Assembly: GCA_002238905.1 (NCBI GenBank)
Contig: MPNG01000001.1
Location: 12,599-76,598, forward strand
DNA length: 64,000 nt
Direction of reading: 5' to 3'
DNA from: Alphaproteobacteria bacterium bin98
GTDB taxonomy: Bacteria > Pseudomonadota > Alphaproteobacteria > Bin98
A program made the translations under genes and the position numbers. Below, in pieces: positions 1 through 64,000 of this stretch (positions within the stretch are counted from its first letter, which is position 1; each line of letters opens with the position of its first letter). Under the pieces are notes generated by a model that worked only from the letters and a program-made list of their open reading frames with translations, was not told where the DNA came from and did no database searches.

Positions 1-574
1 AATACTGATAGTATAACTCGGCGAATAAAGAATTATCATTATCACAGAATTCGTAGCATGAAGATAGAAGGTAATGGTAAGCTTTCATATATTTTACTTT
101 CCACTTTGAATGCTCCGCATTCCCGTTTGAATGAAGTTCCCACGAATATATTTCTTTCAAAAAACAAAAAGCTTGCATAAAAAGTGATGGATTAAGATGA
201 AAATCATCACTTAACATATTCTCAGCTTCCTTTTCTATTATTGCCTGATCTGCTGTAGGGTTTGTTTTTCTGTCGCATTGCGTAAGAATATCGAGTATTG
301 GTTCTGCAAATACTTGTAACTTCGAAGGATCTTTTATGTTCATAAATGGTTCCCTCTTCAACTGAGCTAGCAAAGCGTATCGGTGATCAAGGGCGATATC
401 AGCTTGAGCGCGTCGCCAACAAGAAACACGCACAGCTGTTGTTTTATGTGGCTTATCAGATAAGTAAGACTGTCTCGCGTCACTCGCCTCTTTAAGTAGC
501 GCATTATTCCAAAGGATATCAAAATCACTGCCATGCGCGTGCCAACAAATTAAGAATAATAGTAGTAAGTTCAT
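1..574 (-). CDS. leader + LLSS-FC family secreted protein (subfamily C-like); 3' end runs off the window start
   Basis: ATG at 574-572. My translation is MNLLLLFLICWHAHGSDFD...FHLNPSLFMQAFCF...YHYLLSSCYEFCDNDNSLFAELYYQY, open down to base 2. It is missing from the ORF track only because no stop lies inside the window. Confidence 0.8.
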   Translation of the reverse strand, partial: MNLLLLFLICWHAHGSDFDILWNNALLKEASDARQSYLSDKPHKTTAVRVSCWRRAQADIALDHRYALLAQLKREPFMNIKDPSKLQVFAEPILDILTQCDRKTNPTADQAIIEKEAENMLSDDFHLNPSLFMQAFCFLKEIYSWELHSNGNAEHSKWKVKYMKAYHYLLSSCYEFCDNDNSLFAELYYQY

Positions 575-828
575 AGTTTCCTCTCTTGTTTGTAATTTAT
601 CATATCTGAATCATAAATGTAACATCATAGTTGTCTGAAAAAAGCAATTAAATACCTTTGGGGCATAATACTTCATAGAGCTACTGAGCAGTAATAATCG
701 TAGTAGACGAGAGTATATTGCATTAAATGCATCTTGATAGTCATGAATCAATATTTGCAAGACACAAGATTATGCAGGGGTGCTCTTGATCTTCAACAAT
801 AAATAGATAGTATGAATGAGAATGCCCT

Positions 829-1004
829 ATGATTATATTTACTCTCTGCATACGCATATAGCGCGCTAACACCAGAAGCAAGCGAAGTGCTCACTCCTTT
901 CAGAGGAGCATGGTCCTCCAGTTGCGCTCGATTGTTGATGATCAGTGAGGAGAATAGTGCCCTATCTGATTTAACACGCGAAACTTCTGTGTCCCATAAA
1001 TTAA
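829..1004 (+). pseudogene. internally deleted remnant of a paralog of CDS 11378..12193 (subfamily G)
   Basis: The 5' end (ccctatgattatatttactctctgcatacgcatatagcgcgc) aligns to the 11378 start but hits TAG after 10 codons. The 3' end (cgcgaaacttctgtgtcccataaattaa) matches the last codons of 11378..12193. The same downstream box agcaaagctgttttttagaataaat follows. Track ORF 793..1020(-) is antisense noise. Confidence 0.6.
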
Positions 1005-1195
1005 AAATCCAAAATAGCAAAGCTGTTTTTTAGAATAAATATCAGACAATTTCTGAATTGATATCAGGATTTTGTCAAAGATATACTGCTGTTTGCCCTC
1101 TATCGAATTTTCGCAGCTTGCAAGTTAAACAATAAAAAGCAAAAAATTGTACTGTGGCTCTAATGACGATCTACTCAATCCCATGGCACTCTAAG

Positions 1196-1771
1196 TCAAG
1201 TCTGATTTAGAGATTGGAGCTCTGAATGATAAATGATCTTCTTGGTTTCATCAAGAGCCGCCTGTAACTGATCCACTCCGTCCCAAAGCTCACTGTTCGC
1301 ACAAAAATCTTCTAAAGATGATAATACGTTTCGGTATGCCTTACGGTATCCATATCGTAGCAATAATTTATGTACTACATCTCTATCCTGAACTAAAGAG
1401 AACAAGCAGTGTGAATGGCATAATGCATCAAAATAAAACAAGAAGGTTTCTAAATTGGCCCCACCCTCTTTTTTATTCAGAATATATTCTTGATCTGCAA
1501 TTATCTGGATAGAAGTCAGGTGATGATGTTTCTCTAAGGTTTTTCCAATATCATCCTGTACTCCTCGCGCAAAGGTAGCTAATTCATCACACTTCATACT
1601 CGCATAATTACTATTCCTGAGGGTATCTAGCAGATTTTTTTTGTGCGTCTCCAACAATTCTTGATCGTTTTCCCAACCTTTCAGAGCAAAAGATGGGCTG
1701 GGGTAGTCCTCATAGATCTTTTCTGCGCCACAAGCCTGCAAACAGGTTAAAAATAATAATACTAATAACAT
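1196..1771 (-). CDS. leader + LLSS-FC family secreted protein (subfamily A)
   Basis: The track ORF starts at TTG 1774; ATG 1771 follows GAGGA. Leader MLLVLLFLTCLQACGAEK. Motifs KHHHLTSIQII, NLETFLFYFDALCH, YRNVLSSLEDFCANSELW. Close paralog of 22496..23092, including the 5' flank. Confidence 0.85.
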   Translation of the reverse strand: MLLVLLFLTCLQACGAEKIYEDYPSPSFALKGWENDQELLETHKKNLLDTLRNSNYASMKCDELATFARGVQDDIGKTLEKHHHLTSIQIIADQEYILNKKEGGANLETFLFYFDALCHSHCLFSLVQDRDVVHKLLLRYGYRKAYRNVLSSLEDFCANSELWDGVDQLQAALDETKKIIYHSELQSLNQT

Positions 1772-2605
1772 CAATATATCCTCATACTTTTAAAGTATAC
1801 TGCAATACTGCATATTTTAGCAAAAATTGAATGCGTATCGATACGAAGCTGTTTTTGATTTTCAGAAAAAGTCTGTATAACAATAAGAGGCGTTGTTTAT
1901 TAATCATAATACTATTGCATAAAAGTGCGTGCTGTCCTCGCATATCATGCCACAACACAACAATTGGCACATCTTTATAAATATGATGAGGACTCACAAG
2001 AGCGATCAAATTTTTTTCCACACTTCACAAATACCTTCTTTCATCGCAACTGTTTATAGTGCTACTTGCAAGTATGCATGATGCATTAAACCAGGTTTTT
2101 GTGAGAATATTAACATTATCTAACCAGCCTGAGTGAAACTGAGAGCACAAAAAGCATGCATGCTGCACGTTTTGTATAGAGGTGTAGTTGCGTTAATTCT
2201 GGTATCTGTCAGATTTTTTATAGTAGCGCAAATCCTATACGCAGATTATGTATTTATAGCCGTTATGCAAATAATCCTTTATGTATGATGATGTATGATG
2301 CCAGCATCTAGCAACGTTGTGCTCTAAAAAATGACTGCTTATAATGAGTAGAAAGACAATAATCAACCCCTAAAGCATTATCTCCACGAAATAGTATAAA
2401 TCATCGCTTTAGGCATCTATAGTATCAAAATTAATCAGTAAAATACCCGACTTCCAACTAGCTTTTCAAAGATCAATCACTAAAAAGAGTGTTTTTCTGT
2501 TCTTATTTAGAGCTTTTTGCATTTCTTTCGACTTAATGCAGACAAGCAAAGGTCAGAAACAATCTTCTACACTCAAGTAGTAGAGCCTTATCATCATATA
2601 TTGTT

Positions 2606-3352
2606 TCAATCTATCTCCTCCATGTAATGAAATGTCAGAATAAATTTTCTCAAGCGTTCAGAAGCCCAAATTTGTCTCCCCATACAGAAGCCTTCTAAAG
2701 ATGATAATAAGTATAGACATGCAGCATTGTATTGTGTCTCTAATGCTATTCTGCGAGGAGATACTTGGTATTTACGAAATAATTGCTTATATTCTGAATC
2801 TCTTTCAAATTCAGAAAAAAGATAAAAGAAGAGTTCTAGATCAAGTTGTTGGGCAAATCGCAGCTGTATGAAAGTCTTAAGATCATCTGGCTCAATCAAA
2901 GGGTTGCGTGAGGATATTCTTGTAGCAGTAAGAGCTAGTATCTTTTCAGAAGTCAGTTGATGATGTTCGGTCAAAGACTGTTCCATAACAGCCTTTACTT
3001 GTTTTGAAAAATTATGTAACAAGGTAAATCGCAAAGAAGAATAATGTTCCCGCGACAAGGCGTTTTGTAAGGTGGATGCCAAAATTTCTTTTTGTGTCTC
3101 TAATAACTTTTGATCTCCCCACTCTTTTAGCGATGGGTCAGCATGCCTGCGACGCAAACACTTAGATAGTCGAGAAATAGAATTAGAAAAACAGTGCAGT
3201 AGTGTGCCCCAACAGCTATTATCACTCCAGTTATTATAACTTATGCAGAGTGTCTGTATGGGGGGGGATTTTTTGTCCTTACACCGATCATCGGCGTTTT
3301 CTAAAGCTCCATGGAGATGAAAGCAGAGCAAAAATAATAATATATATGTCAT
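2606..3352 (-). CDS. leader + LLSS-FC family secreted protein (subfamily B)
   Basis: Leader MTYILLFLLCFHLHGALEN (ATG 3352 after TTG 3355). Motifs HHQLTSEKILALTATRI, LDLELFFYLFSEFE, YNAACLYLLSSLEGFCMGRQIW. Contains a G8/C8 run at 3260-3267 encoding SPP. Confidence 0.85.
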   Translation of the reverse strand: MTYILLFLLCFHLHGALENADDRCKDKKSPPIQTLCISYNNWSDNSCWGTLLHCFSNSISRLSKCLRRRHADPSLKEWGDQKLLETQKEILASTLQNALSREHYSSLRFTLLHNFSKQVKAVMEQSLTEHHQLTSEKILALTATRISSRNPLIEPDDLKTFIQLRFAQQLDLELFFYLFSEFERDSEYKQLFRKYQVSPRRIALETQYNAACLYLLSSLEGFCMGRQIWASERLRKFILTFHYMEEID

Positions 3353-3355
3353 CAA

Positions 3356-3595
3356 TACACCTTATTTGTCAATACTAGATTACACGAGAATGAAATTAAA
3401 ACAAAGATCTCACTTACTCGCACTAAACAAAATCAATGCACCAAATGCTTTTTAAAAAGTTGATGTTTTTAGCAAAACAATCATTATTTAAAGCAATGAA
3501 GATAAATGTGAAGGTGAGACATTCAGAGGTGCCCCCTTAACCACTCACCTCTGAATATTCTTGCAAACTGTCGTAAAGCCTCTCCAATTTTGAAC
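3356..3595. repeat. copy 1 of a ~240-bp intergenic segment duplicated at 4452..4688
   Basis: Nearly identical by eye to 4452..4688 (catcaatacacct...gaaattaaaacaa.gatctcacttactcgcactaaacaaaatcaatgcaccaaatgc...cacctctgaatattcttgcaaactgtcgt). Confidence 0.85.
3521..3556 (-). terminator. conserved hairpin 3' of CDS 3596..4201 (candidate terminator, no clear U-tract)
   Basis: Inverted repeat attcagaggtg / cacctctgaat with a 14-nt loop, about 40 nt downstream of the stop. An identical copy lies at 4617..4652. Confidence 0.4.
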
Positions 3596-4201
3596 TCAAT
3601 CCTTTTCTGTGAGACCGGTTAGGGAACGCCAGGCTTTATAACAAGCAATAGCTTCCTTCTGGCGCTCACAGAAATGCAAACAAGATAATAGAAGAGACTT
3701 ATAAGCTTTTACATATTTTGCCAACACAAGATCTGGATTATCCTGATTACAGCCATCGGTTACAGTAAGCATACAGCTTTGTCCAGTATAAGACAGAGCA
3801 TGCATGAAGGTTTCTGGAGTAAGATGGAAGCAAGGACTTAGCATATTGCTAGCTTGCTCTTTCATTTTGTCCTCACTTATGTCAGGATGTTTTTCGGTGA
3901 AATACTCTAAAAGTATATCCCGCAGTCCGTCTGCAAAAGCTTTTACTTCCTTAATGTTTTCCATTTGACAAATTGCTTGCGTCCGCAAGTGATCCGACAC
4001 ACGTTTTCTCCAAGGATTTTTGAAAGCAGTTTGACCTACGTCCCACCAAGAACACTGTAGAGTTAGTTCTAGAGGTGACATCGCACGCAGTTGATCTATT
4101 CTTGTGATCATATATTGTTCTAACGGACTATATTCACTCACACCCTCATCAGCTCCAGACACGTGCAAACAAATCAAAAATAATAGTGGTATGAATTTCA
4201 T
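3596..4201 (-). CDS. leader + LLSS-FC family secreted protein (subfamily C)
   Basis: The track ORF runs to 4234, but leader MKFIPLLFLICLHVSGADEG begins at internal ATG 4201, preceded by GAGGAAAAAACT. Motifs EKHPDISEDKM, FHLTPETFMHALS, YKSLLLSCLHFCERQKEAIACYKAW. Confidence 0.85.
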   Translation of the reverse strand: MKFIPLLFLICLHVSGADEGVSEYSPLEQYMITRIDQLRAMSPLELTLQCSWWDVGQTAFKNPWRKRVSDHLRTQAICQMENIKEVKAFADGLRDILLEYFTEKHPDISEDKMKEQASNMLSPCFHLTPETFMHALSYTGQSCMLTVTDGCNQDNPDLVLAKYVKAYKSLLLSCLHFCERQKEAIACYKAWRSLTGLTEKD

Positions 4202-4247
4202 AGTTTTTTCCTCATAGTCAATATAAATATGCATTGTATATCGTATA

Positions 4248-4451
4248 TCATTTCAGCCGTGAAAGCAAATTTAAAACTATAATATTGCATTTCATGAATA
4301 TCTCCAATCTAGCGGAGTGCGTATAAAATGCTATAAATTTAGTGCGCCAAGATCCCACTTGTTTTACCAAAATCATGCACCTATCATCGGTGTTTTCTAA
4401 AGCTCGATGGAGATGAAAAAAGAGCAAAGATGATAATATATATGTCATCAA
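4248..4451 (-). pseudogene. leader-only stub of a subfamily B gene (paralog of 2606..3352)
   Basis: MMTYILSSLLFFHLHRALENTDDRC matches the first ~25 codons of 2606..3352. It then runs into sequence that is the 5' flank of 3596..4201, so the body has been deleted. Confidence 0.7.
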
Positions 4452-4688
4452 TACACCTTGTTTGTCGATACTATATTACACGCAAATGAAATTAAAACAA
4501 GGATCTCACTTACTCGCACTAAACAAAATCAATGCACCAAATGCTTTTTAAAAAGTTGATGTTTTTAGCAAAACAATCATTATTTAAAGCAATGAAGATA
4601 AATGGGAAGGTGAGACATTCAGAGGTGCCCCCTTAACCACTCACCTCTGAATATTCTTGCAAACTGTCGTGCCTCTCCAATTTTGAAA
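4452..4688. repeat. copy 2 of the ~240-bp intergenic segment (see 3356..3595)
   Basis: Near-identity by eye with 3356..3595. Confidence 0.85.
4617..4652 (-). terminator. conserved hairpin 3' of CDS 4689..5288 (candidate terminator)
   Basis: The same attcagaggtg / cacctctgaat inverted repeat as at 3521..3556. Confidence 0.4.
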
Positions 4689-5288
4689 TCAATCCTTTTC
4701 TGTGGGAACGATTAGGCGATGCCAGGTTTGATAATAAGAAATAGCTACCTTATTACCATCACAGAAATTTAAACAAGATAGTAGAAGATTCTTATAAGCT
4801 TGTACATATTTTGCGTTCACAGCATCTGGATTCCCCTGATTACGGATATCGCTTATATCCAGCAGATATCTTTCTTCAGAAAAACACAAAGCTTGCATGA
4901 AGATTTCTGGACTAAGATGGAAGCGAGGACTTAGCATATTGATCGCTTGCTCTTTCACTCTGGAATAACTTATGTCAGGATGCTTTTCTGTCTGATACTC
5001 TAAAAGTATCGTCAGCAATGGGTCTGCAAAACCTTTTAATTCCTTAATGTTTTCCATTTGACTAATTGCTTGCGTCTGCAAGTGATCCGACACACGTTTT
5101 CTCCAGGGATTTTTGAAATTAGCTTGATTTAGTCTCCAACAAGAACACTGTAGAGCTTGTTCTAGAGGTGGTAGCTGACGCACTGCATCTAATCTTAGGC
5201 ATAATTCTTTTAACGCACTCTGACAACACGCATCCTCATCAGATCCATACACGTGCAAACAAAGGAAAAATAGTAGTATGAATTTCAT
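4689..5288 (-). CDS. leader + LLSS-FC family secreted protein (subfamily C)
   Basis: Leader MKFILLFFLCLHVYGSDED. Motifs EKHPDISYSRV, FHLSPEIFMQALCF, YKNLLLSCLNFCDGNKVAISYYQTW. Paralog of 3596..4201. Confidence 0.85.
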   Translation of the reverse strand: MKFILLFFLCLHVYGSDEDACCQSALKELCLRLDAVRQLPPLEQALQCSCWRLNQANFKNPWRKRVSDHLQTQAISQMENIKELKGFADPLLTILLEYQTEKHPDISYSRVKEQAINMLSPRFHLSPEIFMQALCFSEERYLLDISDIRNQGNPDAVNAKYVQAYKNLLLSCLNFCDGNKVAISYYQTWHRLIVPTEKD

Positions 5289-5690
5289 AGTTTTTATCCA
5301 TAATCAATATACAAGTGAGTACTTAGGATCATTATATATCATTTATTTGTTTCAACAATGATTGAGATTGCATGAATTTGACACAATACAGAAAAATCTT
5401 TCAATTTCTATGTACCAAATGGTTTTTAAGAGGAAGGTAGAGCACGAAAAAGCATGGTTCTGTATGGATAGATTTGGCTTAATAGAATATCAACTTATTG
5501 CCCAACTGCTTTAAGCAATAAAGGTTACTCTCTTTGTATTTTCAAATCAACTGAATCAAGATAAACGTCGACGATCAGTAGTCTTTTGAGCAAGTGGATC
5601 AATTTTTGCAGGTTTTGCCTCAATCCAGATTATTTCTCTTGGATACCCAAGGAATATTCTATCAAGTGAAAAAAAATCAAAAGTGTCTCT

Positions 5691-6398
5691 CTACGAATGA
5701 GCTCTCTTAACACGCTTTGCTACCGATCTTTCAACGTTAACTTCAATAATGTCAAGGATCTCTTCCTGCCATAAAGAATAGTGTACATCAGATCGTACTA
5801 AGAAGTTGTCACAAAAACCATCGAAAGAGCTTAGGAGGTGATAATACATTCTTTGACATTTTTGATCATCACTTGAAACATCAGATGCTGAGAATGCATA
5901 TTCTCGTTCCAATAAAGCAAAAGAATGATAGTAAAGCGTTAGATCAAGATGGAAGTTTTTCTTTTCCATCTCAGGCACCTGCTTTGCCACCAACCCATCA
6001 GATATGATGGGATGCTTTTTTGTATAAACTTTCACAAGAACCTTGAGTACTAATTGTGCGATAGGCTTGAGTTCAAATAGTTTTGACGCCTCAGACAAAT
6101 TTATTTTCTTCATAATATTTTGAAACGCTGTTCTGAGTGTCGTATCCAAACAGCCTTCAGAGTAGAATGGCTCCAGAGGAGCATCACACACCATTCTGAT
6201 TCTTTCATCCAAAGAGTTTTGAGCTACATCCCACAAAGTGGCCTGCGTAGCTTTTTCCCCAAATGTCAGGGATGCACAACAGAAAGAAAGTCTTTTCTTT
6301 TTTGCCTCTTCTATAGCTATAGCAGAAAGGCACTCTGCGCTATAGCTAGCCTGTAAACAAGTTAAGGTTGAAAATAATAATATTAATCGCAATTTCAT
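5691..6398 (-). CDS. leader + LLSS-FC family secreted protein (subfamily D)
   Basis: Leader MKLRLILLFSTLTCLQASYS. Motifs KKHPIISDGL, FHLDLTLYYHSFALLE, YYHLLSSFDGFCDNF...YSLW. Paralog of 27992..28684, including the 3' flank. Confidence 0.85.
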   Translation of the reverse strand: MKLRLILLFSTLTCLQASYSAECLSAIAIEEAKKKRLSFCCASLTFGEKATQATLWDVAQNSLDERIRMVCDAPLEPFYSEGCLDTTLRTAFQNIMKKINLSEASKLFELKPIAQLVLKVLVKVYTKKHPIISDGLVAKQVPEMEKKNFHLDLTLYYHSFALLEREYAFSASDVSSDDQKCQRMYYHLLSSFDGFCDNFLVRSDVHYSLWQEEILDIIEVNVERSVAKRVKRAHS

Positions 6399-6469
6399 AC
6401 ACTTATTATTTATTTTTTTTTTTTTGATGTCAATTCATAGACTCGTATTTTGCAAGCGATCATCATCCC

Positions 6470-6582
6470 AATAGAGCAGTGTAGATAAAACATTGCAGAA
6501 TTCCGGCAATCACCAGCACTCTTAAAAGACTCACAACTCAAAGAAGAGAGTTGGCATACAACGCAAGCACATATTGCTCAAA
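6470..6582 (+). pseudogene. fragment of a subfamily I gene (like 14690..15463 / 31501..32073)
   Basis: Aligns by eye to the region encoding ...LLKDSKLKEDSWHTAQAYIAQ (actcttaaaagactca.aactcaaagaaga.agttggcataca...attgctca). No start codon and no open frame. Confidence 0.55.
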
Positions 6583-6700
6583 GCGTTGCGGTGGCAAAGA
6601 CATCCAAAGGACTAGCTGCTTTTGCTGGTTGAAGTTTGTTTTTTTCAGCAATTCTTTTTACGCTTTGACCTAAAAAAAGAATGGCGACAAGGATTTTTAG
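6583..6700 (-). pseudogene. fragment of the NhaC-type antiporter gene (copy of part of 32346..33620)
   Basis: gcgttgcggtggcaaagacatccaaag.actagctgcttttgctg.ttgaagtttgtttttttcagcaattctttttacgctttgacct.aaaaaagaatggc matches 32483..32586. It is followed by cga.aaggattttta, as at ~32650. Confidence 0.7.
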
Positions 6701-6858
6701 GGGAAGGTAGTGAATCTAGCGTTCAAATATTTAGATTTTTTCACTACCTTACACACATAGGATTGCAAGATTAAGCAAAAAACTCTAGAACAATTAAGTA
6801 TTGATCTGACATACACATAATTTTACAAAAAACAATCATTATGATACAATTTTGTAAT

Positions 6859-7407
6859 ATGTTAATATTATTATTTTTCACTTGTTTACACACTTATGGA
6901 TCTTATGCTCCAGTGGCCACTGAAAAGCATCTTTGGCAACACAGTCAGGAAATATTTAAGCCGTATCGTGATGCCACTCTAGCGGCACTCCAACGCTCTC
7001 CATATACTTTGCGCACCTTAGAGTTAGTAGAAATGGAGTTTGGGGATGCCTATCCAAAATTTATGCTTAACGGTTGGAATATGACTGCATTTTCAAAGGA
7101 AGCTTTTGCTCATCAAGGCGTGTATCCCCAATTAAGATATATTCAAGATAATCCAGAAGATCCAAATTTTAATCTTGATATCCCTACCCTCTCTAAGGCT
7201 TTGACGATGGCCTCTGAGCATAACTCACTCCTTCAACTTCCACACTACACCCCCTTATTAGAAGTCGCTCTGCATGGACAGTATAGCCTCTTGTTATCTT
7301 GCAAAGCTTTCTGTGAAAACCGTCCAGGGGAGGCTTTCTCAGAGTATGAGAAATATTGGCACAATACTGCTTATACAAGCGTTTCAAAAAAAAAGAAATC
7401 GTCCTAG
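6859..7407 (+). CDS. leader + LLSS-FC family secreted protein (subfamily E)
   Basis: The track ORF starts at 6841. Leader MLILLFFTCLHTYGSYAP starts at ATG 6859. Motifs FNLDIPTLSKALTMAS, YSLLLSCKAFCENRPGEAFSEYEKYW. An A9 run at 7386-7394 lies just before the stop. Confidence 0.85.
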   Translation: MLILLFFTCLHTYGSYAPVATEKHLWQHSQEIFKPYRDATLAALQRSPYTLRTLELVEMEFGDAYPKFMLNGWNMTAFSKEAFAHQGVYPQLRYIQDNPEDPNFNLDIPTLSKALTMASEHNSLLQLPHYTPLLEVALHGQYSLLLSCKAFCENRPGEAFSEYEKYWHNTAYTSVSKKKKSS

Positions 7408-7584
7408 AAAATATTGAGGAGACGAAAAAGTCGCCAGAATCATCAAGAGTAGCGTTGGCAGAAGACTTAAAAAAGATTTCAACATCACTTTTTTCTCTTT
7501 TTGCAGAATCCCATCCCTCTTACAATGATCGCTTACGTCTTTCAGCGCTTTTCGCATATCTTCATATAAATAAGAAACACTGGA

Positions 7585-9696
7585 CTAGGCATGCAGTCGC
7601 GGCTCAATTTCCATTGCTTTGCGCCTCACTTCTTCTATTGCTTTGCGCCTCACTTCTCCTATTGATTGGCGCCTTTCGCGCCTCACTCCCCTTTCTTTTT
7701 GAATCATTTCTTCCATTTCTTTTTGAATTATTTTTTCCATTGCTTTAGCTCGAACGACTCTTATTTCTTTCATTTCTTTTTTCATATCTCGAGCAAGAAG
7801 AAACAGTGGACGGTTCTCCACAAAGGGTAAGAAATGGTCTATGTCTTCACCTCTTATATTTCTTAAAGTTTTTTTAGATTTACATAAATTGAGTATATAA
7901 TTATGGCTACGATTTGCATCTGTAAGAATCTCTCTCACAGTTTTTGCCCTGACCTCTTTTGCAGGCCACCTGACCTTGGGGGTGAAATCAGCTACAGGTA
8001 GTGCAAAAAGGTCTTGAAAGTCCAAAAATAATAGATAACCTTTTCTTAATATTGAATTTCTATAGTGTGAGTGTTCTGGACACGCCAAGGCACGCTCCAC
8101 AAGAGGCCTCGCTCTTTTTCTAAAAGGTTCTATTCTTTCCTCCATTTCTGAAGAAACGGAAGATGGTAAACACATTATGCGAGTCAAACTATCAATATCC
8201 AAACAAGGGTCCAAAAACGCTAGCGGTATTCCAGACATGATACACACGGCCTCTGCCTCATAATCCTGCTCATCAATGTACAACTTAAACATCTGTTTTT
8301 CAGAAATAGCGTCTGTATTATACAGAACACGGATACTCCTTAATTTTTCTTTTAAATTTTCCCCACTCCATTCATCACAGCAAAGACCAGAATGCATATC
8401 ATATAAGATTTTTGCATAAACAACTAATTGCATATTTAAAGCTTTATTCTCCCCTTCCCCTTGCATTAATGAGATACATTCTTTTTCCAAAACAGCCGAA
8501 GAAGGCAATCCTTGAGCCCTTTGTTTTCTTTGATTATAAGTATATACCATGATACCTAGAAGATCCTTTCTTGTTGAAAGTTTTTTCATACAGTCTTTTT
8601 GGAGCGGCCAATCCACAAAATTTAATGGAGAGAGTTTACCTTCATATTCTTTTATAAATAGATCCTTTACACGGAGCTTTATTTTTGCAAGAGCATCTTG
8701 CACATTTGGATCTTCTTCACATTTTCTCAAGTATGCAAAACCTCTCTTCTGGATGTCTGCCCCTTCTCTGAGAAACAATTCATAATTTGTATCTATGCAG
8801 CGATCTTTAGAAAATGATATTTTAGCTGCCATCGAACACACAACACTTGCATCTATAAAACCATCCACAGGAACCTTGAGGTGTAAGTGTTCGAGCGGAT
8901 GATCCATAAAACCTTCCATACATTCACTAACATAGTGCAAACCCTGTTCATGCAACATCCAAAAAAGAATATCTTTAATATGTTCAAAACAACCTCCATC
9001 TTTTTTCAGCCTTAAAGCTTCATTCCATAGTGGTCGAAATTCCTCCAAAGCTATAGCAAAAAATTTTGCAAAAGGCCCTTTTGTTATAGCATCTTGCTCC
9101 AACTGATGCAGAGCCATATCATGATGCAGAATCACAGATCCAAGGCCTTCATAAGCATCATGTACTACCACAGGAGTATTCAAATCTTTTGGTACACTCA
9201 AAAGATATTTATATTTATCGCAAAGCATTAATGTCAGAAAATCTTCCTCCGAGAATCCACCATTCTCAGTCATAACAAACACAAACTCTCTTTCTGCGAC
9301 TCTCCTCAAGCCTTCTAACTCTGCTTCATCTACAATAATTCTCAGCGCCATACAGTCACGGTAGTGTAAAGAAAGTGTAAACCTCAAAAAATCTTTAGGT
9401 ATTTTCCGCAATGATCGAGTGAAAAGTTCTTGTATACTAGCGTGGTAAACGCTACCTAATCCACAGTTCAATTCAAATGCATAGGGACTCTTCTTATATA
9501 AATCAGATTCAAGCATATCCGCTATTTTTGACATAGGGATGAATCTTTTTTCCAGTTCATTCATCGCTTCCACAAGGAAAGGTAATTTTTTCCTCTGAGC
9601 TACACTCCATTGTGGCCAGATAGCCTCACAGGATGATTCTTGGCTTGAAATTGCGCCATGCGCGCAGCAAAAAGTAAATAATAATATAAGTATCAT
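7585..9696 (-). CDS. large orphan secreted protein carrying the family leader but not the family core
   Basis: 726-aa track ORF. Leader MILILLFTFCCAHGAISS begins at internal ATG 9696. The ~650-aa body has no domain I recognise. The tail is a K/E/R-rich repeat: KEMEEMIQKERGVRRERRQSIGEVRRKAIEEVRRKAMEIE. Confidence 0.8.
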   Translation of the reverse strand: MILILLFTFCCAHGAISSQESSCEAIWPQWSVAQRKKLPFLVEAMNELEKRFIPMSKIADMLESDLYKKSPYAFELNCGLGSVYHASIQELFTRSLRKIPKDFLRFTLSLHYRDCMALRIIVDEAELEGLRRVAEREFVFVMTENGGFSEEDFLTLMLCDKYKYLLSVPKDLNTPVVVHDAYEGLGSVILHHDMALHQLEQDAITKGPFAKFFAIALEEFRPLWNEALRLKKDGGCFEHIKDILFWMLHEQGLHYVSECMEGFMDHPLEHLHLKVPVDGFIDASVVCSMAAKISFSKDRCIDTNYELFLREGADIQKRGFAYLRKCEEDPNVQDALAKIKLRVKDLFIKEYEGKLSPLNFVDWPLQKDCMKKLSTRKDLLGIMVYTYNQRKQRAQGLPSSAVLEKECISLMQGEGENKALNMQLVVYAKILYDMHSGLCCDEWSGENLKEKLRSIRVLYNTDAISEKQMFKLYIDEQDYEAEAVCIMSGIPLAFLDPCLDIDSLTRIMCLPSSVSSEMEERIEPFRKRARPLVERALACPEHSHYRNSILRKGYLLFLDFQDLFALPVADFTPKVRWPAKEVRAKTVREILTDANRSHNYILNLCKSKKTLRNIRGEDIDHFLPFVENRPLFLLARDMKKEMKEIRVVRAKAMEKIIQKEMEEMIQKERGVRRERRQSIGEVRRKAIEEVRRKAMEIEPRLHA
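7613..7745 (-). repeat. in-frame 24-bp tandem repeats encoding the basic C-terminal tail of CDS 7585..9696
   Basis: attgctttgcgcctcacttct.ct occurs twice in tandem, followed by a degenerate third copy. Then ttctttttgaat.atttcttcca / tttctttttgaattattttttcca. Confidence 0.7.
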
Positions 9697-9948
9697 ATTC
9701 TTGTTGAAGAGTAGCATATTTGCATTACAAATGAAAATCCCAGTGTCTGCAATTATTGAGAACAAACAAGAGCTATTAAATGGATTTTTTGGATTAGTCT
9801 TCGTTTTTATTCAGCATGAAGTCAACATGCTTAAATGCAGGATCTACTCGGCAGAATGATACTGCAAGCGGAATAGTGTAAGATGCAAAACTCTAGTGAC
9901 ACTGCTTATTTAAAGAGATATATTAAATACGTGAATAAAGAGATATTT

Positions 9949-11094
9949 ATGCCATTACTGTTATTATTTATAATTTGTTTGCAGGCTTATGGATCTGAAG
10001 GAGCCTGCGATGATGATGGTGATCCATGCGAAGATATCGTAAAATTTTTTGCGCAAAAGCGTATATCTTGTCTAAGCGAATTTGATGAGGGTTGTCGTGA
10101 TTTCCGAAGCTTTGCGAAACTAAAGATGAGTCTTGATGAATGGATGACCTTTGCGAAACCAGTGCTCACGATAGTGGATGCAGCCTACAAGAGACAGCAT
10201 CCCAATCTCTCTGAAGAGATGTTTGCAAAAAAGAGAGAGGATATTATCCAACTTGCTAAGCAAGGATTCTTTCCTCTTTCGATAGAGAAATTCTGCCTTT
10301 TCTTTCATGAGTTAAAGGTAGAGTTTAAGAGAGATTTGCAGGATTTGAGAGATTTGCAATTGCTGCATCAGACACTTTTGAGAGAGAAAGAGTTGGGGCA
10401 TTTGATAGATTTTATAAATATTCCACAAGAAAGAGCCAAAATTGAGAACAAAAACATACATTTATTCTTTTCCTTGTTAGAATCTTTATATCATTTCTGT
10501 CGAAAATCAAAAACAGGTGCAAATAGTGCTTATTGGCTGCAACTGGGCACATGGGAAAGCAATCAAAGAAAATTTGATCCATACAGAAGCAAGATTTTAA
10601 GAATTTTTGACCCAAAAACAACAGATGTTTTAGAGGTCTTAAAGAAAAGAGGCTTCTGCTTTAGTAGGTGTACTCTTTATCCTCAAAGCTTTGTACAACC
10701 AAAGATGAGCATGAATGAATGGATGACGTTTGCGCAACCAATAGTAGAGATCCTGCTATCAGCCTATAGGAAAATGTATCGTGGTAGTGCTGCAGAGATA
10801 TCTCAACAAAGTCTGTTGATTGCCCAATCTGCGAAGCAAGGATTTTTTAGACTTGATCTAGAAACCTACTTTCTATCTTTGCATCAATTAAAGATAGACT
10901 ATGAGAAAGATTTTCTACAAGAAGAAAGAGCAACACTCGAGGATGTACACATACACTCGCTTCGTTCCTTGTTAGAATCTTTATATGCTTTTTGTCTGCA
11001 TCAAAAAGTGGGTGCCGAGGAATCATATAGCGCTTGTTGGAAGAAACCTATTCAAAGAAAAGAGGCGAGAATGCATGCTGCAGTATTAGTGTGA
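9949..11094 (+). CDS. two-module family protein (leader + two tandem family cores)
   Basis: The track ORF starts at 9883. Leader MPLLLLFIICLQAYGSEG starts at ATG 9949. Module 1: MSLDEWMTFAKPVLTIV..KRQHPNLSEEM..FPLSIEKFCLFFHELK..FFSLLESLYHFCRKSKTG. Module 2: MSMNEWMTFAQPIVEIL..FRLDLETYFLSLHQLK..LRSLLESLYAFCLHQKVG. Confidence 0.85.
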   Translation: MPLLLLFIICLQAYGSEGACDDDGDPCEDIVKFFAQKRISCLSEFDEGCRDFRSFAKLKMSLDEWMTFAKPVLTIVDAAYKRQHPNLSEEMFAKKREDIIQLAKQGFFPLSIEKFCLFFHELKVEFKRDLQDLRDLQLLHQTLLREKELGHLIDFINIPQERAKIENKNIHLFFSLLESLYHFCRKSKTGANSAYWLQLGTWESNQRKFDPYRSKILRIFDPKTTDVLEVLKKRGFCFSRCTLYPQSFVQPKMSMNEWMTFAQPIVEILLSAYRKMYRGSAAEISQQSLLIAQSAKQGFFRLDLETYFLSLHQLKIDYEKDFLQEERATLEDVHIHSLRSLLESLYAFCLHQKVGAEESYSACWKKPIQRKEARMHAAVLV

Positions 11095-11377
11095 AAAATG
11101 ATACATTGAAAAGAACCTCCTTTGTCAAAAGCAAGCATTATCTCAGCATATGCAAGACAAAAGATTATGTAGGGTTGATCTTAATCTTCAAACGATACGT
11201 GCAAATTTTACAAATTATCATAACATTACAATATATTACAATTTGCGATCAAACTATATTATTGCAAAAAGATTTTGTGCTAGCGAGATATAAGGATCGC
11301 TATATTAATCTTGCATTTCTGAGCCTCAAAATGTACAATGGGGCAGTAATCTAATCACAATTGAATCAGGATACCCT

Positions 11378-12193
11378 ATGCATTTTATATTATTATACTT
11401 AATCGCTACATACACATATAGCGCGCAAGCACCAGAGATAGATCCGGCCAACGCAACCCAATGGTTGAGGACGAAGGCCGGGCAAAGTAAACTATCTACT
11501 TTACAACAGAGGTTGAAGTGTTCCGGAGAAGGATGGTCCAGCACTGGCCAATGGTTGAGAACGAAGGCCGGGCAAAATATCCTATCTGATTTAAACAACG
11601 CGTTAAGATCAGATATTGGTTATGATTGTTTCACTTTAAGTCAAGTAGCGGATGAGATAACTAGGATGATGCGCTTAGACGATTACCATAAGAAATCAGC
11701 TAATCTGAAACAGGCTTACAAAAGATCACGAGACTCTTACTCAACACACTGCTATACAGAATCCTATCAAAGTGCTCGTCAAGCACAAAAGGACATCGAT
11801 AGCTCAAAGGCCACACTTGCCAAGACGCATCAAGAGTACATACCGCCTAGCTTGGAAGCTAAGGTTGCCGATCCCGATAGTGAATTCCATAAGATGAGTA
11901 TAGAGCTCCTCAATGCGCTTTTAAAGGACGCAAATGCAGAGGCAGACAATCCAAAACTGTACACCGATCAGCTCAGTCCTATGGGTATTGAACCCCTATC
12001 TGATTTTCCAGTTTTAGCGATACATAGAGATCTTTTAGAGACTATTAGGTATCTCTGTGAACAACAACAACATATGGCTGAAACCAGCTATCGTAATTGG
12101 TATAAGGAAAGAACATCAGATGAACAGATGGCGTTTCGTAGCTCATTATCACATCCGGCTGAACGCGCGAAACTTCTGTGCCCCATAAATTAA
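11378..12193 (+). CDS. leader + family C-motif secreted protein (subfamily G)
   Basis: Leader MHFILLYLIATYTYSAQAPE. Internal direct repeat QWLRTKAGQ x2. C motif LLETIRYLCEQQQHMAETSYRNWY. Confidence 0.8.
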   Translation: MHFILLYLIATYTYSAQAPEIDPANATQWLRTKAGQSKLSTLQQRLKCSGEGWSSTGQWLRTKAGQNILSDLNNALRSDIGYDCFTLSQVADEITRMMRLDDYHKKSANLKQAYKRSRDSYSTHCYTESYQSARQAQKDIDSSKATLAKTHQEYIPPSLEAKVADPDSEFHKMSIELLNALLKDANAEADNPKLYTDQLSPMGIEPLSDFPVLAIHRDLLETIRYLCEQQQHMAETSYRNWYKERTSDEQMAFRSSLSHPAERAKLLCPIN

Positions 12194-12205
12194 AAAATCC
12201 AAATA

Positions 12206-12238
12206 GGGCGTAGTCAAAGTTATCTTTGACTACAGCCC
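12206..12238 (+). terminator. hairpin 3' of CDS 11378..12193 (candidate intrinsic terminator)
   Basis: gggcgtagtcaaag-ttat-ctttgactacagccc, followed by a T-rich stretch. A degenerate copy of the same box follows the decayed paralog at ~15790. Confidence 0.5.
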
Positions 12239-12546
12239 ACATAGAAATTTTCTTTATAGCAAAGCTGTTTTTTAGAATAAATCTCGAACAATCTTTGCCT
12301 CGATAGTTAAAAACTCATCCGCAATCTCTAGAAGATAGCCACTTATCTTACTATGAGATACCATGAACTCACATTCTTTTATGAATTATGCGGAAGAATA
12401 AGCGTGGAAGCAAATAAAACGCAATAATATTAACATTCGCAAACTCTAAAAAAGTATCTCTACGGAATAGTATAAATTATCATTTTAGGCATCGATGCTA
12501 TCAAAATGTATAAGTAAAAAAATCTCATCACCCCTTCTCAGAAAGA

Positions 12547-13132
12547 TTACCGCTCACTCTCACGGACAGCCTGTTTTGTTTCTGTATGGCTATTTGGCAA
12601 AATGCGAACATTACATAAAAGTTTTAAGACCAAGTCGCCCAAAACCAAGCGTTCCGGCATGGATCTGGCAATGGATCCACCATTACAGAGAATCTTTAAA
12701 GAGACGAAGAGTTGTTGCAACACCTTTCGGGCTTCCCTTACTGCTGGATTATCTGCGTCAAAACTAGAGTATCTTATATACTGTAATTTTTCATATTCTT
12801 TCTGGATATCTAGACCATTTTCTTGAAGGCAGCAAGCTATATCTGGTTCAAGGCCGCACTCCCTATTTACTTTGCTAAAAACTTCCATCACCGCATCTCC
12901 ATACTGAAACAGTGTGCTCTTTGTCACAGGATTGTCTGTTTGTTTTTTGAAAGTCGCAATCGCACCTAAGAGCGTATCTTTGTACGGCAGGGTGGCTTGT
13001 TGAGCTGCTTCCCAATTTTTTAATTCTTCAGGACTCTGCATTAATTGCGGCACAGTTGCTTTTTGCGACGACTGCTTCTTTAGTGGCTCCGTGAGTGCAG
13101 GAAAAAATTAAAAATAATAATACGAACTTCAT
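12547..13132 (-). pseudogene. frameshifted subfamily H gene (leader and body in different frames)
   Basis: The leader ORF from ATG 13132 (MKFVLLFLIFSCTHGATKEAVVAKS...) stops at TGA after 34 codons. The body ORF 12547..13053 (...LKNWEAAQQATLPYKDTLLGAIATFKK...LFVSLKILCNGG) is in another frame (13132-13053=79). Paralogs 18278 and 35077 are continuous. Confidence 0.7.
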
Positions 13133-13440
13133 ATATCTACATCCTTTATATTACACTATCTATTAAATCACAGCATAATTTTGTGCTTTGCAAGACTCTA
13201 TTCTACCGGATTTTTCTCTATCTAACACACCTCCTTTTTCAGGGCATTGCAGTTTATTTTGTTGCTGGCACCCCTCTTTGCTTCTAAAATATTTTCTTCT
13301 ACCCATCCCCTCTCTATGAGCATGCACAGCCATGATGATTGATATAATGATCGATCATTCTCTATATTAAATCCTCTTATTATCTTATGCAATTTTTTGC
13401 ACAAGATGAAACAGCAATCACATGATTCAAGAGTCTTTTT

Positions 13441-14406
13441 CTATATCAAAATCAAAAAAGACAGCTGCTCTCTAAAGGCTCTCAATGCTTGACCATACGA
13501 GGCATTATTCGAACAAAAACCTTGCAAAGATGATAATAATTGAGAACATAAGATTATTCCCCATCTTTGATTCCATTCTCTGACCTCAATGCTAGCGCGA
13601 GATATTGCTACTTTTTTGAATTCAGAAAAAATATAAAAGAACGATTCTAGATCAAGTTTGGAAGTGTCGATATGTCTGAGGAAATTTTGCAGATTAAGCG
13701 GCTCAAGAGAAACGTCGATGTACAGTGTCTTTTCAGAAGTAAGTGACTTATTTTTCCAGAATTCCATCGCATCATCAGACATTACTCTTTTGGTCTCTAG
13801 ATCAAGAGGATATATGACGCTTCCTTCAGCATTAAAAGTAAGGGAGTCGAGAATAAAAAATCGCCTGGCACATATCTTTGTAGCAGTAAGATCAAGTATC
13901 TGCTGAGAAGTAAGTGCATGGTGTTTTGTGATCAATAATTTTTCGATAGAATCCGTTACTTTTTTTATCAAATTATATATTTGACTAAATGACAAACAGG
14001 AATAATCCAGATCTCTGGAAAGGAAGTAGGCATTTATCAAAGATTTTTTTTGTGCCTTTAATAAGAGGTCAGTTGGCTCTGACTCATCACCGGAGGCTCT
14101 TTGTAAAGCGCTATAACCATCTTCAGCATCGGCGAAAATGGCATTCTCTACTTTCCTCATGATCCTTTCCACAGCTGTGCTTATGCTCATTCTCCTGAAG
14201 CTTTCTATCACATATTGACCTCTATCGGAGGCACTTTGTGAATCGATATCCGCATCCTCATCATCAGGCAAAATAGTATTTATGGTCATGATCAAGAACC
14301 TTAACCTCCAATCACTATCATGATCGGAGGCACTGTTCGAAGCGCTATGCGCATCTAAAAAAATGAATAATAATATTAGAAATATCACAAAACTCCTATT
14401 TATCAT
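13441..14406 (-). CDS. leader + LLSS-FC family secreted protein (subfamily B)
   Basis: The track ORF runs to 14433. Leader MINRSFVIFLILLFIFLDAHSAS starts at ATG 14406. Motifs KHHALTSQQILDLTATKI, LDLESFFYIFSEFKK, LLSSLQGFCSNNASYG. Confidence 0.85.
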   Translation of the reverse strand: MINRSFVIFLILLFIFLDAHSASNSASDHDSDWRLRFLIMTINTILPDDEDADIDSQSASDRGQYVIESFRRMSISTAVERIMRKVENAIFADAEDGYSALQRASGDESEPTDLLLKAQKKSLINAYFLSRDLDYSCLSFSQIYNLIKKVTDSIEKLLITKHHALTSQQILDLTATKICARRFFILDSLTFNAEGSVIYPLDLETKRVMSDDAMEFWKNKSLTSEKTLYIDVSLEPLNLQNFLRHIDTSKLDLESFFYIFSEFKKVAISRASIEVREWNQRWGIILCSQLLSSLQGFCSNNASYGQALRAFREQLSFLILI

Positions 14407-14689
14407 CTTATATGATTTTTTTTTAATAAACAAGCGTCGTATGGACTCTCATCACATAAGCTCAAACAAGCGGATAGAAGACAATAGTAAGCGCTTACAT
14501 ATTTTTGAGCCCTGCTCACTACTAGTACGACGTTGTGGATCAGGCCAATATTTTGCATTCAAAAAAGCAAAAGCATGCATGAAAAACATATGTACCTGCC
14601 AGTACACTCCACACGTTCTTTATTGCCTTTTTTTACAACACAATTCTTGATACAATGCTATTATTACACTATTTACTAAAGGGTATACT

Positions 14690-15463
14690 ATGACATCAAT
14701 AATATTGTTATTTTTAATGTCTTTTTCACAGGCAGATGCGGCTATGCCCGAAACTCTTACTGATGGAATGCAAAAAATGTGCTTACATGATTATGGAGCT
14801 GTTCAGCAGAGCGACTATGCAGAATTTCGGAAAGCAGTACTCTTAAAAGACTCAAAACTCAAAGAAGACAGTTGGCATACAGCTCAAGCATATATTGCTC
14901 AACATCTCAGTGAAATTCGCGAGTTCATCGATGTAGAACCTTCGGAGTATAATTATCACACTCTATTAACATTACGGGATATTTTTTCTGATTTCAGCCC
15001 ATATGTTAATGAAATCCAAAAGCAGCACCAAACTTCCGAAAATCTGCTGACATCCATGATGAACAGCCAGCATATCTCTCACAAAAGATCTATGGAAAGT
15101 ATGTGTCAAAGGGGTGAAGCATCTCTATTGCATATATTTCCAGCGGAGATTTCGGAGGAAGAGTGGATGATTGTTTTAAATCCTAAACTGGAAGGCTTTA
15201 TTCTTGATGCAGCCACCATATATACACTTTTAATAGAAGCGATAGAAGAGATAGATGCACTAACAGAGAATAGGTTGTTTAAGATCTTTGAAACCAAATT
15301 AGATCAATGCAGAAATACCAATATCTATGTACATCTCGTAAAAGTTTGCAAACATCTCTGTGACAACCAACCACAGATGTGCTACGAGGCATATGATCAC
15401 TTTTATCTTCTTAAAGAACAACAGAAAGACTGGCTGCGAGAGCCAGTCTTTAGCATAATCTAG
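14690..15463 (+). CDS. leader + family C-motif secreted protein (subfamily I)
   Basis: Leader MTSIILLFLMSFSQADAA. C motif VHLVKVCKHLCDNQPQMCYEAYDHFYLL. Paralog of 31501..32073. Confidence 0.8.
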   Translation: MTSIILLFLMSFSQADAAMPETLTDGMQKMCLHDYGAVQQSDYAEFRKAVLLKDSKLKEDSWHTAQAYIAQHLSEIREFIDVEPSEYNYHTLLTLRDIFSDFSPYVNEIQKQHQTSENLLTSMMNSQHISHKRSMESMCQRGEASLLHIFPAEISEEEWMIVLNPKLEGFILDAATIYTLLIEAIEEIDALTENRLFKIFETKLDQCRNTNIYVHLVKVCKHLCDNQPQMCYEAYDHFYLLKEQQKDWLREPVFSII

Positions 15464-15481
15464 ATTTGATTATGCTAAAGT

Positions 15482-15718
15482 ATGCATCTCCTCAATGCGT
15501 TTTTAACTAACGCAGAGGCAAAGGTGTGGAGTTACACACTTTACCCCCCCAACCACTCTCCTGAAGCTACCGAACTATTGTGCGAATTTGAAGTTTTGGC
15601 GATACATACAGATCTGATAGAGACTATCAAGCATCTATGTGCAAACCAAGTGCATCAGGCTTTTCGCAGCTATTGTGTTTGGTATGAGAACAGAACGCCA
15701 ACGAAACAGATTAAGTAG
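15482..15718 (+). pseudogene. C-terminal stub of a subfamily G gene
   Basis: FEVLAIHTDLIETIKHLCANQVHQAFRSYCVWY parallels FPVLAIHRDLLETIRYLCEQQQHMAETSYRNWY of 11378..12193. There is no leader. The tail (..AEELAQLLCPIA) is in another frame. The same 3' hairpin box follows. Confidence 0.65.
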
Positions 15719-16246
15719 CGTAACAGCTTAAATGCAGAAGAGCTTGCGCAGCTTCTGTGCCCGATTGCCTGAAAGAAAAGAAGTGATCCAAATAGGGCGT
15801 ATCAGAGCTATCTTTGACACGCCCACTTGAAACGCATCGTGGTACAAAATCTGTTTTTCAGAATAAAGTTAGCACAATTGCTGGATCAAACGTACACGTG
15901 GCTATATATATGATGTTGTTAAACTGATGCATTGCTGTCATGCTGTTCAGCGCGAAGTGGCAAAAACAACATGGTGATCTAACGCCCGCGATGAGAGCTA
16001 CTGTATGCGGTATTTCCGTACGCTGACTGCCACATCATATAGTTTAGATCAGCATTTGATTGAGAATTATGGAAGTCACAATCGTTAAAAGGCATGACGA
16101 AGTCTATAGCTCATATTATTGAGTCTTTCGCGCGCAAGCTTGCAAAATAGTGATGGATTGAGTAGAAAGTCCTTCGCTGCTTCCGAACAGGTAAAAAATA
16201 ATAATATCAATACTCTTAAGTGAAATATACCGTCAGTAAGATCGAA

Positions 16247-17104
16247 TTAGTCCATAAGGAGTGGGGCTTGGGATGGCATCCTTAGTGTGCAGTGAGTCAA
16301 TTTTCCCTTCCACAATAGTTTGAAGCAATTCCATTTTTCTTTCCACAAATTATATTGTTTCACAGCTTCCTCTAAACTATATTGTTTTGAAGCTCCCTTT
16401 TCCTCTCTCTCTGCCTCTTGATTTGTTCGACAAAAATTATCTACAGAGCATAGAAGGGTCTGACAGCACTCTCCGAATAAAGTCATCCCCGCAGCATTCA
16501 TTGCAAGCATTGTTGTCCATTCTGATGGTTGAAAAGCAGTTTCACACAATTGACAAAACGCGGCATGAAAGACGGGTAGATCAAGATTGTGAACAGTGGG
16601 CGTGTATTTTTCGTGCGCACAAAATGCTTTTTCATCAAAAATATGCCCCTTACCTCTATCTAGGAGCAATTTTATTGATAGTGTCCAATCTCTTAATTGA
16701 TTTAAATCTTGCACTTTCTCATATTGTTTCGACGCAAAAGCACTTAAAATCTCTTGTTTATACTCGTCAAGAACTCTTTCAGCACTTGTCTTCTTTTTTT
16801 GAGGTGACTGATTAGGACTAGTGTCATTTGTCTGAGGTTTACAGCAATCAAGAGGCATAGCTTGCGGACCAGCACCTCTGTCTCGATAGTCTGCATTCAA
16901 CTGACGAATAATAGGACCAAATGCATCAGGCGAAGGACCACCTGGTGCATGCAATTCACCAATCAAGGTAGCAAACATTCGAGTATACGCAGGATTGATT
17001 GCATGAGCCTGATAAATAAGATTAAGATCCTCTTCACCTGCTCCATATATCTGGAAAACAACAAAAAACAATACTATAAACATAACTGAATTCTTCACAA
17101 ACAT
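16247..17104 (-). CDS. leader + LLSS-FC family secreted protein with P/G/Q-rich linker
   Basis: Leader MFVKNSVMFIVLFFVVFQIYGAGEED. Motifs HNLDLPVFHAAFCQLCE, LLCSVDNFCRTNQEAE...YNLW. Confidence 0.8.
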   Translation of the reverse strand: MFVKNSVMFIVLFFVVFQIYGAGEEDLNLIYQAHAINPAYTRMFATLIGELHAPGGPSPDAFGPIIRQLNADYRDRGAGPQAMPLDCCKPQTNDTSPNQSPQKKKTSAERVLDEYKQEILSAFASKQYEKVQDLNQLRDWTLSIKLLLDRGKGHIFDEKAFCAHEKYTPTVHNLDLPVFHAAFCQLCETAFQPSEWTTMLAMNAAGMTLFGECCQTLLCSVDNFCRTNQEAEREEKGASKQYSLEEAVKQYNLWKEKWNCFKLLWKGKLTHCTLRMPSQAPLLMD

Positions 17105-17413
17105 ATTGTAAATGATATTATAGAAAATTACTACTTTTTCGCACGCAAGAGAGTTTTTTTTTCAAATCAAAATAATTGGTAGCAAAAGCCTTCAGATCTA
17201 TAGGAGAGTTGACGTGTTTTGTATCATTAAAAGCAACGGATTCTATGATAAAAAAGTTGGAACGCATCTTTGTATAAGTAAGACCAAGTATCTGCGCTTA
17301 GTATGATGAGAGTCAATCAGAAGAGCTATCCAAATTTTCTGTGGCTTACAAGATAAGCAAAAAATGCTATAGTCACACAGAGTGATAAGCAAATTGACAT
17401 CAATATTACATTG

Positions 17414-17900
17414 ATGTAACTATTTTTCACTTGTTTACATGCTGATGGCGCTTCTGCTCTAATGGCCGGTGAACAACTTAGTGAAACGGCACGTTGGCAA
17501 CAAACTCAGAAAAGATTGAAACCGTATCGTAATGGCGTTCTGGCGACACTCAGACGCTATCCATATATTTTACCACCCTAGAGTTAGTAGAATTTGATTT
17601 TAAAGACGACTATCAAAATGTATCCCTGGCAACCGCCTATATCTCAGGAATAAAAGCGATTTTTGTAATAAAGATGCCTCCGCAGTAAGCGATGTACAAG
17701 CTATACTGGCTTCACTGTCATCTTTGTTGGCTAACAGGTATCCCAACTTAAAAGATATTTAAGAGAATCCTCAAGATCCAAATTGTCATCTTGATCTCCC
17801 CTCACTGAAGCTTTAAAATGAGGCAACTAGCCCATACCTTCGCCTTTCATTGCCATTTGACCCCCCCTTATCAAAAACCCCTTGTGTGATAATACATGAA
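17414..17900 (+). pseudogene. decayed subfamily E gene (paralog of 6859..7407)
   Basis: Aligns by eye to 6859..7407 (tatttttcacttgtttaca, gttggcaaca.a.tcag, ccaaatt.t.atcttgat). ATG 17414 is followed directly by TAA, and no ORF of 60 aa or more exists here. Confidence 0.7.
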
Positions 17901-18277
17901 GCAAAGATTTAAGTGGATCGAAAAAATCCTCTATACAGCGATAGAAAAATCTTCAATTCGATCTAGGTTGCCAATTCAGATCCTTGATTTGCGTTTCAAG
18001 CATATAAATGAAGGCAGATTAAGCATAAAAGAGTAGTGAGAGCATAGTATCTTTAAGAATTTATGATTCCAGAAGCGTAAATTCTGGAATCATGCACTTG
18101 TACTCATATTTTTGGAAGTTATAGTTGGAAAAGAAATCAAAAATTTATTGCTCCCTACACAAAAAAGATTCGAGAGACTATTTGTCTTTGAAGAGCTTTG
18201 CAAAGCAAACAAAAGAGTGCTCAAGACAGCGTCAAGTTTTATACTCTCACAATCTCGCAGAATTACAGGGCTCAGGA

Positions 18278-18841
18278 TTATTGATTGACAACAACTAATG
18301 TAGCGTAGAACTTATCATATCTTGTATTAAACTTATCTTGGAGTCCATTACAGAGAGCTTCTAGACTTAAGAAGAGTTGTCTCAACGTCTCTTGGTATCT
18401 CTGTACTTCTCGATGATCTAAAGAACAGGGACTTAATCTTTTAGAAAATGTAGACAATTCTTGCCTATTCTCTTTGAGTACTGGAGGATTTTTTTTCAAC
18501 AAGGTATGCATCTTTGCTTCCGCCACAACACTCAGGACATTACATCCATAATCAATGAGATCAGACAATGAGAGGGGATGCTCCGTTTGTATCAAGAAAG
18601 TGTCAATCGCAGTTAAGATCTTGTGTTTGTACGGAAAAATGGCTTCTTGCGCTACCTTCCAATGTTGTGATTTTGCAACAATCCCACCTTTTTTGCTATG
18701 TTCTAGAAAATGAGATTCCCATATTTCGACAGCTGCCTTCACCAGCTGTGCACCCTCTTCTTCCATGCCAGGCACTGATTTTAAGCTTGAGGTAGTTCCG
18801 TAAGCACATGAAAAAATCAAAAATAATAATATCAAATTCAT
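18278..18841 (-). CDS. leader + family C-motif secreted protein (subfamily H)
   Basis: Leader MNLILLFLIFSCAYGTTSS (ATG 18841 after TTG 18844). Motifs HWKVAQEAIFPYKHKILTAIDTF, LRQLFLSLEALCNGLQ. Confidence 0.8.
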   Translation of the reverse strand: MNLILLFLIFSCAYGTTSSLKSVPGMEEEGAQLVKAAVEIWESHFLEHSKKGGIVAKSQHWKVAQEAIFPYKHKILTAIDTFLIQTEHPLSLSDLIDYGCNVLSVVAEAKMHTLLKKNPPVLKENRQELSTFSKRLSPCSLDHREVQRYQETLRQLFLSLEALCNGLQDKFNTRYDKFYATLVVVNQ

Positions 18842-19191
18842 CAATATCTCCTTATCTACAATTTTACCTTATATCATCTCACAATTTAACTATGATTCGC
18901 ACTGTTATTGGGCAGAATTCTCATAGCCTGAGATCAGAATAAGTGGCCAAATTGCGTTACTCTCAGAAAAGTATATGAAACAGAGAAAAAAGCGGAGGAA
19001 GAAAAAAATAAGCCAATCCGAATGATGCATCCGTAATCAGGTTAGGCGTAGTGAATATAGCGTTCAAATCTTTAGACTTTATCGTCAAAATTTTTCACCA
19101 TCCTCTGAGCTCAGATAGAAATGGTCAGTTTTACTCACTGAAACCTACTGTCATCATCCCATTTATCACAATATCATCATATGGCTTATAA

Positions 19192-19704
19192 TCATTGCTT
19201 ATAAGCCAAAAAAATATCATGAACAGATGGTGATATGTGAGCATACCAGTCTTTATATACTCTGTAAGCGAGATCCTGGTTGTTTTCACAGAAAGCTTTG
19301 CAAGCGTATAAGAGATTATTGTGTAGGATCAAACGATGGAGGCTTGACAATTGGACCCAAACTTCAATGCGGTGGGAAAAAACCTGACGATTGCGCAGAT
19401 CTCCACGTATTGCTGCATTGAGAGCTTTAGCGAGGATAGGTACATCAAGTGTAAATTGTGGACATTGAGGATCCTCTTCACTTTCATTAATTATTGCTAT
19501 TGCACTTGATCGGCCATGGATGATATCAGCAAGATCAAGAAACAGATTTTCTGTTCTGATTAAATCGCAAACGGTATATGAAGGTTTGTTCAATATGGGC
19601 TTGAGCAGCTCTTGTTTCAGGATTTCTTCAGTATATCCAGCGGAGGGGCTTAGCAAAGCTCCATAAAATGGTGAACTCACAAATAACAGTAAAATTAATA
19701 TCAT
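19192..19704 (-). CDS. leader + LLSS-FC family secreted protein (subfamily E)
   Basis: The track ORF runs to 19725. Leader MILILLLFVSSPFYGALLS starts at ATG 19704. Motifs FTLDVPILAKALNAAI, LLYACKAFCENNQDLAYRVYKDWY. Confidence 0.8.
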   Translation of the reverse strand: MILILLLFVSSPFYGALLSPSAGYTEEILKQELLKPILNKPSYTVCDLIRTENLFLDLADIIHGRSSAIAIINESEEDPQCPQFTLDVPILAKALNAAIRGDLRNRQVFSHRIEVWVQLSSLHRLILHNNLLYACKAFCENNQDLAYRVYKDWYAHISPSVHDIFLAYKQ

Positions 19705-19803
19705 AAATCTATCCTTATTTACCATTGTCGCAAAAATGGTGAACTCACAAATAACAGTAAAATTAATATCATAAATCTATCCTTATTTACCATTGTCGCA
19801 AAA
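19666..19803. repeat. perfect 69-bp tandem duplication spanning the start codon, leader and 5' flank of CDS 19192..19704
   Basis: The unit aaatggtgaactcacaaataacagtaaaattaatatcataaatctatccttatttaccattgtcgcaa occurs twice back to back. Confidence 0.85.
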
Positions 19804-20015
19804 GTAAAAAATAGTTGCAAGAATCAAGTGGTTGCAGCATTGCGATTCTATTGACCTCGCAGCACACTTTGAATTGACTCTCAAACTAAGGATATACTGA
19901 AACACTTCTTAGAAATGCAAAGATATTAATCAGTGGTTGAGCGCATTTATGTATTTTGCTAAAAGTTAAGATATGCCAGAAACTGCATAAATAAATTTAT
20001 CTCACCTTCATTCAT

Positions 20016-20420
20016 ATGTTTGTTATTGTTAAGTGTGTGAATAGTGATAGAATACCATTAACGGAGGATTTCAATGTGCAAAATTACTATCTTTTTTTAC
20101 CCTTTGTAATAAAAAATTTATACTGCGCAAGTACTGAGCACTGTCTAAATATTGATGAAAGAGAGCAAGAAAGAATAGCCCATATTCAAAGTCCACCAAA
20201 GATAGATATAACGCAATCACTGGTGCTGAAATTAGAAAACGGCACTCATTCAACTTATATGGCCATAGAAGTCATTGATAGCGCAGAAGAGCAAGTAGAA
20301 CAAAGCTCTCTCAAGAAATTTTTGAAGTGCAAGATTGATAAAAAACATGTGATTTTGACTACCTTTCTGGTGAATATGGCACTTACTTTAGGTATTGTGA
20401 TCTCAGTATGGTATTCATAG
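20016..20420 (+). CDS. hypothetical tail-anchored membrane protein (non-family)
   Basis: 134-aa ORF with no family motifs. C-terminal hydrophobic helix ILTTFLVNMALTLGIVISVWYS. The start is uncertain. Confidence 0.4.
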   Translation: MFVIVKCVNSDRIPLTEDFNVQNYYLFLPFVIKNLYCASTEHCLNIDEREQERIAHIQSPPKIDITQSLVLKLENGTHSTYMAIEVIDSAEEQVEQSSLKKFLKCKIDKKHVILTTFLVNMALTLGIVISVWYS

Positions 20421-20427
20421 GGCCTTG

Positions 20428-20802
20428 ATGATTTACATAATAATAGCTTGTATGATGATTCATGCATCTGGATATGCGGCACACGACCCTTCAGAGCGAG
20501 ACCCTCTTCTGACACTCCCACTTTCAAACAATGGAGCTTATAGCGCAAAAGAAAATATAGATGTGGTAGTTAATTTGAGGGGCCCTGCAGTGTTGTGTGT
20601 GAACGAACAATCCCCACAGATCCTGTTCGTGCGTATAAAACGCCCAAATAATCCTCCATCAAATAAAAAACTGATATATGCATGTCTTATTACACAACAA
20701 CTGCTGTTTGTCCTCTTTAGTGGGTTGTGGATATTCCAATTGAGCAAATCTTGGAATCACTCCTCTTCTGTGAATACGACTAATACGACCACACTATGTT
20801 AA
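20428..20802 (+). CDS. hypothetical small membrane protein (non-family)
   Basis: TTG 20425 / ATG 20428 lies 5-8 nt after the upstream stop. N-terminal hydrophobic segment MIYIIIACMMIHASGYAA. Second helix LLFVLFSGLWIF. Confidence 0.5.
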   Translation: MIYIIIACMMIHASGYAAHDPSERDPLLTLPLSNNGAYSAKENIDVVVNLRGPAVLCVNEQSPQILFVRIKRPNNPPSNKKLIYACLITQQLLFVLFSGLWIFQLSKSWNHSSSVNTTNTTTLC

Positions 20803-21077
20803 AGTTTTTGCGTTTATTTATATTGCTAATTTCAAGTATATTTGCTTCTGTTTCAGATCTCGAAAACCAAATTAACACTCATCAACTACCGCAAATTGTG
20901 GTGAAAGATCAGCATTATCTAATCAGTATGAATGAAACTGAAGTGCACAAAAAGCCTTCATGCGGCACGATTTTATATAGGGGTGTAGCTTATCTTTCGT
21001 GTCTCTCTGCCATCTCTTTTTTAGCAGCGCAAATTCTATATGCAGCTTCTGCATTTTATACCCCCTACGCCAAATGA
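20796..21077 (+). CDS. hypothetical small membrane protein (non-family)
   Basis: The ATG overlaps the upstream stop (ATGTTAA). Signal-like MLKFLRLFILLISSIFASVS. C-terminal helix YLSCLSAISFLAAQILYAASAF. Confidence 0.5.
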   Translation: MLKFLRLFILLISSIFASVSDLENQINTHQLPQIVVKDQHYLISMNETEVHKKPSCGTILYRGVAYLSCLSAISFLAAQILYAASAFYTPYAK

Positions 21078-21244
21078 TGCCTGATATGATTACCGCATTC
21101 AGCAATGTTGTGCTCTCAAATACTAATGAATAAGCCAAACCTTGCTAGGTTTGAATCTGATAATAAGTGCTGAATAACTTAATATGGTTTTTGCAAAAGG
21201 AATAAACACTTGTAGGTGTTTATTATCGTCAAAATTTTGCAGCA

Positions 21245-21754
21245 TCAAGTGGTCGCAGCATTGCGATCACTTTGACTAGATTTGGATACAATATAGTCTC
21301 GTATCATAGCGATTGCATTTGCAAACCGACTATATGACTGAGAAGTTTTAGATTCACATCCATCGCACAAATACTTTACAGATGCCAACAAGTCGCAGAG
21401 TGCTCTTTGAAAACTACTCTTCACCCATTGATCACGGTCAGGAATATTTATAAAACGTTCATACAATGAAGATAATTTTAGCTGATTCACCCAAGTGTTT
21501 TGGATGCTGTCTGTCGCACCCTCTTTACTGCTTGCATGCTTGAAAATTGCGAATATTGGGGCTGTCTCGGCCATTAAGTCAGAGTACTCTAAGTCAGTAT
21601 ACTGAGCGCCTAGGCTAGTTGCCTTCACCTCGATCATGACAAACGTATCCAAAATATCTTGCATATATGGTTGCATCTGACAATTAGATTCATTGAAATC
21701 TGAGTCTGAGGCAGAATAAGCGTGAAAACAAACAAAAAACAACAGCAACAACAT
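21245..21754 (-). CDS. leader + family C-motif secreted protein
   Basis: Leader MLLLLFFVCFHAYSASDSD. C motif LCDLLASVKYLCDGCESKTSQSY. Confidence 0.75.
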   Translation of the reverse strand: MLLLLFFVCFHAYSASDSDFNESNCQMQPYMQDILDTFVMIEVKATSLGAQYTDLEYSDLMAETAPIFAIFKHASSKEGATDSIQNTWVNQLKLSSLYERFINIPDRDQWVKSSFQRALCDLLASVKYLCDGCESKTSQSYSRFANAIAMIRDYIVSKSSQSDRNAATT

Positions 21755-21989
21755 GCACCATTATTATATCACACTACATTCTCCATACCAAACAACTCTT
21801 CATATCGTTAACATATCTAGCAATATTGTGTACTAACGTACTCACAAAGGTGGATCATTGTCTTTCTATATTTAGTTATAAAGACAATACGCAAACTATA
21901 AAAAATTATCTCCAAGGAATAGTATAAATCATCACTTTCGGCATCGATCCAATCAAGCATATAAGTGCCAAACATTTTTGTAGCGTACA

Positions 21990-22366
21990 ATGACCCGCTG
22001 TAGCTGCAATAGAAGGTGCCAAAGGATGCTAATAATGGCAGGCATGCAGCATTGTATTATTTCTCTAATGGCCACTCTTCGTGTTTCGAATCCAGAAATT
22101 CGAATCCAGAAAAAAGATAAAAGTAGCACTCTAGATCAATTTGGGAAGATTCTATTTGTGGGAAAGTGCGTAGATTCAGTTGGGGAAAAATCCATATTTT
22201 CGAAATCTGTGCAATTAATTGCCCTGATCGTAGGGTAACGTGAAACTATCTTTGTAGCAGTAAGGGCCAATATCTGCTCAGAAGTAAGTTCATGATGTTT
22301 GAGCAATTTTTTTGCAAGAGCATCCGTGAATTGTGCTGTCAAATCACGCCATCGTTGAAATTCCAA
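21990..22366 (-). pseudogene. decayed subfamily B gene (no leader, broken frame)
   Basis: Track ORF 22136..22366 reads ..LLKHHELTSEQILALTATKIVSRYP... Downstream of it the frame is broken, but ..YNAACLPLLASFGTF is still readable. Confidence 0.6.
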
Positions 22367-22495
22367 ATCCCAATAATTAGTTCACTCGTCTATTTGTATC
22401 ACTTTTTTTAAATCAAAAAATATAATGATATAGAGTCATCAACGCTTTAGCCTAGTCTGGACGTTTGCACTGCAGGGCACATCTAATACGCCTCG

Positions 22496-23092
22496 CTAGA
22501 AATCTCTCTGCTGCCTCGCTAGAGATTCCTTTTCTTCATCGAGCAAGATCGCTCTGATTTCATCAAGATCCTTCTGAAGCGCACTCACTCTGGAGCCCTC
22601 AAAAACTTCACTATTCGCACAGAAATCTTCCAAAGCTGATAATACGTTACGGTATGCATTCTCGTATGCATACCGTATTTTGATTTTATATAGCGGCTCT
22701 CTCTCTTTATTCAAAGATAACAAGGATTGAGTCTCATTTAATTCATAAAAATAAAAAAATAAGATTTCTAAATCGCCACGCACCCATTTTTTATAGCGTA
22801 GAACATGTCGTTGATACCCAATTATCTGGGTAGAAGGCACGTGATAATGTTTCTCTAAGAGATCTTCAATATTATCGCTTATTTTGCCAACAAAGGTAGA
22901 TAATGCTTCATACTGCATACTTTGATAATTATGATTCCTGAGGATGGTGAGCAGATTTGTTTTGTGCGTCTCCAACAATTCTTGATCGTTTTCCCAACTT
23001 TTCAGAGCAAAAGGGGTTTTTGGGCAGTCCTCAACGCTATATCCTGCTCCACAAGCGTGCAAAAAGGTTAAAAATAATAATACTAATAACAT
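22496..23092 (-). CDS. leader + LLSS-FC family secreted protein (subfamily A)
   Basis: Leader MLLVLLFLTFLHACGAGYS (ATG 23092 after TTG 23095). Motifs KHYHVPSTQII, DLEILFFYFYELNE, YRNVLSALEDFCANSEVF. Confidence 0.85.
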   Translation of the reverse strand: MLLVLLFLTFLHACGAGYSVEDCPKTPFALKSWENDQELLETHKTNLLTILRNHNYQSMQYEALSTFVGKISDNIEDLLEKHYHVPSTQIIGYQRHVLRYKKWVRGDLEILFFYFYELNETQSLLSLNKEREPLYKIKIRYAYENAYRNVLSALEDFCANSEVFEGSRVSALQKDLDEIRAILLDEEKESLARQQRDF

Positions 23093-23209
23093 CAATATAT
23101 CCTCATACTTTTGTCATTATAACCTCTACTGTGTATTGAAGCCATAATTTAATGCGTATCGAGAGTAAGAAGAGAGTTCACAACTTTCAGAGCCTCCCCC
23201 CCCTCACCA

Positions 23210-23776
23210 TTAACCACGGTGGACTATCAAGTCATTATGATGCTGAGATTTCTGCCAGCCCAAAAATTCTTCCCTAGCGTTCACTTCGTGTTGTTGATAA
23301 AAATGGTAAAAAGATAAGAGGAGGTGTTGATACCCAGCAATTAATGCTGATTCGTATCGACAAAGATTTCCAACAGACTTGAAATAACCCGCATTCATTA
23401 CACAAAATGCCCAATAGAAGTTTTTTATATCAAGAGGACAGTACGAATTTTTTGTGATGTTTTTGATTGTCAGATCAATCTCATCCAGATTTTTTGATTC
23501 GAAATAATCAACTTTTTCGGCGCACTGAAAAAGACTGCCTCTTATTGATTGTGCACAAGTCAATAATGTTTGAAGATTGCCACTTCGAACAGAACCTAGA
23601 ATACAAAAATTATCAAAAATACTTCTATACGGGTCAAACACTCTTTGAGCTACTATCCACAGTGAAGGATCGGATTGATGGATGCTGGCAGTAACTGGTT
23701 GTACTGCTTCATAGCGATCATCCATAGCTCCATAAACTTGCAAACAGCTGAAACAAAATATAAATATCAAAAACAT
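23210..23776 (-). CDS. leader + family secreted protein (subfamily J)
   Basis: The track ORF runs to 23848. Leader MFLIFIFCFSCLQVYGAMDD starts at ATG 23776, preceded by AGGAGG. Motifs CPLDIKNFYWAFCVMN, YQHLLLSFYHFYQQHEVNAREEFLGWQ. Confidence 0.85.
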   Translation of the reverse strand: MFLIFIFCFSCLQVYGAMDDRYEAVQPVTASIHQSDPSLWIVAQRVFDPYRSIFDNFCILGSVRSGNLQTLLTCAQSIRGSLFQCAEKVDYFESKNLDEIDLTIKNITKNSYCPLDIKNFYWAFCVMNAGYFKSVGNLCRYESALIAGYQHLLLSFYHFYQQHEVNAREEFLGWQKSQHHNDLIVHRG

Positions 23777-23945
23777 CTCTATTCCTCCTATAAATAGCAA
23801 AGCCATTTTACACCATTTTGCGCCACCAGCAATATTTCTGAGCTGCAAAAGATATTTTTTTATGAATATACTCCTATTTTAGACTTAAATATGCCTTTTC
23901 GTTTAGTGAAATCAGGAAATTAAAAAACTCCAGGAGGCTCAGCGT

Positions 23946-24548
23946 CTATGAAAGCGATTGCGGCCAACAATCAAAATATTCGTTCAGAGCATCTTGCGCA
24001 TTTTTCTTACAGCAAGCATAAAAAGATCGTAGCAAATGGTATGCACCATCTCTGCTTGCCTGGCCTGTCTGGAGAACCTTAAAAGAGTGATAATAAGTTT
24101 CTAAACTAAGGTAAAACATATTTTTTTTAGCATATTTTATTATACATACTCTTCTTGCCAATATCTCTTCAGCAGTATAGTCAGGGTAACGATTTCTATA
24201 AGCTTTCTCCAGTATATCGGTTATTGGTTGCATGAATTCCCTTAGTTCATCAATACTCATATCTGGTAGTATAAGCTTATCATTACAATCCACAAAGATC
24301 TTAAAGTGTTGGAGGAACTCTGCTCTGTCGCTTTCAAATAAAATTTGCTCTTTTTCCCACTGTTCATCACTTATCGCTCCTATAGCACTTGGCGCTGTCA
24401 TACAAACCATACTCAAACACAAACACATCTCTTCTATCTTCTCATCAAGGTTGTTTGCGGCAGCCATCAAGCGTACGCAGGTGAAAAATAATAAAATGCA
24501 TATCACAAATAATACTCCGGATGGTGTTATTATATCATATTGAATCAA
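23946..24548 (-). CDS. leader + family secreted protein (subfamily F)
   Basis: Hydrophobic leader ..GVLFVICILLFFTCVRLMAAAN. Motifs NRYPDYTAEEIL, FYLSLETYYHSFKVLQ, YHLLRSFYACCKKNAQDALNEYFDCW. Confidence 0.8.
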   Translation of the reverse strand: MIQYDIITPSGVLFVICILLFFTCVRLMAAANNLDEKIEEMCLCLSMVCMTAPSAIGAISDEQWEKEQILFESDRAEFLQHFKIFVDCNDKLILPDMSIDELREFMQPITDILEKAYRNRYPDYTAEEILARRVCIIKYAKKNMFYLSLETYYHSFKVLQTGQASRDGAYHLLRSFYACCKKNAQDALNEYFDCWPQSLS

Positions 24549-24559
24549 AAATCAGTGGT

Positions 24560-25175
24560 GGGTTACCATTCCCACAAAGAGCGATATTCTTCATCAGCTT
24601 ACTATTTATTTCCTTCATATCAATATTCCAAAGATGAGAAAAGTTTCCGGCACACATTTATATATTTTGTTGCGTTCAAGGCTTGGGGTTTGCAATATAT
24701 AGTAGTCTGCATAAAACTTATAAAAAGCCCAAAAAAATATTGGAGCAGAAAGGAAAGAGTATGTGGTTTCTATGCGACAGTCTCCCGGCTCTTCTGAAGC
24801 ATATCAAGCTCAAGATCAGAGTATTGCGTTGTGTAGATTTCTGTAAGTATATTTCTTATTGTTTCTTCAAAATACCTGAATTTATCCAATCGAATCATTG
24901 CAAGATAATTTTTAGATTTTAGCGCATCTAAAATTTCTCTTTTCTTCGGTTGAATAACTGCTTGCTCTGCTTGCCACCGCTAATATGCTGGCGCAGTTAA
25001 TGCATATATCACAGCTGCTGCTTTACTGTTTATGTCTCTTTGATCTTCGATGAATGAGACTCCTTGTAAAAACAAGCCAACTCACCACCGCAATCATCAG
25101 GATATTTGCCTATATCAAATCAATTTAGCAGAACGCAATCAGCATGAAAACAAATTGCAAACAAATGCTATTATG
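24560..25175 (-). pseudogene. heavily decayed family gene
   Basis: Reading the minus strand gives family-like pieces: a degenerate leader ..IIAFVCNLFSC*, ..REILDALKSKNYLAMIRLDKFRYFEETIRNILTEIY.., and ..EYRSLWEW. Several stops break them up. The plus-strand track ORFs here look like noise. Confidence 0.4.
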
Positions 25176-25365
25176 CCAATCTCTATCTTAAATTAATATA
25201 CCATTATATACAGAAGGCTATTTGCACAAAAATATTTATTTCATTGAGAAGAAATTATTATTGACTCATACAAGATAGAGCGAATTGAACTCTTGCATAA
25301 AAGATAGCAAGATCATCACCAAGATGATGATCTTGGTGCCTGGCATACTGTTTCAATCTGCTTCA

Positions 25366-26136
25366 TTACCTTTGTTGTTTTTTTGCACCGACAAAGTGAC
25401 CGTTGTAATCTATGCTCTTGCCCAGTGAACCAAACTGTGCATTTTGCCATTCCAACCAATACTTTCTACAGTGCCATAGATCTCTTTGATGAAAATAGTA
25501 AAAAGATGATAAGAGTTTGGAATATATTGCCATGGACATTTCTTTCTTTGAGGTAGGCGTTTCAGTTTTTTGTGCATATAATTCAGGATATTTATCCGAT
25601 ATAACAAAAGCCCAATAAAAGTTTTCCATAGTAAGATAACAGTGTAGAGATTTGATAGTACCGAATCGATATTTCCACTCACTTTTACTTATTCTAGTAG
25701 TAATTCCCCCGCATTCTTTAAGCTTTGATTGCAGCGATTGTGTCTCACGATATGATTGATTAATATCATATTTTTCCCAAGGCATTCCAATACACCAACC
25801 ATCAAACTGACTTCTGTGCACATCAAAATCTGCTTGTGCGCAGTCCCAGGCCAGAACGCCATGTGGTGCACATATGAAAAAGAGCTGTTGCGCAAAAGCT
25901 GGGTGATAATATGCAAAAGCTGCTTGAGGCTCAGCATATGGAACAGTCTCCTTACGCAATTTTATGACCAGCTTGGTCTCGCCCTGCTTCATCTCTTTTG
26001 GCAGAACTATTCTATCCTGATTATACTCATCCTGAAAAAAGCGTTTTCTGGTGCTATCTTTTGCGCGTTCATTTGTAACGATATTGCTTTCAGCGCCTTG
26101 TGCGTGCAAACAAAGTAAAAATAATAGTAAGGTCAT
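25366..26136 (-). CDS. leader + family secreted protein (subfamily J)
   Basis: The track ORF runs to 26163. Leader MTLLLFLLCLHAQGAES starts at ATG 26136. Motifs CYLTMENFYWAFVISD, YSKLLSSFYYFHQRDLWHCRKYWLEWQ. Confidence 0.85.
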   Translation of the reverse strand: MTLLLFLLCLHAQGAESNIVTNERAKDSTRKRFFQDEYNQDRIVLPKEMKQGETKLVIKLRKETVPYAEPQAAFAYYHPAFAQQLFFICAPHGVLAWDCAQADFDVHRSQFDGWCIGMPWEKYDINQSYRETQSLQSKLKECGGITTRISKSEWKYRFGTIKSLHCYLTMENFYWAFVISDKYPELYAQKTETPTSKKEMSMAIYSKLLSSFYYFHQRDLWHCRKYWLEWQNAQFGSLGKSIDYNGHFVGAKKQQR

Positions 26137-26376
26137 CGATCCCTTGGTAAAAATAATATACAAAATTATACACTGTATTTTTTTAATATGATTTATTAAA
26201 AAGAAAAAATAGTAGTTTATTTTTTTTTGAGAAAAAAGCTGTCAATTCGATCAATCTTATTGGCATACATAACACTACATGTAATGTTGCTCAACAAAAA
26301 GAATATACCCACAAAGAATATACTCACGACACACAATACATAATACTATATACAATCGACAAAAAATATCAAAAGG

Positions 26377-26650
26377 CATGCCAAAAATTACTGTTAGCTT
26401 TAAAGGATTTGCGTGATGGAGATAAAGTTAAAGCTAAGTCACGGCATGATTATCTATGGAAAGAATTCGCTTGAATTTTTTGAAATAATAATATACTCTT
26501 CGATTTAATTTTATTTGCAAACATTGCACAATATTTTGATTTCTCGATGATTTTTCATACTTATAGCGTTGTCTTTGCATGCAATAAAAAAGTAGGGATT
26601 ATCCTCCTTTTTTACAATATAGTGCAGCACACTACGCTTCTTTTTCTTTT
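26377..26650. repeat. copy 1 of a ~270-bp repeated segment (see 30156..30425); its upper end carries a polybasic-CaaX coding remnant
   Basis: catgccaaaa.tta.tgttag...gattaaattttttgaaata.taataatata...cttcgatttaattttatt.tgcaaacatt aligns with 30156..30425. On the minus strand, 26650..26612 reads KRKRSVVCCTIL-stop. Confidence 0.75.
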
Positions 26651-26657
26651 TCATCAA

Positions 26658-36260: not shown

Positions 36261-36476
36261 ATAGTGCAATATACTCAAACAGGTCATGTTCTTCAGTTAG
36301 TGGTCATTGAGGGAGATATCACCACTGACTAGATATTCATACTTTTCGTTAACCATCACCAACAACAAGAGTCTTATAGAAAACTAGAAATTCTTTACTA
36401 GGAATCCATCAAGATAGTGTATCTCAATTTTTAAGAATGTTTCTTTACATTAATGTGCGCTTTTTATAAGAGGAAG

Positions 36477-36553
36477 TGGTGGGCCTGGGAAGACTCGAAC
36501 TTCCGACCTCACGCTTATCAAGCGTGCGCTCTAACCGGCTGAGCTACAAGCCC
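36477..36553 (-). tRNA. tRNA-Ile (anticodon GAU), CCA encoded
   Basis: The reverse complement is GGGCTTGTAGCTCAGCCGGTTAGAGCGCACGCTTGATAAGCGTGAGGTCGGAAGTTCGAGTCTTCCCAGGCCCACCA. The acceptor stem is 7 bp, the anticodon loop is TTGATAA, and the T-arm is GGAAGTTCGAGTCTTCC. Confidence 0.95.
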
Positions 36554-36863
36554 ACATAGATATTCTATGAAATTATACTTATTTTATCAATGCCTAATTT
36601 TTTAATTAACACCCTTTTTCTAATCAAACATAATTGTTGAGTAAAAAATGAAGAGCATTATTTTGATTTTTCTTAATAGTATTAAGGGCAACTCGCTATC
36701 TTCTGGAGATGCGATTTGATAATATATTTTTTCATTTTAAAAAATATTTCTCTTGAGGAACGAAAGAATAAACTTTTTGTTAAACAATCATCTTTATATT
36801 GATTGCATTATTGTTTCAAACAATACAGTGTATAATATTCATAGTGATTTTATATAAAGAGCC

Positions 36864-38510
<1,647 letters not shown>

Positions 38511-38985
38511 TATTACAGTAATAGTCATAAATGTAAAAAAAAATAAGGTTTCACGCAATCTTTTCACTAGAGAGCCCTTTAGCATTGAACATGATTTAGA
38601 TGAAATACGTATGACTCCTTACGACACTTTAGACTGCTCCTAATAAGGAAGAATCTGGAATATCTCATTATTTTGACACATATTTTACACTTCTCACTAA
38701 TATTAGTTTTACTTGCTCTGACTGGATCAGGATTCCGTATCCTCTGTACATGCCATTCATGATCTATAATGCTGGCTTGCAGGCAGATCATCAACGTTAT
38801 TCGCACATCTTTTTTTGGAAGCGATATGGGTCTTCAACATAGCACGGCATTTGTCTTCGCAAGATCATCCCAGCATATGAAAGATAGAGTGTGCGAAAAA
38901 CAGGTCACATGAGAATAGAATTCATGGGCGTTTGGGTTGCAGAAAAAAAGAGAATATCAATATCATACAATTACAGAACATTTGT

Positions 38986-39591
38986 TCACATCCACCTTAC
39001 AACCCTTTGTTGGAGTGTATTGACCAAACATTGCCACTTATAATATTCGTCCTCAGCGTCTAATTTCTTTTCCTCACAATAATATTTCAAAGATAATAAG
39101 AGGGTAGAGTACACGCTACCACTGTCCAGAGAGACAGATGCACCTTTTGCTTCTAAAAGTAATCTCTCGAATTCTGTACTTGTAGTACAAAAAGCACAAA
39201 GGTACGTTAGTGGGTTAAGATGAAAATACCGAGCTCTGCAATCCACCATTGCTTGACGTCTCCTCTCATCATTTTCTAGCAACTTCTCTTTGTTGCAGAA
39301 CTGTGCAAGCATATCTTCTACTGGTGTTACGCAATCTTTCATTAATCGCTGAAAATCATTAGTGTGTATTGTCCCGCACGGTAAAGTTAAAGTAGAAAAA
39401 AAATCTTTCAAACCTGTTCTGCACTCATCAAAAGATCGTTGATCCATTTTCCATTTAAAATATCGCAACCCCATATCTTCTGCTGATTGAGTCCTAAATA
39501 GCATATATCTATACAATTCAGACTCAGAGTCCTTCCCGCTCTCTGTTCCATGAGAGTATGAGCATATCAAAAATATTAATATCAGTTTCAT
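38986..39591 (-). CDS. leader + LLSS-FC family secreted protein (subfamily K-like)
   Basis: Leader MKLILIFLICSYSHGTESG. Motifs FHLNPLTYLCAFCTTS, YSTLLLSLKYYCEEKKLDAEDEYYKWQ. Confidence 0.85.
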   Translation of the reverse strand: MKLILIFLICSYSHGTESGKDSESELYRYMLFRTQSAEDMGLRYFKWKMDQRSFDECRTGLKDFFSTLTLPCGTIHTNDFQRLMKDCVTPVEDMLAQFCNKEKLLENDERRRQAMVDCRARYFHLNPLTYLCAFCTTSTEFERLLLEAKGASVSLDSGSVYSTLLLSLKYYCEEKKLDAEDEYYKWQCLVNTLQQRVVRWM

Positions 39592-39681
39592 ATGGCTATA
39601 ATTTGATTTAAATCATCCTTAATAATATTACACGCCATCTTTTGCAAATTTCAAAATCAAAGTGCAGAATCACGATATAAC

Positions 39682-39711
39682 AAAAAAGAGCACTTTAAAG
39701 CGCTCTTTTTT
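39682..39711 (-). terminator. intrinsic terminator 3' of CDS 39726..41030
   Basis: aaaaaagagcac-tttaaa-gcgctctttttt: a GC-containing stem flanked by A/T runs, 15 nt after the stop. Confidence 0.7.
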
Positions 39712-39725
39712 GCATTCACTTTCAA

Positions 39726-41030
39726 TCATTTAAAAGGAGTTTCTGGAATAGCTATGATACGAAAACCAGGCAGATCGACTGTTGATAAGTCTCCTGGCAA
39801 CTCAAGCATTGTGCATCCAGGACCCTCTAATGAGTATTGCGCATAGTGAGAAAAAGGCTTATCTTCTCTGGGATCAACTCGAAAGTGACAGCCAGCAACA
39901 TACACATGTAGCTTATCACTGACATTTTCAACTTTGTAAACAAACATTTCTGTCCCTTTATAAGCGAGTATTGTGCCTGCCCTTAAATCTACTTCGTCAC
40001 CTTTCTGGCAGATCTCGAAAAGCTCTTTCTGAGTGCGGCGTACTGCAGAGTTTATAATGGTAGAGGCGAAAGAGCTTGAGTCATGAGATTGTCCTGTTAT
40101 ATAGGCTCCCAAACCTCCCATTTGAAATCCTCCGCCCAATACTTGAGGGCAGAACCAGTAGTCAAACCCAGAAACCTCATATTTTTGATAAAAAGACCCT
40201 TCCGAAGTATTGAAACCTGTCAGAATGTCTAGAGGAGTAGGCTGTCCTCGCAATCGAGATATTTGTACTGTACCTGGAAAATATTCTTCAGCAGCTTTTA
40301 TCATTCCATCCAGAGTGTTATTTCCACGTGTCATCATAATGTGAAAAAGATAGGCATGAGCAAAAGGCATAAATCCTTCATGAGGATTTGGTTTCTGCAT
40401 TTCATCTTGTTTTTGTGCTTTGGCATACCAAGCAAATCCATCCTCTGTGCAAGAGTTATATTGCCAAATATGCATCCACTCTTTTGCATAGTCGTGTACG
40501 ATTCTAGTAGCTTTGCTTAGAAGATCGGGTGCAATATTGTGATTCACTGGCAAGACATTTGGGATTTGATCGTAAAGTTTTGAGTGTTGTTGCGCTTTAT
40601 AAAGCATAGATGCTTGCACATAAAGGAAGCTTTTTTGCGCAGAAGGACTCCAACAGTTAGGAGGGCACGATTCAAAGAAACCTTGGGATTCTTGTACATC
40701 TTCTGAAGAATCACCTACTTGAATCACACCGTATGTTGCTATTTGCGCTAGGAAGAGCCTTTCAGGGTGCTTAGCAGGCATTGCCGCAAAAAATTTTGTT
40801 TGAATAATCATAGATGCTATTTCTTTTGATTTTTCTTTATCTGCATAATCCCCCCAATCTTTTACAAGTTGATCGCGACTCATGATCCTATTTTTTGCAA
40901 AATTTGCAAAATCAGGGAGATTCAAAGGAGAATCTGCAGGTAACACACACAAAGGAATTGTTTTAACTGCTGACTGCGCCGTCGGAACTAACGCAAAAAG
41001 TAATAGGAAATAAGTTATATTCATACTCAA
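39726..41030 (-). CDS. hypothetical secreted protein (non-family)
   Basis: 434-aa ORF. The signal peptide MSMNITYFLLLFALVPTAQSA looks ordinary and differs from the family leader. No family motifs. Function not recognised. Confidence 0.8.
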   Translation of the reverse strand: MSMNITYFLLLFALVPTAQSAVKTIPLCVLPADSPLNLPDFANFAKNRIMSRDQLVKDWGDYADKEKSKEIASMIIQTKFFAAMPAKHPERLFLAQIATYGVIQVGDSSEDVQESQGFFESCPPNCWSPSAQKSFLYVQASMLYKAQQHSKLYDQIPNVLPVNHNIAPDLLSKATRIVHDYAKEWMHIWQYNSCTEDGFAWYAKAQKQDEMQKPNPHEGFMPFAHAYLFHIMMTRGNNTLDGMIKAAEEYFPGTVQISRLRGQPTPLDILTGFNTSEGSFYQKYEVSGFDYWFCPQVLGGGFQMGGLGAYITGQSHDSSSFASTIINSAVRRTQKELFEICQKGDEVDLRAGTILAYKGTEMFVYKVENVSDKLHVYVAGCHFRVDPREDKPFSHYAQYSLEGPGCTMLELPGDLSTVDLPGFRIIAIPETPFK

Positions 41031-41201
41031 AATTATAACAAAAAAACTGAAAAATCACCTCACATGCCTTAAAATGATAAAAAAGTAATCATTCTGACAA
41101 AAAATAGATCATGACTTTGACAAAAGTCACATTTTCTGTTGCAAAAAAAGGATTATTGATTTATAATGTCTACATAAAATAATAATAAAAAATAGAATAA
41201 A

Positions 41202-41339
41202 ATGCGAAAAGTCAGATTGTTAATATTGGTGCTACTGCTCATTGTGATTAAAAAGGGGATATTAGATGGAGAGAATACTGTAAAAGTGGAAGAAAACAAC
41301 ACAAATGTTGTGAAACGCATTGTCAGTTATTTTGAATAA
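41202..41339 (+). CDS. possible 45-aa membrane-anchored peptide upstream of alr
   Basis: My translation is MRKVRLLILVLLLIVIKKGILDGENTVKVEENNTNVVKRIVSYFE-stop. It falls below the ORF-track size cut-off and has no further support. Confidence 0.25.
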   Translation: MRKVRLLILVLLLIVIKKGILDGENTVKVEENNTNVVKRIVSYFE

Positions 41340-41351
41340 CGCAGTATAATT

Positions 41352-42488
41352 TTGTCCAAAGAGCATATTTTTTCACTAAAAGATGACACAATATACTCAA
41401 GGAGATGCATTGTGCTAGAAGCCAATAGCCATGTTTTAATATCCAAGCAAAGTTTAAGAAGCAATTATCAATTTTTTGCTGATTATGTCTCTTCGGCTAA
41501 TGTTGCAGTGGTGTTGAAAAATAATGGATTTGGATATGGCTATGCAGAAATAACACCCGCACTCTATGCACAAGGCTGTAGGCGGTTTTACGTTGCAGAT
41601 GTAGAAGAAGCGCTCCGTATGCGGTCTTTTATGCCACATCAAGATGTTATTATAGCCCCCCTCTTTCCTCTAATTTCTCAAAACTCTCTTCACACTATGC
41701 GCAAGGCCGACCTTACCCCCTCCTTGAACAGCGTTGAAGATATTCAAACATACCTACGCTATGGGTGTGGAAAATCTTGTGTGGTGCGCGTAAGTTTTGG
41801 TCTCAATGTGGGTGTGCCTTATCAAAAAATTGCAGAATTAAAAGGTGAATTAGGCAAAATCAAGCAACTCACCGTTTTGGGGCACCTTCCTTTTGCAGAT
41901 GACAAAAATTCTTCTCATAACACAAATGCTCTAAAGGATATGATCGCACTGCGTCAACATTTGCCAGATGCGCGTTTTAGTTTGGCTTCTACAGCGGCAA
42001 TATTCCTTGGAAGTGAGTTTTTTATGGATGAAGCGCGTATAGGTGTGGGTTTGTTTGGTGCTGTTCATTTTTCTAACAACAATGCTGCAAAAAATGCGCA
42101 AGACAAAATTTCCTTTGCTTTAAAATTAAAAGCTTACACACGACATTCTTATTCTGTAAAAAAAGGTCAGATCCTTGGGTACGAAAGCATCGCAAAAGAA
42201 GATATGCAGATGGTGGTTGTGAGCTGTGGGTACGCAAATGGCCTTCCGATACAAAAAAGTAAAGAGCCACTCTCACTTCCATATCAAGGCAAATCTCTAA
42301 GATTAGTTCCAGAAACTCTCTCAATGTATAACGCATCTTTTGCTACTAACGATATTATTGCTTCTGGAGAAGAAGTCACTCTTCTAAAATCCTTTGAAGA
42401 TAGCATGCAATTTCGTCGTATAGAAAAAATCAACCACTCCGAATTGCTTCTGCGCATAAGCCGCGCCCACCAACAATTTATTCCGTAA
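41352..42488 (+). CDS. alr: alanine racemase (divergent)
   Basis: PLP-lysine region VVLKNNGFGYG (cf. canonical AVVKANAYGHG). ..ILGYES.. and VVVSCGYANGLP (cf. IPIGYADGY). The track start is TTG 41352. An in-frame GTG at 41412 follows AAGGAG and is an alternative start. Confidence 0.7.
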   Translation: MSKEHIFSLKDDTIYSRRCIVLEANSHVLISKQSLRSNYQFFADYVSSANVAVVLKNNGFGYGYAEITPALYAQGCRRFYVADVEEALRMRSFMPHQDVIIAPLFPLISQNSLHTMRKADLTPSLNSVEDIQTYLRYGCGKSCVVRVSFGLNVGVPYQKIAELKGELGKIKQLTVLGHLPFADDKNSSHNTNALKDMIALRQHLPDARFSLASTAAIFLGSEFFMDEARIGVGLFGAVHFSNNNAAKNAQDKISFALKLKAYTRHSYSVKKGQILGYESIAKEDMQMVVVSCGYANGLPIQKSKEPLSLPYQGKSLRLVPETLSMYNASFATNDIIASGEEVTLLKSFEDSMQFRRIEKINHSELLLRISRAHQQFIP

Positions 42489-42677
42489 ACACTATGTTTG
42501 TGTGAAGGACAGCTTCTTTGTCAATATGAGCATTTTTAATTCAACCGTGATTAATATCATGACTTTAAAAATAATGTAACGCTATCATGTCGTAATATTA
42601 TGATTTTCAATTTTCTTACATGATCATGGAGCGAAAAAAGTTTTTGAATCAGAAAATATATTAATCATATGGGTGAG

Positions 42678-43313
42678 TTAAACAAGCATAAAGATCAATT
42701 CGCTCAGCACAACATCACGAGCCTCGTATTCATACATGTGTGTGAGACGCCAAATATTATATTTTCGTTCAGCGACTTCCTTATTATCCGCACAGTAAGC
42801 TTGAAAAGCTGATAAGAGGAGCCAATACTGCTGCGTATATATTGGGTCTAGCGAAGAGAGATCTTTTTTATATCTTGCCTCTAAGAGTAGTGAGTGACCC
42901 CTCTCTCTCAATACTAAAAAAGCATAACAAAAGATCTTTGCATCAAGCTCAAAGTACACATCTAGGAGATTTTTCTCATAATTCACATCACCTGCTCTGA
43001 AGACATCCCTTTTTCAGAAGGCATCAAGTACATTTTCTATTTGCTCTGAGAAAGCCATTAATTCTTTAAGATTCCTTATATCAAAAAAATTTTGAGGGTT
43101 TAATATATCTTGACAGGTTTTCCTGCAGGTGAAACATTCTTGATTTTTTGCCACCTAATAGTGCGCATAGCTTGCTCCTGGATTATAATCCGTTCACTAA
43201 TTTTCTTGAGTCTGAGAAGATCAGCAGAATTCTCTAACGATATTGCGTCATCTGCTTCATGCGCCAGTGAATAGATTAAAAATAGTAAGATTAATTTGAT
43301 AAATGCATTTCAT
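42678..43313 (-). pseudogene. decayed subfamily K gene (paralog of 43379..44029)
   Basis: Only the C-terminal 102-aa ORF survives (..YWLLLSAFQAYCADNKEVAERKYNIWRL). Upstream the homologous sequence is frame-broken. The degenerate leader MKCIYQINLTIFNLFTGA-stop starts at ATG 43313. Confidence 0.75.
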
Positions 43314-43378
43314 AGAGAAACCGTATCACATCTTCATCATACCCTCAATCAATTTAAGAGTGGATGGGTTGAAAGGGC

Positions 43379-44029
43379 TTAGATTAGCTCCATGTTCTGC
43401 TGCATCACAAAATCACGAACCTTGTGTTCCTGTAGGTGTGTGAGACGCCAAATATTATATTTTCGTTCAGCGACTTCCTTATTATCATCAGAGTAAGCTT
43501 GAAAAGCTGATAAGAGGAGATGATACTGCTCCGCATATATTGGGTCTAGCGAGCAATCTTGCCTCAACATTATATAGCTTGCCTCTAATAATACTGCGCC
43601 ACACTTCTTTCTCAATACTAGAAAAGCATCATAGAAGGTCTTTGCATCAAGCTCAAAGAGCACATCTAAGAACTTTTGTGAAGAACCCACCTCCCCTGTT
43701 CTGAATATATTATTGCTTTTGCAGAAGGTGTCAAGCTTATTTTCTATGCGCTCTGAGAAAGCCATTAATGTTTCAAGATTGCTTATATCAAGAAAATTGT
43801 AAGGATTTAATATATCTTGACAGGCTTGCCTGCAAGTGAAACATTTTTGATTTTCTTTCCAGCGAACACAGCGCATATCTTGCCTCTCGATAGGCAAACA
43901 GCACTTGATTTCCCTTATTCTTTGAAAATCAGCATAATTCTCCAAATCGATTTCGGCACCTGCTCCATGCGCCAGTGAATAGATTAAAAATAATAAGATT
44001 AATGTCATGCTCATAAATGTACCTTTCAT
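43379..44029 (-). CDS. leader + LLSS-FC family secreted protein (subfamily K)
   Basis: Leader MKGTFMSMTLILLFLIYSLAHGAGAE. Motifs FELDAKTFYDAFLVLR, YHLLLSAFQAYSDDNKEVAERKYNIWRL. Confidence 0.85.
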   Translation of the reverse strand: MKGTFMSMTLILLFLIYSLAHGAGAEIDLENYADFQRIREIKCCLPIERQDMRCVRWKENQKCFTCRQACQDILNPYNFLDISNLETLMAFSERIENKLDTFCKSNNIFRTGEVGSSQKFLDVLFELDAKTFYDAFLVLRKKCGAVLLEASYIMLRQDCSLDPIYAEQYHLLLSAFQAYSDDNKEVAERKYNIWRLTHLQEHKVRDFVMQQNMELI

Positions 44030-44505
44030 AGAAAAATCATATCACATGTTCTTCATATCCTCACTTTGTCAATCAATACATTTAACAAAAGTATTATTTT
44101 TCTCATCACTCACATGATCTGTTGACAAAATGAAGTGACCAATTTGGAATTTGGATAGACAACTTCTAGCGGTTGGTGAGCCCAATCACAGTATTTTTTC
44201 TTATATTTCTCTTTATTTTTGTTTGAGAGATTTCATCAATGCCAACGAAGAATATAATGCTTTGTTAGCTCTTGTAATAGCATATAGAGATAGACCTCTA
44301 TTGCAATTTTGTACATTATTAAAAAATCAAAAATTTGAGAAGACTGTTTACACTTTTCCTCTAGAGAGAAAATCAGCTATTTCAACACACCTCCATGCCT
44401 CTTGAACGCAGTCTATGTTCGCAATCAAAAATTTATATAGTAAGGTACAGGTTTTGTGCTGACTATTTAGCGTATTCTCCCGCTTCAAGATTTTAGCCTA
44501 TTCTG

Positions 44506-45155
44506 CTAGGCATTATTAATCCACGTACTCTTCTTCCTTGAGCAAATCCTTAGTAACATTCCTTCGTGGAGGTGTATAAAACGACAAATATTAAACTTTC
44601 GTTCAGATTCATCTTGAATTTCTAAAGAGTAATTTCGAAGATCTGATAAGAGACTATGATACTCCTGAATGTATCTTAAGCCTTGCAGAGGAGGGCCGCT
44701 CTCGCATTGATATTCTCTCTCTAAGCATCGTAAATGCACATTTCCTCTCAAGAGTGAAAAAGCACAGAAGAAGGTTAATGCATTAAGTTCAAATCTCCTC
44801 TTTAGGGACTCTGACATATCAAAATACACAACATCCCAATCGCCTATTAGATCAATTTTGTGTCAGAATTCTGCAAGCATCATATTAAGAAAAACTGCAG
44901 GATCGAGATTCTTTTCAAAATATTCTCGGACAGAATCAAAACGTTGTTGATCTGAGGTCCAGTTAAAAGCGCGCATACCTCGCTCTTTAACTGTTAAACG
45001 AAGCAATGAATAAAACCTTTGTGCGTCAGCAACATCCTCAAGAGGATGGCTCTCTCTGAAAGACGGTTTGACATAAGTTAATGATGCTCCATGAGCTTTT
45101 GAATAGATAAAAATTAAAAAAACAATAACATAAATTTTTTTCTCAACATGAGCAT
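44506..45155 (-). pseudogene. subfamily K gene 'B' with two lesions (leader frameshift + in-frame TGA)
   Basis: The leader region reads ..MLLFF-stop. By my count the run is A7 at 45116-45122, versus A8 in the duplicate at 46429-46436. The body frame is open but has gaa ttc tga cac at ~44870. The C-terminal ORF 44506..44829 keeps FELNALTFFCAFSLLR..YHSLLSDLRNYSLEIQDESERKFNICRF. Confidence 0.7.
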
Positions 45156-45321
45156 TTTCAATGAAACCGTAATTAATATTATCACTTGAAAAAAATAATT
45201 TATAACGCTGACATGTCGAATATTATTATTTTTAATCTGTTTACATGCTCATGGCGCTAAAAAAGTTTTTGAACCAGATAGACTATATTAATCATCTTGA
45301 TGAATTAAGGGTCTTGGAAAC

Positions 45322-46098
45322 TCAGTGCGGCCCAGCTCTCCTCCGCATCACAGCATCACGAACATTAGGTCCCTCGAGGTATCTGAGACGCCAAATATTA
45401 TATTTTCGTTCAGCTTTTTCATGATTCTCCACACAGTAAGCTTCCATAGCTGATAAGAGGTCATGATACTGCTGGATGTATATTGGCGGAGACAAATATT
45501 GCTGAAATTCTGGCTGATCGTACAGACAGTAATTTTGAAAAGATAATAAGAGGTCGCGACACTCCGGCGTGTACGCTGAGTTTGACGGAGACAAATATTG
45601 CTGAGATAATTTTTTATATCTTTGCGCTGATAATACTGACGTAACATGGCCTCTCAACATTGCAAAAGCACAGAAGAAGCTGAATGCATTAAGCTCAAAG
45701 AGCTCATCTGTGACAATGTTCACAACAGACTTCATATCAGCATAAGCGATTAAATTATGGTGCTGGTTTTTCTTCAGAAGCTCTTCTAATTCCACTGAAA
45801 ATGCCATTAATTCTTCAAGATCGACCATCTCAATCCACTTCTGAGAATCGAGTATTTTTTTACAAGCTTCCCCGCAATTCCCAAAATGTTCTTGATTTTT
45901 TATCCTGTTGAGCTCCCGCACACCTTGCCTTTCTACTGACAGACGGTTGAGTGCAGTTATTCTTTGCGCATCAGCAAACTCCTCCAGAATGGTGGTGGGC
46001 TCTGCTCCATGCGCCAGTGAATAGATTAAAAATAATAAGATTAATGTCATGAATAAACCTCTAATACAAAGTTTATATCCTATTCTCAGCTTTATCAA
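45322..46098 (-). CDS. leader + LLSS-FC family secreted protein (subfamily K, duplicate 1)
   Basis: ..MTLILLFLIYSLAHGAEP (possible start at internal ATG 46050). Motifs FELNAFSFFCAFAMLR, YHDLLSAMEAYCVENHEKAERKYNIWRL. Confidence 0.85.
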   Translation of the reverse strand: MIKLRIGYKLCIRGLFMTLILLFLIYSLAHGAEPTTILEEFADAQRITALNRLSVERQGVRELNRIKNQEHFGNCGEACKKILDSQKWIEMVDLEELMAFSVELEELLKKNQHHNLIAYADMKSVVNIVTDELFELNAFSFFCAFAMLRGHVTSVLSAQRYKKLSQQYLSPSNSAYTPECRDLLLSFQNYCLYDQPEFQQYLSPPIYIQQYHDLLSAMEAYCVENHEKAERKYNIWRLRYLEGPNVRDAVMRRRAGPH

Positions 46099-46139
46099 TG
46101 AAGAAATTTAAAAAAATGATTGTTCCCCTCATGTTCACA

Positions 46140-46499
46140 TCATACCAACATTGGTTGTGAGAATTCCATTAATTTTTTAATACACTTTATATTAAGAAAA
46201 ACTGCAGGATCGAGATTCTTTTCAAAATATTCTCGGACAGAATCAAAACGTTGTTGATCTGAGGTCCAGTTAAAAGCGCGCATACCTCGCTCTTTAACTG
46301 TTAAACGAAGCAATGAATAAACCCTTTGTGCGTCAGCAACATCCTCAAGAGGATGGCGCTCTCTGATAAAACGGTTTGACATGACATAAGTTAATGATGC
46401 TCCATGAGCTTTTGAATAGATAAAAATTAAAAAAAACAATAACATAAACTTTTTTCTCAACATGAGCATTTTCAATGAAACCGTAATCAATATTATCAC
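46140..46499 (-). pseudogene. 5' half of gene 'B' (duplicate copy), truncated at the duplication junction
   Basis: ..MLLFFLIFIYSKAHGASLTY..KERGMRAFNWTSDQQRFDSVREYFEKNLDPAVFLNIKCIKKLMEFSQPMLV-stop. The leader is intact, but there is no mid or C-terminal family motif. The ORF ends inside sequence that is the 5' flank of 45322..46098. Confidence 0.7.
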
Positions 46500-46638
46500 T
46501 TGAAAAAAAATAATTTATAATGCTGACATGTCGTTAATATTATTATTTTTAATCTGTTTACATGCGCATGGAGCTAAAACAGTTTTTGAACCAGATAGAT
46601 TATATTAATCATCTTGATGAATTAAGGATCTTGGAAAC

Positions 46639-47415
46639 TCAGTACGGCGCTCTCTCCTTCACAGCAGCACAAACATTAGGTCCATTGAGGTATGTAAGAC
46701 GCCAAATATTATATTTTCGTTCAGCTTTTTCATGATTCCCCACACAGTAAGCTTCCATAGCTGATAAGAGGTCATGATACTGCTGGATGAGCATTTCTGG
46801 CGGAGACAAAGATTTCTTAGATTTTGGCCGCTCGTACAGACAGTAATTTTGAAAAGATAATAAGAGGTCGCGACACTCCGGCGTGTACACTGACTCTGAC
46901 GGAGACAAATATTGCAGAGATAATTTTTTATATCTTTGCGCTGATAATACTGACGTAACCTGGCCTCTCAACATTGCAAAAGCACAGAAGAATTTGAATA
47001 CATCAAGCTCAAAGTACTCATCTGTGACATTGATAACAACAGCCTTCATATCAGGACGAGTGATTAAATCAGTCTGCTGGTTTTGCTTCAGAAGCTCTTC
47101 TAATTCCACTGAAAATGCCATTAATTCTTCAAGATCGACCATCTCAATCCACTTCTGAGAATCGAGTATTTTTTTACAAGCTTCCCCGCAATTCCCAAAA
47201 TGTTCTTGATTTTTTATCCTGTTGAGCTCCCGCACACCTTGCCTTTCTCCTGACAGATGGTTGATTTCATTTATTCTTTGCGCATCAGCAAACTCCTCCA
47301 GAATGGTGGTGGGGGGCTCTGCTCCATGCGCCAGTGAATAGATTAAAAATAATAAGATTAATGTCATGAATAAACCTCTAATACAAAGTTTATATCCTAT
47401 TCTCAGCTTTATCAA
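46639..47415 (-). CDS. leader + LLSS-FC family secreted protein (subfamily K, duplicate 2)
   Basis: ..MTLILLFLIYSLAHGAEPP. Motifs FELDVFKFFCAFAMLR, YHDLLSAMEAYCVGNHEKAERKYNIWRL. Confidence 0.85.
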   Translation of the reverse strand: MIKLRIGYKLCIRGLFMTLILLFLIYSLAHGAEPPTTILEEFADAQRINEINHLSGERQGVRELNRIKNQEHFGNCGEACKKILDSQKWIEMVDLEELMAFSVELEELLKQNQQTDLITRPDMKAVVINVTDEYFELDVFKFFCAFAMLRGQVTSVLSAQRYKKLSLQYLSPSESVYTPECRDLLLSFQNYCLYERPKSKKSLSPPEMLIQQYHDLLSAMEAYCVGNHEKAERKYNIWRLTYLNGPNVCAAVKERAPY

Positions 47416-47695
47416 CGAAGAAATTTAAAAAAATGATTGTTCCCCTCATGTTCACATCATACCAACAAAGGTAGTAAGCACTCGGAATTTGATATCTTAT
47501 AAGGGCTGTTGAAACAAAGCATGACAAGTTGCATTGTGAGACGTTGCGCAATCTAAGAAGTCATAATAGAGAAATCTTAAAAAAAAGCGTGTGAGAATAT
47601 TGACAGATTCATATTATGTGAATGAGTTGTGTTGGTCCAAATTTGCTCTGCAAACACCATTTTTTCGTGCAAAGTACAATGATATAATACAAAAG

Positions 47696-50600
47696 ATGAT
47701 CACACCTGAAAACAATCGCCCTTTTTTTATCCATCTGCGCATGTCATCCTCTTACTCCTTAGCACAAAGCGCCATTAGCATTCAATCTGCTATTCATTAT
47801 GCAAAAGATCATAATATTCCAGCGTTGGCGATCACAGATGCGCAAAATCTTTTTGGAGCTTTTGAATTTTCATTAAAATGCTTAGAGCATGGCGTGCAGC
47901 CTATTTTAGGAGCCACCATAGAAATTTTCATGAGTGAGACAGAAGAAAACGCGCAGCTTCTGTTGTTGGCACAATCTGAAGAAGGTTTCAAAAACATCTC
48001 TTCTTTGGTGAGTCAATATCATCTGACAAATACACCCTGCTCTTGGGAGGATTTGCGCGCAAAAAATACTGGTGTCATCTGTCTTTCTGGTGGCATACAT
48101 GGCCCAATAGGTCGTCATATATTGGCCAATGATACCGACCAAGCCCTTCGTGTTGCAAAAAAAACTAAAAATATCTTTCAAGACAGATTTTATTTAGAGA
48201 TTATGCGCCATCACCGCGAAGAAGAAGTGAAAACAGAAGAGATATTTTTAAAAATTGCTATAGATGAGCATATTCCTATTGTGGCAACTAATGAGTGTTT
48301 TTACACACAAAAAAATATGTTTGATGCACATAATGTTCTTTTATGTTTAAATGCAGGTGCTTATATTCACTCAGCAGATAGACCACACAGCAATCCATAC
48401 TTTTATTTACGAACTCCACAAGAAATGGCCGAGCTGTTCTTGGATCTACCTGAAGCCCTTGCTAACACTGTCCATATTGCACAAAGATGTCACTTTTACT
48501 TAACACCTATGAAGCCAGAGCTTCCTCACTTCCCTAAAGTGGGTGATGAAACCGAAAACGCTATGATTATGCGTGTTGCTAAGCAAGGGTTAGCAACACA
48601 CATCAAGAATCATAGAGTGTGTGAGCATATTGCCCAAAATATTTACGAAGAGCGCATTGATTATGAGCTTGAGGTTATTACAAAAATGGACTTTTCTGGC
48701 TATTTCCTTATTATGTCGGATATTATTTTATGGGCCAAAAACCAAGGCATACCCGTTGGCCCAGGCCGTGGTTCAGCAGCAGGATCTCTTGTCGCATGGA
48801 CCATGGGTATTACCAATGTGGATTCGTTAGCATTTGATCTTCCTTTTGAGAGATTTTTGAATCCTGACCGTATTTCTATGCCAGATTTTGATGTAGATTT
48901 TTGTCAAGAGCGGCGTGAAGAAGTGATACATTATGTGCGTGATCTCTACGGAGAAGACTGCGTTGCACAAATAATTACCTTTGGAACATTGCAGGCGCGT
49001 GGTGTACTCCGAGATGTAGGTCGTGTTTACCAGCTTCCTTATATGCAAGTTGATAATTTGTGTAAGCGCATTCCTAACCAGCCCGGTCAACACGTCTCCC
49101 TTGCGGAAGCCCTTAAAGATGATCCTATTTTGCAAGATGAATTTGATAATAAGCCTGAAATAAAAAAGGTTTTTGAAATAGCTATGCAACTAGAAGGTTT
49201 GCATAGGCACGCCTCAACACATGCCGCTGGTGTTATCATCTCTAGTCGCCCAATTGCTGATATCATTCCTATTTATAAAGACGCCAATACAGATCTGCAA
49301 GTCACACAATATACAATGAAGTATGTTGAATTTGCAAGCTTAATCAAATTTGATTTTTTGGGCCTCAAAACACTTTCTGTATTAGCAAAAACAACAGAAC
49401 TTTTGAGCAACGATGGATATGATTTTAATCTTGATAGTTTAGATTTTAACGATGAACAAACATTTTCCCTTCTTGGCACAGGTATTACAGGTGGAGTTTT
49501 TCAAATGGAAGGCTCAGGCATGCAAGAACTGTTACGCCAAGCAAAGCCTGATTGTTTTGACGACATTATCGCCATTGTGGCACTTTACAGGCCTGGCCCT
49601 ATGGAAAACATTCCTAGTTTTTTGGCACGTAAACAAGGAAAAGAAAAGGTAGTCTACCTTCACCCTCTCTTAGAAGACATTTTAAAAGAAAGCTACGGCA
49701 TTCCCATTTATCAAGAACAGGTTATGCGCATTGCTCAAAAATTGGCGGGGTATTCAATGGGTGAAGCAGATTTGTTGCGTAGAGCTATGGGCAAAAAGAT
49801 TCCTAAAGAAATGGCAGCTCAAAAAAAGAGATTTCTAGATGGTTCTTCCAGAAACAATGTTTCTTTAGAGATTGCGGAAACTTTATTTGAGCAAATTGCA
49901 CGCTTTGCTGGGTATGCCTTTAATAAATGCCACGCTACATGCTACGCCTTTATTGCCTACCAAACAGCGTACATGAAGTCCCATCACCTCCCCTATTTTA
50001 TGGCTGCCTCTTTAAGCTTTGATATTAATAATGCCGCCAAAATATGGGAGCACAGCAAGAGTCTTTCTGTCTTAGGAAGCGACCTTTTGCCACCAGACAT
50101 TAACGCTTCAGATGTATGGTTTTCTGTTCAAAAATCAGGAGATAAAAAGTGTGTGAGGTTTGCATTAAGTGCTATTAAAAATGTAGGATCTCATATGGCA
50201 GAAACTATAGTAGAGGAAAGAAAAAAGAAGCGCTTTTCTTATCCTTCCGAGTGTTTTCAAAGGCTGCTTATGGCTGGTGTTAGCAAGCGCACTATTGAAC
50301 AATTAATGAAGGCAGGAGCTCTTGACTCTATAGAAAGAAATCGTGCTCTCTTGGAGTATATTTTCTCTGACACAAAAGAATGGATGCCGGATGGCAAAAA
50401 AATAGCAGATGACCAGCCTTCCTTCTTTGCTGAAGATTCTGTGAGCATCGTTGAAGACAATCGGCCTTCACTCATCCACAAAGGCATTGTGGATAAAGGA
50501 TTGCCTCAAAAAGCAGAAGATGAAAAACAAACTCTTGGTATTTATGTACAGTATCACCCTTTGGCGCCTTATAAAAAAATCATTAAAACCATGAATTTAT

Positions 50601-51109
50601 TGAGTATTGAAGGCGCTTATGGATTGTCAGACAAAGCGATGAGTTGTTCAATTATTGCCATTGTGAGCTCTATTACTGCTAGAAAAACGCAAGATGGGCG
50701 ATCATTCTCTATTCTTGAAATTGCGGATGAAAAAGCAACCATGAGCTTATTTCTTTTTAATAAAGAGCTGGAAAAAGTTTCTGCCTATAGCGCGGGCGAT
50801 ATTGTTGTGCTTCGCTGCTCAATTCGCAAATCGGATCGTGGAAGACGTTTTAATCTCGTGGACATACATGGAACAGAGGCGCTGTTGGCGGATATGAAAC
50901 GCCAAAATATTATCATTAATATTAATGCTTTTGTTAATATTCAAAAGTTGCTTGATATGATACAAGCCGCTCTTTTTGAAGGCGGCCCTCACACAATAAC
51001 AATTTGCTTGGAGGGTACGGTGGATTTGCCTCTTAAGCAAACATTTCTTTTCACAAATTATGTGTTGATGGAAATGGCAAAAATTGCTAATATTCAACGC
51101 AAAACGTAA
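47696..51109 (+). CDS. dnaE: DNA polymerase III alpha subunit
   Basis: PHP-domain start MITPENNRPFFIHLRMSSSYSL. Motifs ..GPGRGSAAGSLVAWTMGITNVD, PDFDVDFC, FDFLGLKTLS, ALYRPGPM, IYQEQVM. The track ORF begins at GTG 47591, but the conserved N-terminus begins at ATG 47696. Confidence 0.97.
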   Translation: MITPENNRPFFIHLRMSSSYSLAQSAISIQSAIHYAKDHNIPALAITDAQNLFGAFEFSLKCLEHGVQPILGATIEIFMSETEENAQLLLLAQSEEGFKNISSLVSQYHLTNTPCSWEDLRAKNTGVICLSGGIHGPIGRHILANDTDQALRVAKKTKNIFQDRFYLEIMRHHREEEVKTEEIFLKIAIDEHIPIVATNECFYTQKNMFDAHNVLLCLNAGAYIHSADRPHSNPYFYLRTPQEMAELFLDLPEALANTVHIAQRCHFYLTPMKPELPHFPKVGDETENAMIMRVAKQGLATHIKNHRVCEHIAQNIYEERIDYELEVITKMDFSGYFLIMSDIILWAKNQGIPVGPGRGSAAGSLVAWTMGITNVDSLAFDLPFERFLNPDRISMPDFDVDFCQERREEVIHYVRDLYGEDCVAQIITFGTLQARGVLRDVGRVYQLPYMQVDNLCKRIPNQPGQHVSLAEALKDDPILQDEFDNKPEIKKVFEIAMQLEGLHRHASTHAAGVIISSRPIADIIPIYKDANTDLQVTQYTMKYVEFASLIKFDFLGLKTLSVLAKTTELLSNDGYDFNLDSLDFNDEQTFSLLGTGITGGVFQMEGSGMQELLRQAKPDCFDDIIAIVALYRPGPMENIPSFLARKQGKEKVVYLHPLLEDILKESYGIPIYQEQVMRIAQKLAGYSMGEADLLRRAMGKKIPKEMAAQKKRFLDGSSRNNVSLEIAETLFEQIARFAGYAFNKCHATCYAFIAYQTAYMKSHHLPYFMAASLSFDINNAAKIWEHSKSLSVLGSDLLPPDINASDVWFSVQKSGDKKCVRFALSAIKNVGSHMAETIVEERKKKRFSYPSECFQRLLMAGVSKRTIEQLMKAGALDSIERNRALLEYIFSDTKEWMPDGKKIADDQPSFFAEDSVSIVEDNRPSLIHKGIVDKGLPQKAEDEKQTLGIYVQYHPLAPYKKIIKTMNLLSIEGAYGLSDKAMSCSIIAIVSSITARKTQDGRSFSILEIADEKATMSLFLFNKELEKVSAYSAGDIVVLRCSIRKSDRGRRFNLVDIHGTEALLADMKRQNIIININAFVNIQKLLDMIQAALFEGGPHTITICLEGTVDLPLKQTFLFTNYVLMEMAKIANIQRKT

Positions 51110-51182
51110 TTAAATCACTACAGTCAATCTATTATAATATTCTTATATTTTTAAAATTAAAAGAAAAAGCAATACTTTATTA

Positions 51183-51211
51183 TTGACGAGATGCTTGTAT
51201 AGCATTACAAT
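51183..51211 (+). promoter_or_regulatory. sigma70-type promoter candidate for the MFS operon
   Basis: TTGACG - 17 nt - TACAAT, about 30 nt upstream of ATG 51241. AAGGA lies 8 nt before the ATG. Confidence 0.5.
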
Positions 51212-51240
51212 AGTTTGATTTACTGTTACAAGGAAAAATC

Positions 51241-52446
51241 ATGCATCATCGTCAATTTGTCATCTGGTCTGGATGGTTAGTAGTATCACTTTTTTATGCG
51301 TATCAATACATTTTACGCGTACTTCCTAACATTATTTTGCCATTTCTGACAGAGCGTTATGCCATGGACGGAGTGCTCTTTGGACAATTTTCAGGCTTAT
51401 ACTACACAGGTTATGCGCTTGCGCATGTTCCTTTAGGTATCCTATTGGATCGATTTGGTGTTAAAAAAGTTCTTCCCCTTAGTTTTGCATTAACATTTTT
51501 AGGTATTTTACCCATTATTTATGGAAGTACCTGGCATTATCCCGCCATTGGACGATTGATCACGGGCATTGGCTCATCAGCAGCTATATTGGGTGCATTT
51601 CAATATATACGTCTCGTTTTTTCTGAGGGACGATTTACGCGCGTTTTGAGCATGACTGTTACCGTTGGTTTGATGGGTGCCATTTATGGAGGACAGCCCA
51701 CACAATATCTTTGCGATACTTACGGCGTGTATACTGTTATACACTTTTTAGTTGTTGTTGGATGTTTACTTTCTCTGGCAGCATATATCATTATGCCTAC
51801 CTCTAAAAAAGAACATCAAAAAAAGATTGGTTTTAAAGAAATTTTCCAAATCCTGACAAACACACGTACCTTATTGCTCGCCATTGCTTCTGGCTTTATG
51901 GTAGGCGCATTAGAAGGGTTTCCAGACGCTTGGGGTGTGGCTTTTTTAACAAAAGTGCACAACGTTACCGCCAAAGATGCCGCACAATTAACATCCTTTA
52001 TCTTTTTCGGCATGTGTTTTGGCGGCCCTCTTTTAAGCTACATTGCTGACAGCACAAAGCGTTATGTAGAAACCATTATTGGGGCTGGATTGGTGATGAC
52101 AGCATTGTTCTTTATTATTTTATTTTGCTCAGTGCCCGTGAGCTTGCTTTACATATTCTTCGTCATTATTGGTATCTCTTGCGCTTACCAAATCCCTGCT
52201 ATTTATCAAGCATCAACATATGTTGAAAAACAATTCACTGGCCTTGCCACCGCTCTCGTCAATATGGTGATTATGGGGTTTGGACACTTGCTTCACTCAA
52301 CAATTGGTGCAACAGTGAACTCTTATGGAGGGATTGACTCTGTATCTGGTTTGCACGCCGGCGTCTTAACGGTACCGATCACTTGTGTAATGGGTGTTAT
52401 GCTGCTTTTGTTGTTTAGAAAGTCTCTAGAAAAAGGTGGCTCATGA
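51241..52446 (+). CDS. MFS transporter, paralog 1 of 3
   Basis: 401 aa, polytopic. MFS motif-A-like GILLDRFGVKKVL between predicted TM2 and TM3. Conserved YAYQYILRVLPNI. The stop overlaps the next start (ATGA). Confidence 0.85.
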   Translation: MHHRQFVIWSGWLVVSLFYAYQYILRVLPNIILPFLTERYAMDGVLFGQFSGLYYTGYALAHVPLGILLDRFGVKKVLPLSFALTFLGILPIIYGSTWHYPAIGRLITGIGSSAAILGAFQYIRLVFSEGRFTRVLSMTVTVGLMGAIYGGQPTQYLCDTYGVYTVIHFLVVVGCLLSLAAYIIMPTSKKEHQKKIGFKEIFQILTNTRTLLLAIASGFMVGALEGFPDAWGVAFLTKVHNVTAKDAAQLTSFIFFGMCFGGPLLSYIADSTKRYVETIIGAGLVMTALFFIILFCSVPVSLLYIFFVIIGISCAYQIPAIYQASTYVEKQFTGLATALVNMVIMGFGHLLHSTIGATVNSYGGIDSVSGLHAGVLTVPITCVMGVMLLLLFRKSLEKGGS

Positions 52447-53648
52447 GCAATAGATTAAAAGGATTACCTCTTTGGATCAGTTGGCTATTTGCCACCGCTT
52501 TTTATGCGTATCAATACATATTACGTGTACTTCCTAATATAATGTATGAACCTATTGTCAAAAAATTTTCGATTGATGCTCATATTTTTGGTCAATTTTC
52601 TGGCGTTTACTATACAGGGTACGCCTTGGCTCATATTCCTCTAGGTATTCTATTGGATCGATTTGGTGTCAGAAAAACACTCCCACCTATGATTATTATT
52701 TCTGTATGTGGGCTTCTTCCTATTCTGTATTCAGATTTATGGCTATATCCTGTCATTGGAAGATACCTCACAGGTATTGGTTCAGCAGCAGCCCCTCTTG
52801 CAGCTTTTTATATTATTAGAATTGGATTTTCTGAATCCCAAGGCCCACGTATGCTGAGCTGGTTTGTGACCTTTGGTTTACTAGGCGCCATTTATGGAGG
52901 CACTCCCACCACTTATTTTTGTCAAAAATTTGGATATGAATCTGTTCTGAAAAGCACCATTGTTTTTGGATTTTTTATGGCTTTTATTGGCTTTTTGTAC
53001 CTACCAAAAGAAGAGAGCAAAAAAAGAAAATATGCTGCGTTGCAAGGAATATGGAAAATTCTTAAAAACAAAAAAACCATTATTATTGCCTTATCTTCTG
53101 GCTTAATGGTTGGTTCATTAGAGGGATTTCCAGATGCATGGGGAGGCATTTTTCTTACGAAAGTCTACGGTCTTGATCTAAATCTAAGTGCGCACTTAAC
53201 TTCCTTAATTTTTCTAGGCATGTGTTTTGGCGGCCCATGTTTAGCTTTTATTGCCGAATATCTGAAAAAACCTATTATGACAGTCATTTTAGCAGGATGC
53301 GTTATGACAATAACATTTTGTTCAATTCTTTTATTCACCCTATCAACAATCTTGTTAAATGTTATGTTTGTGTGTGTTGGCATTTGTTGTGCCTATCAAA
53401 TGATAGCTATATACAAAGCAGCGTCTTATGTAGACCCTAACTCCGCCACCTTAGCGACAGCTATTGTTAATATGATTATTATGATTTTTGGTCATATCCT
53501 ACACACCAGCATTGGTGCGGTCGTAGCATATAACGGAGGCATGCAAAGTATCTGGGGCTTACAAATGGGCATAAGCGTTATACCTATGTTCTGCCTAATG
53601 GGTGTTGTAGTGTTAGCCTATAACTATAAAAGATTGAGGAAGGATTAA
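52443..53648 (+). CDS. MFS transporter, paralog 2 of 3
   Basis: 401 aa. Motifs YAYQYILRVLPNI, GILLDRFGVRKTL. Collinear with its neighbours. Confidence 0.85.
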   Translation: MSNRLKGLPLWISWLFATAFYAYQYILRVLPNIMYEPIVKKFSIDAHIFGQFSGVYYTGYALAHIPLGILLDRFGVRKTLPPMIIISVCGLLPILYSDLWLYPVIGRYLTGIGSAAAPLAAFYIIRIGFSESQGPRMLSWFVTFGLLGAIYGGTPTTYFCQKFGYESVLKSTIVFGFFMAFIGFLYLPKEESKKRKYAALQGIWKILKNKKTIIIALSSGLMVGSLEGFPDAWGGIFLTKVYGLDLNLSAHLTSLIFLGMCFGGPCLAFIAEYLKKPIMTVILAGCVMTITFCSILLFTLSTILLNVMFVCVGICCAYQMIAIYKAASYVDPNSATLATAIVNMIIMIFGHILHTSIGAVVAYNGGMQSIWGLQMGISVIPMFCLMGVVVLAYNYKRLRKD

Positions 53649-53650
53649 AT

Positions 53651-54856
53651 ATGATGTCTGTAAGCTTAGCGATGTGGCGCAATTGGTCATTTATCACACT
53701 GTTTTATGCCTACCAATATATAGTGCGCGTATTACCCAATATTATCTACAAACCTATTGTAGAAACCTTTGGCATTAATGCTACTATTTTTGGACAATTT
53801 TCAGGCATTTATTATATAGGATACGCATTAGCACACATACCTGTAAGCCTATTGTTTGATCGATTTGGATTGAAAAAAGTTCTACCACTAACGCTTTTAT
53901 TAATGGTGGGAGGGCTTTTGCCTATTATTTATACAGAATCATGGATTTACCCTGTATTTGGAAGATTTTTAACCGGCATTGGCTCTGCCTCCGTAACGCT
54001 GGCGGCTTTTCACATTATTCGTGTAGGATTTCCCGTGGCAAAACATCCTATGATGCTAAGTTTAACAATAGCATTGGGATTGGTTGGGGCTGTTTATGGA
54101 GGAAGGCCTACAGCTTACCTTTGCGACCAACTTGGACATGTAGCCGTTATTCAGATTTTGGTTGCGGTAGGCAGTATTATTTCTGTAATTTCTTATATTT
54201 CACTTCCTAAGGAAAAAAATCGTTTAAAAGATGTGCAAATTTTGAAAGGCCTTAAGCATGTTTTTTGTAACAAAAACACCATGTGGATGTCTCTTACAGC
54301 GGGTTTAATGATTGGATCACTTGAAGGTTTTCCAGATGCTTGGGGCGTTATGTTTTTTACAAAAGTATACGGACTTCAGTTTGATTACTCCGCCCAATTA
54401 ACCTCTCTTATATTTTTAGGTTTAGGAGTTGGCGGCCCATTGGTTAGCTACGCAGCAGAAAAAACTGGAAAAGCCCTTTGGTTTATTATCATCGCAGGCA
54501 TTTGTATGGCTGTTCCCTTTTTATTCTTTTTGGGAATGCAGCTTTCTGACACAATGCTGATCGTTTCATTGATTACTATTGGAGTGGGATGCTCTTATCA
54601 AATGCTCTCTATTTACCATGCCTCTTACTTTGTGGAAAAAAAATATGCCACTATTTCTACAGCAGTGGTGAATATGATTTTGATGGGGTTTGGACATTTA
54701 CTACACAGCGCAATTGGATGCACCGTCAATATTTCAGGCGGATTGGATAATGTGCAAGCCTTGAAAAATGGCCTTTATGTTGTTCCATTAGCCAGCCTTT
54801 TGGGTGCTATTATTTTAATTATTCGCAGAAAATATTTTCAAAACCTCAAATCCTGA
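53651..54856 (+). CDS. MFS transporter, paralog 3 of 3
   Basis: 401 aa. Motifs YAYQYIVRVLPNI, SLLFDRFGLKKVL. Starts 2 nt after the upstream stop. Confidence 0.85.
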   Translation: MMSVSLAMWRNWSFITLFYAYQYIVRVLPNIIYKPIVETFGINATIFGQFSGIYYIGYALAHIPVSLLFDRFGLKKVLPLTLLLMVGGLLPIIYTESWIYPVFGRFLTGIGSASVTLAAFHIIRVGFPVAKHPMMLSLTIALGLVGAVYGGRPTAYLCDQLGHVAVIQILVAVGSIISVISYISLPKEKNRLKDVQILKGLKHVFCNKNTMWMSLTAGLMIGSLEGFPDAWGVMFFTKVYGLQFDYSAQLTSLIFLGLGVGGPLVSYAAEKTGKALWFIIIAGICMAVPFLFFLGMQLSDTMLIVSLITIGVGCSYQMLSIYHASYFVEKKYATISTAVVNMILMGFGHLLHSAIGCTVNISGGLDNVQALKNGLYVVPLASLLGAIILIIRRKYFQNLKS

Positions 54857-55071
54857 CGCATGACATTTTTGAACAAATTTTTTTCTGACAGAGCAGAAAA
54901 AGGTTAGCTATATATTTTTGACACTCTACTTTTCAATCAATTCCTGCTAAAAACATAAATGAGGTATTTTTCCATGCCTTTAAAAGGTGATATTTTTTAG
55001 ATAAAAATAAATATTTTTATTTAAACAATATTATTCTATTGATGTATAATTTTTTCATCAAAAGGTATTAT

Positions 55072-55209
55072 ATGTCGCTACTGTTGTTCTTATTTTTTAT
55101 TGCTTTAGATTCCCAAGGATATCACAAGATTACAGATTTTATGGAGACTACTCTTGAGCACACTAAAGCCAAATGCGCCCCTACTCATAGAGTGATCCTG
55201 TCTAGATAA
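55072..55209 (+). pseudogene. leader-only stub homologous to the start of the 1204-aa gene at 57609
   Basis: MSLLLFLFFIALDSQGYHK.. versus MPVVLFLFFISLESQGACK... It sits in the same position relative to the duplicated MFS 3' flank and is only 45 codons long. Confidence 0.5.
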
Positions 55210-55528
55210 GGCATTTCAAAATATAAGATTCTATTTCAAAAAGAGAATAACTTCAGCTTTCTTATATAATATAGATATAGATAAATGGACAATCAGGCAA
55301 TCTTAAACAACTCAATATATCTGCCCCCGACTTCCATGATCTCGCAACATCTCCTATCTAGCTTTTTTGTAAAAATCAGCTAGTATCAATAAGAAACATA
55401 AACTAGAAATTTCAATACTCTCAAGTATAATAAAAACTTTATTGAAAAAAAATTCTCTATAGTTTCATAGATTATATTACTTCTTTACATATAAAAAGCA
55501 TATAATATACAAAATAGACATTACTTTT

Positions 55529-56095
55529 ATGATATTAATATTATTATTTTCAATCGCTTTAAATATTTATGGATCTGCTCGTACCATATACTACTCTCTA
55601 ACAAACTTAACAAATTCTGGGTTATCCAAACAAGTGATGTAAGACAGTTTGTCGGTTAAAGAAGTTGAGATACCGCGTAAACTATTTGTAGAATCTTGGC
55701 AAGAAGCAAAAGAATTTTCTGAATGTGTTGTGGTATATGAAAACATAAAACTAGCTCATACACAAACGTGTAAAAATCTAGATGCAATGCGTGAACTCAA
55801 TGAAAAAAATCCGAGACCAGAGACTCAAAGCGAGTTCATGCTATATTGCGACGTAGTGGAATCACTTCCAGAAACAACACGCCAACTAGAAGAAGCAGTA
55901 GTAGAGTTAGCAAAATCATCTAAAATCGCGAAAAGACAAAAGGAAGAAAAGAAGAAAAAAATACAATCTCAACATGCGGCATTAGACACAAATGAAGGAG
56001 TTTTGAAACTACTTGAAGATAGGGGAACGGTTGAAAAGCTTTGGCAATCATTGGAGGGACGTGCTAAAGTAGCGCAAAAGAAAACAATATACTAA
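55529..56095 (+). pseudogene. leader-bearing helical protein interrupted by one in-frame TAA (leader separated from body)
   Basis: ATG 55529 gives MILILLFSIALNIYGSARTIYYSLTNLTNSGLSKQVM, then TAA at 55640-55642. Two codons later, in the same frame, the 148-aa track ORF begins at TTG 55649 (55649-55529=120). Confidence 0.6.
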
Positions 56096-56868
56096 ATAGG
56101 ATGTGGGAAAAAGTATTCATAATGCTCTAAATACATTAAGCACCAGCGCGCATATTCTTGATCACTGCGGAGTCTTCTTTCATTACAGTAAAATTGAAAA
56201 GAATTTAAGAGGGCATAAAACATACTGTATATTATGCGGCGAGCCTTCTCACAGGGACCTCCTGGCCCACTATCCTGACAATTCTCCATAGCTACATCCT
56301 GTTTATAAGAGATTGATTCCATTCTAGAAAAAGCGTCGAAGAATTTTGATGGTGTAAGGTTAAATGGATGATTTGCCGTAAGCGATACGTCTTTTGTCAC
56401 ACCAGGTTCTAACGGGCTTTCACACTTTAATTGAATGGACGTCACTGGATTGGGTATAAGCGATACGTCTTTTGTCACACAAGGTTCTGACGTGCTTGTA
56501 AATTTTAATTGAGTGGGCGTCACTGGATTTGTAAGCAGCCCGTCTTCTATCTCACAAAATTCCACCGCGTATGCAAGATTTTTGTGTACAAATTTCATCC
56601 ATGTCCTGGCTGCCATATAATTAGCTGGACTATATTTCAGCATGCAATCCAAATCTACATTCCTAAAATTTTTAAATGTTATTCTGCGTGAGTCAAATTC
56701 TGCTTGATTTTTTGCCCATAAAGCACTATGGTAGTTCATCACCCTCCCTTGCATAGCACTCACGGAGTGAGCCATGTTTAAAAGAACTTTTTTCAGATAC
56801 CCATCATCTTCTTGAGATGTAGCGCCATAGACATATAAAGCACTTAAAAAAAATAGTAGAAATAACAT
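56092..56868 (-). CDS. leader + LLSS-FC family secreted protein (subfamily L)
   Basis: The track ORF runs to 56886. Leader MLFLLFFLSALYVYGATS starts at ATG 56868. Internal repeat NPVTPTQLKFTSTSEPCVTKDVSL / NPVTSIQLKCESPLEPGVTKDVSL. Motifs FNLTPSKFFDAFSRME, FYALLNSFQFYCNERRLRSDQEYARW. Confidence 0.85.
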   Translation of the reverse strand: MLFLLFFLSALYVYGATSQEDDGYLKKVLLNMAHSVSAMQGRVMNYHSALWAKNQAEFDSRRITFKNFRNVDLDCMLKYSPANYMAARTWMKFVHKNLAYAVEFCEIEDGLLTNPVTPTQLKFTSTSEPCVTKDVSLIPNPVTSIQLKCESPLEPGVTKDVSLTANHPFNLTPSKFFDAFSRMESISYKQDVAMENCQDSGPGGPCEKARRIIYSMFYALLNSFQFYCNERRLRSDQEYARWCLMYLEHYEYFFPHPI

Positions 56869-57157
56869 AAAAATATCCGACGTCATTATATCTCACGTTA
56901 TTCAATAATTCAATACATATCTGCTTGATTCAAATAAGGAATTGTCAAAACCCCAAATCCCTACGGAATACATTTTTAGACAAGCTTTTTTGTCTGAAAA
57001 AAACTGTATATAGGCTAAAATTTTTCTTTTTTAGCTAATGCCATTCCTCTTGAGCATTGCTTCAGAACAATCTTTAGATACTCTTAAAGCTACACTAGTA
57101 ATCAGAGCCTATCCATAAATGTGTATACAAATTAAAATAATACTAGCACCATTAAAT

Positions 57158-57379
57158 GGAAAAAAATATGCCACTATTTCTACAGCAGTGGTGAATATGA
57201 TTTTGATGAGGTTTGGACATTTACTACACAGCGCAATTGGATGCACCGTCAATATTTCAGGCGGATTGGATAATGTGCAAGCCTTGAAAAATGGCCTTTA
57301 TGTTGTTCCATTAGCCAACCTTTTGGGTGCTATTATTTTAATTATTCGCAGAAAATATTTTCAAAACATCAAATCCTGA
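57158..57379 (+). pseudogene. duplicated 3' fragment of MFS paralog 3
   Basis: KKYATISTAVVNMILM.FGHLLHSAIGCTVNISGGLDNVQALKNGLYVVPLA.LLGAIILIIRRKYFQN.KS is near-identical to the last ~72 codons of 53651..54856. The 3' flank is duplicated as well. Confidence 0.85.
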
Positions 57380-57608
57380 CGCATGACATTTTTGAACAAA
57401 TTTTTTTCTGACAGAGCAGAAAAAGGTTAGCCATATATTTTTGACACTCTACTTTTCAATCAATTCCTGCCTAAAAACATAAATGAGGCATTTTTCCATG
57501 CCTTTAAAAGGTGATATTTTTTAGATAAAAAATATTACTATGTTGTTTTCTTTTTTTGTTTTTCTTTTTACTATATACGATGTATAATTGAACCATTAGA
57601 GGTTTTTT

Positions 57609-64000: not shown

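Follow-up and report, generated by a model that had tools for sequence, protein, structure and literature searches.

The minus strand at 26650..26612 reads aaa aga aaa aga agc gta gtg tgc tgc act ata ttg taa, and its translation, K R K R S V V C C T I L stop (KRKRSVVCCTIL-stop), agreed with that given in the preliminary description. The window, that is, the whole 64-kb stretch of DNA that was analyzed, was bacterial, with genes for DnaE, alanine racemase, MFS transporters and a Na+/H+ antiporter and a GC content of about 37%. The MAG containing it is labelled 'Alphaproteobacteria bacterium', and one of the runs containing it, SRR8092709, is a metagenome of the sponge Aplysina aerophoba (bioRxiv 10.1101/2024.01.09.574914). 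Many genes of the window share the leader M.LILLFL.CLH.(Y/H)GA, and two of them frame the locus:

26658..27701, minus strand: complete leader-bearing family gene for a 347-aa protein ending ...PPKSKRLKF-TGA (MCY4413479.1 / OXC30_00635)
26630..26657, minus strand: A-rich junction without homology to copy B of the duplicated segment described below; TGA TGA KRKRSVV in the +1 frame (three-frame translation)
26612..26629, minus strand: putative fossil CC-T-I-L-stop codons, the sole part of the tail homologous to a real gene end and the first 18 of 272 alignment columns
30393..30965, minus strand: leader-bearing orphan gene for a 190-aa protein ending ...TEDPVNPFRD-CCVIL (MCY4413476.1 / OXC30_00620)

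The TGA of the 347-aa ORF occupied 26660..26658, and the tail started 7 nt later in the +1 frame, in which TGA TGA at 26656..26651 directly preceded KRKR. Frame reading confirmed the earlier statement that the remnant, lying in this frame behind two TGA codons, is untranslated. The tail frame held only 12 codons between stops and no usable start. Frame 0 past the stop of the 347-aa ORF read LMKKKKKRSVLHYIV... (LMKKKKKRS), and the third frame read ...KIKILIDEKEKEA-stop (IDEKEKEA-stop), with a TAG one codon ahead of the Cys codons. C-a-a-X formed the last four residues of a translated protein in the 190-aa gene, but not in the remnant. The three-frame translation showed an A-rich junction that yields Lys or Arg in two of its three frames, which means that a polybasic reading adds no independent evidence.

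The two flanking genes

Paralogues of the 347-aa gene were present at 2606..3355, 28976..30109 and 13441..14433. An HMM of the C-terminal module of the family was built from 12 window members and searched against all six-frame segments of the window; the 347-aa protein scored 68.9 bits, and its module and tail were full-length in comparison with the paralogues. Pfam contained no family for this protein at E <= 0.1 and gave only sub-threshold matches to DUF5645 for the 190-aa protein (E 0.05 and 0.04), while NCBIfam gave nothing. In Pfam, neither flanking protein had a Ras-superfamily GTPase domain upstream of the tail. Within the 347-aa gene, at 27051..27438 on the minus strand, a unit of about 63 aa (...TAEQVL...LLHP.LA..D..SRDL.M.E..QG.CT.E.VL) occurs about three times with a DNA identity of 78-89% (families D1 and D5).

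The 190-aa CCVIL gene has an alternative start at 31019, which would give 208 aa. The proposal that its product is a paralogue of the 347-aa family protein was not upheld, because nothing beyond the shared leader related the two detectably, and no paralogue of the CCVIL protein was found within the window. In word-index searches, neither the CCVIL protein nor the 347-aa protein nor an alignment of 32 family members retrieved anything other than the queries, the family profile being too diffuse. Exhaustive phmmer with the CCVIL protein returned the protein itself and one weak non-self match to a repeat protein. In this match, residues ~50-111 (30396..30965, minus strand) aligned with 10 stretches of a 1660-aa eukaryotic selectin-like protein (E 1.6e-12), which consists of a C-type lectin domain, EGF and 18 Sushi repeats; the 63.7 bits were summed over 10 near-identical Sushi repeats. 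A Sushi domain in the CCVIL protein was rejected, since Pfam Sushi did not match even at E <= 10 and the score was a sum over repeats; the match might at most be a faint hint of a degenerate eukaryote-like module. The AlphaFold model of the CCVIL protein alone was unusable (pLDDT 38.8). Matches to a conserved 19-mer in genome and metagenome scans (35 and 41 loci) covered about 20-47 nt and were discarded as chance, the source organism evidently lying outside the scanned set.

The duplicated segment

A duplication was recovered as one pair by MAFFT, a repeat finder and sensitive blastn. The alignment of 26629..26364 to 30410..30143 had 272 columns and 7 gap openings, the identity being 80.1% and the E value 1.8e-60, and the segment was present in only two copies within the window. 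The ~270-bp repeat of the preliminary description therefore exists, but with these limits and not with 26377..26650 and 30156..30425. The features of the two copies were as follows:

26364..26629, no strand assigned: duplicated segment, copy A; identity to copy B 83% in the tail, 75% in the spacer and 78% in the fossil
30143..30410, no strand assigned: duplicated segment, copy B; last 18 nt of the CCVIL gene and all intergenic DNA as far as the start of gene 28976..30109
26187..26474, plus strand: putative fossil 3' end of a plus-strand family gene, copy A; 95 open codons and a stop, no start codon
30107..30247, plus strand: putative shorter fossil of the same plus-strand gene end, copy B; cut by the start of gene 28976..30109
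26584..26615 and, in copy B, ~30368..30393, minus strand: A-run / hairpin / T-run right after the stop, from the MFE and centroid structures of both copies

The alignment started exactly at the first Cys codon (TGC TGC ACT ATA TTG TAA in copy A, TGC TGC GTT ATA CTG TAA in copy B). The similarity did span the CC-x-IL-stop codons, with 15 of 18 nt identical between 26612..26629 and 30393..30410 (TGCTGCACTATATTGTAA and TGCTGCGTTATACTGTAA, respectively), and this placement within the alignment bore out the idea that these codons are homologous to the true C-terminus CCVIL of 30393..30965. The three differences spared the key residues, giving Thr or Val at a1 and a synonymous Leu. The 21 nt for KRKRSVV (26650..26630) had no counterpart in copy B, where identity fell to the random level and the corresponding position encoded the acidic, Pro-rich ...TEDPVNPFRD. 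Homology thus ran only from the first Cys codon, and the polybasic cluster and the CaaX box did not form one conserved unit; the view that the polybasic stretch was part of an inherited tail was not supported. As judged from the aligned DNA, only the CaaX half of the tail is homologous to a real C-terminus, and the polybasic-CaaX tail as a whole combines a fossil with a fortuitous reading of A-rich DNA.

The plus strand of the segment was analyzed with the C-terminal-module HMM. In copy A, 26187..26471 matched HMM positions 32-76 (E 5.1e-5, 20.4 bits) and ranked among genuine family genes; in copy B, 30107..30244 matched positions 42-75 with an E value of 0.022 among all six-frame segments. 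The results of tblastn were concordant: the copy A fossil matched family C-termini, and the copy B fossil matched residues 483-515 of the protein encoded by 36864..38510 at 39% identity. The plus-strand peptides, ...KYQKACQKLLLALKDLRDGDKVKAKSRHDYLWKEFA in copy A and ...KHLNSCQNLLLVFKYFRGGEKVKAKEKYDSVWKN in copy B, both fitted the family motif Y..LL.S...FC.....A..Y..W. The copy A fossil was absent from the list of ORFs of at least 40 aa, and neither fossil frame had a usable start codon. Comparison of the fossil frame between the copies showed 2 synonymous and 16 non-synonymous codon differences, and the control frames gave the same result. Because the plus strand matches the family module without a start or coding constraint, the segment appears to be a relic of a convergent gene junction, in which a decayed plus-strand 3' end is followed by a spacer of ~140 nt and five minus-strand codons with their stop. 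About 110 nt of the segment were a decayed coding fragment. Each end of the homology corresponded to one truncation, that of the copy B fossil at the start of 28976..30109 and that of the copy A tail at the 3' flank of the 347-aa gene. No significant remnants of the body of the CCVIL gene were detected by tblastn near copy A or elsewhere (E >= 1.3).

The pattern of divergence was examined for constraint. Identity was uniform along the segment, and 7-8 indels were scattered over it. In a neutral simulation at 20% divergence, CaaX plus stop was kept in 18.5% of cases and CC-aaX-stop in 10.8%; with exactly three substitutions, the values were 17% for CaaX plus stop and 7% for Cys-Cys-a-a-X-stop. 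Since neutral retention reaches 11-19%, preservation of CC-T-I-L needs no selection. The sparing of key residues within 18 nt was mildly suggestive of past constraint, but occurs by chance in 7-17%. The segment thus combined homology to part of an intact gene, with no intact ORF of its own, and neutral divergence free of coding or structural constraint, as is seen in gene relics.

We also considered that the ~270 bp might primarily be a non-coding element with a function of its own. It could act as a bidirectional terminator, as a 3' UTR or small RNA, or as a promoter of the gene downstream, and CCVIL would then be fortuitous and without a role in prenylation. Both copies carry the A-run / hairpin / T-run after the stop, copy B fills the entire intergenic region up to the start of the next gene, and one canonical CaaX ending is within the chance expectation given below. 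The shared hairpin had only 3-4 bp, with flanking A and T runs, z-scores of -0.8 and -0.2 and a score below the terminator scan criteria; it is a weak candidate for a bidirectional terminator between former convergent genes. Against the non-coding element, Rfam gave no match to the segment at E <= 1, the terminator scan of the segment found nothing that met its criteria, and promoter-like sites in the segment were at or below the shuffle expectation. The folding z-scores of the segment (-0.8 to +0.7) were no better than those of shuffles, the uniform identity and spread indels left no islands of conservation, and the decayed coding fragment also argues against it. We regard such an element as unlikely, and a relic of a convergent junction as the better account of the segment.

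Translatability of the tail and the CaaX motif

The tail of the 347-aa gene could be explained differently if this gene had recently carried, or still conditionally carried, a polybasic-CaaX terminus. The tail would then have been in frame until recent indels, or it would be added when the ribosome or the RNA polymerase slips in the A-runs. In favor of this, the stop and the tail are separated by only 7 nt, the DNA contains A-rich tracts, and KRKRSVVCCTIL resembles a textbook Rho/Rac-type tail. However, enumeration of every single indel and substitution in the 3'-terminal 120 nt of the CDS and onwards to 26630 gave no product ending in CCTIL; at least two events were needed, either two insertions or a stop loss plus a deletion. 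The frame-0 TGA precedes the A-runs, which are only A5 and lie after this stop, and the +1 frame has two TGAs right before KRKR. No slippery motif in the upstream ORF was combined with an open downstream frame, as programmed frameshifting or transcriptional slippage would need. The protein, moreover, already has its full-length C-terminal module and tail, and the polybasic codons lack a counterpart in copy B.

The junction was then compared among assemblies. It was base-identical, together with both copies of the segment, in the NCBI MAG GCA_026710745.1, in JGI 3300002151, 3300002150 and 3300027391 and in Logan SRR8092709, and JGI 3300002147, which covers copy B only, was also identical (six assemblies, separate datasets). 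Over 5-21 kb, the population was 99.97-100% identical across assemblies, which leaves neither heterogeneity at the consensus level nor any comparative signal. With no single indel or substitution leading to a CCTIL ending and with an identical junction in every covering assembly, the suggestion that the A-rich runs are a slippage-prone route to the tail was not supported, and a 347-aa protein bearing this tail is very improbable. Recoding of TGA as a rescue was rejected as well: 18 of the 47 long ORFs end in TGA, and table 11 yields an intact DnaE.

The frequency of such endings was determined in the window and its flanks. Cys at position -4 was found in 3 of 49 window ORFs of at least 150 aa, as compared with a background of 4.5%, and CCVIL was the only canonical ending among them, the other two being CPIN and CFSY. 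The 13 kb of flanks added one further Cys(-4) ending, CRDQ. Across the window and these flanks (~77 kb of genome), a single leader-bearing gene out of ~45 had a canonical CaaX. Canonical CaaX endings made up 0.44% of all six-frame segments of the window; at this background, one CaaX in ~45-60 genes is within chance, and a few are expected per genome. The data showed no enrichment, and the supposition that CaaX endings are commoner than chance failed in these ~77 kb. Nor was the motif conserved among relatives, as no homologues beyond the protein itself were found, or enriched in the repertoire of the ~77 kb. CaaX is not a trait of the family.

The combination of a polybasic stretch with a canonical CaaX ending was expected at ~0.2 per shuffled 64-kb window, 20% of the shuffles having at least one, and the real window contained two others in nonsense frames, at 58608 and 58731. 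These numbers speak for pure coincidence, with a tail that has no link to a gene end and whose likeness to CaaX arose by chance among the six reading frames. The motif alone is indeed not beyond chance, but the DNA homology is highly significant: the CC-T-I-L-stop codons lie inside the 272-column alignment to a segment that ends a real ORF. Coincidence is refuted for the CaaX half and is the best account of the polybasic half; as an explanation of the whole tail, it is the least credible of those weighed here.

The literal reading KRKRSVVCCTIL is like the polybasic-CaaX hypervariable tail of Rho/Ras small GTPases, of which the Rac1 tail, ...KKRKRKCLLL, is an example. Unlike these tails, it has no GTPase domain, and its polybasic stretch is a frame artefact that is not homologous to the functional copy. 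The CCVIL end of the 190-aa protein could serve as a CaaL box for geranylgeranylation and has a second Cys next to it. A CaaX box with X = Leu predicts GGTase-I as the modifying enzyme, a Cys adjacent to CaaX is often S-acylated, as in SifA and RhoB, and flexibility would be expected of a Pro-rich linker.

Prenylation of bacterial CaaX proteins by the host is well established (PMC2916131, PMC13081727, PMC13423502, PMC6546311), and includes the effectors AnkB (PMC2916131) and PelC/PelE (PMC13081727) of Legionella and GtgE (PMC13423502) and SifA (PMC6546311) of Salmonella. Like these effectors, the 190-aa protein ends in CVIL with a second Cys and a Pro-rich acidic linker, and the bacterium lives in an animal host, the sponge Aplysina aerophoba, as documented for one sample. 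Unlike them, it has an N-terminal Sec-type leader and no T3SS or T4SS signal, the motif has neither orthologues showing conservation nor enrichment in the family, and the remnant is untranslated. The Sec-type leader gives no indication of delivery to the host cytosol.

Host prenylation of the CCVIL protein would be plausible as such. The full proposal that the protein is lipidated by the Aplysina aerophoba host, with geranylgeranylation of the Cys four residues from the C-terminus and S-acylation of the adjacent Cys, and that the fossil marks a second CaaX paralogue once present, is doubtful. If it were true, C-terminal lipidation tails would have been gained, duplicated and lost by recombination in a huge leader-sharing family, and mimicry of host prenylation would reach beyond Legionella and Salmonella to an alphaproteobacterial sponge symbiont. 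Prenylation of CCVIL would then be the first case in a sponge symbiont of which we are aware; the titles and abstracts of the literature searched mentioned no CaaX case in such an organism.

Proposed history and the surrounding gene array

The most probable reading, to which we assign a probability of about 0.8, is that the 39-nt feature is an untranslated gene relic formed by duplication and deletion in a birth-and-death array and subsequent neutral decay. First, a convergent junction would have been duplicated in the array, with a family gene on the plus strand and, across a spacer of ~140 nt, a minus-strand gene whose last codons were Cys-Cys-x-Ile-Leu-stop. In copy B, the minus-strand gene would have survived as the 190-aa CCVIL gene, while the plus-strand gene was presumably truncated to ~45 codons. 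In copy A, a deletion or rearrangement would have erased everything of the CaaX-ending paralogue that preceded the Cys-Cys codons. The 18 nt left would thereby have come to abut the 3' flank of the unrelated 347-aa gene, with ~95 plus-strand codons remaining as a fossil. The K/R residues would be the A-rich junction as read in that frame, and the segment would have decayed neutrally since. We infer the order of events, duplication and then one truncation per copy, from two copies in one species, and the ancestral tail would have belonged to a translated gene. Alternatively, one of the two sites could have received a copy of the segment, the frame of the gene at copy B simply running into it.

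The relic reading was considered against the background of the array. The leader was common to about 35-40 ORFs, over half of the genes in the 64 kb, for example in 1196..6398, 18278..31019, 38986..47415 and 61687..63555. Most leader-bearing ORFs also shared the C-terminal module F.LD....AF ... Y..LL.S...FC.....A..Y..W. No Pfam or NCBIfam family corresponded to the leader family, and no homologues outside the organism were found in the searches run. A typical member was confidently predicted to be an all-alpha bundle of 9 helices (pLDDT 86.6, pTM 0.78), with only generic helical matches in the PDB. The DNA of the leader was too degenerate and AT-rich to serve as a pattern, the best candidate matching 7 times in the window as compared with ~33 leader-bearing genes.

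The array was rich in segmental duplications of 60-99% identity and in leader and C-terminal fragments without ORFs. C-terminal-module fragments outside long ORFs were located on the minus strand at 24623..24769, 14406..14558 and 28684..28797 (E 4e-4 to 0.01), and leader-like DNA outside long ORFs was located on the plus strand at 17404..17473, 42590..42630, 45215..45255, 46532..46572 and 55533..55573. By their similarity, these intergenic fragments appear to be further pseudogene relics of the leader family. The array shows a birth-and-death pattern, in which the relic is unremarkable. Like pseudogene fragments in host-associated birth-and-death arrays, the relic has DNA homology to part of an intact neighbor gene, lacks a start or an open frame, shows neutral substitution and has many fragments and duplications nearby. 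It differs from typical gene relics in that its CaaX side is unusually short (18 nt) and in that it stands back-to-back with an opposite-strand relic, preserving the former convergent junction.

The remnant alone matters little, although it shows how an attractive motif can arise from a fossil and an A-rich frame artefact. As a marker, it points to duplication, deletion and recombination at a rapid pace among the orphan secreted-protein genes of a sponge symbiont, and it leads to the intact neighboring CCVIL gene, which has a small chance of encoding a genuine host-lipidated protein. The giant family of orphan secreted proteins in this symbiont is arguably more interesting than the remnant.

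Further structural variation was observed elsewhere in the window. Two 300-nt direct repeats with 99% identity, at 54637..54936 and 57160..57459, flank a block of ~2.5 kb that contains an MFS gene fragment, a 264-aa family gene and a 148-aa ORF. The block is absent from the ENA assembly ERZ27241798 (locus L048), in which the 1204-aa gene directly adjoins the three MFS genes; its presence or absence is a structural polymorphism between strains or assemblies. The three tandem MFS transporter paralogues (51241..54856, plus strand) are 401 aa each and 46-50% identical, and a 3' MFS fragment that is 95% identical lies at 57119..57379. The 1204-aa gene (57609..61223, plus strand) encodes a leader-bearing orphan with about five tandem repeats of ~300 nt (100 aa; 61-81% identity) at 58624..59925. 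A short tandem repeat tract of the CAGAGC type lies at 37373..37669, within the gene for a 548-aa protein at 36864..38510.
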